64,000 nt of DNA from the human T2T-CHM13v2.0 reference genome, Homo sapiens, in the NCBI RefSeq assembly GCF_009914755.1, contig NC_060934.1. The stretch is one strand, 5' to 3'. A program made the translations under genes and the position numbers. This document shows, in pieces, positions 1-64,000 of this stretch; position 1 is the first letter of the stretch; each line of letters begins with the position of its first letter. The notes beneath the pieces are model-generated. The model saw nothing but the letters and a program-made list of their open reading frames with translations, ran no database searches and was not told the DNA's origin.

Positions 1-118
1 TAAGTTCAGTTTAATTGTCATTGCATCAGAACTCAGAAGCAGAAAAATGCGGCAACCTCATATTGCCACTCTTTCCAGATGCAAAGCTCAGGTTTTCAAG
101 CATTCCTAAGAGAAGTAA

Positions 119-244
<126 letters not shown>

Positions 245-399
245 TGAGTATTTCAGCATACTGGGTTTTGTGGATTTTGTCTTAAAGATGGCAAAACGCT
301 GGTGGGACATGCGTGTGATTCCAAGAGAAAATGGCCCTCTGATGTCTATATGATGACAGGAAACAAGTTTCACTCAATTTAATCTGATTCAATCAATAT

Positions 400-2350
400 T
401 TATCATATTTGCTTGGTACATCTTTAACCCCTGATGTCTAGTTCCTGTACCTACATCCATAAGCTGACCTTGGGCAGGACACCACTGGCCAGTCTCACCC
501 TCAATTCATGGTCAACTGGCCCTCTATTGCTGCCCAGGCATCGCACTAAATATCCCTCTTCCATTCACTTTTCCACTCTTCTAAAAGACTTCTGTGCCAT
601 CTCCCCCTCCTTAATCCTCTGATAACCCCTTCTCATCTCACGCTCCCCCAGTGAACTTGCTTCCGTGTCATTGAGAAAATAGAGGCAAACAGAGAACATC
701 CAGGCATTTCTACAACCCCGCCTGTGGAGTTGCATGTTTGCCTGCATGCTCTGCTTTATCTCCAATGACTATGTTCCCAGCAAGGGCCAACCCACCATGT
801 GGGCACTAGATCTCATTCCCCATCCCCTCTCTGCTAGAAGTATCCATACAGAGCCGTAATCATCCTTTGCTCTCTCCTCATGAGTATTTCCTGTTCTAAT
901 GGAAACTCCATCACCATGTAAAAATGTTAATTCCTATCACATTGACCTCATATTGCTCTAGGTGTCTCATTTTTTTTTCTTTTCTTTACAGGAAGATTCC
1001 TTGAAAGAATTGAGTGTACTGGCTTTCCTCCCACTTTCTTCAGCCTACCCCAGTTATGTTTTCACCCACACCACTCAGCTAAACTAGTCATGTCAAGATC
1101 ACCCATGACCTTCACATTGCTAAATCCAGGGATAAATTTTCAGCCCTAATCTTACTTGACCATGAGCAGTAGTTGACATGGTGGATTATTCCATCCTCTT
1201 TGAAATACTTTGCTTGGTTTCTGGAACCACACTTTTCTGGTTTTCCTTCTATCACACTGACTGCTCCTTTGTCTCCTTTGCTGATACTTCCTCATCAACT
1301 GGAAATCTTGGACAGCCCAGGGCTAAGCTCTATGATGTCTTTTACCTACATTTCTTTAGTGATTTCATTCAGCATCAGATTTTTAAATTCCATTCCTTTG
1401 CCAGTCTTTCCTCTAAATTCTAGACCCATGTATACAATTGCCTATTCATTATCACTACTAAGATGTCTAATGGACTTTTCAAATGTAACCTCCCCCAAAA
1501 CTTACTCCTCCCATGGTCTTCCCTATCTCAATTAATAGCTTCTTCGTCTTTCAGTCCCGAGACCCTTCAGCCCAGATCATTTTCCTTGACTGTTCTTTCT
1601 CTCTTATATTTCACATGCAAATGCTGTTGTCTTTATCTTCAAAATATATTCAGAATCGAAGCCCTTCTCACACATCCTCTGCCACCATTTTGGTCTGAGA
1701 CATCTTCATCTCTTCCCTGGATTGGTGCAACAGCCTCCCACCTTGTCTCCTTGCTTCTGTGGTTGTTCCCTTAAAGCCTGTGCTCAGGTTAGCTGCTGCA
1801 TGACCCTGTTAAGATGTGAGCTAGTGCCCACCACTCCTTTACTCAAAACCATCCAGTGACTTCTTTTTTTCCTCTGAATGGAAACCAAAGTCCTACAGTG
1901 GCCTACATGACCTCCTATGGTCTATTCTTCCACACGTCCTTACCTAGATTTTCTCTTGCTGCTCTTCCCTCGCTCATTCTCACCCTGCCGTACTTACTCC
2001 CTTGCTGTTCTTTGAGTGTTCCAGACAGATTACACAATCACCTCAGGGCTTTGGCACTTTGCAGTTCCTTCTGCTAGGAACACTTTTCCCTCAGATATTC
2101 TCCTTGGTATACGTGTGTACATGTATGCACACATACACATGCACACATTTGTTCTGTGTCTCTCCTTTCCCTCTGTTTTCTAGTGCTCTTTTATGTATTT
2201 CCAGTACTATTTTTGTTTATTGTCATTCTCCCATAATTAGACGATAAACTCCATGAGGGCAGGGTTTGAGAATGTTTTGTGAACTGTTGTATTCTCAGTG
2301 CCTGGAGCAGTACTCAACATGAGCAGTGGCCAGATGAATTTTGAATGAAC
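400..2350 (+). mobile_element. L2 LINE remnant
   Basis: L2 RT-like cttacttgaccatgagcagtagttgaca (~1151) and L2 3' end ataaactccatgagggcagg...gaatgaa (~2244-2350). Confidence 0.7.
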
Positions 2351-3161
2351 GTCTGCTGCATACTCTCTGCTAGAGAAATGCGGAGATGGTGAAGCCAGTC
2401 TCTGCCTATGAACAGCTCTCATGGAAACCATAAATTGAAACCTGTAGCAGTAACACTGCATATAAGTAAAAGGGCAACTTGGTTATATGCATGCACAAGG
2501 TGCAGGTAGCATAAAGGGAGGCGTAATTAACACCAACTTCAGGACATCCACACCTGGAAGAATTTTTAAATGGTGCCTAACGTTTGACCAAATGGATTAC
2601 AGGGAAGAGAAGGGTATGTTCAGCAGATGGTATATAGTGTGTGAAGGCTTTGAGGTATGACACAGCATTATGTGTAAGGCAACTCACACCCACATCTTAA
2701 AGGACATGGGCAAGGAGTGACTGGTAACAAATCCAAGGGTCATATCTAGTGTGTCACGCCAATGGGCTTGGACTTAATCCTTTCTTTCTCCTCCTCTTCC
2801 CCCGGTCACTATTCAACTTGCCTCAGTAAGTATTTATTGAGTATATTCTATGTGCCAGGCATTGTGAGGAGCAAAAATAGACAAGGGCCTTGGCTTTGTG
2901 GGGCTTAAAGTCTATTGAAAGGCAGTCTTGAATCAAATAATTAATGGGTGCCATCATTGAATGTTAAGCCAGCTCCTGAAGCATCAAAGACATGACTAGA
3001 GTCCAAAATGGAAACCTCAAAGTTTAAGAGTAGGTTATTACAGGGGACCTGGAAGATACAGGGCTAGTGTATATTTCTGTATTTTTAACCAGATAAATGC
3101 AGTGCTTCTCTTCTCCACATTCCTTTCCTCCTCCCATCCTAACAATGCAACTACAATAGAT

Positions 3162-3694
3162 CAGGAGTCCCAAATCCCCGGGTCACAGATCAGTACTGGT
3201 CCATGGCCTGCTAGGGGCCACACAGCAGACGGTGAGTGGCAGGGGAGTGTGCAAAGCTTCATCTGTATTTACAGTCACTCCTCATCACTCACACATTATT
3301 GCCTGAGCTCAGCCTCTTGTCAGATCAGCAGCGGCATTAGATTCTCATAGGAGCACAAACTCTACTGTGAACTCTGCATGCGAGGGATCTAGGTTACATG
3401 CTCCTTAGGACAGTCTAATGCCTGGTGTTCTTTCACTGTCTCCCATCAACCCCATAAAGGACCATCTAGTTGCAGGAAAACAAGCTCAGGGATCCCACTG
3501 ATTCTACATTATGGTGAGTTGTATAATCACTTCATTATATATTCCAGTGTAATAATAATAGAAAGAAAGTACACAATAAATGTAATGTGCCTGAATCATC
3601 TCAAAACCATCTCCCCACTCCTACCAAACCGGTCCACGGAAAAGTTGTCTTTAATGAAACTGGTCCCTGGTGCCAAAAAGGTTGGGGACTGCTG
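3162..3694 (+). mobile_element. MER1A (hAT-Charlie MITE), full length
   Basis: TIRs caggagtccc / ggggactgctg; perfect 8-bp TSD CAATAGAT. Confidence 0.88.
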
Positions 3695-3837
3695 CAATAG
3701 ATAGTATTTGTTGGTTTCAGGATTCTTTTAGATTTCTTACTATAGTACTTTCTTTCTAGACCACACCTACTACTACAACCATTTCTAATTTATATTGACT
3801 TTTGGCAGGGGAGGCAAGGGTAGGAAGGAAAGTTTTA

Positions 3838-4271
<434 letters not shown>

Positions 4272-5638
4272 CTAACCAAATATTCCTAATTAGATTTTTT
4301 TAATTTTCCATATCTTTAAGAAATATTTTTCAGTTTGTGACAGGAAATAGACCCTTTAGCTTGGACCAAGGCTACTAGGCACTGGCCAAGTATAAAAGGC
4401 ATAGCTCTACTCTGCTCCATTTAGCTTGTTTCTTTATCCTTGGCTCTGTCATTTATCACAATTTGGAATTGTCAACATGAGCCTGAACACTAAAAAAAAT
4501 TCTGCTAACAAAGGCACTGTGTTTTCCATGCCTGAGTCAACCCACTGCCCTTTCCTAAATGCCAAAGATGGGGAAATGGGATGGAATTTCCTGGATTACT
4601 ACTTGTACTTAAACCTGAGTAAGTTTTGAATTTGGAAGACACATTCCAGCCAGAGAGGGTGGATTTTGGACCCATGTTCGAGTGTATCAGCCACCCAGAT
4701 TGGTTTTATTTAAGAAACAGATAAACAAAATATCTTAAAGTATCTGTTATTTCTAGCCAGAAGTAACTTCCGTATGGTTTAATTAATAGACCTGCCTTGG
4801 CTCATCTTGACTTACAGAGCTGGGGTTCTATATTCTAGCCCTGTTCTCCCCAGTTAACAGTCCTCAGAGGAAGAAACGAGTCCATAAGGCAGAATTTAAA
4901 AGCTGTGTACAAATTTAACATTTTTACCCATGGCAAGACATCTAGAGTAACTGAATTATTGACTGTCTTTGCTTTTGGCAAGGCAAGACAGCAATAGAGG
5001 ATGGAAATTCAACAAAAGTATCAGGTGTGTATGTACATATGACATTCTAAAAGGGAAAAATGAATTATTCCTTAATCATCTATTAAATAAGCTAAGTTTA
5101 TTTTTTAAAAACGTTTAAGCCCAAGAGGAGAAAATATGAAAGGAAATGTTAGTTATGCGAAAGGTTCTAGGTAGTCAAGAATTCCTTTTTCTTTTCTGAA
5201 ACCCACTTAAATTCATTTGCAGCAGCCCTAGGGGGTTGTCAGAATCACATTCTGGTTAAGTAGTGTCAGTGTGTCAGATCAAAGAAGAAATAAATCATCC
5301 TCCTCCTCCTCCTGTTGTGTGCAATAAAGTAGCCCATTCAAAACTGGATTCACAGTAACCAACTGTGTCATGTAAACAAAGCAATCTTCAGATTCACCTT
5401 GTAGGATGGTGACAGGTAAATTAACAAGGAAGTTGAGAACAAGAAGGAAAGCTACCTGGGATAAATTCACGGTTTTTTTTTTTTGTTTTTTTGTTTTGTT
5501 TTGTTTCCTTCAGTGACTTTCAAAACGTCAGCAATCAGCCCTGAAGTGTTTGGAATGCATACTGAATTGCTACAGGGATAAATATACCATTGCCAGAATC
5601 TTCTGTAGGACAATCTTACTAGAAATCAGTAATCCTGA

Positions 5639-5939
5639 GGCTGAGCACAGTGGCTGTCACCTGTAATCCCAGCACTTTGGGAGGCTGAGGCAGGCAGATC
5701 ACTTGAGGCCAGGAGTTTGAGACCAGCCTGGCCAACATGGTGATACCTGTTTCTACTAAAAGTACAAAAATTAGCTGGGCACAATGGTGGGCACCTGTAA
5801 TCCCAGCTACTCAGGAGGCTGAGGCAGGAGAAGCGCCTGAACCCAGGAGGCGGAGATTGCAGTAAGCCAAGATCACACCATTGCATTCTAGCCTGGGTGA
5901 CAGAGCAAGACTCTATCTTAAAAAAAAAAAAAAAAAAAA
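5639..5939 (+). mobile_element. AluS
   Basis: Full dimer with poly(A) tail. Confidence 0.9.
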
Positions 5940-6006
5940 TTGAGCAAATAAAAAGTTGTTTATCTCATGGAAACCACGAGGAAAATACACAAGAAAAAGT
6001 ATAGTA

Positions 6007-6331
<325 letters not shown>

Positions 6332-8362
6332 TCATTGACTATTATTTACATAGTTTCAATAAATATTAAATATGGAGCCAGCCAAAATTAATTTGTCTAT
6401 TTGAATCCCTCTGGGACATTCTAGCCTGTTGCAGTGTAGATCTTTCTTTCTGTGCTGGGTGTCATTCTGGAACATTCCGTGTTATATGCTTGGGGATTCC
6501 TTTCACCTTTGTTTTGGGTTGAAGCTCCTGTTTCCCAGATCCCTTGATTTCTTTCAAGCTTTACTGTCATTTTAGTCAAAAACCTTCTCATTTCCCTAGG
6601 AAGGGTATATACATGTTTTTTTCAATAGCCTGAATGTTTACAAACCTTTCTGTTTAATTGCTAGTTTAAATGCTTATGGAATTCTGATTGAAATAGTTTT
6701 CCCTCCAAATTTTGAAGGCTTTTTGCTTCATTACCTTGTGGCTTCCATTGTTGCTTTGAGAAGTACAAAGCATTCTAGTGCTTTGATTCTAGACCCTTTG
6801 GGACCTGTCTTTTTCCTCTGAAAGCTTATGGGTTTCTCTTTGTCCCCAGTGTTATGAAATTCATAAAAATATGTCTTGGTGTGGGTATTTCAACCCGTGT
6901 GCCGGACCCTTTCAATTCAGAAAATCAGATCCTTAATTCTGGAATTAATTCTTTATTTTCTTTCCTCTGTCTTCTTTATTATCTTTTTCTGAACTCCTGT
7001 AATTTGGAATTTGAACCTCTTGGGTTATGTCTACTTTTCTTACTTTTCTTCTCCTATCTTCCAACTCTTTTTTGTTTTACCCTTTGGAAATGTTACATTT
7101 CTTTTAACCTTTCTTTTGCTTTTTTTCTATTTCTATTATCATGTTACTTCCAAAAGCTCTTATTCTAAGTCTTTAAATAGAAATTTGTTCTAGTCTCATA
7201 GATAAAACCATCTTTTAGCTTTTAACTGTGAATAATTGTCATAATTGATTTTTCTGTTTGTTTTGCTCTCTCATGAGGTTTTCTGAAGATGCCTGACAAA
7301 CTGTCCTGTGCTCAAATTTTAAAATAAGGCATAAAATAATTAATCAGAGGTTCTGTGCTCATAGGCGGAGCTTGTCAACTTTGTGTTTCTGTGTATGGCA
7401 ATCTTGCTAGATAATTTACACAGGAAACCTCCAATATCATTATCTTTGGGTCCTTACAATTTGGCAGTCAGATTCCCCAGAGAAGAATCTTCCATTCTGA
7501 CCCCTGGGGATATAAATATAAGCCTGGCTACCAAAACTGTACAATGAGAAGAAAGGCTGAAGACTCAACATTCAGAATCCTTTCTTTTCCATCCAGTATT
7601 CCCTGCTCCTGTTCTGTCTAGGGTCCCCTGGTCAGAGGCCCTCTTGTATTGCCTGCAAGATAACAAATGTAGGGTCTTGTACCACACAGGAAAAGAACTG
7701 TCACCTGGCTATTTGATATTGTGAGGGGGCAGTGGAGGGCTGTAACTGAAACAGACTTTTTAACCAAACTTTTCCTTTTCGCCCTAACTTCATTCTCTAC
7801 CTTCTTTAGAAATATTGTGAGCCTTCAATTTTGCTTCACAGCTTTTTCCTACTGCTGACTTGAATATTCAGCTTTCTGCAGTCTAAGTCATTTGCTATTT
7901 CCAGTTCCCAAATTTTGTTGCTCTCATTTCTACCTTATCTAAAATGATACTCCCAATTCAATATTGTCTCTCATAATACCCTGTATGTTCTTTCCACAAC
8001 AATCATCATCTTTAATTATTTTCCTTTATTATTTATCTCTGCCACTAGACCATTAGCTATCTGAGGGAAGACTGGTTCTTATTTATTTTTCATGCCTATC
8101 ACAGCAATGAACTATGGCACAGAGACTAGGAATATAGGGTCAGGAGTCTGGGTTCAAATCCCAGCTCTCCCACTTAGTTACATACATACCCTTGGATAAA
8201 AAATCTCTCTGTGAGTCTCATTTTTCATCAGCAACAGTGGGATAATAGTAAACGTTTCTCCTAGAGCTTTTTGGATCATTTAGTAATTCAAATAAAGTGC
8301 TCAGTACTTATCTGACACTTGTAAGCAACAAGTAAGTGCAACGTAAGGCAGGTGCAGGATAG

Positions 8363-8659
<297 letters not shown>

Positions 8660-8771
8660 GTAAGGCAGGTGCAAGATAAAAATGAATAAGTAAAAAGAAA
8701 AAAAATGAATAAGTAAGTATCCTAACACATATGGTTTGAAAATATGGTTGCTATATATATTTCATACTTAG

Positions 8772-8975
<204 letters not shown>

Positions 8976-10102
8976 TGAGCTTAAGCTTTTTAAACTCTCC
9001 TCTCCCGATGTTGATGATGAGAAGACCTAACAAGATGATAATTCCATGTGTCACAGAGTATAGAAAAAACAGGTGTGTGCTGCCAGTCGCTGTTGCTATG
9101 GTCTTACTGATTTCATGGTGTGGAAGGATTTGTTATGATAGTTTCAAGTTAAGAATTCCACAGGCTGTCAGCATTAATGTTTTGGTTGTGGTTTGTTTTC
9201 ACTAACATGAGCTTTGGTGTCTGCAGACTCTAAGATCTCCTGGCTTTGCATCAGTGTTACCATGAGCAAGTTTATTAACCTTTTGAAGCCTCCATTTCCT
9301 CATCCTAAAAAAGAAATAAAATAACTACCTCATAGAATCATTGCAAGGATTAAACATGATATGTGCTCAATAAATGATATCCATTATTATCCTAAATATT
9401 CCTTAATTCCAGTTATAGATCAATAATGAAATCATTCTCAGGAGAGTATAATTTGTGGGTGTGGAAATTAGTAAAAGATGAAGTCAATTCCTGGCTATAT
9501 TTATTGATAGATATCAATATGTTTGTTTTATTTGTAAAAACAGTGTAGGGAGTTATTGTGTTTACAGAGATGGTATGTGGATACTGCTTATTAACGTATA
9601 CTGAATTGATCACACTGAGACCCTTCAGCTGCTATTTAATCTTTTTGGTATGTGCTTGGAGTTTTAGGTTAATCACTGTTACACATGTTGCTTACTGGAT
9701 GGTTAGGTCTCTGTTTTTATAAAGTAAACTTTCTGAGAGTTGTGTCAGATCTTTGAGCTTAATTTTTCTCTGTTTATAGGTTAGATATACAAATCCTCTG
9801 AGAGGCTGGTTTCTAACATAGAAGTTCTTCGTTTACTCTGAAGTATGATTATATAAATAACAGAAAAACTATTATAAATAATAAGCTTTATATGTTAGCA
9901 ATGAGCATGATACATTATAGAACTCAGTTTTGTTTCTCACCTAACAACCCTTCGTTGGCAAAACTTCATAACAGGTTTAGAAATATATTTGAGGAAAAAA
10001 TGTAATCATGTGTTTTGCTTATAGCAATTCCTTTTTATGTCCTTATCATCTGTCACAGTTAAAACTCTTTCCACACATCATTTGATGCTCACAAGAATTA
10101 CT

Positions 10103-10391
10103 TTTTATTTTGACTTTTTTGAGAGAGGGTCGCACTCTGTTACCCAGGCTGGAGTACAGTGGTGTGGATCATGGCTCACTGCACCTTGACCTCATGGGCT
10201 CAATCAAACCTCCCACCTCAGCCTCCTGAGTATCTGGGACTACAGGCACATGCCACTACATTGGGCTAATTTTTTGTAGAGAGGGAGTCTCACTATGTTG
10301 CCCACGCTGGTCTCCAATTCCCAGGCTTGGGCAATCCTGCCTTGGCCTCCTGAAGTGCCAGGACTATAGGTATGAGCCACTGTGCCTGGCC
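10103..10391 (-). mobile_element. AluJ
   Basis: Reverse-strand Alu, TSD aagaatta. Confidence 0.88.
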
Positions 10392-11004
10392 AAGAATTAT
10401 TATACAATGCTTATTTCATAAATTAAACTGAATTAACAAAGTCAAGTAATTTTTTAGACTCATCAGTGGAATCAATTACATAACAGATTTCCTTAGATTG
10501 CCAAGATTTTTTTTACAACTACTGATTATACATTGTTTTTAAATGAATTTTCCAGTCTATGTATTTCATTGAGCATACACTAGATACCAAATATCATGTG
10601 GAAGCCCATGAATAAAAAAAGAAACTGATGAAGCCCCTTCCCTCAAGGAGCTGGGTGTAGCCATAAGGCGAATCAGTGAAGAGCCCTTTGAGATAGAGGG
10701 TGATGAGCAAAGTGGTCGAGCCATGAACTGGCTGCCAAAGAGCTGTTGCTGCAGGAGGCACAGGGAAAGGCTTTTCCAGGGAGCTGATCCTGAGCTGAGA
10801 CTTGAAGATGACAGGATTTAGCCAAGAAAAAAGGGAAAGGAGTGGAGAGGGTGACAGTGATTCGAGACAGTGAAAGCCACAACAGGCTTCTGAAAAACAT
10901 AGGTGCTTCATTTAAGCTAAAATATATTGTTTTAAAAAGAAGGACATGGGAGATGACATGACAGAGAGAGGCAGGCATAAGACATGAAAAGGTTGGAGCT
11001 TATT

Positions 11005-11465
11005 TCTATTAGTCTGTTCTCAGGAAAAAATGTGATCATGTGTTTCGCTTATAGCAATTTCTTTTTTATGTCCTTATCTATCACACTTAAAACTCTTTCC
11101 ACACATCATTTGACGCTCACAAGAATTACTGCTAATAAAGACATACCCAAGACTGGGTAAAGTAAAGAGGTTTAATGGAATCACAGTTCCACATGGCTAG
11201 TGAGGCCTCACAATCATGGTAGACAGTGAAGGAGGAGCAAAGTCACATCTTACATGGCAGCAGGCAAGAGAGAGCATGTGCAGGGGAACTCCCCTTTATG
11301 AAACCATTAGATCTCATGAGACTCATTCACTATCAGGAGAACTACATGGGAAAGACCAAGTCCCATGATTCAATTACCCCCCACCAGGTCCCTCCTGTGA
11401 CACATGGGAATTATGGGAGCTACAATTCAAGATGAGATTTCGGTGGGCACAGCCAAACCATGTCA
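11005..11465 (-). mobile_element. THE1 (MaLR) solo LTR carrying a 109-bp foreign insert
   Basis: tattagtctgttctca...gctaataaagacatacccaagactggg...agccaaaccatgtca; 5-bp TSD TTATT. Confidence 0.88.
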
Positions 11466-11795
11466 TTATTCTTAAGGTGGTAGGAGACCATGTACAGACT
11501 GGAGGCATTCATTCATTTAGCAAATACTTGAATACCAACCATGTGCCAGCCATTATTTTGGTGCCCAGGGACACAAAAGTGAAGGACACAAAGTCCTCTT
11601 TCTCATAGTGTTTGTTTTACAGGAAGACATGGACAAAATCTTGTATATATAGACAGACAGAGATGGCTGGTCAGTGGTTGAGAATTCTAAAAGCAGCAGC
11701 AGACCAAGGAATAAAGAGTGAGCCAAGGAGGAGGCTGTAATATTATTATAATAAAATGCAAGAAGTACAAAAATGCAAAAAAAAAAAAAAAAATG

Positions 11796-12004
11796 CAGTT
11801 GGGCAAACCAACTGCATCTAACACCAAACCCATTTTATAATAAAGTGTAGAGTATATCATGTAATGTATTGAATACTAAAAGTGAAAAACAGAATGGTTG
11901 TATGGGGACTCAAAGTTCGGTTCCCACTGTACATATATTGCTTTCACACTCTTATAAAGTTGAAAAATCTTTAAGTCAAACCATCGTAAGTCATGGACTG
12001 TCTG
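11796..12004 (+). mobile_element. MER47A-like Tigger MITE, 3' half
   Basis: cagttgggcaaa...aaccatcgtaagtcatggactgtctg. Confidence 0.7.
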
Positions 12005-12519
12005 CACTTAGTGTAGGCCAAGTACTGCAGTAACTATAACGGAAGCTTTGCATGTGGATTAATTTAGTCCTCATTTCCGTAATACAGATTAGAATACTTA
12101 GGTTCTAAGAGGTTCAATATGTTACCCACTGGCCATAAAGCTCTATGAAGCGATGACGCTTCACTTCTGCCCCCCAAGCCACTTTGATATGTGGCAGTGG
12201 GAAGAGAGAGGCAGAATTTACTGAGCCTGGGGAGAAAGGTAGTTAGAGAAGGCTTATACAGATTCTTTTTGCAAGATAAGGCAGGCACTGGTCAAAATTA
12301 AGAGTTTTGTGTGTAGTAATTATGAAAATGGCATTGGAATTACACATATGGCATTAAATAACTCATACTAGAGCTACCTCCAGGTCTTATTAATTCCTAA
12401 CTGACCACTTAGGTGTCCCTCAACACTAGCCGCAATGAAAGTAACCATCTCTACTCTGTTATTACAGTATTTTTTGTTTGATTACAGAAACCTCCTTCTA
12501 AATAAGTTAACTTCTGTTT

Positions 12520-13030
12520 TTTGTTTTTTAACTTTTAAGTTCCTATCACCCAGGTATTAAGACTAGTACTCACCAGTTATTTTTTCCTGATTCTCTTCTT
12601 CCTCCCACCCTGATAGGCCCCAGTGTGTGTGTCATTAACCCTCTATGTACCTTGTTTTCTTTATCCACTCCATCATTGATGGGCCTTTAGGTTGATTCCA
12701 CATCTTTGCTATTGTGAATAGTGCTGCAGTGAACATATACATGCGTGTATCTTTATAATAGAATGATTTATATTTCTTTGGGTATATACCCAGTAGTGGG
12801 ATTGCTGGGTCAAATGGTATTCCTATCTTTATGTCTTTGAGGAATTACCATACTGTCTTCCACAATGGTTTAACTAATTTACACTCCCATCAACAGTGTA
12901 TAAGCGTTCCTTTTTCTCCATAACCTCAACAGCATCTGTTATTTTTTGACTTTTTAATAACAGCCATTCTAACTGGTGGGAGATGGTATCTCATTGTGGT
13001 TTGATTTGCATTTCTCTAATGATCAGTGTT
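12520..13030 (-). mobile_element. L1P 3' fragment
   Basis: ttgctattgtgaatagtgctgc, gggtatatacccagtagtgggattgctggg, agatggtatctcattgtggtt. Confidence 0.85.
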
Positions 13031-13658
13031 GTAGCTTCTCTTCTTTATCTAAGAGGAAACATTGTTCCTGTTGTTGTTTATAGATATTAGAGATATAAAG
13101 CATAGAAAGGTGTTCTTCATTTTTCAGTTTAATTCAGTGGGTATAAGAAACTGTGGGATGTGGGGAGATGAGGAAGGCTTGCCCCATCTTCAAGATGCTG
13201 AGCTGCATTCTTTCATTAGCTAGGACAACTGGAAAGAATCAAATTGACTTTCAGTTTCAGAAACGAACATTGGGGAAGTTTCTGACATTTCTTTATTAGA
13301 GTAAATTCTGAGCATGATATACTCTGTCAAAGGAAAATTCCTAGCATGGATACATCCATTTTTAAAAGCATCATTTTTACTTTGAAGTCAAAAGTATTAT
13401 CAGAATTTGTCATCGATTCTTAAGGTTGTATCTACTAATACAGTGTTGCACCAGGATTCTGAAAGTCCACTTTAAAATATTTTAAAACTCTTTCCCTTTA
13501 ATTAACGGAGTGTAAAGTATGTGTGTAAGGCTACCACAAATATCTTTATATATGTGTATATATTAAAACATGTTAATATATTGACATAATATAAATAATA
13601 TCCATATATGTAATATATTTTAAGGCTATCCAGGTTTTATACAATCAGCACATATTAG

Positions 13659-13984
13659 GGCTGGGCGCAGTGGCTCACGCCTGTAATGCCAGCACTTTGG
13701 GAGGCTAAGGCGGGAGATCACTTGAGGTCAGGAGTTTGAGACCAGCCTTGCCAACATGGTGAAACGCCATCTCTACTAAAAGTACAAAACATTAGCTGGG
13801 CCTGGTGGCACATGCCGGTAATTCCAGCTATGTGGGAGGCTGAGGCGAGAGAATCACTTGAACTGAGGAGGTGGAGGAGATTGTGGTGAGCCGAGACTGC
13901 ACCACTGCACTCCAGCCTGGGAGACAGAGAGAGACTCTGTCTCAAAAAAAAAAAACAAACAAACAAACAAAAAAAACAAAAAAA
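13659..13984 (+). mobile_element. AluS
   Basis: Full dimer, TSD cacatatta. Confidence 0.9.
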
Positions 13985-15306
13985 CCCACATATTAAACTT
14001 GTACTACTCAAACCTTTAAAAGCAAGGAGTTACACGGGATGCTGTGACTGTCTGAACACTTAACAGATGAAACAAAGATGAAAATCTTTGTGATCAGATT
14101 TCTTAATGCTTACAGTAAATATTAATTTAGGTTGTAACTTGACTGGGATTCAGTGGCCCAATGTTATTTTAAAGCTAGTATCTCATGTAGTTTGGGCCCT
14201 GATTTTTTAAAGATATCTAGGTAAAAAAAAAAGGACTCAAGTCATAACATATTGTGAGGCAGATGGATTAGTGACCAGAGAGTTACCTTTTCTTCAATAA
14301 GGTACTAGTTAAAATTATCTCCAGGAAGCTTCTGGCAAGAATCCAACGGCCTAAGAGGAATTAAAAGGTAATTGTAAATCCACATTTGCTAGCATAAAAG
14401 TCTCATGGAATTCAACCTCCACGACTGCAGTGGGAAGTGAAAGCTATGTACTATGCTTTATAGACCTATGCTGCCTAGTAATAGTAGCTTCTGCCTATTT
14501 ATTAAATTTTAAAAATTTACACGCCTGTTCAAGTGCTCAGTAGCCCATTAGCTGCTGCCACGCTGGACCACATACAGAGAATATTTCCCTCATTGCAGAA
14601 AATTCGGTCAGACAGTCCGGTTTTTGAGTCTTTGGAGATCACAGAACAGATGAACTGAATGCAATTTTCTCGGAGTTCAACTAGATATTCTAATGTTTTG
14701 TGATAAGTTTCTATAAATTTTATACTTTAGATTTCTGTAGTGCTGCCTCTGAAAACTGCCCTTTTAAAACATGACTACTTTGGTTGGAAAATATGAGGTG
14801 TGTTTTTGGATAAGTTTCTTTCTGGTGCCATTCACGTCTTTGCTGTTTTATTTTGTATTTCATCTTGTTAATAAACATCTAGACGGCATACAGGTGACAT
14901 GTAAACATAGATCAGCCCGTGCACTGAAAGGAAAACCTGTCATGGTTGCTAATGCAAAGTGGTCTGCAATGAACACACGGAAGATATCTCAAGGTTCTTA
15001 TTTTACAGCAGTTTTATGAAATGATTTCATAGACTGCAAGCACAAAGAATGTCAGCAGAGAGCTAAAAATTTCCACAATCCAAGTATTATACTAAAAGTA
15101 AATTCTGTAGCCGGTTGACAGAAAAATTCCTTAAATCCTAATGATGTGTGGAGAAACAGCCCTTTCCAAAAGGATAAATTACTGTTGTAAATTTTTATCA
15201 ATTCTATTGCCTGTAAGCATTAACATAATGGCTGACCTACTCACCTTTCTGTTGAAGAAACAGTATACCATTTTACTTTATCTTAAAAATACTGCACTTT
15301 AACTGA

Positions 15307-15519
<213 letters not shown>

Positions 15520-15644
15520 TAAAATGTATTTTATGTTCTGCTTTCTATAATTAGGCTATTGTAATAGCCTTTATGATGTATAGAGAATTTGAGGAGACAA
15601 GATAGTCAAGAATTTTTAAATTGATATAGTTTCATGGCTTAGAA

Positions 15645-17148
<1,504 letters not shown>

Positions 17149-17218
17149 GCATAGAAAAAATGTGAGTGCTTAAAGCTTGCAACTGTGATTTATGTTAACA
17201 TGTTAATTTTGCAGATAA

Positions 17219-17802
<584 letters not shown>

Positions 17803-18237
17803 AGAACTGGCATTATATTTTGAAAAAAACAGTCAAACACCTGTCAGGGAAGAGAATCCTCATCACTTACAGTGGTATTCATTCCAAAGTAAACTGTCCT
17901 CCCTCCTTCCATGATCATGTGTTTTGAGCACAAGTAATCCAAACGATGATCATAGCTTACCAAAAGCTTCCGTACATCCTGCAGTAACTTCACTTTGTTA
18001 ATATCTAACACAAGATCCTGGTTCCGAAAATTTGGCTTGTATGATGAGTCTATTTGGAGTTGGTATATTATTCATTTCTGATCATAGGGATCAAGTTGTC
18101 TGCTCTTAATAACTGTCTGAGACATTTATTTTCACATGGTCTCAAATCAATTTCTAAGTAATAAGTTACCTAGATTCTCACTTGTCGTCTATGCTTTACA
18201 TGCAATGCCTTGAGGTATTAGAGCTTTCCTAGGTTTA

Positions 18238-18589
<352 letters not shown>

Positions 18590-18707
18590 TTAAAATTTAT
18601 AATAAACACTAAAAAATCTTTTGAAAAGTGGCATTATTTTCTTCTCTACTGAACTACTGTGAAGTTTGGACAATGTCAAAATTTCACATCCTAATCTTAC
18701 CTTATTA

Positions 18708-19055
<348 letters not shown>

Positions 19056-19420
19056 TCAAGAACAGGCTTCTTCCTATTCTATTCTATTCTGTTCAAATAT
19101 ATATACATCTCTTTTCTACCATAGCATCTATGCCTTTTTCATTGCTGATTGATAGACAACTTTTCTGGGTTGCCATGTCCTTAACAACTGTTACCTTTCT
19201 GGCCATTATTTATTAGTTAAGCATTCAGTGCCCTCAACAATGATTTGAGGTAGTCAGACACTTCCTAACTAAATAAAAAGGGAGACAGTAGCAGCACTTA
19301 TAGAAGCAGGAGCAAGTACAAAGGGGTGCAGCTCATGAGCCCCTTCCTCCTCTTATGGAGGTGGGAAGGGGGTGAAAACTGGGCTGGCATCAATGTGGTC
19401 TGGAATGTCTGCCTCTGCAG

Positions 19421-19606
19421 GAGCTGTTCGATGTGATCTTGGATGAGAACCAGCTTGAGGATGCCTGTGAGCACCTTGCCGACTATCTGGAGGCCTACTG
19501 GAAGGCCACCCATCCTCCCAGCAGTAGCCTCCCCAACCCTCTCCTTAGCCGTACATTAGCCACTTCAAGTCTGCCTCTTAGCCCCACCCTAGCCTCTAAT
19601 TCACAG
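19421..19606 (+). CDS. CACNB2: CACNB2 coding exon, [31 protein letters not shown]...ASNSQ
   Basis: ctctgcag|GAGCTG...TCACAG|gtaagg; 186 nt, phase 0/0; end of the GK domain. Confidence 0.96.
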
Positions 19607-19829
19607 GTAAGGGGAGTTTTTATATATATCTATATATACAATCTTCATAGAAAAAAGGTTGCCTATGGTGACACCTCTAGGATCCAAGCCCAGTAGCCTG
19701 CTTGGGGCTTGTTCTAGTATATTAACTCAAAGCAAGTCCAGCATGAGCTGTGTATGTACCTGTAAGAAAAGCACCATCAACAGAATATATTGGGAACATA
19801 CACAGACTACCGAAACTTTCTAAACAGTA

Positions 19830-20100
19830 GCATAGACTGTGGAAGTGGATCACCTAGATTCAAATCCTGGCTGCACCTCTTACCACTTGTGGGGTGGATA
19901 ACCTGGGGCAAATTTCTTAACTGTTCTTACCTCAGGAATAATAATGGCAACCTGTCCAAGAGGCTGCTGGAATTAATAATCTCAAGAGATGATCTTATAG
20001 GGCTGTTGTATTAATGAGTTATTATATACAAAGGGTCTACAGAACAGTGCCTGTCCCATACTGTATCACTGTATCAGGTAAGCATTTGCTGTTTTTAATA
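19830..20100 (+). mobile_element. MIR
   Basis: Core cacctagattcaaatcctggc...ggggcaaatttcttaac; similar MIR cores near 8120-8330, 9200-9390 and 27650-27830. Confidence 0.65.
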
Positions 20101-20471
20101 TTCTCACATACAGTCAAGCAGAGGTAGTTAAGTTTACACCGCTGTATAGAAAAATCTCAGGGACCTGCATCTGTATTTGAGCCACAGGAGAATAAATAAA
20201 AGAACATTTTCCCTGCTGCTGCTTTTTTTTTTTTTAAAGGAAAAAGTTACCATGGGCACTGTTCTAGGCACTTACAAAAGTCCAATTTAATATAGTATAG
20301 TATAAAGCCTTATAAATGCCACTGGATGTTACCAAAGGGATGAAGCTAGGTTAGACTTCATTTCAGCTTTTCGGATGCTTAAAAAGGACTCTGCTTGAAT
20401 GCACTTGCTCTGGGACATGTTCTTTACACACTGACCTTGGTTAACGCCTGGTGTGCTCCTTTCGCTGCCAG

Positions 20472-20966
20472 GGTTCTCAAGGTGATCAGAGGACTGATCG
20501 CTCCGCTCCTATCCGTTCTGCTTCCCAAGCTGAAGAAGAACCTAGTGTGGAACCAGTCAAGAAATCCCAGCACCGCTCTTCCTCCTCAGCCCCACACCAC
20601 AACCATCGCAGTGGGACAAGTCGCGGCCTCTCCAGGCAAGAGACATTTGACTCGGAAACCCAGGAGAGTCGAGACTCTGCCTACGTAGAGCCAAAGGAAG
20701 ATTATTCCCATGACCACGTGGACCACTATGCCTCACACCGTGACCACAACCACAGAGACGAGACCCACGGGAGCAGTGACCACAGACACAGGGAGTCCCG
20801 GCACCGTTCCCGGGACGTGGATCGAGAGCAGGACCACAACGAGTGCAACAAGCAGCGCAGCCGTCATAAATCCAAGGATCGCTACTGTGAAAAGGATGGA
20901 GAAGTGATATCAAAAAAACGGAATGAGGCTGGGGAGTGGAACAGGGATGTTTACATCCGCCAATGA
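20472..20966 (+). CDS. CACNB2: CACNB2 last coding exon (beta-2-specific C-terminus GSQGDQRTD...RDVYIRQ*)
   Basis: gctgccag|GGTTCT; TGA at 20964-20966; contains LSRQETFD (beta-2 CaMKII site motif) and the His/Arg/Asp-rich tail. Confidence 0.97.
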
Positions 20967-22360
20967 GTTTTGCCCTTTTGTGTTTTTTTTTTTTTTTTTT
21001 GAAGTCTTGTATAACTAACAGCATCCCCAAAACAAAAAGTCTTTGGGGTCTACACTGCAATCATATGTGATCTGTCTTGTAATATTTTGTATTATTGCTG
21101 TTGCTTGAATAGCAATAGCATGGATAGAGTATTGAGATACTTTTTCTTTTGTAAGTGCTACATAAATTGGCCTGGTATGGCTGCAGTCCTCCGGTTGCAT
21201 ACTGGACTCTTCAAAAACTGTTTTGGGTAGCTGCCACTTGAACAAAATCTGTTGCCACCCAGGTGATGTTAGTGTTTTAAGAAATGTAGTTGATGTATCC
21301 AACAAGCCAGAATCAGCACAGATAAAAAGTGGAATTTCTTGTTTCTCCAGATTTTTAATACGTTAATACGCAGGCATCTGATTTGCATATTCATTCATGG
21401 ACCACTGTTTCTTGCTTGTACCTCTGGCTGACTAAATTTGGGGACAGATTCAGTCTTGCCTTACACAAAGGGGATCATAAAGTTAGAATCTATTTTCTAT
21501 GTACTAGTACTGTGTACTGTATAGACAGTTTGTAAATGTTATTTCTGCAAACAAACACCTTCTTATTATATATAATATATATATATATATCAGTTTGATC
21601 ACACTATTTTAGAGTCTTAATGCCAAGTCAGCAGATTTGCTTTATGAATTACAGGGACTAGAAATGCCCACATTCAGGAAATTTGTAATAACATTGTCTA
21701 GACACCTATCCTCATTCTAGTAGAAAGTGTGTACATACTGTAAATATGTGTGATTGCTTGACTTGAAAAGGTTTGAATTCTGAATGTTATACCATCCTTG
21801 TAAGTAAGTTTGTAATTTCCACCATAAATTATGGTAAATATAAAACTCCAGAGGTTGTTCTACTCCATACAGTTCACACTGATTGTGACACATTCTTAGT
21901 AGCTAGTGTCTGTTCTAGTCACTGCACTGGAGTCTACGAGCCGGAACTCGCTATATGCACGTGTGTGTGTCCGTATGTAAGAAAGTGTGCACCGAGTGAC
22001 TGAATGGTTGAGATGAATTGGAATGCTGAAGACTAACGAAGAAACTAGAGACTGATATCGAGCATTCTGCCCACCTCGCTCTGTATTTAATTAATTGTGC
22101 TATATGTTGCTTTAACAACCCATTGAGCAGTCAGGGAATGTGAGTAAGCTTGCTGCCAAAGGTAACTAGGAAAGCATTCATCTGCTGCCTCCTTGTTTTT
22201 GCTCCTAGAGAGTGAAAATACAGGCAATTTTACTGTGAGTGTTTCACTGGAAATGTACAATCTTTGTGTGTTAGAGTATTTGTTTTAGTAAGAAATGTTT
22301 GTTTACACAGCTTGTGGAATTATTTCGTGGGAAAATAAATTTTTATAACTTCTCCCACTT
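20967..22360 (+). other. CACNB2: CACNB2 3' UTR up to the first strong poly(A) site (longer UTR isoforms possible)
   Basis: Repeat-free AT-rich sequence after the stop codon, ending at the PAS below. Confidence 0.7.
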
Positions 22361-22398
22361 CAATTTCTAACCTTGCCTATTGTTCCTGTTGTTTGTTT
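22334..22398 (+). terminator. Candidate CACNB2 polyadenylation signal
   Basis: AATAAA 22334-22339, upstream TGTA (~22254), downstream GU/U-rich tgttcctgttgtttgttt (22381-22398); more AATAAA at 22536 and 22818. Confidence 0.65.
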
Positions 22399-22809
22399 AC
22401 CTCCCAGTTACCTACCATTCCTCCCCACCACCGACTCCAGCAGGTTCACTGTCTGTCAGAACCCAGAAGTGCTTCTTATAACCAAAGTTTCTGTTCTTCA
22501 GAAGAAATCAGGGCAAAATGGGGTGACTTGAAGTGAATAAAATGTTAAGAATATTATCCTACATAAGACATGTACACAGAAGGGGAACCTTGAAGACATT
22601 ATCTCCATGCCTCAATTACACTGCTGTAAGAAGCTTACAATGTCATCATGTTTAAGGCTAAGACCTTTTCCGTGTCTCAAGTGTATATTTTGTCCAGTTA
22701 TAACTGGATGGTAAGACAGTATTAAGAGTGCAAGTACCTGGCACTTGAAGTTTGTCCCAGGAAAATGCCTGTGTATAATTACCTAACTTCAGATCTGCAC
22801 ATTAACTTA

Positions 22810-23185
<376 letters not shown>

Positions 23186-23262
23186 TTATTCCAAGTTCTT
23201 ACCAAATATTCTTAGCCTTTTATAAGTAAAACTGTTTTACATTTAACTCCTTATTTCCCTTA

Positions 23263-23451
<189 letters not shown>

Positions 23452-25871
23452 TTAGTTACATATATAATGTTTTATCAGCTTATATATGAAAAAATTTCCC
23501 TCAGTTCGTTAATTAGCCCTACACTGTTTACATAAATTTATTTACTGAGTATAAAATCAGTAGTCATAATAAACTTGACAATTCTTACATTGGTAGGAAA
23601 CCATATTCTAATTAAAATTGATTTTATAAAATATTTCTGATAAAACTTTTGTCATGGTAAGAGATTCACAATTATTAGTTCAATCCTTTATTATTTCATC
23701 CCAATTAATGATTTTAGAATATTTAAATTCTTGAAACATAGCTAGTATTTATCTTACTTGCTGCTATCATTAATCCCTTTCAAAAAGTAGTGGTGAGAGT
23801 TTCCATCTTTTTTATTTTGTATCTAGATTCTTAGCTTGCACTTTACTGTAGAACATATTAGTGCAAATCAGAATATTCCTCAAAGAACTAGCTTGAAGGA
23901 TTTGACATAAGAGCCGCTATATGTGAAAAACTGTATAGTGGACATATGTGTAAACTGTGTAGTAAATCTGTAAATGAGGAAATAATCTCAAGGGCAATGG
24001 GATATTTACTGACCCGCGGAATGTAAAGTTACAGTCTTTTCACACAACAAAGGCTTAACCTTAACCTACTCAGTTGTAGAGCCATTTTTGTAGTCAACCT
24101 AGAAAATGCTGGAAATGTATTTAATAGTTTTTTTTTTTTTTTTTTGGTCATATCCATTTCAGTCTTTCCTATGCTCTTTCTCTACTGCTCATTTAAGTTA
24201 CTGTTACAAAAAGGTGCTGCTAAATGTAGGATGTCTTAGTCATGTTGTACTTTGGGACAATGCCACATTTTTAACATGGTCTGCTATGCATTCCTGTTAA
24301 ACATTCACTGTCAGCTACACTGAACTGTCTAACAAACCTGGTTTAAAGTAATTCATATAAAACAAATAAAGAGCTGGCTTCTGCACTGTTTATTAGTAGT
24401 AGTATTAATTGCCATGTTAGAAATGATTCATGTAGTTGAGACTATATTAAATATTCAACACTTCCCAGCTGCAGGGCATCTTTCTTGGGGCAATGCTAAA
24501 TACTTTATGTTCCTTTAGTAATCTTCCTATTATGTCTGATTAAAAAAAAAGATACCTCCACGTAGATAAAATATTTTATTCAACGTGAGCTCTAGCAGAA
24601 TAATCTGGGTCAGTTATGAGTTCTGGATCAAGAGTTTAATTTCTGCTGCGCTGTACTTTTAACTATTTGTACTTTGCTTCATTATTTAAAACATGACACA
24701 GGGTTTTAAAGTAAATGTACTCACTGTTGAACTTAAGTACTTCTTCTGTTTCATAGAAATGTTAATATTAAATGTTAAAATATATATTAATTTTCCCTCA
24801 CATTTCCCTGATTTTTTCACCTTATTGCATTTTTTTCTTATACTGCTATGTCCCATAAGTTTATGTGATTTTCCAATTTGCTTAAGTTTTTGAAAGGAAG
24901 AAACCCACTGAAAATTAGCTCTGTTCAAGGAAAAATTCTGAATAGTATTCTTTGTCCTGTTTCCAATATGTAAATACTTTTCTTCTATTTACTGGCATTG
25001 GTTGTATTTTGATATTTGTTGGTATTAATCAAACATTTACACCAGTAAAAGTTTGTTGCTAGGCTGATTCTCTGCCATTTTCATCCCAGCTTAGCAAATA
25101 AGGATGTGCAGCAAGCATTACAGAAAATGATTTTTGTAGAGTTTCTTAAAAGACATTTAAAGTTTAAAGAGGTATGCTGAGCCCTAAAAAGATAAGTCCC
25201 ACAGGAAAAGTGTTTCTCTTTAGTCAAATGACAGCTACTGGATATAAGGCAGAATGAGGGATGTAAGAGAGACACATGTTTGCTTGAAATAATTTTTCTC
25301 TCAAACAATAATCATCTATTGACTGTTTGCTCTGAAGCTGTGACAGAGAAACGGCAGGACAGGGTCTCTGCCTGGAGGATGTTTCCCAGGTGTGGGGCTG
25401 GGGCTTAAGGTGCATGGCTAGAAAATTTGAATGAGAGTGTCGTAAGTGCCAGGAGAACATTAGATGTGGGAGCCAGGGGCACAGAGAAGGGGAGCAGTGC
25501 CTATCCAACCTCAGGGAAAGGTATTCAAGAAAGCCTCCTTTAAAGAAGAGGCAATCTAAAGGTCTTACCTGATCCAAGAGACCTTGCAATCCTTATGGAT
25601 ACAATAAATAGTTATGAGAAATTCCTAAAGAAAACCTGTGGAGGGCGGGGCGGGGGGGCGGGCGGAAATCAAACTATTAACCAATTGTCCATTTCTTAAG
25701 CCCAAGGCCTAATAACTTTTGGGTGATTTGAATGAAAGTTAACAAAACAGTATGATGGATTTAACACCATGAGACAGCCTTAAAACTATGGCTGGGAAGT
25801 AAGTATTCTGATTGATCTAAAAAGCCAATAGGAAGGCAAAATCCTAAGGCTGTAATGTTTTTTTTAAAAGC

Positions 25872-26178
25872 TGGCTGGGTGCAATGGCTAACATATGTAA
25901 TCCCAGTGCTTTAGAAGGCCAAGGCAGCGGGACTGCTTCAGGCCAGGAGTTCAAGACCAGCTTGGGTAACAAAGCAAGATCCCATCTCTTTAAAAAAAAA
26001 AAAAAAAAAAAAATTAGCCAAGCATGGTTGCACACAACTGTGTTGTCCTAGCTACATGGGAGACTGAGGCAGGAAGATTGCTTTAGCCCAGGAGTTTGAG
26101 GTTGTAGTGAGCTATGAAATCATGCCACCGCACTCCAGCCTGGGTGGCAGAGCAAGACCTTGTCTTTAAAAAGTAAAA
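25872..26178 (+). mobile_element. AluJ
   Basis: Full dimer with long A linker. Confidence 0.88.
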
Positions 26179-26779
26179 TTAAATTGAAAAGCAGTCACTT
26201 ATTTTGGCCACTACAGTGGGATGCTTGATTTTTGCAATTCGAAGGATGATCTGCTTTTTGTCTGAATTCAGACTTGATTGTGGTCTTTTTTTGTCTGGAT
26301 CTATGATAGGTACGGCTGCCTTGTCTGATGTTGGGGATAGGTGAAACTGCTTACGTTCAACAGGAGAACACCAAGGCCCAGCTATAAGGGTCAGGTCAGG
26401 CCACTTCCCAGCTGCCAGAGCTGGTTTTTTCTTTCTCACCAAGCATTTTCTAATAACTGATATGTTTCAAATACATGATAAGTTATCCAAATTGTAGAAT
26501 AATCTCATTTTCTAAATCTACAAAGTAAAGAAAATACTAACTTTACTTTTTCGTTTAAAATTATGAAAAACATTGAACATAGACTACCATTTAGACTACG
26601 ATAGTCTTTAGACTATCACTTCACACTATCATTCAGAGGAGGTCCAGACTTCATTTGAAAGGGGGTTGACTTACTAAATAAGCAGACAGAGAGTCAGGTA
26701 AAATACTTACCTCCATTATTGGCACATAGTCAATGTTTTACTTCCCATGCCCTGAATCCTTAAGAAACTAGGAACCTAG

Positions 26780-26826
26780 AAACAAAAACAACTTTTCATA
26801 ACCACATCAAATATTGCTAATTTATT
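26780..26826 (-). terminator. Candidate NSUN6 polyadenylation signal
   Basis: tttatt at 26821-26826 is AATAAA on the minus strand, 360 nt after the stop; minus-strand gttgtttttgttt downstream element at ~26780-26792. Confidence 0.75.
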
Positions 26827-27186
26827 CCTTTTGTTAGATTCACTAATTTTTAACATTAAAAATGACTTGTACACTTTACAAATTAAAACATTAGATCACA
26901 AATGAAAATATGCTCCAGACATCTATAGGCATCTGCTTTTCTTTATACTCTACTAAATACATAAAAAAAAAAAATCTTTTAAAAACAGAAAATATAATCT
27001 CATACCACCCCCTACTTCCTCTATGTCTCTGGATCCCTGGTAAAACAGCTGGCAGCCTTTTCTGTTTCCATAGCAACCACATCATCATTCAGTTGGCCTG
27101 ACAACACTTTGGTTAAAAAAAAAAAAAAAAAAAAACCACAGACAGCAAATGTTTGGAATTTTCATTTCTGAGCATCCATCCCTCTC

Positions 27187-27399
27187 CTATGTGCTTTTGC
27201 ATTTTACAAATTTTGCAATAAAAAAACCTATAGAGTCCTTATTAGCCAGACGCAACATGTCTTCTCTTCTGGCCTCTCTAAGAGAGTCCATGTCAGTGTC
27301 CGGTAATGGCACAGCCGATGGATCAAATCGCTGCAGCTGTTTCAACTGTTCACATGAGAGCCCAGCTCCCCTCATTCCTTCTCCTCCAATCTGCGGTTC
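27187..27399 (-). CDS. NSUN6: NSUN6 (RNA cytosine-5 methyltransferase) last coding exon, EPQIGGEGMRG...IGFFIAKFVKCKST*
   Basis: Minus strand ccaaacag|GAACCG; TAG at 27189-27187; 213 nt; GFFIAKF is the C-terminal NOL1/NOP2/Sun motif. Confidence 0.95.
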   Translation of the reverse strand, partial: EPQIGGEGMRGAGLSCEQLKQLQRFDPSAVPLPDTDMDSLREARREDMLRLANKDSIGFFIAKFVKCKST

Positions 27400-27849
27400 C
27401 TGTTTGGAGAAAGTGGATCAATATGGATGAACATCCTGTAATTAGCAAGTATGACTGCTACAATTTAAGTTAAAAGACAAATTGGGCTGTAACGACTACA
27501 TCTTCCAAAAATAGAAAAATGAGTAAATGCCTTTCATTTTGGTGGAACATACGTGCTGCTTTCCAGACAGTAAAGTAGGAAAGCAATACTATGCGTCACC
27601 TGATGAACAAATACCTATTATTACATGCTTATCAAACACTGTGACATTACCAAAGGCCTGAGCTTCCTAGTTGGAAACGAGTGGACTCAAATTGCAGCTC
27701 TACCACATTTTAGCTGTGTGACTTTAGGTAATGTTAACTAACCACATTTCCTCATCTATTAAACAAGGCTTAAGTAACGAAGGTGGTATCACACCTGGCA
27801 TATAGCAGGGACTCAGTAAATGGAACATTATTATCAATAAAGCAGCAAA

Positions 27850-28235
27850 GGCCAGGCACAGTGGCTCACACCTATAATCCCAGCACTTAGGGAGGCCGAG
27901 GCGGGCTGATTACCTGAGGTCAGGAGTTCAAGACCAGCCTGGCCAACAAGGTGACACCCTGTCTCTACCAAAAATACAAAAATTAGCCAGGTGTGGTGGT
28001 GCATGCCTGTAATCCCAGTTACTTGGGAGGCTGAGGCATGAGAATTGCCCGGGAGACAGAGGTTGCAGAGAGCCAAGATTGTGCCTGGGCAATCCAGCCT
28101 GAGCGACAGAGTGACACTCCATCTCAAAAAACAAAAAATGAAAGAAAAGAAAAGAAAAGAGAAGGAAGGGAGTGGGGACGGGGAGGGGAAGAAGAAAAAG
28201 AAAAAGAAAAAAGAAAAAAGAAAAAAGAAAGCAAC
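27850..28235 (+). mobile_element. AluS with expanded purine-rich (GAAAA)n tail
   Basis: Dimer 27850-28138, then GAAAA/GGGA low-complexity sequence. Confidence 0.88.
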
Positions 28236-29366
28236 AGAAAAAATTCAGCTTTATTTAACAGTTTCCAAAACTGAAAGGTGGTCTTTGGGCATCTAAGGTA
28301 CCTCTCTCTGACCCATACCAGTTGGGCGAGAAAAGTTTCTAGAAAAACAAACATAAGAAAGGAAACATAATTTAAGGCTGTATCAATTAGTTTAGAGGAA
28401 TCATAAGGCATTGAATGATACTTGCAAACTACTGAAGAAGATCTATAATCCTAAGTCACCATCACAGACAATCATCTGCATGTTAATGAAGATAGGTTTT
28501 CAGACATATACTTAAGAAAACAGATCGTTTATTATCCCATGGAGGTCAGGGGAAAACTTCCCATCCCTTTTAGGTATATATTTTGAGTGTGTGTATATTT
28601 CCAAATGAATTCCGAAGTCTTCCTTTCATCTACAATGTAATTATCTTAATTTACGAGACTAGAAACCATCTCTGAATTGTCTTTATTTATGTATTCCCAT
28701 TACCTAATTTCTGTATAGAAAGGTACTAAAGTTAGATGCTCAATGTATCTGAATGTATGCGAGCATTATTACAGATTTAAACTTAATCTCAAATATCCTG
28801 GACTAAAAATTGAATCAAAAATACATTTCTAATAAAGACCATAACATAAAGAGTTGTGTTAGGTAAAAGAAAGTATAGCAAAGCTTTTTAAATATTATAC
28901 ATTTTATATAATAAGCAATAATCCAGAAATACTTTTTTCCCTTTCAGCTGGTCTTCTGATATCCCACAGTTATTAAAGCTCATTTGAGCTTTGATGTGAC
29001 ATGAGAGAAAATGCTCAACATTTTCCATGTCAGAAAAATACAGGACTGGGAAGGAAGAAAAAAATCTTTTTAGAAAAAAGGTGCCGAGTAACATGAATAG
29101 CTACAAGGGGAATAAACACATAACAAAAACACTCCCAAGCTCTGTGCCATTTTAACACAATGGCAGGAACAAAGATGAGAAAAAACTTTGTCAGGACATG
29201 CAAATTATGGGCAGTCTAAAGTGGATTTAATTAGATAAGCATTCTTGTTTATTACAGTGTTCACTTTGGAAGTTTTACTTATTTCTTCGTTAACACCCTG
29301 ATTACCACAGTGCTTCAGTTTCTGTGATTTATCTTATTACACAGAGAAAAATGAAATTACTCCTAC

Positions 29367-29492
29367 CTGGGGCTGAAGCTGAAGGCAAGGAAATTTTGTC
29401 AGGGCCCAGGCAACCTGTTCTTCATTTTCGGCCAGTGTTATAGTGCACGTGCTATAAACCAGCACACCCTCTGGCTTCAGCAGCTGAACCGC
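29367..29492 (-). CDS. NSUN6: NSUN6 penultimate exon, AVQLLKPEGVLVYSTCTITLAENEEQVAWALTKFPCLQLQPQ
   Basis: Minus strand ttctttag|GCGGTT...CCCCAG|gtagga; 126 nt, phase 0/0; motif VI YSTC (catalytic Cys) and ENE. Confidence 0.96.
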
Positions 29493-29859
29493 CTAAAGAA
29501 AACTGTGATCAGACCACACACAGCACAAGACCAGATAAACATATGAATGAATTTCAAAGCAAAAGGTATAATGTCTTTCAAATGTTTGGGATAAATAAAA
29601 TGATGTTCTACGTGACAAGGATTCCTTCTGTAATTAGAGTATGCAAGAGCAACACTTGCAGCCTAGACTAGGTGCATTTCATTATCTTGGAACTGTCATA
29701 CTCCAGATGGACCAAGACTTCCCCAAATATAATCATTCACCGTCATGCCTTTGGATACCATTTTTTATGCTGAAAACTCACAAATTTACATTTTTAGGCC
29801 ACATCAACTTGTTAAATTCCCTACTTAAATGTTCAGTTGGCTTCTTAACATTTCTTTTT

Positions 29860-29992
29860 TATTCTTATTTTTTTAAATAGAGATGAAGTCTCACTGTTGC
29901 CCAGTCTTGTCTTACACTCCCGGGCTCAAGCAGTCCTCCCACCTTGGCCTCCCAAAGTGCTGGGATTGCAGGCGTGAGCCACGGGTCTGGCC
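29860..29992 (-). mobile_element. Alu left monomer (FLAM-like)
   Basis: ccaccttggcctcccaaagtgctgggattgcaggcgtgagcc. Confidence 0.8.
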
Positions 29993-29999
29993 CTTCTCA

Positions 30000-30925
30000 A
30001 CATTTCTATAATACTATCAAACTTGACATGTCCCAAAATGAACTCCTACTTTCCCTCTGAAATCCACTGCAGAAGTTTTCCTATCTTTCCAGAATCTCAG
30101 GTCCCAAACCTCAGATTTTCCTTTATGCCTCTTTTTCTGACTCCCCCAAACATCAGCAAGTCCTATTGGCTCTACCTTCACATTCTAGCCAGAATTTGGC
30201 CACTTCTCACCACTTCCACTATCATTGTGGTCCAAGCCTCTTTATCTTTTGCCTGGATTATTCCAACCGCCTCCTACTTCATCAACCTGCTTTATTCCCT
30301 GCCCTCCTGCAATCTAGTCTCAGTACAGCAGCCAAAGCAGTCCTTTTAAGCTTGTCTCTTCTCAGCCCCAAGCCCCTCACATGTCCTCCATGATCACTTA
30401 CAGTCAAAGTCCTTACATGATCACTTAGAGTCAAAGACAAAGTCCTTACAGAGGTCTTTGAGGTCAGACATAAACAAGTCTCTTGTTGCCTCTCTGACCT
30501 CCTCCTGTACACCTCTTACTCTGGCCCATTTGACTTTGGCAACACTGGCCTCCTGCTGTTTCTGGAACACACAAGACACACTGGCACCTCAGAATCTTTG
30601 CAGCAGTTGGGAAAGCTCTCTTAATTCCCTGCACTGCTTACTCCTTATCTTTGCATGTATGTCACGTTCCCGGGCACTCTGTAGATTTGCAACTATTCCA
30701 ATCCAACACTCCTATCCCCAGTTCCTTTAGCTTGCTCCATAGGGCCATTGCATTATTGCCTTCTAATATACTAAAAAACTCATTTATTTATTTCCTTTCC
30801 TAGTTAGAATGGAAACCTCGTGAATAAGGGCATGGAGTGTTTGTCCACTTTCTCAATGCTGTACCGTCAACATCTAGAATAGCGTCTTACATACAGGAGA
30901 TCTATGAGTATTTGTTGAATAAATT
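30000..30925 (+). mobile_element. L2 3' remnant
   Basis: L2 3' end gagtatttgttgaataaatt and typical pyrimidine-rich body. Confidence 0.65.
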
Positions 30926-31933
30926 AATCAGGAGATAAGGTATTGTGCTAAAATGGACTTGTCTGAAATACCTAAAGTTCAGCTTTTCAAGCTCCTAATT
31001 TTTAAAAATTTAAAGGAAATCTTTAAAAATAGAGTATACATACTTGTGCTTTTTAAATCAGAGTATGCTGATCAAAATTTAAACTTTGTTACTATGTGCC
31101 AGTTACTGTGTGAAACACTGTATATGAATTTTTCTCAATAAATCCTTATAACAACCACAAAGTAAGATGACTATCACCAGTGAGGTATTCCTAATAGGTA
31201 GAGCTGTTATCCCTGCTACTCAGATATAGAAAACAATGTACCTAAAGTCACTTAGGTGGAAGAGCCATGGCTCAAGTCAACAAGGCTCAAGTCCACATTC
31301 TCGATTTCTCTCCATGCCAAATGGCAAACCTGCTATATTCTAGTTCTCTCTGATATACTGTCAGCTTTTCCTTCTCATTGAGATCATTCATCTACTCCTA
31401 GTAGCCTTTTAAAATACCATTTTTGCTGTGACCTAATAAGAACAGAAATCCAAGTCCTTTACAGAAGTATCCTAATTTTATTCTCAAGTCAAAGTGGGTT
31501 TTGGCTGTAACTAAAGTTTCCTTTTTGCTGCTTGCTGTTTTAATTCTGAGGATGAGTTCTTCGAAGACTTCATAGAAAAAGACGAAGTTAAATAATACAC
31601 AACCAGTGCTACCTTTGTATATGAAAGGAAACACCAGGAGAGTTGAATCAGAATGTACTCAAAGGCAGCTTTAGAGACTAAATCATTATAGAACATCCAT
31701 TGTTGCTCTAGCCTTGTATTTTGGAGGGCTGGGAGGAAATAATGAATTCATCTATGATCAAACACTGCCTATACACGCTGAAATCCACTGAGTCATTTTT
31801 GAAAGACTAGGAGAAATCCTCAAATGTTCTATCTGGGCTTCTGAAAGTGCTGGAGACAAGTTAAATTTGTACAGTTTTTATGGTTCTCCTATATCCTACG
31901 CTGGCCACTGTCTCTTCCTGTTTTTATCAATGA

Positions 31934-32278
<345 letters not shown>

Positions 32279-32497
32279 AATAACTCTATTTTTTTAAAAA
32301 AAAGAGTAATTTATTTTATATCTAATTCTTTACATCAATTAGTAACTACAAGTTAACAACTCAGTGACTTTTTTCAGATAGAGAATATTTGAAATTTATT
32401 AAATATCTCAGTGATGAAATTCTACTATTGCCTGTATATCTTAAAGGTGAGTCAACTTAAATGAAAACTTCCTATATTTAAAACTAGGTCCTCTCAG

Positions 32498-32498
<1 letters not shown>

Positions 32499-32556
<58 letters not shown>
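32499..32556. repeat. (TG)29 microsatellite
   Basis: 58 bp of uninterrupted TG at the tail of an L1M fragment. Confidence 0.97.
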
Positions 32557-32557
<1 letters not shown>

Positions 32558-33015
32558 TAAAATATAAATAACATAAAATTTATCATTTTAGCCATTTTAA
32601 GTCAATAATGACATTCAGTACAGTCACATTGCTGGGCAATGATCACCACCATTCATCTCCAGAACTTTTTCATTATCCCAAACTGCAAGTCTATACCCAT
32701 TAAACAATAGCTCCTCAATCTCCCAGCCCCACAATGCCTGGTAGTATCTATTCTTCTTCCTGTCTCTATGAATTTCCCAGCTACCTCATATAAGCAAAAT
32801 CTTAAAGCATTTTTCCTTTTGTGTCTGGTTCATATTACTGAGCATAATGTTTTCCAGGTTCACCCATGTTGTGCCTGTATCAGAATCTCATTCCCTTTGA
32901 AGGCTGAATAATGTTCCATGTATGGATATAGCACATTCTGTTATCCATGTATCTGTCAACAGACTCTTGGGTTGTTCCCACCTTTTGGCTATTGTAATGA
33001 ACGCTGCTATGGAGA
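32557..33015 (-). mobile_element. L1MB-like 3' end
   Basis: gtaaaatataaataacataaaatttatcattttagccattttaag...ccaccttttggctattgtaatgaacgctgc. Confidence 0.75.
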
Positions 33016-33086
33016 TTGCTGTCAGTAGTTTAAACATCAAAGTAGCAAAAGTTAACTTTGTTTCACAAAAACAGACCACCACATAC

Positions 33087-33235
33087 TGCAGTGAAGAGTT
33101 TTCGCTGTAATGGCTGATATGATGCCACTTCCTTCACAGACCAAGTACAGGCCATGTTTGGTCTCTGTCCCATTCCACTACAGGGTGCATCCAGAAGAAT
33201 TCGGTCAAAGGATTCTGGTAGAAATGGAGGTTCTC
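33087..33235 (-). CDS. NSUN6: NSUN6 exon, (G)EPPFLPESFDRILLDAPCSGMGQRPNMACTWSVKEVASYQPLQRKLFTA
   Basis: Minus strand ctttatag|GAGAAC...ACTGCA|gtatgt; 149 nt; motif IV DAPCSG. Confidence 0.96.
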
Positions 33236-33867
33236 CTATAAAGAGAATTATAATCATGTTTACTATCTTCCATATAGGTTTAAACTAGAAAACTCCTGAG
33301 ATGAGCAGGAATTTAAAATCATAATCTAGAATAAAAAAATGAAACAATTTCTCCCTTCAATCAAGTAGCTGGTTAAACTAATTTTGACTTATACCTAATA
33401 CAGATTTGATGTGGTAGAAAGGTTAAAAATGTAGTTATAGTTGAAAGTTATTCTGTTGATATAGTACAAACCAAGGCCTAATCACAAAAGACCTTCTACC
33501 CCAAACTTCAGAAGCCACAACTCATCAAAGCTAGGACTTGGAATTAATTCTAGTTGTTCTGGAAATGGATACTTCTCTTGGTAATTCCTATTGAAGACAG
33601 CCCCCAAGAAAATGCCTGTTTGACTGTTGTGAAACACACTGATTCTGTGTTCCTGAGTCTCCTTGTTTCTGTGGCCATGAGAATGGCTATGGTCTAGAAT
33701 AGGGAGAATGAGCCAGTACCACCCCTAGATTCAATCTTCCACGAAGTTTTCCTTTGCATTCACTTCAGTAATTTTCTCTAACTTCTAATCTATTTAATAT
33801 TATTGGAGGAAGGTGTGAAACCAAGTGGTCTGTTTACATATTTGGGCTGTCTACCTGCTACCAAGAT

Positions 33868-34570
33868 TTCCATTCCATTCCGCATTCCATTTCATTCCGC
33901 ATTCCATTCCATTCCCCATTCTATTCCATTCTCCATTCCATTCCATTCCATTCCCCATTCCATTCCATTCTGCGTTCCATTCCATTCTCCATTCCACTCC
34001 ATTCAATTCTCTACTCCATTCTATTCTCCATTCCATTTGATTCTCCATTCCATTCTTCTCCATTCAAATTCCCTAATCAATTCCATGCTCCATTACATTC
34101 CATTCTACACTACACTGCATTCCACATATCATTCCATTCTCAATTCACCATTCCATTCTCCCTTCCATTCCATTCCACTACACTCGACTCTCCATTCCAT
34201 TCTCCACTCAATTCTCCATTACATTCCATTCTCCATTCCATTCCATTCCATTCTATTCCACTCCATTCTCTAATCTATTCTCCATTTCATTCCATTCCCT
34301 TCTCCATTCCATTTCCCAATCCATTCTCCATTCCATTAAATTCCATCTTCAGTTCGATTCCATTCTCCATTCCATTCCGTTCGATTCTCCATTCCATTCC
34401 ATTCTCCCTTCCCTTCCATTCCATTCTCCATTCCATTCCATTGCATTCTCCATTCCATTCCATTGCATTCTCCATTCCATTCCATGCTCCATTCGATTCC
34501 ATTTCATTCTCCATTCCATTCCATCCTCCATACCATTCCATTCTCTATTCCGTTCCGTTCTCCATTCCAT
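33868..34570. repeat. HSat3-like satellite block 1 (CATTC strand on +), degenerate
   Basis: (CATTC)n with interspersed CATTCTC; starts ~630 bp from the NSUN6 acceptor at 33236. Confidence 0.93.
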
Positions 34571-37500
34571 GGAATGGAATGGGGAATGGTATGGAATGAA
34601 ATGCAGAATGGAAGAGAATGGAATGGAGAATGGAAGGGAATGGGAAGGAGAATGGAATGGAATGCAGAATGGAGAATGGAATGGAATGGAGAATGGAATG
34701 GAATGCGAAATGGAATGGAATGGAGAATGAACTGGAATGGAGAATGGAATGGAATGGAGAATGGAATGGAGCGGAGAAAGGAATGGAGTGGAGAATGGAA
34801 TGAAAGGGAGGATGGAATGGAATGAAATGGAGTGTGGAATGGAGATTGTTTTGAATGGAATAGGGAATGGAATGGCATGGAGTGGAACGGAATGGAAGGA
34901 AGAATGGAATGGAATGGAGAATGGAATGCAATGTAGTGGAAAATGAAAAGGAATGCAGAATGGAATGGAAATGTAACAAATGGAGAATGGAATAGAATGC
35001 TGAATGGAATGGAGAATGGATTGGAATGGAATGGAATAGAGAATGGAGAATGGAATGGAATGCAATGGAGAATAGAGTAGAATAGAATAGAATGGAGAAT
35101 GGAATGGAATAGAATGAAGATTGAACTGGAATGCAGAGTGGAATGAGATGGAGAATGGAATGGAATGGAATGGAGAACGGTATGGAATGGAATGGAATGG
35201 AGAATGGAAGGGAATGGAATGGAATCGACAATGCAGAATGGAATGGAGAATGTAATTGATTACAGAATGGAATGGCATAGAGAATGAACTCAAATGGAGA
35301 ATGGAATGGAATGGAGAATAGAATGCAATGGAATGGAGACTGGAATGGAATGGACAGGAATGGAGAAGGGAATAGAATTGAATGGAGAATGGATTGGATA
35401 AACGAATGCGGAATGGAATGGAATCAAGAATGGAATGGAATGGGGAATGGAATGGAATGCAGAATGATATGGAATGGACTGGAGACTGGAAGGGAATGGA
35501 AAGGAGAATGGAATGGAATGTAGAAAGAAGAATGGAATGGAATGGAGAACAGAATGCAATGGAGAGTGGAATGCAATGTGGAATGGAATGGAATGGAGAG
35601 TGAACTGGAATGGAGAATGAAATGGAATGGAGTGGAGAATGGAATGAAATGGAGAATGGAATAGAGAATGGAATGGAACAGACAACGGAATGGAATGAAC
35701 AATGGAATGGGGAATGGAATGGAGTGGAGAATGGAATGAAAGGGAGAATGGAATGGAATCAATCGGAACGTGGAATGCAGAATGGGTATGAATGGAATAG
35801 AGAATTGAATGGAATGGAGTGGAATGGAATGGAACAGAGAATGGAATGGACTGTAGTGGAAAAAGGACTGGAGAATGGAATGGAATGGAGAATGTAACAG
35901 ATGGAGAATGGAATGCAATGGAGAATGGAATGGAATGCTGAATGGAATGCAGAATGGAAGAGAGAATGCAGTGGAGTGGAGAATGTATGGGAATGGAATG
36001 GAGAATGGAATGTAATGGAGAGTGGATGGAATGTATTACAATGGAGAATGAAATGGAATGGAATAGAATGGTATGGAATGGAAAACGGCATGGAATGGAA
36101 TGGAGAATGGACTGGGAAATGGGATGGAATATAATGGAGAATGGAATGGAATAGAGAATGGAAGAAACGGAATGGAATCAAGAATGGAATGGAATGGAAT
36201 GGAATGAAATGAAATGGAGAATGGAATGGACACTGGAATGGAAAATGTAATGGAGAATAGAATGGAATGCAGTGGAATGGAGAGTGGAATGGAGAATGGA
36301 ATGGAATGGAGAATGGAATGGAGTGGAGAATAGAAAGGAACAGAGAATGGAATGGAGTGAAGAATGGCATGGAAGGAAATGGAGAATGTAATGTAATGGA
36401 GAATGGAATGGAGGATGGAATGGAATGGAGGATGGAATGGAATGGAGAATGGAATGGAATATGGAATGGAATGGAGGATGAAATGGAATAGAGTGGAGAG
36501 TATAGAGGAAAGTAACTGAATGTGAATGAAATGGAATGAAGAATGGAATGGAATGGAGAATGGAATAGAGTGGAATGGAGAATGGAATGGAATAGAGAAT
36601 GGAATGGTATGGAGAATGGAATGGAATGGAGAATGGAATGGAATCGAATGGAGCATGGAATGGAATGGAGAATGCTATGGAATGCATTGGAGAATGGAAC
36701 AGAGTGGAATAGAGAATGGGATAGAATGCAGTGGTGAATAGAATGGAATGAAGGATGGTATGGAGAATGGAATGGAAGGGAGCATGGAATGAAGGCAGCA
36801 TGGAATGGAATAGAGAATGGAATGGAATGGAGAATGGAATGAAATGGAGTGGAGAATGGAATGGAATAGAGAATGGAATGGAATGGAGCATGGAATGTAA
36901 TGGAGAACAGAATGGAATGGAATGGAATGGAATGGATGATGGTATGGAGAATGGAATGGACAGTGGAATGGAATGGAGAATGGAATGGACAATGGGTTAG
37001 AATGGAGAATGGAATAGAATGGAGAATGGAAAAGAGCGGAATGGAATGGAGAATGGAATGGAAAGGAGGATGGAATGGAATGGAAAGTGGAATGAAATGG
37101 AATGGAGAAGAATGGAATGGAGAATGGAATGGAATGGAGAATGAACTGGAATGGAGAATAGAATGGAATGGAGAATGGAATGGAATGGAATGGAATGGAA
37201 TGGAATGGAGAATGGAAGGGAATGGAATGGAAAATGGTATGGAATGGAGAATTAAATAGAATGGATAATAGAATGGAATATGGAATGGAATGAAATGAAG
37301 ACTGGAATGGAGAATGGTGTGGAATGGAAGGGAAAATGGAGAATGGAATGGAATCGAGAATTGAATGGAATGGAATGGAGAATAGAATGCAATTGAATGG
37401 GATGGACATGAATGGAGAATGGAATGGAATGGAGAATGGAATGGAATGGAATGCAGAGTGGAATGGAATGAAGAATGAAGAATGGAATAGAATGCAATGG

Positions 37501-40500
37501 GAAGTGGAATGGAATGGAATGCGAATAGAATGGAATGAAGAATGGAATGGAAAATGGAATAGAATGGAATGCACAGTGGAATGCAATGGAGAATGGAATG
37601 GAATAGAGAATGGAATGGGGAATGTAATGGAATGGGGAGTAGTATGGAATGCAATAGAGAATGGAAGGCAATGGAATGAAGAATGGAAGAAAACAGAAGG
37701 GAGAATGGAATGGAATGGAGAACTGAATGGAATGGAATGCAGAATGGGATGAAATGGAGAATGGAATGGAATGGAATGGAGAATGGAATAGAGAATGGAA
37801 TGGAACGGAGAATGGAATGGAATGCAGTGGTGAATAGAATGAAATGGAGAATGGAATGTTATGGAATGGAGGATGGTGTGGAGAATGGAATGGAATAGAC
37901 AATGGAATGGAATGGACATGGAATGGAGAACGGAATGGAGAATGGAGTGGGGAATGGAATAGAATGGGGAATTGAAATGCGAATGGAATGGAAAGGGGAA
38001 GGGAATGGAATGGAGAATGGATTGGAATGGAATACAGAAGGATTTGGTATGGAATGAAGAATGGAATGGAAGGTAGAATGGAATGGAATGGAGACTGAAC
38101 TGAAATGGAGAGTGGAATGCAATGGAGAATGCAAGGGAATGGAATGGAGGAAGGAAGGGAATGGAATGGAGAAAGGAAGGGAATGGAATGGAAAATGGAA
38201 TGGAATGGAGAATGGTATGGAACGGAATGGAGAATGGAAGGGAATGGAATGGAGAATGGAAGGGAATGGAATGGAGAATGGAATGCAGTGAAAAATGGAA
38301 TAGAATAGATAGTGGAATGGAGAATGGAATGGAAAGTGGAATGGAATGGAAAATGGAATGGAATGCAGCATGGAATGCAATGAAATGGAGAATAGTGTGC
38401 AGAATGGAATGGAAAGTAGAGAATGGAATGGAATGGGGAATGGAATGCAGTGGTGAATAGAATGGAATGGAAAATGGTGTGGAGGATGGAATGCGTATGC
38501 AATGGAGAAAAGAGAACATGGAATGGAGAATGGAATTGAATGCAGAATGGAATGGAATGGAGAATGCTACGGAATGCAGTGGAGAGTGGAAGAGAATCGA
38601 ATGGCGAAGCGGATGGAATGCAGTGGTGAACAGAATGGAATGGAGGATGGTATGGAGAATGAAATGGAGTGGAGAATGGAATGGAAGGGAGCATGGAATG
38701 GAATGGAGAATGGAATGGAATGGAGAATGGAATGAAATGGAATGGAGAATGGAATGGAATAGAGAATGGAATGGAATAGAGCATGGAATGGAATGGAGAA
38801 TAGAATGGAAGGGAGAATGGAATGGAATGGAATGGATGATGGTATGGAGAATGGAATGGACAGTGGAATGAATGGAATGGAGAATGGAATGGAAGATGGA
38901 TTGGAACGGAGAATGGAATAGAGTGGAGAATGGAAAAGAGCGGAATGGAATGGAGAATGGAATGGAAAGGAGGATGGAATGGAATGGAAAGCGGAATGAA
39001 ATGGAATGGAGAATGGAATGGAATGGAGAATGAACTGGAATGGAGAATAGAATGGAATGGAGAATGGAACAGAATGGAATGGATAATGGAAGGGAATGGA
39101 ATGGAAAATGGTATGGAATGGAGCATTAAATAGAATGGAAAATAGAATGGAATATGGAATGGAGCGTGGAATGGAATGGAATGAAATGAAGAATGGAATG
39201 GAGAATGGTGTGGAATGGAAGGGAAAATGGAGAATGGAATGTAATCAAGAATTGAATGGAATGGAATGAAGAATAGAATGCAACTGAATGGGATGGACAT
39301 GAATGGAGAATGAAATGAAATAGAATGGAGAATGGAATGGAATGGAATGCAGAATGGAATAGAGAATGGAATGGAATGAAGAATGGAGAATGGAATAGAG
39401 TGGAATGGACTGGAGAATGGAATGGAATGCGAATAGAATGGAATGAAGAATGGAATGGAGAATGGAATGGAATGGAATGCACAGTGGAATGCAATGGAGA
39501 ATGGAATGGGGAATGTAATGGAATGGGGAGTAGTATGGAGTGCAATAGAGAATGGAAGGGAATGGAATGGAGAATGGAAGGAAATGGAAGGGAGAATGGA
39601 ATGGAATGGAGAACGGAATGGAATGGAATGAGGAATGGGATGGAATGGAGAATGGAATGGAGTGGAGAATGGAATGGAATGCAGTGGTGAATAGAATGAA
39701 ATAGAGAATGGAATGTAATGGAATGGAGGATGGTGTGGAGAATGGAATAGAATGGAGAAGGGAATGGAAAAAGGAATAGAATATGGAATGGAATGGAGAA
39801 AGGAATAGAATATGGAATGGAACGGAGAATGGAATGCAGTAGTGAATATAATGGAGTGGAGAATGGAATGTAATGAAATGGAGGTTGGTAAGGATAACAG
39901 AATGGCGTGGAGAATGGAATGGAGAATGGAATGGAAGGGAGAATGGAAAGGACTTGAAAATGGAAAAGAATGGAATGGAATGGAGGATGGAATGGAATGG
40001 ATAGTGGAATGAAATGGAATGGAGGATGGAAAGGAATGGAATGGAGGTTGTTAAGGAGAATGGAATGGAATTGAGAATAGAATGGACAATGGAATGGAAG
40101 GGAGAATGGAATGAAAAATGGAAAAGAATGGAATGGAGAATGCAATGGAATGGAAAATGGAATGAAATGCAATGGTGAATAGAATGGAGTGAAGAATGGA
40201 ATGGAATTGAGAATGGAATGGACAATGGAATGGAAGGGAGAATGGAAGGGAGAATGGAAAAGAATGGAATGGAGAATGCAATGGAATGGAAAATGGAATG
40301 AAATGCAATGGTGAATAGAATGGAGTGAAGAATGGAATGGAGGATGGTATGGAGAATGGAATGGAATGGAGAATGGAATGGAATTGGAAATGGAGGAGAA
40401 TTGAATGGAACGAAGAGTGGAATGAAATGGAGAATGGAATGCAGAATGGAATGGAATGGAGAATAGAATGGAATGGAAGATGGAATGGAATAGAGAATGG

Positions 40501-43500
40501 AATGGTGAATGCAATGGAATGGGGAATGGAATGGAGAATGTAACGGATGGAGAATGGATTAGAATGTGGAATTGAATGGAATGGAGAATGGAATGAAATG
40601 GAATGGAGAATGGGATGGAATGGAGAATTGATTGGAATGGAATTGAATAGAGAATGGAATGGAAGGGAGAATATAATGGAAAGGAATGGGGAATGGAATG
40701 GGGAATGGAATGGAATGGAGAATGGAATAGAATGGAGAATGGATTGGAATGGAATGGAGAATCGAATGGAGAATGGAATGGAATGGAATGGAGAGTAGAA
40801 TGGATTGGAATGGAACAGAATGGAGAGTGGAGAATAGAAACGAATTGAATGGAATGGAGAATGCAATAGAGAATGGAATGGAATGGAGAATGGAATGGAA
40901 TGCGGAATGGAATGGAGAATGGAATGGAATTAAGAATCTTACGGAGACGGCAATGGAATGTGAAATGTAATGCATTGGAATATGGAATGCAATGAAGAAT
41001 GAAATGGAATGGACAATGGAATGGAATGGACAATGGAGTGGAGAATGGAAGGGAATGGAATGCAGAATGGAATGGAAGCGAATGGAGAATAGAATGGAAT
41101 GGAATGGAATGGAGAAAGGAATGGGGAATGGAATGCAGTGGGGATTTGAATGCGGAATGGAATGCAATGGAAAGGGGAATGGAATGGAATGGAGAATGGA
41201 TTGGAATGGAATGGAGAATGGACTGGAATGGAATAGAGAATGGTTTGGAATGGAATGGAGAATCGAATGGAATAGAGAATGGAATGCAATGGAGAATGGA
41301 ATGGAATGGAGATTGAGCTGGAATGGAGAATGGAATGAAATGGAAAATGGAATGGAATGGAATGGAGAAAGGAAGGGAAGGGAATGGAATGGAATCGAGA
41401 ATGCAGAATGGATAATAGAATGGAATGTGGAATGGAATGGAATGGAGAATGAACTGGAATGGAAAATGGAATGGAATGGAGAATGGTATGGAATGGAACG
41501 GAGAATGGCAGAGAATGGAATGGATAATGTACGGCAATGGAATAGAGAATGGTATGGAATGGAGAATGGAATAGAATGGATAATGGAATGGAGAATGGAA
41601 TGGTATGAGAAATGTAATGTAATGTAATGCAGGATGGAATGGAATGGAGCATGGAATGCAATGAAATAGAGAATGAAGTGGGCAACGGAACAGAAAATGG
41701 AGAATGGAGAATAGAATGGCATGCACTGGTGAATAGAAAGGAATGGAGAATGGAATGGAATGGAGAAAGGAATAGAAAATGGAATGGAATGGAGAATGGA
41801 ATGGAATACGGAATGGAATGCAGTGGTGAATAGAATGGAATGGAGGATGGTATGGAGAATGGAATAGAATGGAAAATGGAATGGAGTAGAGAATGGAATA
41901 TAAAGGAATGGAATGGAGAATGGAATGGAGAATGGAGAATGGAATGGAGAATGGAATGGAATGTGGAATGGAATGCAATGAGGAATGGAATGGAATGGAG
42001 AATGGAATAGAGAATGGAATGGAATAGAGAATGGAATGGAGATGGAATAGAGAATGGAATGGTATGGAGAATGGAGAATGATATGGAACGGAATGGAGAA
42101 TGGAAGAGAATGGAATGGGGTGCAGTGGTGAACAGAATGGAATGGAGAATGGAATGGAATGGAGGATGGTATGGAGAATGGAATGGAATGGAGCATAGAA
42201 TGGAATGGAGCATGGAATAAAATGGAACATGAAATGCAGTGATGGAGAATGGTATGGAGTGGAATGGAAAATGGGGTATGGAATGGAATGGAGAATAGAA
42301 TGGAATGGAATGCAGAATGGAATGGAGGATGGTATGGAAAATGGAATGGAATGGAGAATGGAATGGAATGGAAAAAGGAATAGAATATAGAATGCAATGG
42401 AGAATGGAATGGAGAATAGAATGGAATGGAATACAGTGATAAATAGGCTAGAAGGGAGAATGGAACAGAATGAAATGAAATGGAATGGAGGATGGAATGG
42501 AGAATGGAATGGAATGCAGTGGTGAACAGAATGGAATGGAATGGAGGATGGTATGGAAAATGGAATGGAATGGAGAATGGAATGGAATGGAGAATGGAAT
42601 AGAATGGAGAATGGAATAGAATGGAGAAAGGAATAGAATATGGAATAGAATGGAGAAAGGAATAGAATATGGAATAGAATGGAGAACGGAATGGAGAATA
42701 CAATGGAATGGAATGCAGTGGTGAATAGAATGGAATGGAGAATGTAATAGAATGAAACGTAATGCAGGCTGGAATGGAGAATGGAATGGAATGGAGAATA
42801 GAATGGACAATGGAAAGAAATGGAGAATGGAATGAATGGAATGGAGAATGGAAAAGAGTGGAATGGAATGGAGAATGGAATGGAATGAAAAATGATATGG
42901 AATGGAGAATTGAAAGGAATGGATAATGGAATGGAATGCGGAATGCAATGGAGCATGGAATGGAGTGGAGCATGAAATGGAATGAAGTGGAGAATGGAGT
43001 GGAATGGAACGGAAAGTGGAGCACTGAATGGAATGGAGAATAGAATGGAATGGAAAATGGAATGGAACAGAATGGAGAATGGAAGGGACTGGAGAATGGA
43101 ATGGAATGGAGAATAGAATGCAATAGAATGGAATGGAATGGAGAATGGAATGGATTGGACAGGAATGCAGAATGGAATGGAATAGAATGGAGAATGGAAT
43201 GCAACGGAGAATGGAATGGAATGCAGAATGGAATGGATTGCAGAATGGAATGGACTGCGAAACGGAATAGCATGAAGAAGAATGGAGGATAGAATAGAAG
43301 GGAATGGAGAACGGAATGGAATGGAGAATGGAATGGAATGCGGAATGGAATGGAATGCGGAATGGAATGGATTGCAGAATGGAATGGATTGTAGAATGGA
43401 ACAGAATGAAGAAGAATGGAGAATGGAATAGAATGGAATGGAGAATGGAATAGAATGGAATGGAGAATGGAGTGGAATAGAGAATGGAATGGGGATTGTA

Positions 43501-44489
43501 ATGGAATGGGGAATGGTATGGAATGAAATACAGAATGGAAGAGAATGGAATGGAGAATGGAAGGGAATGGGAAGGAGAATGGAATGGAATGCAGAATAGA
43601 GAACGGAATGGAATGGAGAATGGAATGGAATGCGAAATGGAATGGAATGGAGAATGAACTGGAATGGACAATGGAATGGAATGGATAATGGAATGGAATG
43701 GAGTGGAGAAAGGAATGGAGTGGAGAATGGAATGAAAGGGAGGATGGAATGGAATGAAATGGAGCGTGGAATGGAGATTCTTATGAATGGAATAGAGAAT
43801 GGAATGGCATGGAGTGGAATGGAATGGAAGGAAGAATGGAATGGAAGGAAGAATGGAATGGAATGGAGAATGGAATGGAATGTAGTGAAAAATGGAAAGG
43901 AATGGAGAATGGAATGGAAAATGTAACAAATGGAGAATGGAATGGAGAATGGAATAGAATGCTGAATGGAATGGAGAATTGATTGGAATGGAATGGAACA
44001 GAGAATGCAGAATGGAATGGAATGGAATGGAGAATGGAGTAGAATAGAATGGAGATTGAACTGGAATGGAGAGTGGAACAAAATGGAGAATGGAATGGAA
44101 TGGAGAATGGTATGGAATGGAATGGAGAATGGTATGGAATGGAATGGAGAATGGTATGGAATGGAAGGCAATGAAATGGAGAATGGAAGGGAAGGGAATG
44201 GAGAATGGAATGGAATCGAGAATGCAGAATGGAATGGAGAATGTAATTGATTACAGAATGGAATAGAATAGAGAATGAACTAGAATGGAGAATGGAATGG
44301 AACGGAGAATGGTATGGAACTGAGAATGGTATGGAACGGAATGGAGAATGGCAGGAATGGAATGGAGAATGAAAGGGAATGAAATGGAGAACGGTATGGA
44401 ATGGAGAATGGAATAGAATGGAGAGTGGAATGGAATATGGGATAGAATGGAGAGTGGAATGGAGAGTAGAATGGAAAGTGGAATGGAAT
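34571..44489. repeat. HSat3-like satellite block 2, inverted (GAATG/GGAGAAT strand on +), ~9.9 kb
   Basis: Dominant unit GGAAT-GGAAT-GGAGAAT (12/17-mers); CpG-poor, with few TCGAAT words, so not HSATII-like. Confidence 0.95.
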
Positions 44490-47400
44490 ATTCTCCCTTC
44501 CCTTCCATTCCATTCTCCATTCCATTCCATTGCATTTTCTATTCCATTCCATTCCATTGCATTCTCCATTCCATGCTCCATTCGATTCCATTCCATTCTC
44601 TATACCATTCCATTCTCTATTTCATTCCATTCTTCATTCCACTCCGTTCCATTCTCCATTCCATTCCATTCTCCATACCATTCCATTCTCCATTCCACTC
44701 TATTCCATTCTCCATTCCATTCCATTCACATTAAATTACATTCCACTACACTCTCCACTCCATTCCATTCAATCCTCCCTTCCATTCCATATTCCATTCC
44801 ATTCTCCATTCCATTCCATCCTCCATTACATTACATTCTCCATTCCATTCCACGTCATTCTTCACTCCATTCCATTCTCGATTCCTTTCTATTCTCCACT
44901 CCATTCCATTCCATTCTCCATTCCACTGCATTCCATTCTATTCTCCATTACATTTTACATTCCATTCTCCATTTCATTTCATTCCATTCCATTCTTGATT
45001 CCATTCCATTTCTTCCATTCTCTATTCCATTCCATTCTCCATTATATTCCATCCCATTTCCCAGTCCATTCTCCATTACAGTCCATTCCATTTTCCATTC
45101 CATACCATTCCATTCCATTTCATTCTCCACTGTAATACATTCCATCCACTCTCTATTACATTCCATTCTCCATTCCATTCCCATACATTCTCCACTCCAC
45201 TGCATTCTCTATTCCATTCTCCATTCCATTCCACTCCTTTCCGCATACCTTTCCATTCTCCATTGCATTCCATTCTCCATCTGTTACATTCTCCATTCCA
45301 TTCCATTCTCCCGTCCATTTTTCACTCCATTCCATTCCATTCTCCGTTCCATTCCATTCCACTCTCTATTCCATTCATACCCATTCTCCATTCCATGCTC
45401 AATTTCATTCCATTCCATTCTCCCTTTCATTCCATTCTCCACTCCATTCCATTCCCCATTCCATTGTCCATTCCATTCCATTCTCTATTCCATTCTCCAC
45501 TTCATTCCATTTCATTCTCCATTCCGTACCATTCTCCATTCCAGCTCACTCTCCCTTCCATTCCATTCCACACTGCATTCCACTCTCCATTGCATTCTGT
45601 TCTCCATTCCATTCCATTCTTCATTTTACATTCCATTCCATTCTCCTTTCCATTCCCTTCCAGTCTCCATTCCATTCCATACCATACTGCATTCCATTCC
45701 ATTCCATTCCATTCTGCATTCCATTCCATTATTCAATTCATTCTCCATTCAATTCTATTCCATTCTCCATTCCTGTCCATTCCATTCCAGTCTCCATTCC
45801 ATTCCATTTCATTGCATTCTATTCTTCATTCCATTCCATTCTCCATTCCATTCCATTTCATTGCATTCTATTCTTCATTCCATTCCATTCTCCATTCCAT
45901 TCCATTCTCCATTTTCCATTCCATCACATTCCATTCCATTCCCCACTCCATTCTCCATTTCATTGCTTTCCATGCTCCATTCCATTCCTTTCCATTCTCC
46001 ATTACATTACACTCCATTCCACGTTCCATTCCATTCTCCATTCTATTCCATTCTCCATTGCATACCATTCTCCATTTCATTCCCTTTCATTCTCTGTTCC
46101 ATTATTTCCATTCTCCATTCCGTTCCATAACATTCTCAGTTCCATACCATTCTCCATTCCATTCCGTTTTCCATTCCAGTTCATTCCGTAATCAATTACA
46201 TTTTCCATTCCATTCTGCATTCTCGATTCCATTCCATTCTCCATTCCATTCCCTTCCATTCTCCATTCTATTCCCTTCCACTCTCCATTTCATTCCCTTC
46301 CATTCCATACCATTCTCCATTCCATTCCATACCATTCTCCACTCCATTCCATTCTCCATTTCATTCCACTCTCCATTCCAGTTCAGTCTCCATTCTATTC
46401 CATTCCATTCTCCATTCCATTCTATTCTACTCCATTTTCCATTACATTACATTCTCCATTCTCCGTGGCATTCCATTCCAATCCATTCTCCATTCCATTC
46501 AGCATTCTATTCCATTCTCCATTCCATTCTCCATTTGTTACATTTTCCATTCCATTCTCCATTCCTTCCCATTTTCCACTACATTCCATTCCATTCTTCC
46601 TTCCATTCCATTCCACTCCATGCCATTCCATTCTCTATTATATTCACAACAATCTCCATTCCACGCTCCATTTCATTCCATTTCATCCTCCCTTTCATTC
46701 CATTCTCCACTCCATTCCTTTCTCCACTCCATTCCATTCTCCATTCCATTCCATTGTCCATTCCATTCTATTCTCCATTCCAGTTCATTCTGCATTCCAT
46801 TCCATTCTCCATTCCATTCCCTTCTCCATTCTGCATTCCATTCCATTCTCCCTCCCATTCCCTTCCATCCTTCATTCCATTCTCTTCCATTCCATACCAT
46901 TCCCCATTCCATTACAATCCCCATTCCATTCTCTATTCCATTCCATTCTCCATTCCACTCTATTCCATTCTCCATTCTACTCTATTCCATTCTCCATTCT
47001 TTATTCTATTCCATTCCACAATCCATTCCATTCCACATTTCATTCCATTCCACATTCCATTCCATTCTCCATTCCATTCCATTCTCCATTCCACTCTATT
47101 CCATTCTCCATTCTACTCTATTCCATTCTCCATTCTTTATTCTATTCCATTCCACAATCCATTCCATTCCACATTTCATTCCATTCCACATTCCATTCCA
47201 TTCTCCATTCCATTCCATTCTCCATTCCATTCTATTCCATTCTCCATTCTTCATTCTATTCCATTCTGTAATCCATTCCATTCCGCAATCCATTCCATTC
47301 CACATTCCATTCCGTTCTCCATTCCATTCCATTCTCCATTCCATTCTATTCCATTCTCCATTCTTTTTCAGTCTATTCCATTCCACAATCCATTCCATTC

Positions 47401-50400
47401 CGCAATCCATTCCACTCCACATTCCATTCCATTCTCCATTCCATTCTCCATTCTTCTCCATTCTATTCCATTCCACAATCCATTCCGTTCAGCAATCCAT
47501 TCCATTCTGCATTCCATTCCATTCTCCATTCCATTCCATTCTCCATTCCATTCCATTCTCCATTCTATTCCACTCCATTCTACATTCCTGTCCAATCCAT
47601 TCCATTCTCCATTCCATTCCATTCTATTGCATTCTACTCTCCATTCCATTCCATTCTCCAGTCCCTTCCATTCTCCATTCTATTCCATTCCATTTCCCAT
47701 TCCATTCTATTCTCCATTCCATTGAATGCTCCATTTTCTGTTCCATTCCACACCATTCTCCACTCCATTCTCCATTTCATTCCATTCCATGCTCCATTCC
47801 ATTCGATGCTCCATTCGATTCTGCATTCCATTCCATTACCCATTCCCTTCAATTCTCCATTCCATACCATTTTTCATTCCATTCCATTCTCCATTCCATT
47901 CCACTCTTTCCCATTCTCCATTCCATTCATTCCATTCTCCATTCCTTTCCATTGTCCATTCTATTCTCCATTCCACTCCATTCTCCATTCCAGCCTCCAT
48001 TATATTTCATTCTATTCCATTCTCCATTCCATTCTATTCACCACTGCATTCCATTCCATTCTACTCTCCATTCCATTCTCCATTCCATTCCATATTCTAT
48101 TCCTTTCTCCATTCTATTCCATTCTCCATTCCATTCCATTTTCCATACCATCCTCCATTTCATTCCATTCTATTCACCACTGCATTCCATTCCATTCTCC
48201 ATTACATCCTCCATTACATTTCATTCTATTCCATTCTCCCTTCCAGCCTATTCATCACTGTATTCCATTCCCTTCTATTCTCCATTCCATTCCATATTCT
48301 ATTCCTTTCTCCATTCTATTCCATTCTCCATTCCATTCCATTTTCTATACCATCCTCCATTCCATTCTATTCACCAATGCATTCCATTCCATTCCATTCT
48401 ATTCTCCATTCCATTCCATATTCCATTTTCCATTCCATTCCATACCATTCTCCATCATTGCATTTCATGCTCCATTTCATTCCATGCTCCATTCCATTCC
48501 ATGCTCCATTCCATTCCATTCTCCATACCATCCTCCATTCCATTCCATTCTCCATTCCATTCTATTCACCACTGCATCCCATTCCGTTCTCCATTCCATT
48601 CTCTTCCATTCTCCATTCCGTTCCATTCCATTCTCCATAGCATTCCATTCTCCATTCCATTCTCTATTCCATTCCATTCTCTATTCCATTCTCCATTCCA
48701 TTCCATTCCTCATTGCATTCCATTCCGCATTCCATTCCATTCTCCTTCCATTCTATTCTCCATTGCATTCCATCCTCCATTCCATTCTGCATTTCATTCC
48801 ATTCCTTTCTCCATTTCATTCCATTCTCCATTCCATTGCATTCTACATTCTTCATTCCATTCTCCATTCCATTCCTTTACATTCCATTCTCTACTCCATT
48901 CCATTTTCCATTCTATTCCATTCTCCATACCATCCTCCATTCCATTCTATTCACCACTGCATTCCATTCCATTTTCCATTCCATTCTCCATTCCATTCCA
49001 TATTCTATTCCTTTCTCCATTCCATTCCCCATTCCATTCCATTCTCCATTCCTTTCTATTCACCACTGCATGCCATTCTATTCTCCATTGCATTCTATTC
49101 TCCATTCTCCATTTTCCGTTCCATTCCATTCCATTCTCTATTTCATTGCACTCCATGCTCCATTCCATTCCATTCTGCATTACATTACATTTCTCATGCC
49201 ATTCCATTCTCCATTCCATTATCCATTCTATTCCATTCTCCATTCCACAAAATTCACCATTCCATTCCCGTCCATTATCCATTTCATTCTCTGCCATTCT
49301 CTGTTCCACTCCATACCATTCTCCATTCCATTCCTTTTTCCATTCCAGTTCATTCTCCATTCCATTCCGCATTCCATTCTATTATCCATTCTATTTCATT
49401 CTGCATTCTCGATTCCATTCCATTCCCTTCCCTTCCTTTCTCCATTCCATTCTCCATTCCATTCCATTCCATTCTCCATTTCATTCCATTGTCCATTCCA
49501 GCTCCATCTCCATTCCATTCCATTCTCCATTGCATTCCATTCTATTCTCCATTCCATTCCAAACCATTCTCTATTCCATTCCAATCCATTCTCCATTCCA
49601 TTCCAATCCATTCTCCTTTCCATTCCATTCCCCTTTCCATTGCATTCCATTCCACATTCAAATCCCCATTGCATTCCATTCCCCATTCCATTCCATTCTC
49701 TTTTCCATTCTATTCTCCATTCACTTCCATTCCATTCTGCATTCCATTCCCTTCCATTCTCCACTCCACTGTCCATTCCATTTCATTCTCCATTGCATTC
49801 CATATTCCAATACATTTCACATTCCATTGCAGTCTCCCTAACATTCTTCATTCCATTCCACATTCCATTCCGTTCTCCATTCCATTCCATTCTCTATTCC
49901 ATTCTACATTCCATTCAATTCCTTTCTATTCTCCACTCTCCATTCTGTTCCATTCCAATCCATTCTACTCTCCATTCCATTCCATTCTCCATTTGGTTCT
50001 CCATTCCATTCCAATCCATTCTCCATTCTATTCCATTCTCCATTCCATTCCCTTCCCCATTCCTTTCCATTATATTCTCCCTTCCATTACATTCTCTATT
50101 CAATTCCATTCCAATCAATTCTCCATTTCATTCCATTCTCCATTCCATTCAATTCCACATTCCATTCCATTCTCCATCCGTTACATTCTCCATTCCATTC
50201 CCCATTCCACTGCATTCTCCATTCCATTCTCTATTCCATTCCATTCCATTCTCCATTCCATTCCATTCTGCATTCCATTCTCCATTTCATTCCACTCTCC
50301 GTTCCATTCCATTCTCCTCCATTTCCAAGTCCATTCCATTCTCCATACCATCCTCCATTCCATTCCATTCTCCACTCCATTGTATTCACCACTGCATTTC

Positions 50401-53400
50401 ATTCCATTTTCCATTCCATTGCATTCTCCATTCCATTCTCTTCCATTTTCCATTCCATTCTCCCTTCCATTCCATTGCCCATTCCATTCTCAATTCCATT
50501 CCATTCTCCTTACCAACCTCCATTCCATTCCTTTCCATCCTCCATTCCATTTCATTCCACTATCCATTCCATTCCATCCTCCATTCCATTCCATTCTTTT
50601 CCATTTTCAAGTCCTTTCCATTCTCCCTTCCATTCTATTGTCCATTCCATTCTCCACACCATTCCATTCTCCTTACCAACCTCCATTCCATTACATTCCA
50701 TTCTCCATTCCATTATATTCACTACTGCATTCAATTCCATATTCTATTCCTTTCTCCATTCCACTCTCCATTCTATTCCATTCTCCACACCATCCTCCAT
50801 TCCATTACATCCCATTCTCCATTTCATTCTATTCACCACTGCATTTCATTCCATTCTCCATTCCATTCCATTCTCTATTCCATTCTCCATACCATTCCAT
50901 TCTCCATTCCATCCCATTCCGCATTCCATTCCATTCTCCATTCCATTCCATTCTCCCTTCTATTTCCTTCCATTCTCCATTCCATTCCTTTCCTTTCTCT
51001 ATTGCACTCCATACTACTCCCCATTCCATTACATTCCCCATTCCATTCTCAATTCCATTCCATTCTCCATTGCATTCCACTATTCATTCCATTCTATTCC
51101 ATTCTCCATTCCATTCTATTTGCATTCCATTCCATTCTCCATTCCATTCCACTGCCCATTCTATTCTATTCCATTCTCCATTCTTCATTCCATTCCATTT
51201 CGCATTCCATTCCATTCTCCCTTCCATTCCACTCCATTCTCCATTCTATTTCATTCCATTCTCCATTCATGTCCATCCCATTCCATTGCATTCTATTCTC
51301 CATTCCATTCCATTCAATTCTCGATTCCATTCCATTCTCCATTTTCCCTTCCATTCCACACCATTCTCCATTCCATTCTTCATTTCATTCTATTCCATGC
51401 TCCATTCCATATTCAATTCCATTATCCATTCTATTTAATCCTCCATTCCATACCATATTCCATTCCATTCCCTTCCATTCTCCATTCCATTCTCCATTCC
51501 ATTCCATTCTCCATTCCATTCCATTCTCCAATCCATTTCGTTCCACTTTCCATTCCATTCCATCCTCCTTTCCATTCCATTCTCCATTCCATCCTCCATT
51601 CCATTCCGCTCTTTTCCATTCTCCATTCCAATCCAGTGTCCATTCCATTCTCCATTCCATTCCACTGTCCATTCCATTCCATTCTCCATTCCATTCCATT
51701 CTCCATACCATCATCCATTCCATTCCATTCTATTCTCCATTCCATTTCATGCTCCATTCCATTCCATTCTCTATTCCATTCCATTCTCCACTCCATTTCA
51801 TTCCATTCTCCATTCCATTCTCCATTCCATTCCATGCTCCCTTCCATTCCATTCTCCATACCATCCTCCATTCCATTCTATTCACCACTGCATTCCATCC
51901 CATTCTCTATTCCATTCTCTTCCATTCTCCACTGCATTCCATAGCATTCTCCATTCCATTCCATTCTCCATTCCATTCCATTCTACATTCAATTACATTC
52001 TACATTCCATGTTCTCTTTTCTCCATTCCATTCCCATTCCATTTTCCATTCCATTCTATTCACCACTGCATTCAATTCCCCATTCCATTCCATTCTCTAC
52101 TTTCCATTCCACTCTCCACTCAATTCTCCATTTCATTGCATTCCATGCTCCATTCTATTCCATTCTCCATTCCATTCCACTTTTCATTCCATTCTCCATT
52201 CCACTATCTATTCTATTCCATTCTTCACTGCATTCCATTCTCCATTCCATTCCCTTCCATTCTCTTCCATTCTCCATTCTGTTCCATACCATTCTTCATT
52301 CCATTCCATTCTCCATTCTCCTTTCCATTCCCTTCCTTTCTCCATTCCATTCCCTTCTTTTCTCCATTCCATTCCCTTCTTTTCTCCATTCCATTCCCTT
52401 GCATTCTCCAGTGCATTCCACTCTCCATTCCAGTTCAATCTCCATTCCATTCCATTCTACATTCCATTCCATTCTCTATTCCATTCCATTCTTCATTCCA
52501 TTCCAAACCATTCTCTATTCCATTCCAATCCATTCTCCATTCCATTCCCTTCCCCTTTCCATTCCATTCCCCATTCTATTCCATTCCCCACTCCATTCTC
52601 CACTGCATTCTATTCCATTCTCCATTCCATGTCTATTCCAATGTCCATTCCATTCCATTCTCTATTCCATTCCATTCTCCCATTCCATTCCATTCTCCAC
52701 TGCACTGCACTCCATTTCATTCTCCATTCCATTCCAATCTCAATTCCATCTCCATTCCATTCTCCATTCCATTCCATTCTCTATTCCATTCCGCATTCCA
52801 TTCCATTCCATTCTGCATTCTGTTCCATTCTCCATTCCATTCCATTCTCCATACCATCCTCCATTCCATTACACTGCATTCCATTCTCCATTCTATTTTA
52901 TTCACCACGGCATTCCATTACATTTTCCATTCCATTCTATTCTCCATTCCATTCCATATTCTATTCCTTTCTCCATTCCATTCCCCTTTCCATTCCATTC
53001 TCCATTCCATTCCATTTTCTATTCCACTCCATTCACCACTGCATTCCATTCCAGTCTCCATTCCATTCCATTCTCCATTGCATTTCATTCTCCACTGCAT
53101 TCCTTTCCATTCCATTTCCCACTGAATTCCATTCTCCATTCCATTCCCTTCTATTCTCCATTTCATTTCACTCTCCCTTCCAGTTCAATCTCCATTCCCT
53201 TCCATTCTCCATTCCACTCCACATTCCCTTCCATTCTCCATTCCATTCTATTGTCTATTCCATTCCATTTCAATTCATTGTTCACTCCATTCCCTTCCCC
53301 ATTGCATTGTCCATTCCATCCCATTCTCCATTCCATTCCCTTCCATTCTCCATTTCATTCCACTCTCCCTTCCAGTTCAATCTCCATTCCATTCCATTCT

Positions 53401-54600
53401 CCATTCCACTCCACATTCCATTCCATTCTCCATTCCATTCCATTTTCTATTCCATTCCATTCCAATCCATTGTCCATTCTATTCCATTCCCCATTCCATT
53501 GTCCATTCCATTCCCCATTCTGTTCTATTCCCAATTAAATTCCCCATTCCATTCCACTCCCCATTCCATTCTGCATTCCATCTCCATTCCCTATTCCATT
53601 CCATTTTCCATTCCATTCCATTCTCCATTCCTTTCCTTTTATTCTATTTCAACTCCATTCCATTCTCCATTTCATTCCATTCTCCTTTCCATTCTATTCT
53701 ATTCTCCATTCCATTCTTCATTCCATTCCATTCTCCATTCTCTTCCATTCTCCTTCCATTCTCCATTCCATTCCCTTCTCCATTCCATTCCACATCCTCC
53801 TTTCAATTTCATTCTCCATTCCATTCCCCATTCCATTTCAAACTCCATTCCATTCCATTCCATACTCCATTCCCTTCCATCCTCCATTCCATTCTCCATT
53901 CCATTCCATTCCTTTCTGCATTTCATTCCATTCCTTTCTCCATTTCATTCCATTCTCCATTCCATTTTCCATTCCATTCCATCCTCCATTCCATTCCATT
54001 CCTTTCTCCATTCCATTCCATTCTCCATTCCATTTCATTCTCCATTCCTTTCTCTATTCCATTCCATTCCATTCTCCACTGTATTCCATTCTTCATTCCA
54101 TTCCATTCTCCATTCTCTTCTCCATTCCATTCCATTCTCCGTTCCACTCCATTCCATTCCATCCTCCGTTACACTCCATTCCATTCCATCGTCCATTCCG
54201 TTCCACTCTCCATTTCATTCCATTCCATTCCACTGTCCATTCCACTGCATTCTCCATTCCACTCCATTCTCCACTCCATTGCATGCTCCGTTTCATTTCA
54301 TTCTCCATTCCATTTTCCATTGTCCATTGCATTCCATTCTGCATTCTCCATCCCATTCCATTCTCCATTCCATTCCAATCTCCATTCCATTCCATTACCC
54401 ATTCCTTTCCATTCCTCATTCAATTTCCAATTCCTTTCCATTCTCCATTCCATTCCATTCTCCCTTCCATTCCATCGGTTCCATTTTCCTTTCCATTCCA
54501 TTCTCCATTCCATCCCATATTCCATTCCATTCTCCATTCCATTGCATTCTCCATACCATTCTACATTCCATTCCATTCCGTTCTCCATTCTCCATTCCCT
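44490..54600. repeat. HSat3-like satellite block 3 (CATTC strand on +), ~10.1 kb
   Basis: Same units as block 2 on the opposite strand; ends abruptly at ERV pol sequence. Confidence 0.95.
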
Positions 54601-54608
54601 TCTCCCAC

Positions 54609-57600
54609 AGTCTTTTTGGCCAAATTTTACAACAAGTTCTAGAAAAAGTTGTCATCCCAGAACAAATATGCCTTCTCCAGTACGTGGATGACCTTCTCAA
54701 ATCTGATGAAGATATAGGGAAGGTAACTGACTTCTCTACACATATTCTTAACCATCTGCAGTTTGAGGGTTGCTACGAGTCTCAAAAAGAAAGCTTCAGT
54801 ATGTAAAGCCCAAAGTTAAATATTTAGGCCACTTAGTAGGTGCAGGCAAGTGAAGAATAAGATGTGAACAAATCGAGGGAATCACGTCCCTACCCTTGCC
54901 TCAAACTAAACAAGAACTCGGGAAATTTTTAGGCTTAGTTGGATACTGCCACTTATGGATTGACTCATATGCACTGCACAGTAAACTGTTATATCGAAAA
55001 TTTGCCCAGGAGAAGCCTAACCATATCCTGTGGACTTCTGAGGAAGTTAATCAAGTCGAGGAGCTGAAGGAAAGGCTCATAACTGCCCCTGTTTTAGCCT
55101 TACCCTCCCCAGAAAAGCCATTCCACCTTTTTGTTAATGTGGACAGTGGAGTAGCTTTAGGAGTGCTGACTCAAGAACACGGAGGCTGCCAGCAGACTGT
55201 GGCCTTCCTATCAAATGTCTTAGACCCAGTCACTTGTGGATGGCCTCAATGCATCCAGTCCAACACGGCTACCACAGTTATTAGTCGAAGAAAGCAGAAA
55301 GTTAACCTTTGGAGGAAAACTGAGAGCAAGCACGCCTCACCAAGTTAGAACTACGTTAACCAGAGAGCAGGGAGATGGCTTACTGACTCGAGAATCTTAA
55401 AGTATGAAGCCATTATGTTAGAAAAGAATGATTTAACATAGACCACCGAAAATTCACTCAACCCAGCAGGTTTCCTAACAGGAAATCCAAATCTAAGGAG
55501 GGAACACACGTTAGATTTAATTTATTATCATACAAAGGTTTGACCAGACCTAGAAGAAACTCCCTTCCAGACTGGATGGCACTTATTCATAGATGCTTCC
55601 TCCCAGGTGACTGAGGGAAAAAGACACAATGGGCATTCAGTGATTGATAGAGAAACTCTTGTAGAAATTGAGTCAGGAAACTTGCCCAACAGCTGGTCTG
55701 CTCAAACGTGTGAGCTGTTTGCACTCAGCCAAGCCTTACAGTACTTACAGAACCAGGAAGGAACCATCTATACCAATTCCAGGTATGCCTCTGGAGTGGC
55801 TCATACATTTGGGAAAATTCGGACTGAATGAGGTCTCATTAATATTAAAGATCAAGACCTTGTTCACAAGGAGCTAATCACCCGAGTACTGAATAATCTT
55901 CAGTTGCCAGAGGAAACAACTATTGTCCATGTTTCCGGACACCAGAAAAGCCTTTCTTTTGAAAGTCGAGGAAATAACCCAGCAGATCAGGTAGCCAAGC
56001 AGTCTGTTGTATCTTCTGAAATGCATATTTTTCACTTAACTCCCCATCTCCCTCCTCCTACTGTAATCCCCATTTTCTCTTCCATCAAAAAGGAAAAACT
56101 AATAAAAATAGGCGCTAAAGAGAATTCAGAATGAAAATGGATATTGCCAGACCAGAGAGAAATGTTGTCTAAACCCCTTATGAGGGACGTCTTACCCTAA
56201 CTACATCAAGGGACCAATTGGGGGCCCCAGGCCATGTGTGACATAATTCTCAGAGTTTATGGTTGTATAGGAATTTATACCCTGGCCAAACAGGTTATAA
56301 ATAGTTGCTTAGTATATAAGAAAACTAAGAAACTATAAAAAGATTACCTCTCAGGTGAAGGAATCTGGGCTTAAGTTCAGTCCAAAGTATCCAAGTTGAT
56401 TACACAGAAATGTCTCCAATAGGCTGTCTAAAATATTTACTAGTGATAGTAGACCACCTCACTCACTGGGCTGAAGCTATCCCCATTTCAAATGCGACAG
56501 CCAATAATGTAGTTAAGGCCCTAATTGAAAATATAGTATCCAGGTTTGTACTAATAGAGAACATTGATTCAGACAATGGAACTCATTTCACCACACACAT
56601 TATTAAAAAGCTATCCCAAACATTAGACATTAGATGGCAATACCATACTCCCTGGCACCAACCCTCATCAGGGAGAGTAGAAAGAATGAATCAGACCTTA
56701 AAGAACCACTTAACCAAGTTAGTCTTAGAGACTCGATTGCCATGGACCAAGTGTCTTCCTATTGCCCTGCTGAGAATTTGAAATGCACCACGGAAAGATA
56801 CTGGTCTTTCTCCTTATGAGATGCTCTATGGATTGCCTTATTTACACTCCGCTGCTGATACTCCTACCTTTGAAACAAAAGATCAATTCCTAAAAAATTA
56901 TATACTTGGTCTATTTTCTACTTTCTCTTCTCTTAAAACTAAAGGTCTATTAGTACAGGCGCTGTCCTTAGAGTTCCGGGTGCATCAAGATCAGCCTGGG
57001 GATCACATCCTCATCAAAAGCTGGAAGGAGAAGCTCAAGCCAGCCTGGGAAGGTTCTTACTTAGTGCTCCTAACTACTGAAACCACAGTCCGTACAGCTG
57101 AGAGAGGATGGACTCATCACAACTGAGTCAAGAAAGCGCTGCCCCATCCAGAGTCATGGGCCATAGTCCCAGGGGAAAACCCTACACCAAACTAAAGCTA
57201 AGAATTTAACTCTTTGATCTATTACTCTTTCTTCTTTCCTTGCTCTATTGCTGACCATCTAGTATTAACATAACCAAGTCATTTTCACCTCAAACTACTG
57301 CATTTGATGCTTGCCTTCTTATACCCTATAAGGACTTGCCAAGTCGAAGACAGATCTCCACTTCAGAAAAGTACCTCTGTCCCTCCTGGCTCTCCTCAGA
57401 CTAGGTATTAGTGAATTGGGACCATTTAATCCAGGGAGATTTCAATAGACCCCAGTGTCAACCAGGAGTCTTACCCTCAATGTAGAGCTTTTATGCCATA
57501 GTTGGTCCAACATTCTGTGGACCACTAAAGAGCAAGGATGGACTGCCCCAAAAGGTTTTTGTAATTTCCTAAAACTAAACTAAAACTCTTTTCCAGGATT

Positions 57601-58712
57601 CTACAGCCTGGGGTAACAAGTCATGCCAAGCTCTCTCTCTGCTACATCCCGAAGTTTGACACCCTGCGGGTCAGCCCCCGAGGGCCATCCAGCTTCCATC
57701 CCCCAACACTAAGTTCACTTTGTGTCTCTCATGACAGGGAGGAAACTTAGCATTCCTTGGAGACCGGAAGGGATGCAGTGAGCTTAAGAATTTTTAAGAG
57801 CTTACCAGTCAGTCAGCCCTTGTTCGTCCCCGAGCAGATTGTGGTGGTATTGTGGTAGACCTTTACTGGATACTCTGCCAAGTAACTGGAGTGGCACCTG
57901 TGCTTTAGTACAATTAGCTATCCCTTTCACCCTGGCATTTCATCAACCAGAGGAAGAAAAAATAGGACATTGTAAGCAAGAGAAGCCCCTTATGGGTCCT
58001 TCAACTCTCATGTCTATTTAGACGCAATTGGAGTCTCATGGGGAATACCAGATCAATTTAAAGCCTGAAATCAAATAGCTGCAGGATTTGAGTCAGTATT
58101 TTGGTAGGTGACAATAAAAATGTAGATTGGATACACTACATCTATTACAACCAACGGCGATTTATTAACTACACTACAGATGCTGTTAAAGGAATAGCTG
58201 AGCAATTAGGGGCTACTAGCCAGATAGCTTGGGAAAACAGGACAGCCTTAGACATGATATTAGCAGAAAGAGGAGGAGTTTGATTCATAATTAAAACTCA
58301 ATGTTGTACCTTCATCCCAAACACCACCGCCCCTGATGGAAATATAACAAAGGCATTGCAAGGTCTGACTGCTCTGTCTAATGAGTTAGCCAACAACTCA
58401 AGGGTAAATGACCCTTTTATAGAATGGCTAGAAAAGTGGTTCGGTAAATGGAAAGGAATAATAGCCTCAATTCTTACTTCCCTCGCAGCCGTAATGGGTG
58501 TACTTCTTCTTCTTGGGTGCTGTGTCATATCACGCATCCATGGGTTGGTACAGAGGCTCATAGAAATGGCACTTACTAAAATCTCCCTTAACTATCTCCA
58601 CCTTATCCAGAGAAGTTTCTCCTTTTGGAAAATCAAGCAGAACAACTAAGCCAAGACATGTTAAAGAAGTTTGAAGAGAAAGAGCTATAAGGAAAATGTG
58701 AGAAGAGGGAAT
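54609..58712 (+). mobile_element. 5'-truncated class I ERV internal region (HERV-I / HERVIP10F-like), decayed pol and env
   Basis: RT LLQYVDDLL (YVDD 54681-54692), FLGLVGYC, RNase H LFIDASS (~55580), integrase DSDNGTHF and SSGRVERMN (ORF 56410..56781), env immunosuppressive domain WENRTALDMILAERGG; many stops and frameshifts; PPT aagagggaa before the LTR. Confidence 0.9.
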
Positions 58713-59174
58713 TATTAGATATGAGTTCTAAATTTCTCTTCAAAGAATCAATATGTCAGTATGTTCAATTCTTGGCCTTCTACTTTTAAACTTAACTTCC
58801 TCGTAACCCAACCTTTATCGATCACCTGCTCCACCCTGACTCATTCTGATTACCTGCTCCTCCCTGACTCATTCTGATCTACCCTGGCTCCCGCCAAACC
58901 ACTCACCCTGTCATTCTCTTTAAATTAGCCAACCGGAATTAGTTTAGCCTGTGTGGTCTAACCCTAGCCAATAGGGGAATGACACAGCAGCAGGAGCCAT
59001 ATGCGTAAGGGATAAGAACCCCTTCCCCTCCCTTGTCCAAGTGTGAGCTTACCATTGCTCCATCTGTAAGGGCGTACCCTTCTACAGAAGTAAATCGCCT
59101 TGCTGAGAAGTAAAAAAGAAAATTGTATATTCGAGTGCTATTTCTTTTGCAGCACCAAAACCTTACTTATAACA
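58713..59174 (+). mobile_element. LTR10F-like 3' LTR
   Basis: Starts t(a)ttagatatgagttctaaatttctc directly after the PPT, ends ...ttataaca; carries the 28-bp TGACTCA repeat typical of LTR10A/F. Confidence 0.85.
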
Positions 59175-59294
59175 CAGTAAAGGCACACTTATAACCAGGA
59201 GGTGCCCTGCTCTGAGTCCTGAGTAACGAGCAGCAGCTAGGCAGGACCTTTGAGCTGAGAAGCCCAGCTCCATGGAGCCTCTTCTCTAAGCCTA

Positions 59295-59528
59295 TTTTTT
59301 TTTTTTTTTTTTTTTTGAGATGGAGTTTCACTTGTGTCACCCAAGCTGGAGTGCCGTGGCACCATCTCGGCTCACTGCAACCCCCGCCTCCTGGGTTCAA
59401 GCGATTCTGCTCCCTCAGCTTCCTGAGTGGCTAGGATTACAGGCACATGCCACCACACTCAGCTAATTTTTGTATTTCTAGTAGAGATGGGGGTTTCACC
59501 ATGTTGGCCAGACTGGTTTCAAATCCTG
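59295..59528 (-). mobile_element. AluS, 5'-truncated
   Basis: Poly(T), right arm and part of the left arm. Confidence 0.85.
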
Positions 59529-60247
59529 TAAGCCTTTCGGTTGTGGTAGGTGGCCCTTCCTGTCATTTCTCTGGCTCAGGGGAAAGGGCTGCTCCCTGCA
59601 CTCATCAGCTCTAGGTTGCCCCAGGGCTCTCCGTTGCTTACAGCCCCCCAACATCAATTCAACTAATTCCTTAGACTGTTGGTTTATATTCTCTCTCTCC
59701 GGCATAAATTTGTACTAAATTCTCTCTACTGAAATACCTTCTGGTTGTCTTTTAATCCTGTGGCCAGCTGAATTCCAGTAAAACACAGCTCACAACAGTT
59801 CCTTAAAGGCCCAGGCTACCTGAAAGCCCACAAGCTACCTGTTTTAAAAATGGAATAAGGTGCCCAAGCTCCGTATCAATGATCTTGTACCATGACGAAG
59901 AAACTATGGGCTGCATTTCAGCGCACTCACCCTCAATCATATGTCTTACATAGGACACATCTGTAAATGGTGAATCTGTCAACGGTAATGGTAATGTGTC
60001 ATCTCTGCATTCACCACTTCTAATATTCTCACTGAAGTACTAGATGATAATTATATAGACATTAAATTATGAAACTCCTACAAATATTCCAGACCTTTCT
60101 TAGAACAGGCTAGGATCACCAGAATGACCCCCAGACATACCTGGCGTGAGTGAAGTTTCTTTTATTCAAAATTAGAAAGGCATGAGATATATGCTAAGAA
60201 TTATTTCTAGTTTAAGAATACTCATATTTTAACTTTTTTATTACTAT

Positions 60248-60535
60248 TTTTTTTTTGAGACGGAGTCTCGCTCTGTCACCCAGGCTGGAGTGCAGTGGAG
60301 CGATCTCGGCTCACTGCAAGCTCTGCCTCCCGTTCATGCCATTCTCCTGCCTCAGCCTCCTGAGTAGCTGGGACTATAGGCGCCCGCCACCACATCCAGC
60401 TAATTTTTTGTATTTTTAGTAGAGACAGGGTTTCACCGTGTTAGCCAGGATGGTGTTGATCTCCTGACGTCGTGATCCACCCGCCTCAGCCTCCCAAAGT
60501 GCTGGGATTACATGCGTGAGCCACGTCGCCCGGCC
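60248..60535 (-). mobile_element. AluY
   Basis: gcaagctctgcc and accgtgttagccaggatgg diagnostics; TSD ctcatattttta. Confidence 0.9.
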
Positions 60536-60582
60536 TCATATTTTTATTCATTAAACGCTTTTTCACATAATATATAGTCCTG

Positions 60583-61071
60583 TGTGAATGCAAAATATCT
60601 GAACCAGGTTTCAGTCAATTTAGATAGTTTATTTTACCAAGGTTAAGAATGCGTCCATGACACAGCCTCAGAAAGTCCTGAGACATGTGCCCCAGGTGGT
60701 CGGGGGTACAGTTTGCTTTTATGCATTTTAGGGAGACATGAGACATCAATCAATATGTGTAAAATGTACACTGGTTCTCCGGTAAGGTGGAAGTGGGGCT
60801 TCCAGGTTAGGAGTAGCTAAGAGACAGAGGGTTGCATTCTTTTGAGTCTTGATCAGCCTTCCACTGAATACACAATTTAGTCTGCCTCAATAAATCTGCA
60901 TTTTTACATAAACAATAGGGGAGAGAAGGCAATCATATGTGCATTTGTCTCAGGTGAGCAGAGGGATAACTTTGAATAGAATGGGAAGCAGGTTTGCCCT
61001 AACCCGTTCCCAGCTTGACTTTTCCCTTTAGCTTAGTGATTTGGGGTCCCAAGATTTATTTTCCTTTCGCA
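60583..61071 (-). mobile_element. MER4A-family solo LTR
   Basis: Minus strand begins tgcgaaaggaaaataaatcttgggacccc and ends ttcaca; 4-bp TSD CCTG (60579-60582 / 61072-61075). Confidence 0.85.
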
Positions 61072-62228
61072 CCTGTAACTACACCTAGGGATCTCTGAAA
61101 CTGTATTACTTTGAGGTGGTGTGTAATTTAGGAACAATTTTGTGTTAAATGAGATTGACATGACTTCTGGAATAAGGGCATGGGGAGTTTTGCAGACGCT
61201 CTCGCCAGCGGCAAAAACAAAAACAACCCTTTGAAGCCTCTGGAAAATGTCCTAAGACCACACAGCAAATGAAGAAACATTTATTTAAGAAAATCAACCA
61301 CAGCTTAATAAGAACAGTGAGAATCTGTGCATTTGTGCCATGACCCGCTCTTTTCTCCCTTTTCCAACTACTTTCCACTTCTCCGAAGCTCACAATAAGA
61401 TCCACTTCATGTGGGTGCAGCCAAGAACACAAGACTCCCTCTCTCCTTAAGCTCCCAGTCAAGGAATGAAAGGACTGTGGTCTCTCCCTAAGAGGGACAG
61501 GCTTGTCAGCTTGTTTCATGTGCCCCAGTTCCACCTTGCACAGGCTATAATTCCAGATAAGAGCCAGAGAACTGGGGGCTATCTTCCTCCACCCAGCCCC
61601 CATTCATAGGTGGGAAGCTCTACCCAGGCACAGTAGGCTAAGAGTATTTAACCCCTGATTACCCTCACCCAAGAGCCAAGTGAAGAGGTTCCATCCCAGG
61701 AGAGGCAAGCCAAAAGACCAGAGGCTGCCACCCCAGCCCAGCATCAAGAGTCTGGCTCCAAGAGAAACAAACCACTGCCCTGCCCCCATCTCTGCAGCAG
61801 TGGCCCAGAGGTTTTACCCAAGATGCAGAAAGGAAGAACAGAGTTCTGAAGCTCTCCCCAAGTGAACTTGCTAGCAGGAGTAACTCTGTTTGGGTCTGCA
61901 GCAACCTCAATTCTTGCCCCCTCAGGAGAAAGAGTTCGACCAAGGGGCACAAGGCAGAGTGATCTTGGTTGAGGCAAATTTTAGAGCAGGAGTGAAAGTT
62001 TATTAGAAAGTTTAAAGCATAAATGAAAGAAAGTAAAGTACACTTGGAAGAGGGCCAACTGGGCGACTTGAGAGATCAAGTGCATGGTCTGACCTTCTGA
62101 CTTGGGGTTTTGTATGCTGACATACTTCTGGGGTCTGGCGTTACTTCTCCTGATTCTTCCCTTGGGGTGGGCTGCCAGCATGGACAGTGGCCTGCTCGCA
62201 CTTGGGAGGGGAGCGTGCACAGTGTGTT

Positions 62229-63075
<847 letters not shown>

Positions 63076-64000
63076 TAATTACTGGAGTTGTGTGCATTCT
63101 TGCTGAGGCGTTCTTCCCTTACCAGCCGAAAGTCCCTAGGAGGTCATATACCAGTTAAACTTCCAAGACCTTGCCTTCGTGTGCATGTGTGAGCCCACTC
63201 AGCCAACTCCTGAGATCTTATCAGAATGCTGATCACCAGTTTCATGTTTTTTCTGTCTTCTGGGAGACTACCTTTCCCTGGCACTGGCTGCAACCAATTA
63301 TTATTTTAGAAAGACAGTTAACAACTGCCTGACCGTCACCTGATGCTTGCCTGACATTCCCGGTTGTGGAGGCTCTCTCCTGCCCTGTTTATGTCTGACT
63401 AGCTACCTACTGTAACAAACTAACTTTATTTTGAACAGAAGGTGTGGAATTTTAAGCCTCAGCACACTCTTGAAAATAACGGAGATTGTGGTGGTGAGCA
63501 ATTAAGAGGAGGCTGGGAGCTCCATGAGAAGAATCCGCTAAACCAAAGACCGGAGAAGTTTATGAGAGAATCAAGGTATGAGACAGCGAGAAGAGCCTTC
63601 TGGGCTGGGAAAAACCTCAAAGACTATTCAGAAAGATTACCTATGCAAAGGATCTCATATTCATTGGATCAGATGGTGGGGCAACTTATGTCCCAGGGCA
63701 CTGTTGAAAAGAATAAAGCAATCAATCTGCAATTAGTGGAGGGTAACAGTGCTCTGTAATGCCAACTGAAGCACACAGTTTAACACAAAGAGCAGGGAAA
63801 GAGACAAAGTGAGCCCTGCGAAAACTAAAACCACTGTAATCCCAGGAGTACTATGCCCATGTCAAAAAAGCTGCTGAGGAGTGACATCTCAGCTGCACAT
63901 GCTGAAGGAATACAGTTTACTAAAATAGTGGAGCCATGACACTAAACAAATAAGCAAACTATCACAACAAGCCTGGGGAGGAGGTGAATTAGCATTCAAG

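What the first reader, a model, noticed from the sequence alone, without database searches (positions are those of the whole stretch)
34571..52900. Collinear multi-kilobase inverted arms: potential giant dsRNA hairpin in NSUN6 pre-mRNA
Seen: rare words in block 2 reappear reverse-complemented and in order in block 3. Pairs: ggattggacagg ~43152 / cctgtccaatcc ~47588; gagaatggtttgg ~41236 / ccaaaccattctc ~49559; ggaaaggacttgaaaa ~39945 / ttttcaagtcctttcc ~50605; ggggagtagtatggagtg ~39525 / cactccatactactcccc ~51005; aaaagagaacat ~38507 / atgttctctttt ~52008. So about 46000-52900 mirrors 44480-37800, and about 44570-46900 mirrors 36660-34580. Inference: one Pol II transcript contains both arms and could fold into several kb of imperfect dsRNA, far longer than an inverted Alu pair. 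This would be a candidate ADAR substrate, MDA5/PKR ligand if it escapes the nucleus, or small-RNA source. It would also loop most of the array out of the intron.
Basis: partly seen in the sequence, partly recalled or inferred. Interest (0 to 1): 0.8.

Follow-up and report, generated by a model that had tools for sequence, protein, structure and literature searches.

The report
Inverted satellite arms in NSUN6 intron
A known 20-kb GGAAT-type satellite array inside an NSUN6 intron consists of two 10-kb halves in opposite orientation that are old inverted copies of each other, so the pre-mRNA could in principle fold into a very long imperfect RNA hairpin, but whether it does so in cells is untested.

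Summary
Window 33868-54605 is a degenerate (GGAAT)n array in three blocks of alternating orientation. All 5 quoted word pairs are in place. Above a 74-75% any-register satellite background, 38 of 39 block-2 windows have their best reverse-complement partner on three collinear chains. The chains show 94-95% substitution identity, against 86% off-register.

The array and its inversion are already in print (Warburton 2008, Table 1). All paralogue pairs are about equally diverged, which points to one old burst of inverted duplication.

Folding of the NSUN6-sense RNA supports the capacity for a giant hairpin:
- Single arms have almost no self-structure.
- Arm-to-arm duplex energy is about -393 kcal/mol per 250 nt in register and -270 off register.
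- A 6.5-kb minimum-energy fold chooses the collinear register, with helices up to 175 bp.

The duplex is only about 82% paired, it is intronic, and no in-vivo evidence exists. Five literature searches found no paper linking this array to dsRNA. The sequence feature is real and the hypothesis is reasonable and testable, but function is unshown.

The parts
33868..34570 (-). Block 1. A 0.7-kb (GGAAT)n-type satellite with the purine-rich strand on the minus strand. In NSUN6 RNA it reads as purine-rich GGAAU-type sequence.
   Evidence: TRF. Sequence read. 39% of bases are in exact GGAAT units.
34565..34574 (.). Block 1/block 2 orientation switch at the short palindrome TTCCATGGAA.
   Evidence: Sequence read. 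An RNA fold of 33868-35273 gives 556 of 565 pairs across this junction.
34571..44489 (+). Block 2. A 9.9-kb satellite with the purine-rich strand on plus. In NSUN6 RNA it is the pyrimidine-rich (AUUCC-type) arm, transcribed second.
   Evidence: TRF. Composition: G 0.377, A 0.415, T 0.181, C 0.028.
44485..44494 (.). Block 2/block 3 head-to-head switch with no spacer, at the palindrome GGAATATTCC. This is the apex of the fold-back.
   Evidence: Sequence read. The innermost predicted pair is 44494-44488.
44490..54605 (-). Block 3. A 10.1-kb satellite with the purine-rich strand on minus. In NSUN6 RNA it is the purine-rich GGAAU-type arm, transcribed first.
   Evidence: TRF. Composition. The right edge was read.
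37821..44320 (+). Chain B, left arm (6.5 kb). Inverted paralogue of 46122-52749.
   Evidence: 26 of 26 windows on the chain. 94.7% substitution identity, 175 gap events, 82% WC+GU paired in NSUN6-sense RNA.
46122..52749 (-). Chain B, right arm (6.6 kb).
   Evidence: Holds the longest perfect complementary run, 122 bp, starting at 39929 and pairing down from 50635.
34571..36570 (+). Chain A, left arm (2.0 kb). Inverted paralogue of 44680-46931. It crosses chain B.
   Evidence: 8 of 8 windows on the chain. 93.7% substitution identity.
44680..46931 (-). Chain A, right arm (2.25 kb). It overlaps the chain B right arm at 46122-46931.
36571..37820 (+). Chain d. An extra direct copy of about 38450-39800, and therefore also an inverted paralogue of 50847-52041.
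   Evidence: Direct chain 36761-37891 = 38670-39748. The three copies are equidistant at 94.1-94.9%.
52750..54605 (-). Tail of block 3, with no partner above the satellite background.
   Evidence: The 7 windows starting 52740-54240 score 146-157 against second-best scores of 144-153.
34401..34570 (+). Direct repeat copy x1 at the end of block 1. It matches 44490-44659, so the two copies flank block 2 exactly.
   Evidence: Ungapped identity at offset 10089 is 47, 41 and 37 of 50 in successive windows, against about 1-20 of 50 elsewhere. Alignment. 91.7% substitution identity.
44490..44659 (+). Direct repeat copy x2 at the start of block 3.
33087..33235 (-). NSUN6 exon downstream of the intron that holds the array. 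Its 3' splice site lies 633 nt from the array.
   Evidence: Hub annotation given with the finding. Not tested here.

Best explanation
This is the already catalogued 10p12.33 GAATG (satellite-III-like) array with an internal inversion. It sits in an NSUN6 intron.

Origin. Block 2 (34571-44489) is a rearranged inverted paralogue of about 8 kb of block 3 (44680-52749). It is flanked by a 170-bp direct duplication. All paralogue pairs differ by about 5-6% in substitutions. This points to one old burst of inverted duplication and rearrangement inside a pre-existing array. The date (tens of millions of years) is an inference from a recalled neutral rate.

RNA. One arm is about 80% purine and the other about 80% pyrimidine in the transcript. 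Neither arm can fold on itself, and each is the other's only available partner. The naked NSUN6 pre-mRNA is therefore predicted to form a long, imperfect hairpin. The thermodynamic optimum is the collinear 6.5-kb chain B with a roughly 1.8-kb apical loop. The kinetically easiest route is a zipper from the zero-spacer junction at 44489/44490.

In cells (inferred, not shown). Duplex formation is most likely partial and transient, confined to the nucleus, open to ADAR editing and helicase unwinding, and removed with the intron. No selected function is expected.
For: Identity of the array:
- TRF blocks.
- Warburton 2008 Table 1 lists 'GAATG 10p12.33 chr10:18881540-18902473 20,933 inversion' (hg18, passages seen). 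The array here is 20,738 bp.

Paralogy:
- 38 of 39 block-2 windows and 31 of 40 block-3 windows lie on the chains.
- Chain B has 94.7% substitution identity and 175 gap events. Four off-register controls have 85.7-86.6% and 352-370 gap events.
- 61 of 82 perfect inverted runs of 40 bp or more lie on the chains.
- Three-way comparisons are equidistant: 94.1, 94.7 and 94.9% for the d unit, and 94.4, 91.7 and 94.0% for the A-start unit.
- The flanking duplication is seen.
- The best other matches listed in the same genome to 39758-40251 are 70-78% identical (60 listed).

Folding:
- Over 18 windows, self-fold energies are -1.5 and -4.3 kcal/mol per 250 nt. The duplex gain is -393 in register, -270 off register and -268 for the zipper.
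- 6.5-kb MFE: -3703.8 kcal/mol, with 1879 of 2252 pairs in sum bins 90400-90700.
- Single-arm 2-kb folds give -0.011 and -0.032 kcal/mol/nt, against -0.30 and -0.32 for ordinary intron.
Against: - There are no transcriptome, editing or cross-linking data here, so every in-vivo statement is inference.
- GGAAU-type RNA is reported to bind SRSF1, SRSF9, TDP-43 and others (review PMC7151548, passages seen). These proteins could coat the first arm during the minutes before its partner is made.
- The order of the pieces (block 2 = rc(P1) + d + rc(P2), where block 3 reads P1 then P2) is not explained by one simple inversion, so the rearrangement path is unresolved.
- The own-genome search scored only 39 of 6703 candidates and did not list the locus itself. 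'No closer relative elsewhere' is therefore a lower-bound statement.
- The dating assumes neutrality and no gene conversion.
Confidence: 0.6

Rival explanations
1. The hairpin forms stably in the NSUN6 pre-mRNA or the excised intron and matters biologically. It could be a major ADAR substrate or sink, a PKR/MDA5 ligand when it escapes (intron retention, lariat accumulation), a small-RNA source, or a device that loops 20 kb out of the intron and aids splicing.
For: - The thermodynamics are very favourable and competing self-structure is absent.
- There are 20 helices of 30 bp or more and 11 of 50 bp or more in 6.5 kb. From recalled knowledge, that is enough for PKR and ADAR binding.
[quoted passage not shown] Its 10-kb window could not have captured these arms whole.
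- A 2026 paper reports cytoplasmic intron-derived dsRNA when lariat debranching fails (PMC13189227, listing abstract only).
Against: - The duplex is only about 82% paired, with an interruption every 11-16 bp on average.
- Barak 2020 finds the strongest selection against long, nearly perfect duplexes and much weaker depletion in pre-mRNA (PMC7006430, abstract and passages). An imperfect intronic structure is therefore tolerated rather than notable.
- MDA5-filament ligands were over 90% 3'-UTR inverted Alus with high complementarity (PMC13251931, passages).
- The arms have drifted to 5-6% substitution divergence with many indels, so there is no sign that complementarity is maintained.
- No paper was found linking NSUN6 or this array to dsRNA.
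Confidence: 0.12
2. The arms essentially never pair in cells. The purine-rich arm is made first and is coated co-transcriptionally by SR proteins, hnRNPs and TDP-43, or engages the template as an R-loop. Helicases such as DHX9 and DDX3X keep the arms apart. The array is then an inert intronic satellite at the RNA level too.
For: - GGAAU/UGGAA repeat RNAs bind many proteins (PMC7151548, passages).
- The far ends of chain B are about 15 kb apart. At the usual Pol II rate (recalled) that is minutes of transcription.
- DDX3X is reported to suppress inverted-repeat dsRNA (PMC13251931, passages).
- The purine-rich strand has 2-3% C, a strong skew of the kind associated with R-loops (recalled).
Against: - The junction has no spacer, so the first nucleotides of arm 2 emerge next to complementary sequence. 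A fold-back needs no long-range search.
- Only 36% of bases are in exact GGAAT units and the longest pure run is 6 units. High-affinity repeat-protein arrays of the HSATIII or SCA31 type are not assured.
- Inverted Alus hundreds of nt apart pair and are edited routinely (recalled).
Confidence: 0.25
3. The relevant consequence is at the DNA level. A 10-kb zero-spacer inverted repeat forms hairpins or cruciforms during replication, making a fragile or rearrangement-prone site.
For: The central 1 kb folded as single-stranded DNA gives -297.7 kcal/mol, against -135.4 +/- 7.1 for 20 shuffles (z = -22.7). The junctions are short perfect palindromes.
Against: - Identity around the centre is at background level: 87.7% substitution identity with 533 gap events in the symmetric register.
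- The array length is nearly the same in hg18 (20,933 bp) and here (20,738 bp), which suggests stability.
- The arms have diverged without homogenisation.
Confidence: 0.03

Closest known systems
Large GAATG / satellite III arrays with internal inversions (Warburton et al. 2008, PMC2588610, Table 1)
   Same: It is the same object. The table lists a GAATG array at 10p12.33, 20,933 bp in hg18, structure 'inversion'. The pentamer unit and block orientation are confirmed here.
   Different: The passages I saw give only the word 'inversion'. They do not describe the collinear arm-to-arm paralogy above background, the flanking 170-bp duplication, the position inside an NSUN6 intron or any RNA reading.
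Inverted-repeat Alu pairs in introns and 3' UTRs (ADAR1 substrates)
   Same: Two copies of a repeat lie in opposite orientation within one Pol II transcript and are predicted to pair into imperfect dsRNA. Most such pairs are intronic and nuclear (PMC7006430; PMC13251931).
   Different: The arms here are 6.5-10 kb, against about 0.3 kb (recalled). They are built of tandem satellite, so they can pair in many registers. There is no spacer at the junction. Each arm is purine- or pyrimidine-rich with no self-structure. Editing is not shown.
HSATIII architectural RNA of nuclear stress bodies, and the SCA31 intronic UGGAA repeat
   Same: The same GGAAU/UGGAA-type pentamer is present in RNA. SCA31 is also intronic (PMC7151548, passages).
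   Different: The array here is degenerate: 36% of bases are in exact GGAAT units and the longest pure run is 6 units. It is constitutively part of a pre-mRNA rather than heat-induced. It carries its own complementary arm in cis, which could mask the repeat.
Satellite dsRNA from bidirectional transcription (for example DUX4-induced HSATII; recalled, only the listing abstract of PMC11702838 was seen)
   Same: A GAATG-derived satellite as a source of nuclear dsRNA.
   Different: That dsRNA is intermolecular, made of sense and antisense transcripts from pericentromeric arrays. Here the complementarity is intramolecular and lies in a euchromatic gene.
Large DNA palindromes kept alike by arm-to-arm gene conversion (Y-chromosome palindromes; recalled)
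   Same: Multi-kilobase inverted arms.
   Different: The arms here have 94-95% substitution identity plus many indels, not the over 99.9% recalled for Y palindromes. They are rearranged rather than mirror-symmetric, and there is no sign of homogenisation.

Membership tests
GAATG / satellite III-type tandem array | Tandem repeats derived from the pentamer GGAAT/ATTCC | tested here: met
   TRF finds period 5 (and 17, 22) over 33868-54605. 36-39% of bases are in exact GGAAT units.
GAATG / satellite III-type tandem array | Sequence similarity to other arrays of the family in the same genome | tested here: met
   A 494-bp query matched 60 listed places on contigs 7, 9, 10, 13, 14, 15, 20, 21 and 22 at 70-78% identity. 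I did not check the annotation of those places.
GAATG / satellite III-type tandem array | Listed as such in the literature at this cytoband with an inversion | tested here: met
   Warburton 2008 Table 1, passage seen.
Intramolecular inverted-repeat dsRNA (IR-Alu-like ADAR substrate) | Both arms in opposite orientation within one primary transcript | tested here: met
   Orientation. Both arms lie in one NSUN6 intron by the hub annotation, which I did not test independently.
Intramolecular inverted-repeat dsRNA (IR-Alu-like ADAR substrate) | Predicted stable base-pairing between the arms | tested here: met
   For example, the 6.5-kb MFE is -3703.8 kcal/mol with 2089 of 2252 pairs inter-arm.
Intramolecular inverted-repeat dsRNA (IR-Alu-like ADAR substrate) | Clustered A-to-I editing or direct duplex evidence in cells | not testable with these tools
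   No RNA-seq, editing or cross-linking data are held. No paper was found.
Long nearly perfect dsRNA (MDA5-type ligand, as in Barak 2020) | Long duplex with very high arm identity (over 95% in the passage seen) | tested here: not met
   Chain B has 94.7% identity counting substitutions only, 92.0% with gap events and 80.5% with gap nucleotides. The criterion was read.
Gene-converting DNA palindrome | Near-identical mirror-symmetric arms | tested here: not met
   The symmetric register about 44489.5 is at background level (87.7% substitution identity, 533 gap events). The homologous arms are offset and permuted.
hpRNA / endo-siRNA hairpin locus | Dicer-dependent small RNAs mapping to both arms | not testable with these tools
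   No small-RNA data are held.

The most novel reading that the evidence does not exclude
The NSUN6 intron forms the longest intramolecular RNA duplex in the human transcriptome, with 6.5-kb collinear arms and up to about 10 kb in total. Genome-wide dsRNA and editing surveys would have missed it because the arms are satellite (multi-mapping, and by my recollection blacklisted) and exceed the 10-kb scan window of dsRNAscan. The duplex would act as a constitutive nuclear sink or substrate for ADAR1, DHX9 or ILF3-type proteins. At the same time it would mask a 10-kb UGGAA/GGAAU-like repeat that would otherwise sequester SRSF1, SRSF9 and TDP-43 as SCA31 and HSATIII RNAs do. If the intron is retained or its lariat persists, it would become a PKR or MDA5 trigger.
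Probability: 0.1. Interest if true: 0.75.

Novelty: new member of a known kind. Interest (0 to 1): 0.42.

Why it matters
If the hairpin forms, it would be an order of magnitude longer than the inverted-Alu duplexes that dominate the known human dsRNA-ome. It would lie in a broadly expressed gene (expression breadth is recalled) and in sequence that standard pipelines discard.

It gives a concrete, cheap test case with T2T-based remapping of existing nuclear RNA, PARIS or RIC-seq data. The questions are three: whether satellite inverted repeats contribute to endogenous dsRNA, whether cis-complementarity can neutralise a GGAAU-type repeat RNA, and which register a multi-register duplex chooses in vivo (kinetic zipper or thermodynamic collinear).

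If it does not form, it is a useful negative. It would be a sequence with extreme in-silico duplex potential that is kept single-stranded by proteins and helicases.

As a DNA feature it is ordinary and already catalogued.

Tried and rejected
- Assembly artefact: rejected. An independent older assembly lists the same array, of nearly the same size, with an inversion.
- Chance or pure satellite periodicity as the source of the collinear arms: rejected by the off-register controls.
- One simple inversion or a mirror palindrome centred on 44489/44490: rejected. The homologous chains centre near 45.3 kb and 40.6 kb and are permuted.
- Block 1 as a further paralogue of block 2 or block 3 beyond its last 170 bp: not found. 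Best scores are 133-156 against 2nd values (third-ranked chunk) of 132-147.
- My first semi-global identity scan had wrong end-gap settings and gave meaningless values. It was replaced.
- A search for my recalled hg19 blacklist coordinates found only unrelated papers, plus Warburton 2008 through the hg18 number. The blacklist status is recalled only.
- A whole-array (20.7-kb) MFE fold was not attempted because of run time. The largest fold was 6.5 kb.
- Comparison with ape or macaque orthologues could not be done, since no primate genomes other than the window's own are held.
- I did not look at the supplementary tables of the dsRNA papers (PMC11838218, PMC7006430, PMC13251931, PMC12695637). 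They could list this locus.

Full report
**What is there**

TRF shows that window 33868-54605 is one pentamer satellite in three blocks of alternating orientation:
- Block 1: 33868-34570, TTCCA on the + strand.
- Block 2: 34569-44489, ATGGA on the + strand.
- Block 3: 44490-54605, TCCAT on the + strand.

The array is degenerate. Only 36-39% of bases lie in exact GGAAT units, the longest pure run is 6 units, and the commonest spacer is GGAGAAT, which gives a 17-mer sub-period. The purine-rich strand is G 0.38, A 0.41, T 0.18, C 0.02-0.03.

The two orientation switches are short perfect palindromes with no spacer: TTCCATGGAA at 34565-34574 and GGAATATTCC at 44485-44494. Any head-to-head junction of this satellite would be near-palindromic, so I give these little weight as evidence of mechanism.

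The right edge (54605/54606) abuts a retroviral pol remnant.

**Check of the observation**

The satellite background is high. Self-blastn gives 568 minus-strand HSPs, most at 74-75% in any register. The repeat finder reports 36,921 inverted pairs.

Above this background, exact inverted 30-mers (3490 of 3505 within the array) pile up on anti-diagonals with coordinate sums 90.4-90.8k, 88.6k and 81.1k.

I scanned 250-bp windows of block 2 against the reverse complement of block 3. The best partner of 38 of 39 windows fell on three collinear chains, at 81-96% identity. Best scores were 155-224, against window medians of 128-152. The chains are:
- A: 34571-36570 with 46931-44680.
- d: 36571-37820 with 52041-50847.
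- B: 37821-44320 with 52749-46122.

The margin is small in a few windows, for example 35071 (155 against 149) and 37071 (a tie, and off-chain).

The reciprocal scan places 31 of 40 block-3 windows on the chains. The misses are windows 44490 and 45740 and the seven tail windows from 52740 on, which have no partner above background.

Global alignment of chain B gives the following:

| Comparison | Matches | Mismatches | Gap events | Substitution identity |
|---|---|---|---|---|
| Chain B, in register | 5712 | 320 | 175 | 94.7% |
| Four off-register controls | not summarised | 823-878 | 352-370 | 85.7-86.6% |

Of 82 perfect inverted runs of 40 bp or more, 61 lie on the chains. The longest is 122 bp.

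**Origin**

- Chain d exists because 36761-37891 is a direct copy of 38670-39748.
- The overlap of chains A and B in block 3 (46122-46931) exists because that piece occurs twice in block 2, at 34573-35273 and 43500-44264.
- The last 170 bp of block 1 (34401-34570) match the first 170 bp of block 3 (44490-44659) in direct orientation. Block 2 is thus flanked exactly by a direct duplication (91.7% substitution identity).
- All paralogue comparisons are about equally diverged. The three copies of the d unit are 94.1, 94.7 and 94.9% identical. The three copies of the A-start unit are 94.4, 91.7 and 94.0%.

I read this as one old burst of inverted duplication plus rearrangement inside a pre-existing single-orientation array, possibly replication-based template switching. 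The exact path is not resolved: block 2 reads rc(P1) + d + rc(P2), where block 3 reads P1 then P2, so one simple inversion does not explain it.

A substitution divergence of 5-6% between paralogues suggests an age of tens of millions of years. That rests on a recalled neutral rate and is an inference.

A search of the window's own genome with 39758-40251 listed 60 other places at 70-78% identity, none close to the 90% of its local inverted partner. Only 39 of 6703 candidates were scored and the locus itself was not listed, so this is a lower bound.

**What is already known**

Warburton et al. 2008 (PMC2588610; abstract, Table 1 and dot-plot passages seen) list 'GAATG 10p12.33 chr10:18881540-18902473 20,933 inversion' in hg18. 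This is the same array; it is 20,738 bp here. The array and its inversion are therefore in print, and the near-equal size in two assemblies argues against artefact and for stability.

Five searches found no paper in the held library that links NSUN6 or this array to dsRNA, editing or hairpins. A sixth search, on HSat3 inversions, also found nothing on this locus. I did not read supplementary tables. My memory that the interval is on the ENCODE blacklist could not be verified.

**RNA-level test of the interpretation**

NSUN6 is on the minus strand, and by the hub annotation the whole array lies in the intron upstream of exon 33087-33235. Block 3 is transcribed first as purine-rich GGAAU-type RNA. 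Block 2 follows as pyrimidine-rich RNA, then block 1 as purine-rich RNA. The 3' splice site comes 633 nt later. Both arms therefore coexist in one molecule before the intron can be spliced (inference).

Single arms:
- Single arms barely fold. Pieces of 250 nt give -1.5 and -4.3 kcal/mol (18 windows).
- Pieces of 2 kb give -0.011 and -0.032 kcal/mol/nt, against -0.30 and -0.32 for non-satellite sequence of the same intron.

Arm-to-arm duplex:
- Cofolding 250-nt pieces gains -393 kcal/mol in register. It gains -270 for random off-register partners and -268 for the mirror ('zipper') partner about 44489.5.
- Counting G.U pairs, chain B is 82% paired in NSUN6-sense RNA, against about 79% off register.

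Folds of longer stretches:

| Region folded | MFE (kcal/mol) | Pairs | Helices |
|---|---|---|---|
| 4 kb centred on the junction | -2296 | 1642 of 1653 inter-arm | mean 8.3 bp, longest 34 |
| 6.5 kb, 42000-48500, both registers available | -3703.8 | 1879 of 2252 in sum bins 90400-90700 | mean 16.1 bp, longest 175; 20 of 30 bp or more; 11 of 50 bp or more |

In the 6.5-kb fold the MFE takes the collinear register and leaves about 44.5-46.1 kb as a mostly open loop.

Block 1 can also fold back on the start of block 2, with 556 of 565 pairs across the junction.

- Chains A and B cross (i<i'<j<j'). They would form a kilobase pseudoknot and are effectively mutually exclusive.
- The duplex potential is a property of the inverted satellite as such. 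Collinearity roughly halves the interruptions and adds about 45% to the stability, but it is not required.
- Kinetics (the zipper from the zero-spacer apex) and thermodynamics (chain B) favour different registers.

**Likely behaviour in cells (inferred)**

The duplex is imperfect and intronic.
- Barak 2020 reports that long, nearly perfect duplexes are the ones purged, with much weaker depletion in pre-mRNA (PMC7006430, abstract and passages).
- MDA5-filament RNAs were over 90% 3'-UTR inverted Alus of high complementarity (PMC13251931, passages).
- GGAAU/UGGAA RNAs bind SRSF1, SRSF9, TDP-43 and others (PMC7151548, passages), which could compete with pairing.

I therefore think the most likely state is a partial, transient, nuclear duplex that is edited or unwound and degraded with the intron, with no selected function (0.6). 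The alternatives are no pairing at all (0.25), a functional or immunogenic hairpin (0.12), and a mainly DNA-level effect (0.03; the single-stranded DNA fold of the central 1 kb has z = -22.7).

[quoted passage not shown] If this hairpin forms it would be exceptional in length and could have escaped such scans.

**Verdict**

- The sequence feature is real and not due to chance.
- As DNA it is already catalogued.
- The giant-hairpin reading is a sound hypothesis, supported in silico and not in print as far as my searches reach. It is unproven, and a function for it is unlikely.
- It can be tested directly with existing data remapped to T2T-CHM13.

Noticed in passing
window 54606-58649 (+ strand): The satellite array abuts a degraded retroviral internal region. 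An open frame runs out of the satellite into a YVDDLL reverse-transcriptase motif at about 54680. Pfam hits follow for RT_RNaseH_2 (54854-55348), RNase_H (55544-55831) and integrase core rve (56359-56781), and then an env-like frame with no Pfam hit. The pol is cut off on its N-terminal side exactly at the array edge.
   Followed up: partly
window 33815-34316: The RefSeq 'enhancer' feature in the hub table overlaps the left flank and the first 450 bp of satellite block 1. A functional-element call that lies largely in multi-copy satellite sequence may be a mapping effect.
   Followed up: no
window 34571-54605: Strand composition is extreme. The purine-rich strand has only 2-3% C. The first-transcribed arm of NSUN6 RNA is therefore about 80% purine with almost no C, a skew of the kind associated with R-loops (recalled, not tested).
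   Followed up: no
window 46935-47447 and 40080-40341: There are local direct sub-repeats with a 100-136-bp offset inside the arms. TRF also reports a 124-bp period over block 3 at 65% matches. This hints at a weak higher-order periodicity that I did not analyse.
   Followed up: no
window 32499-32556: A dinucleotide-type simple repeat lies just outside the array, seen as a direct chain at offset 2.
   Followed up: no
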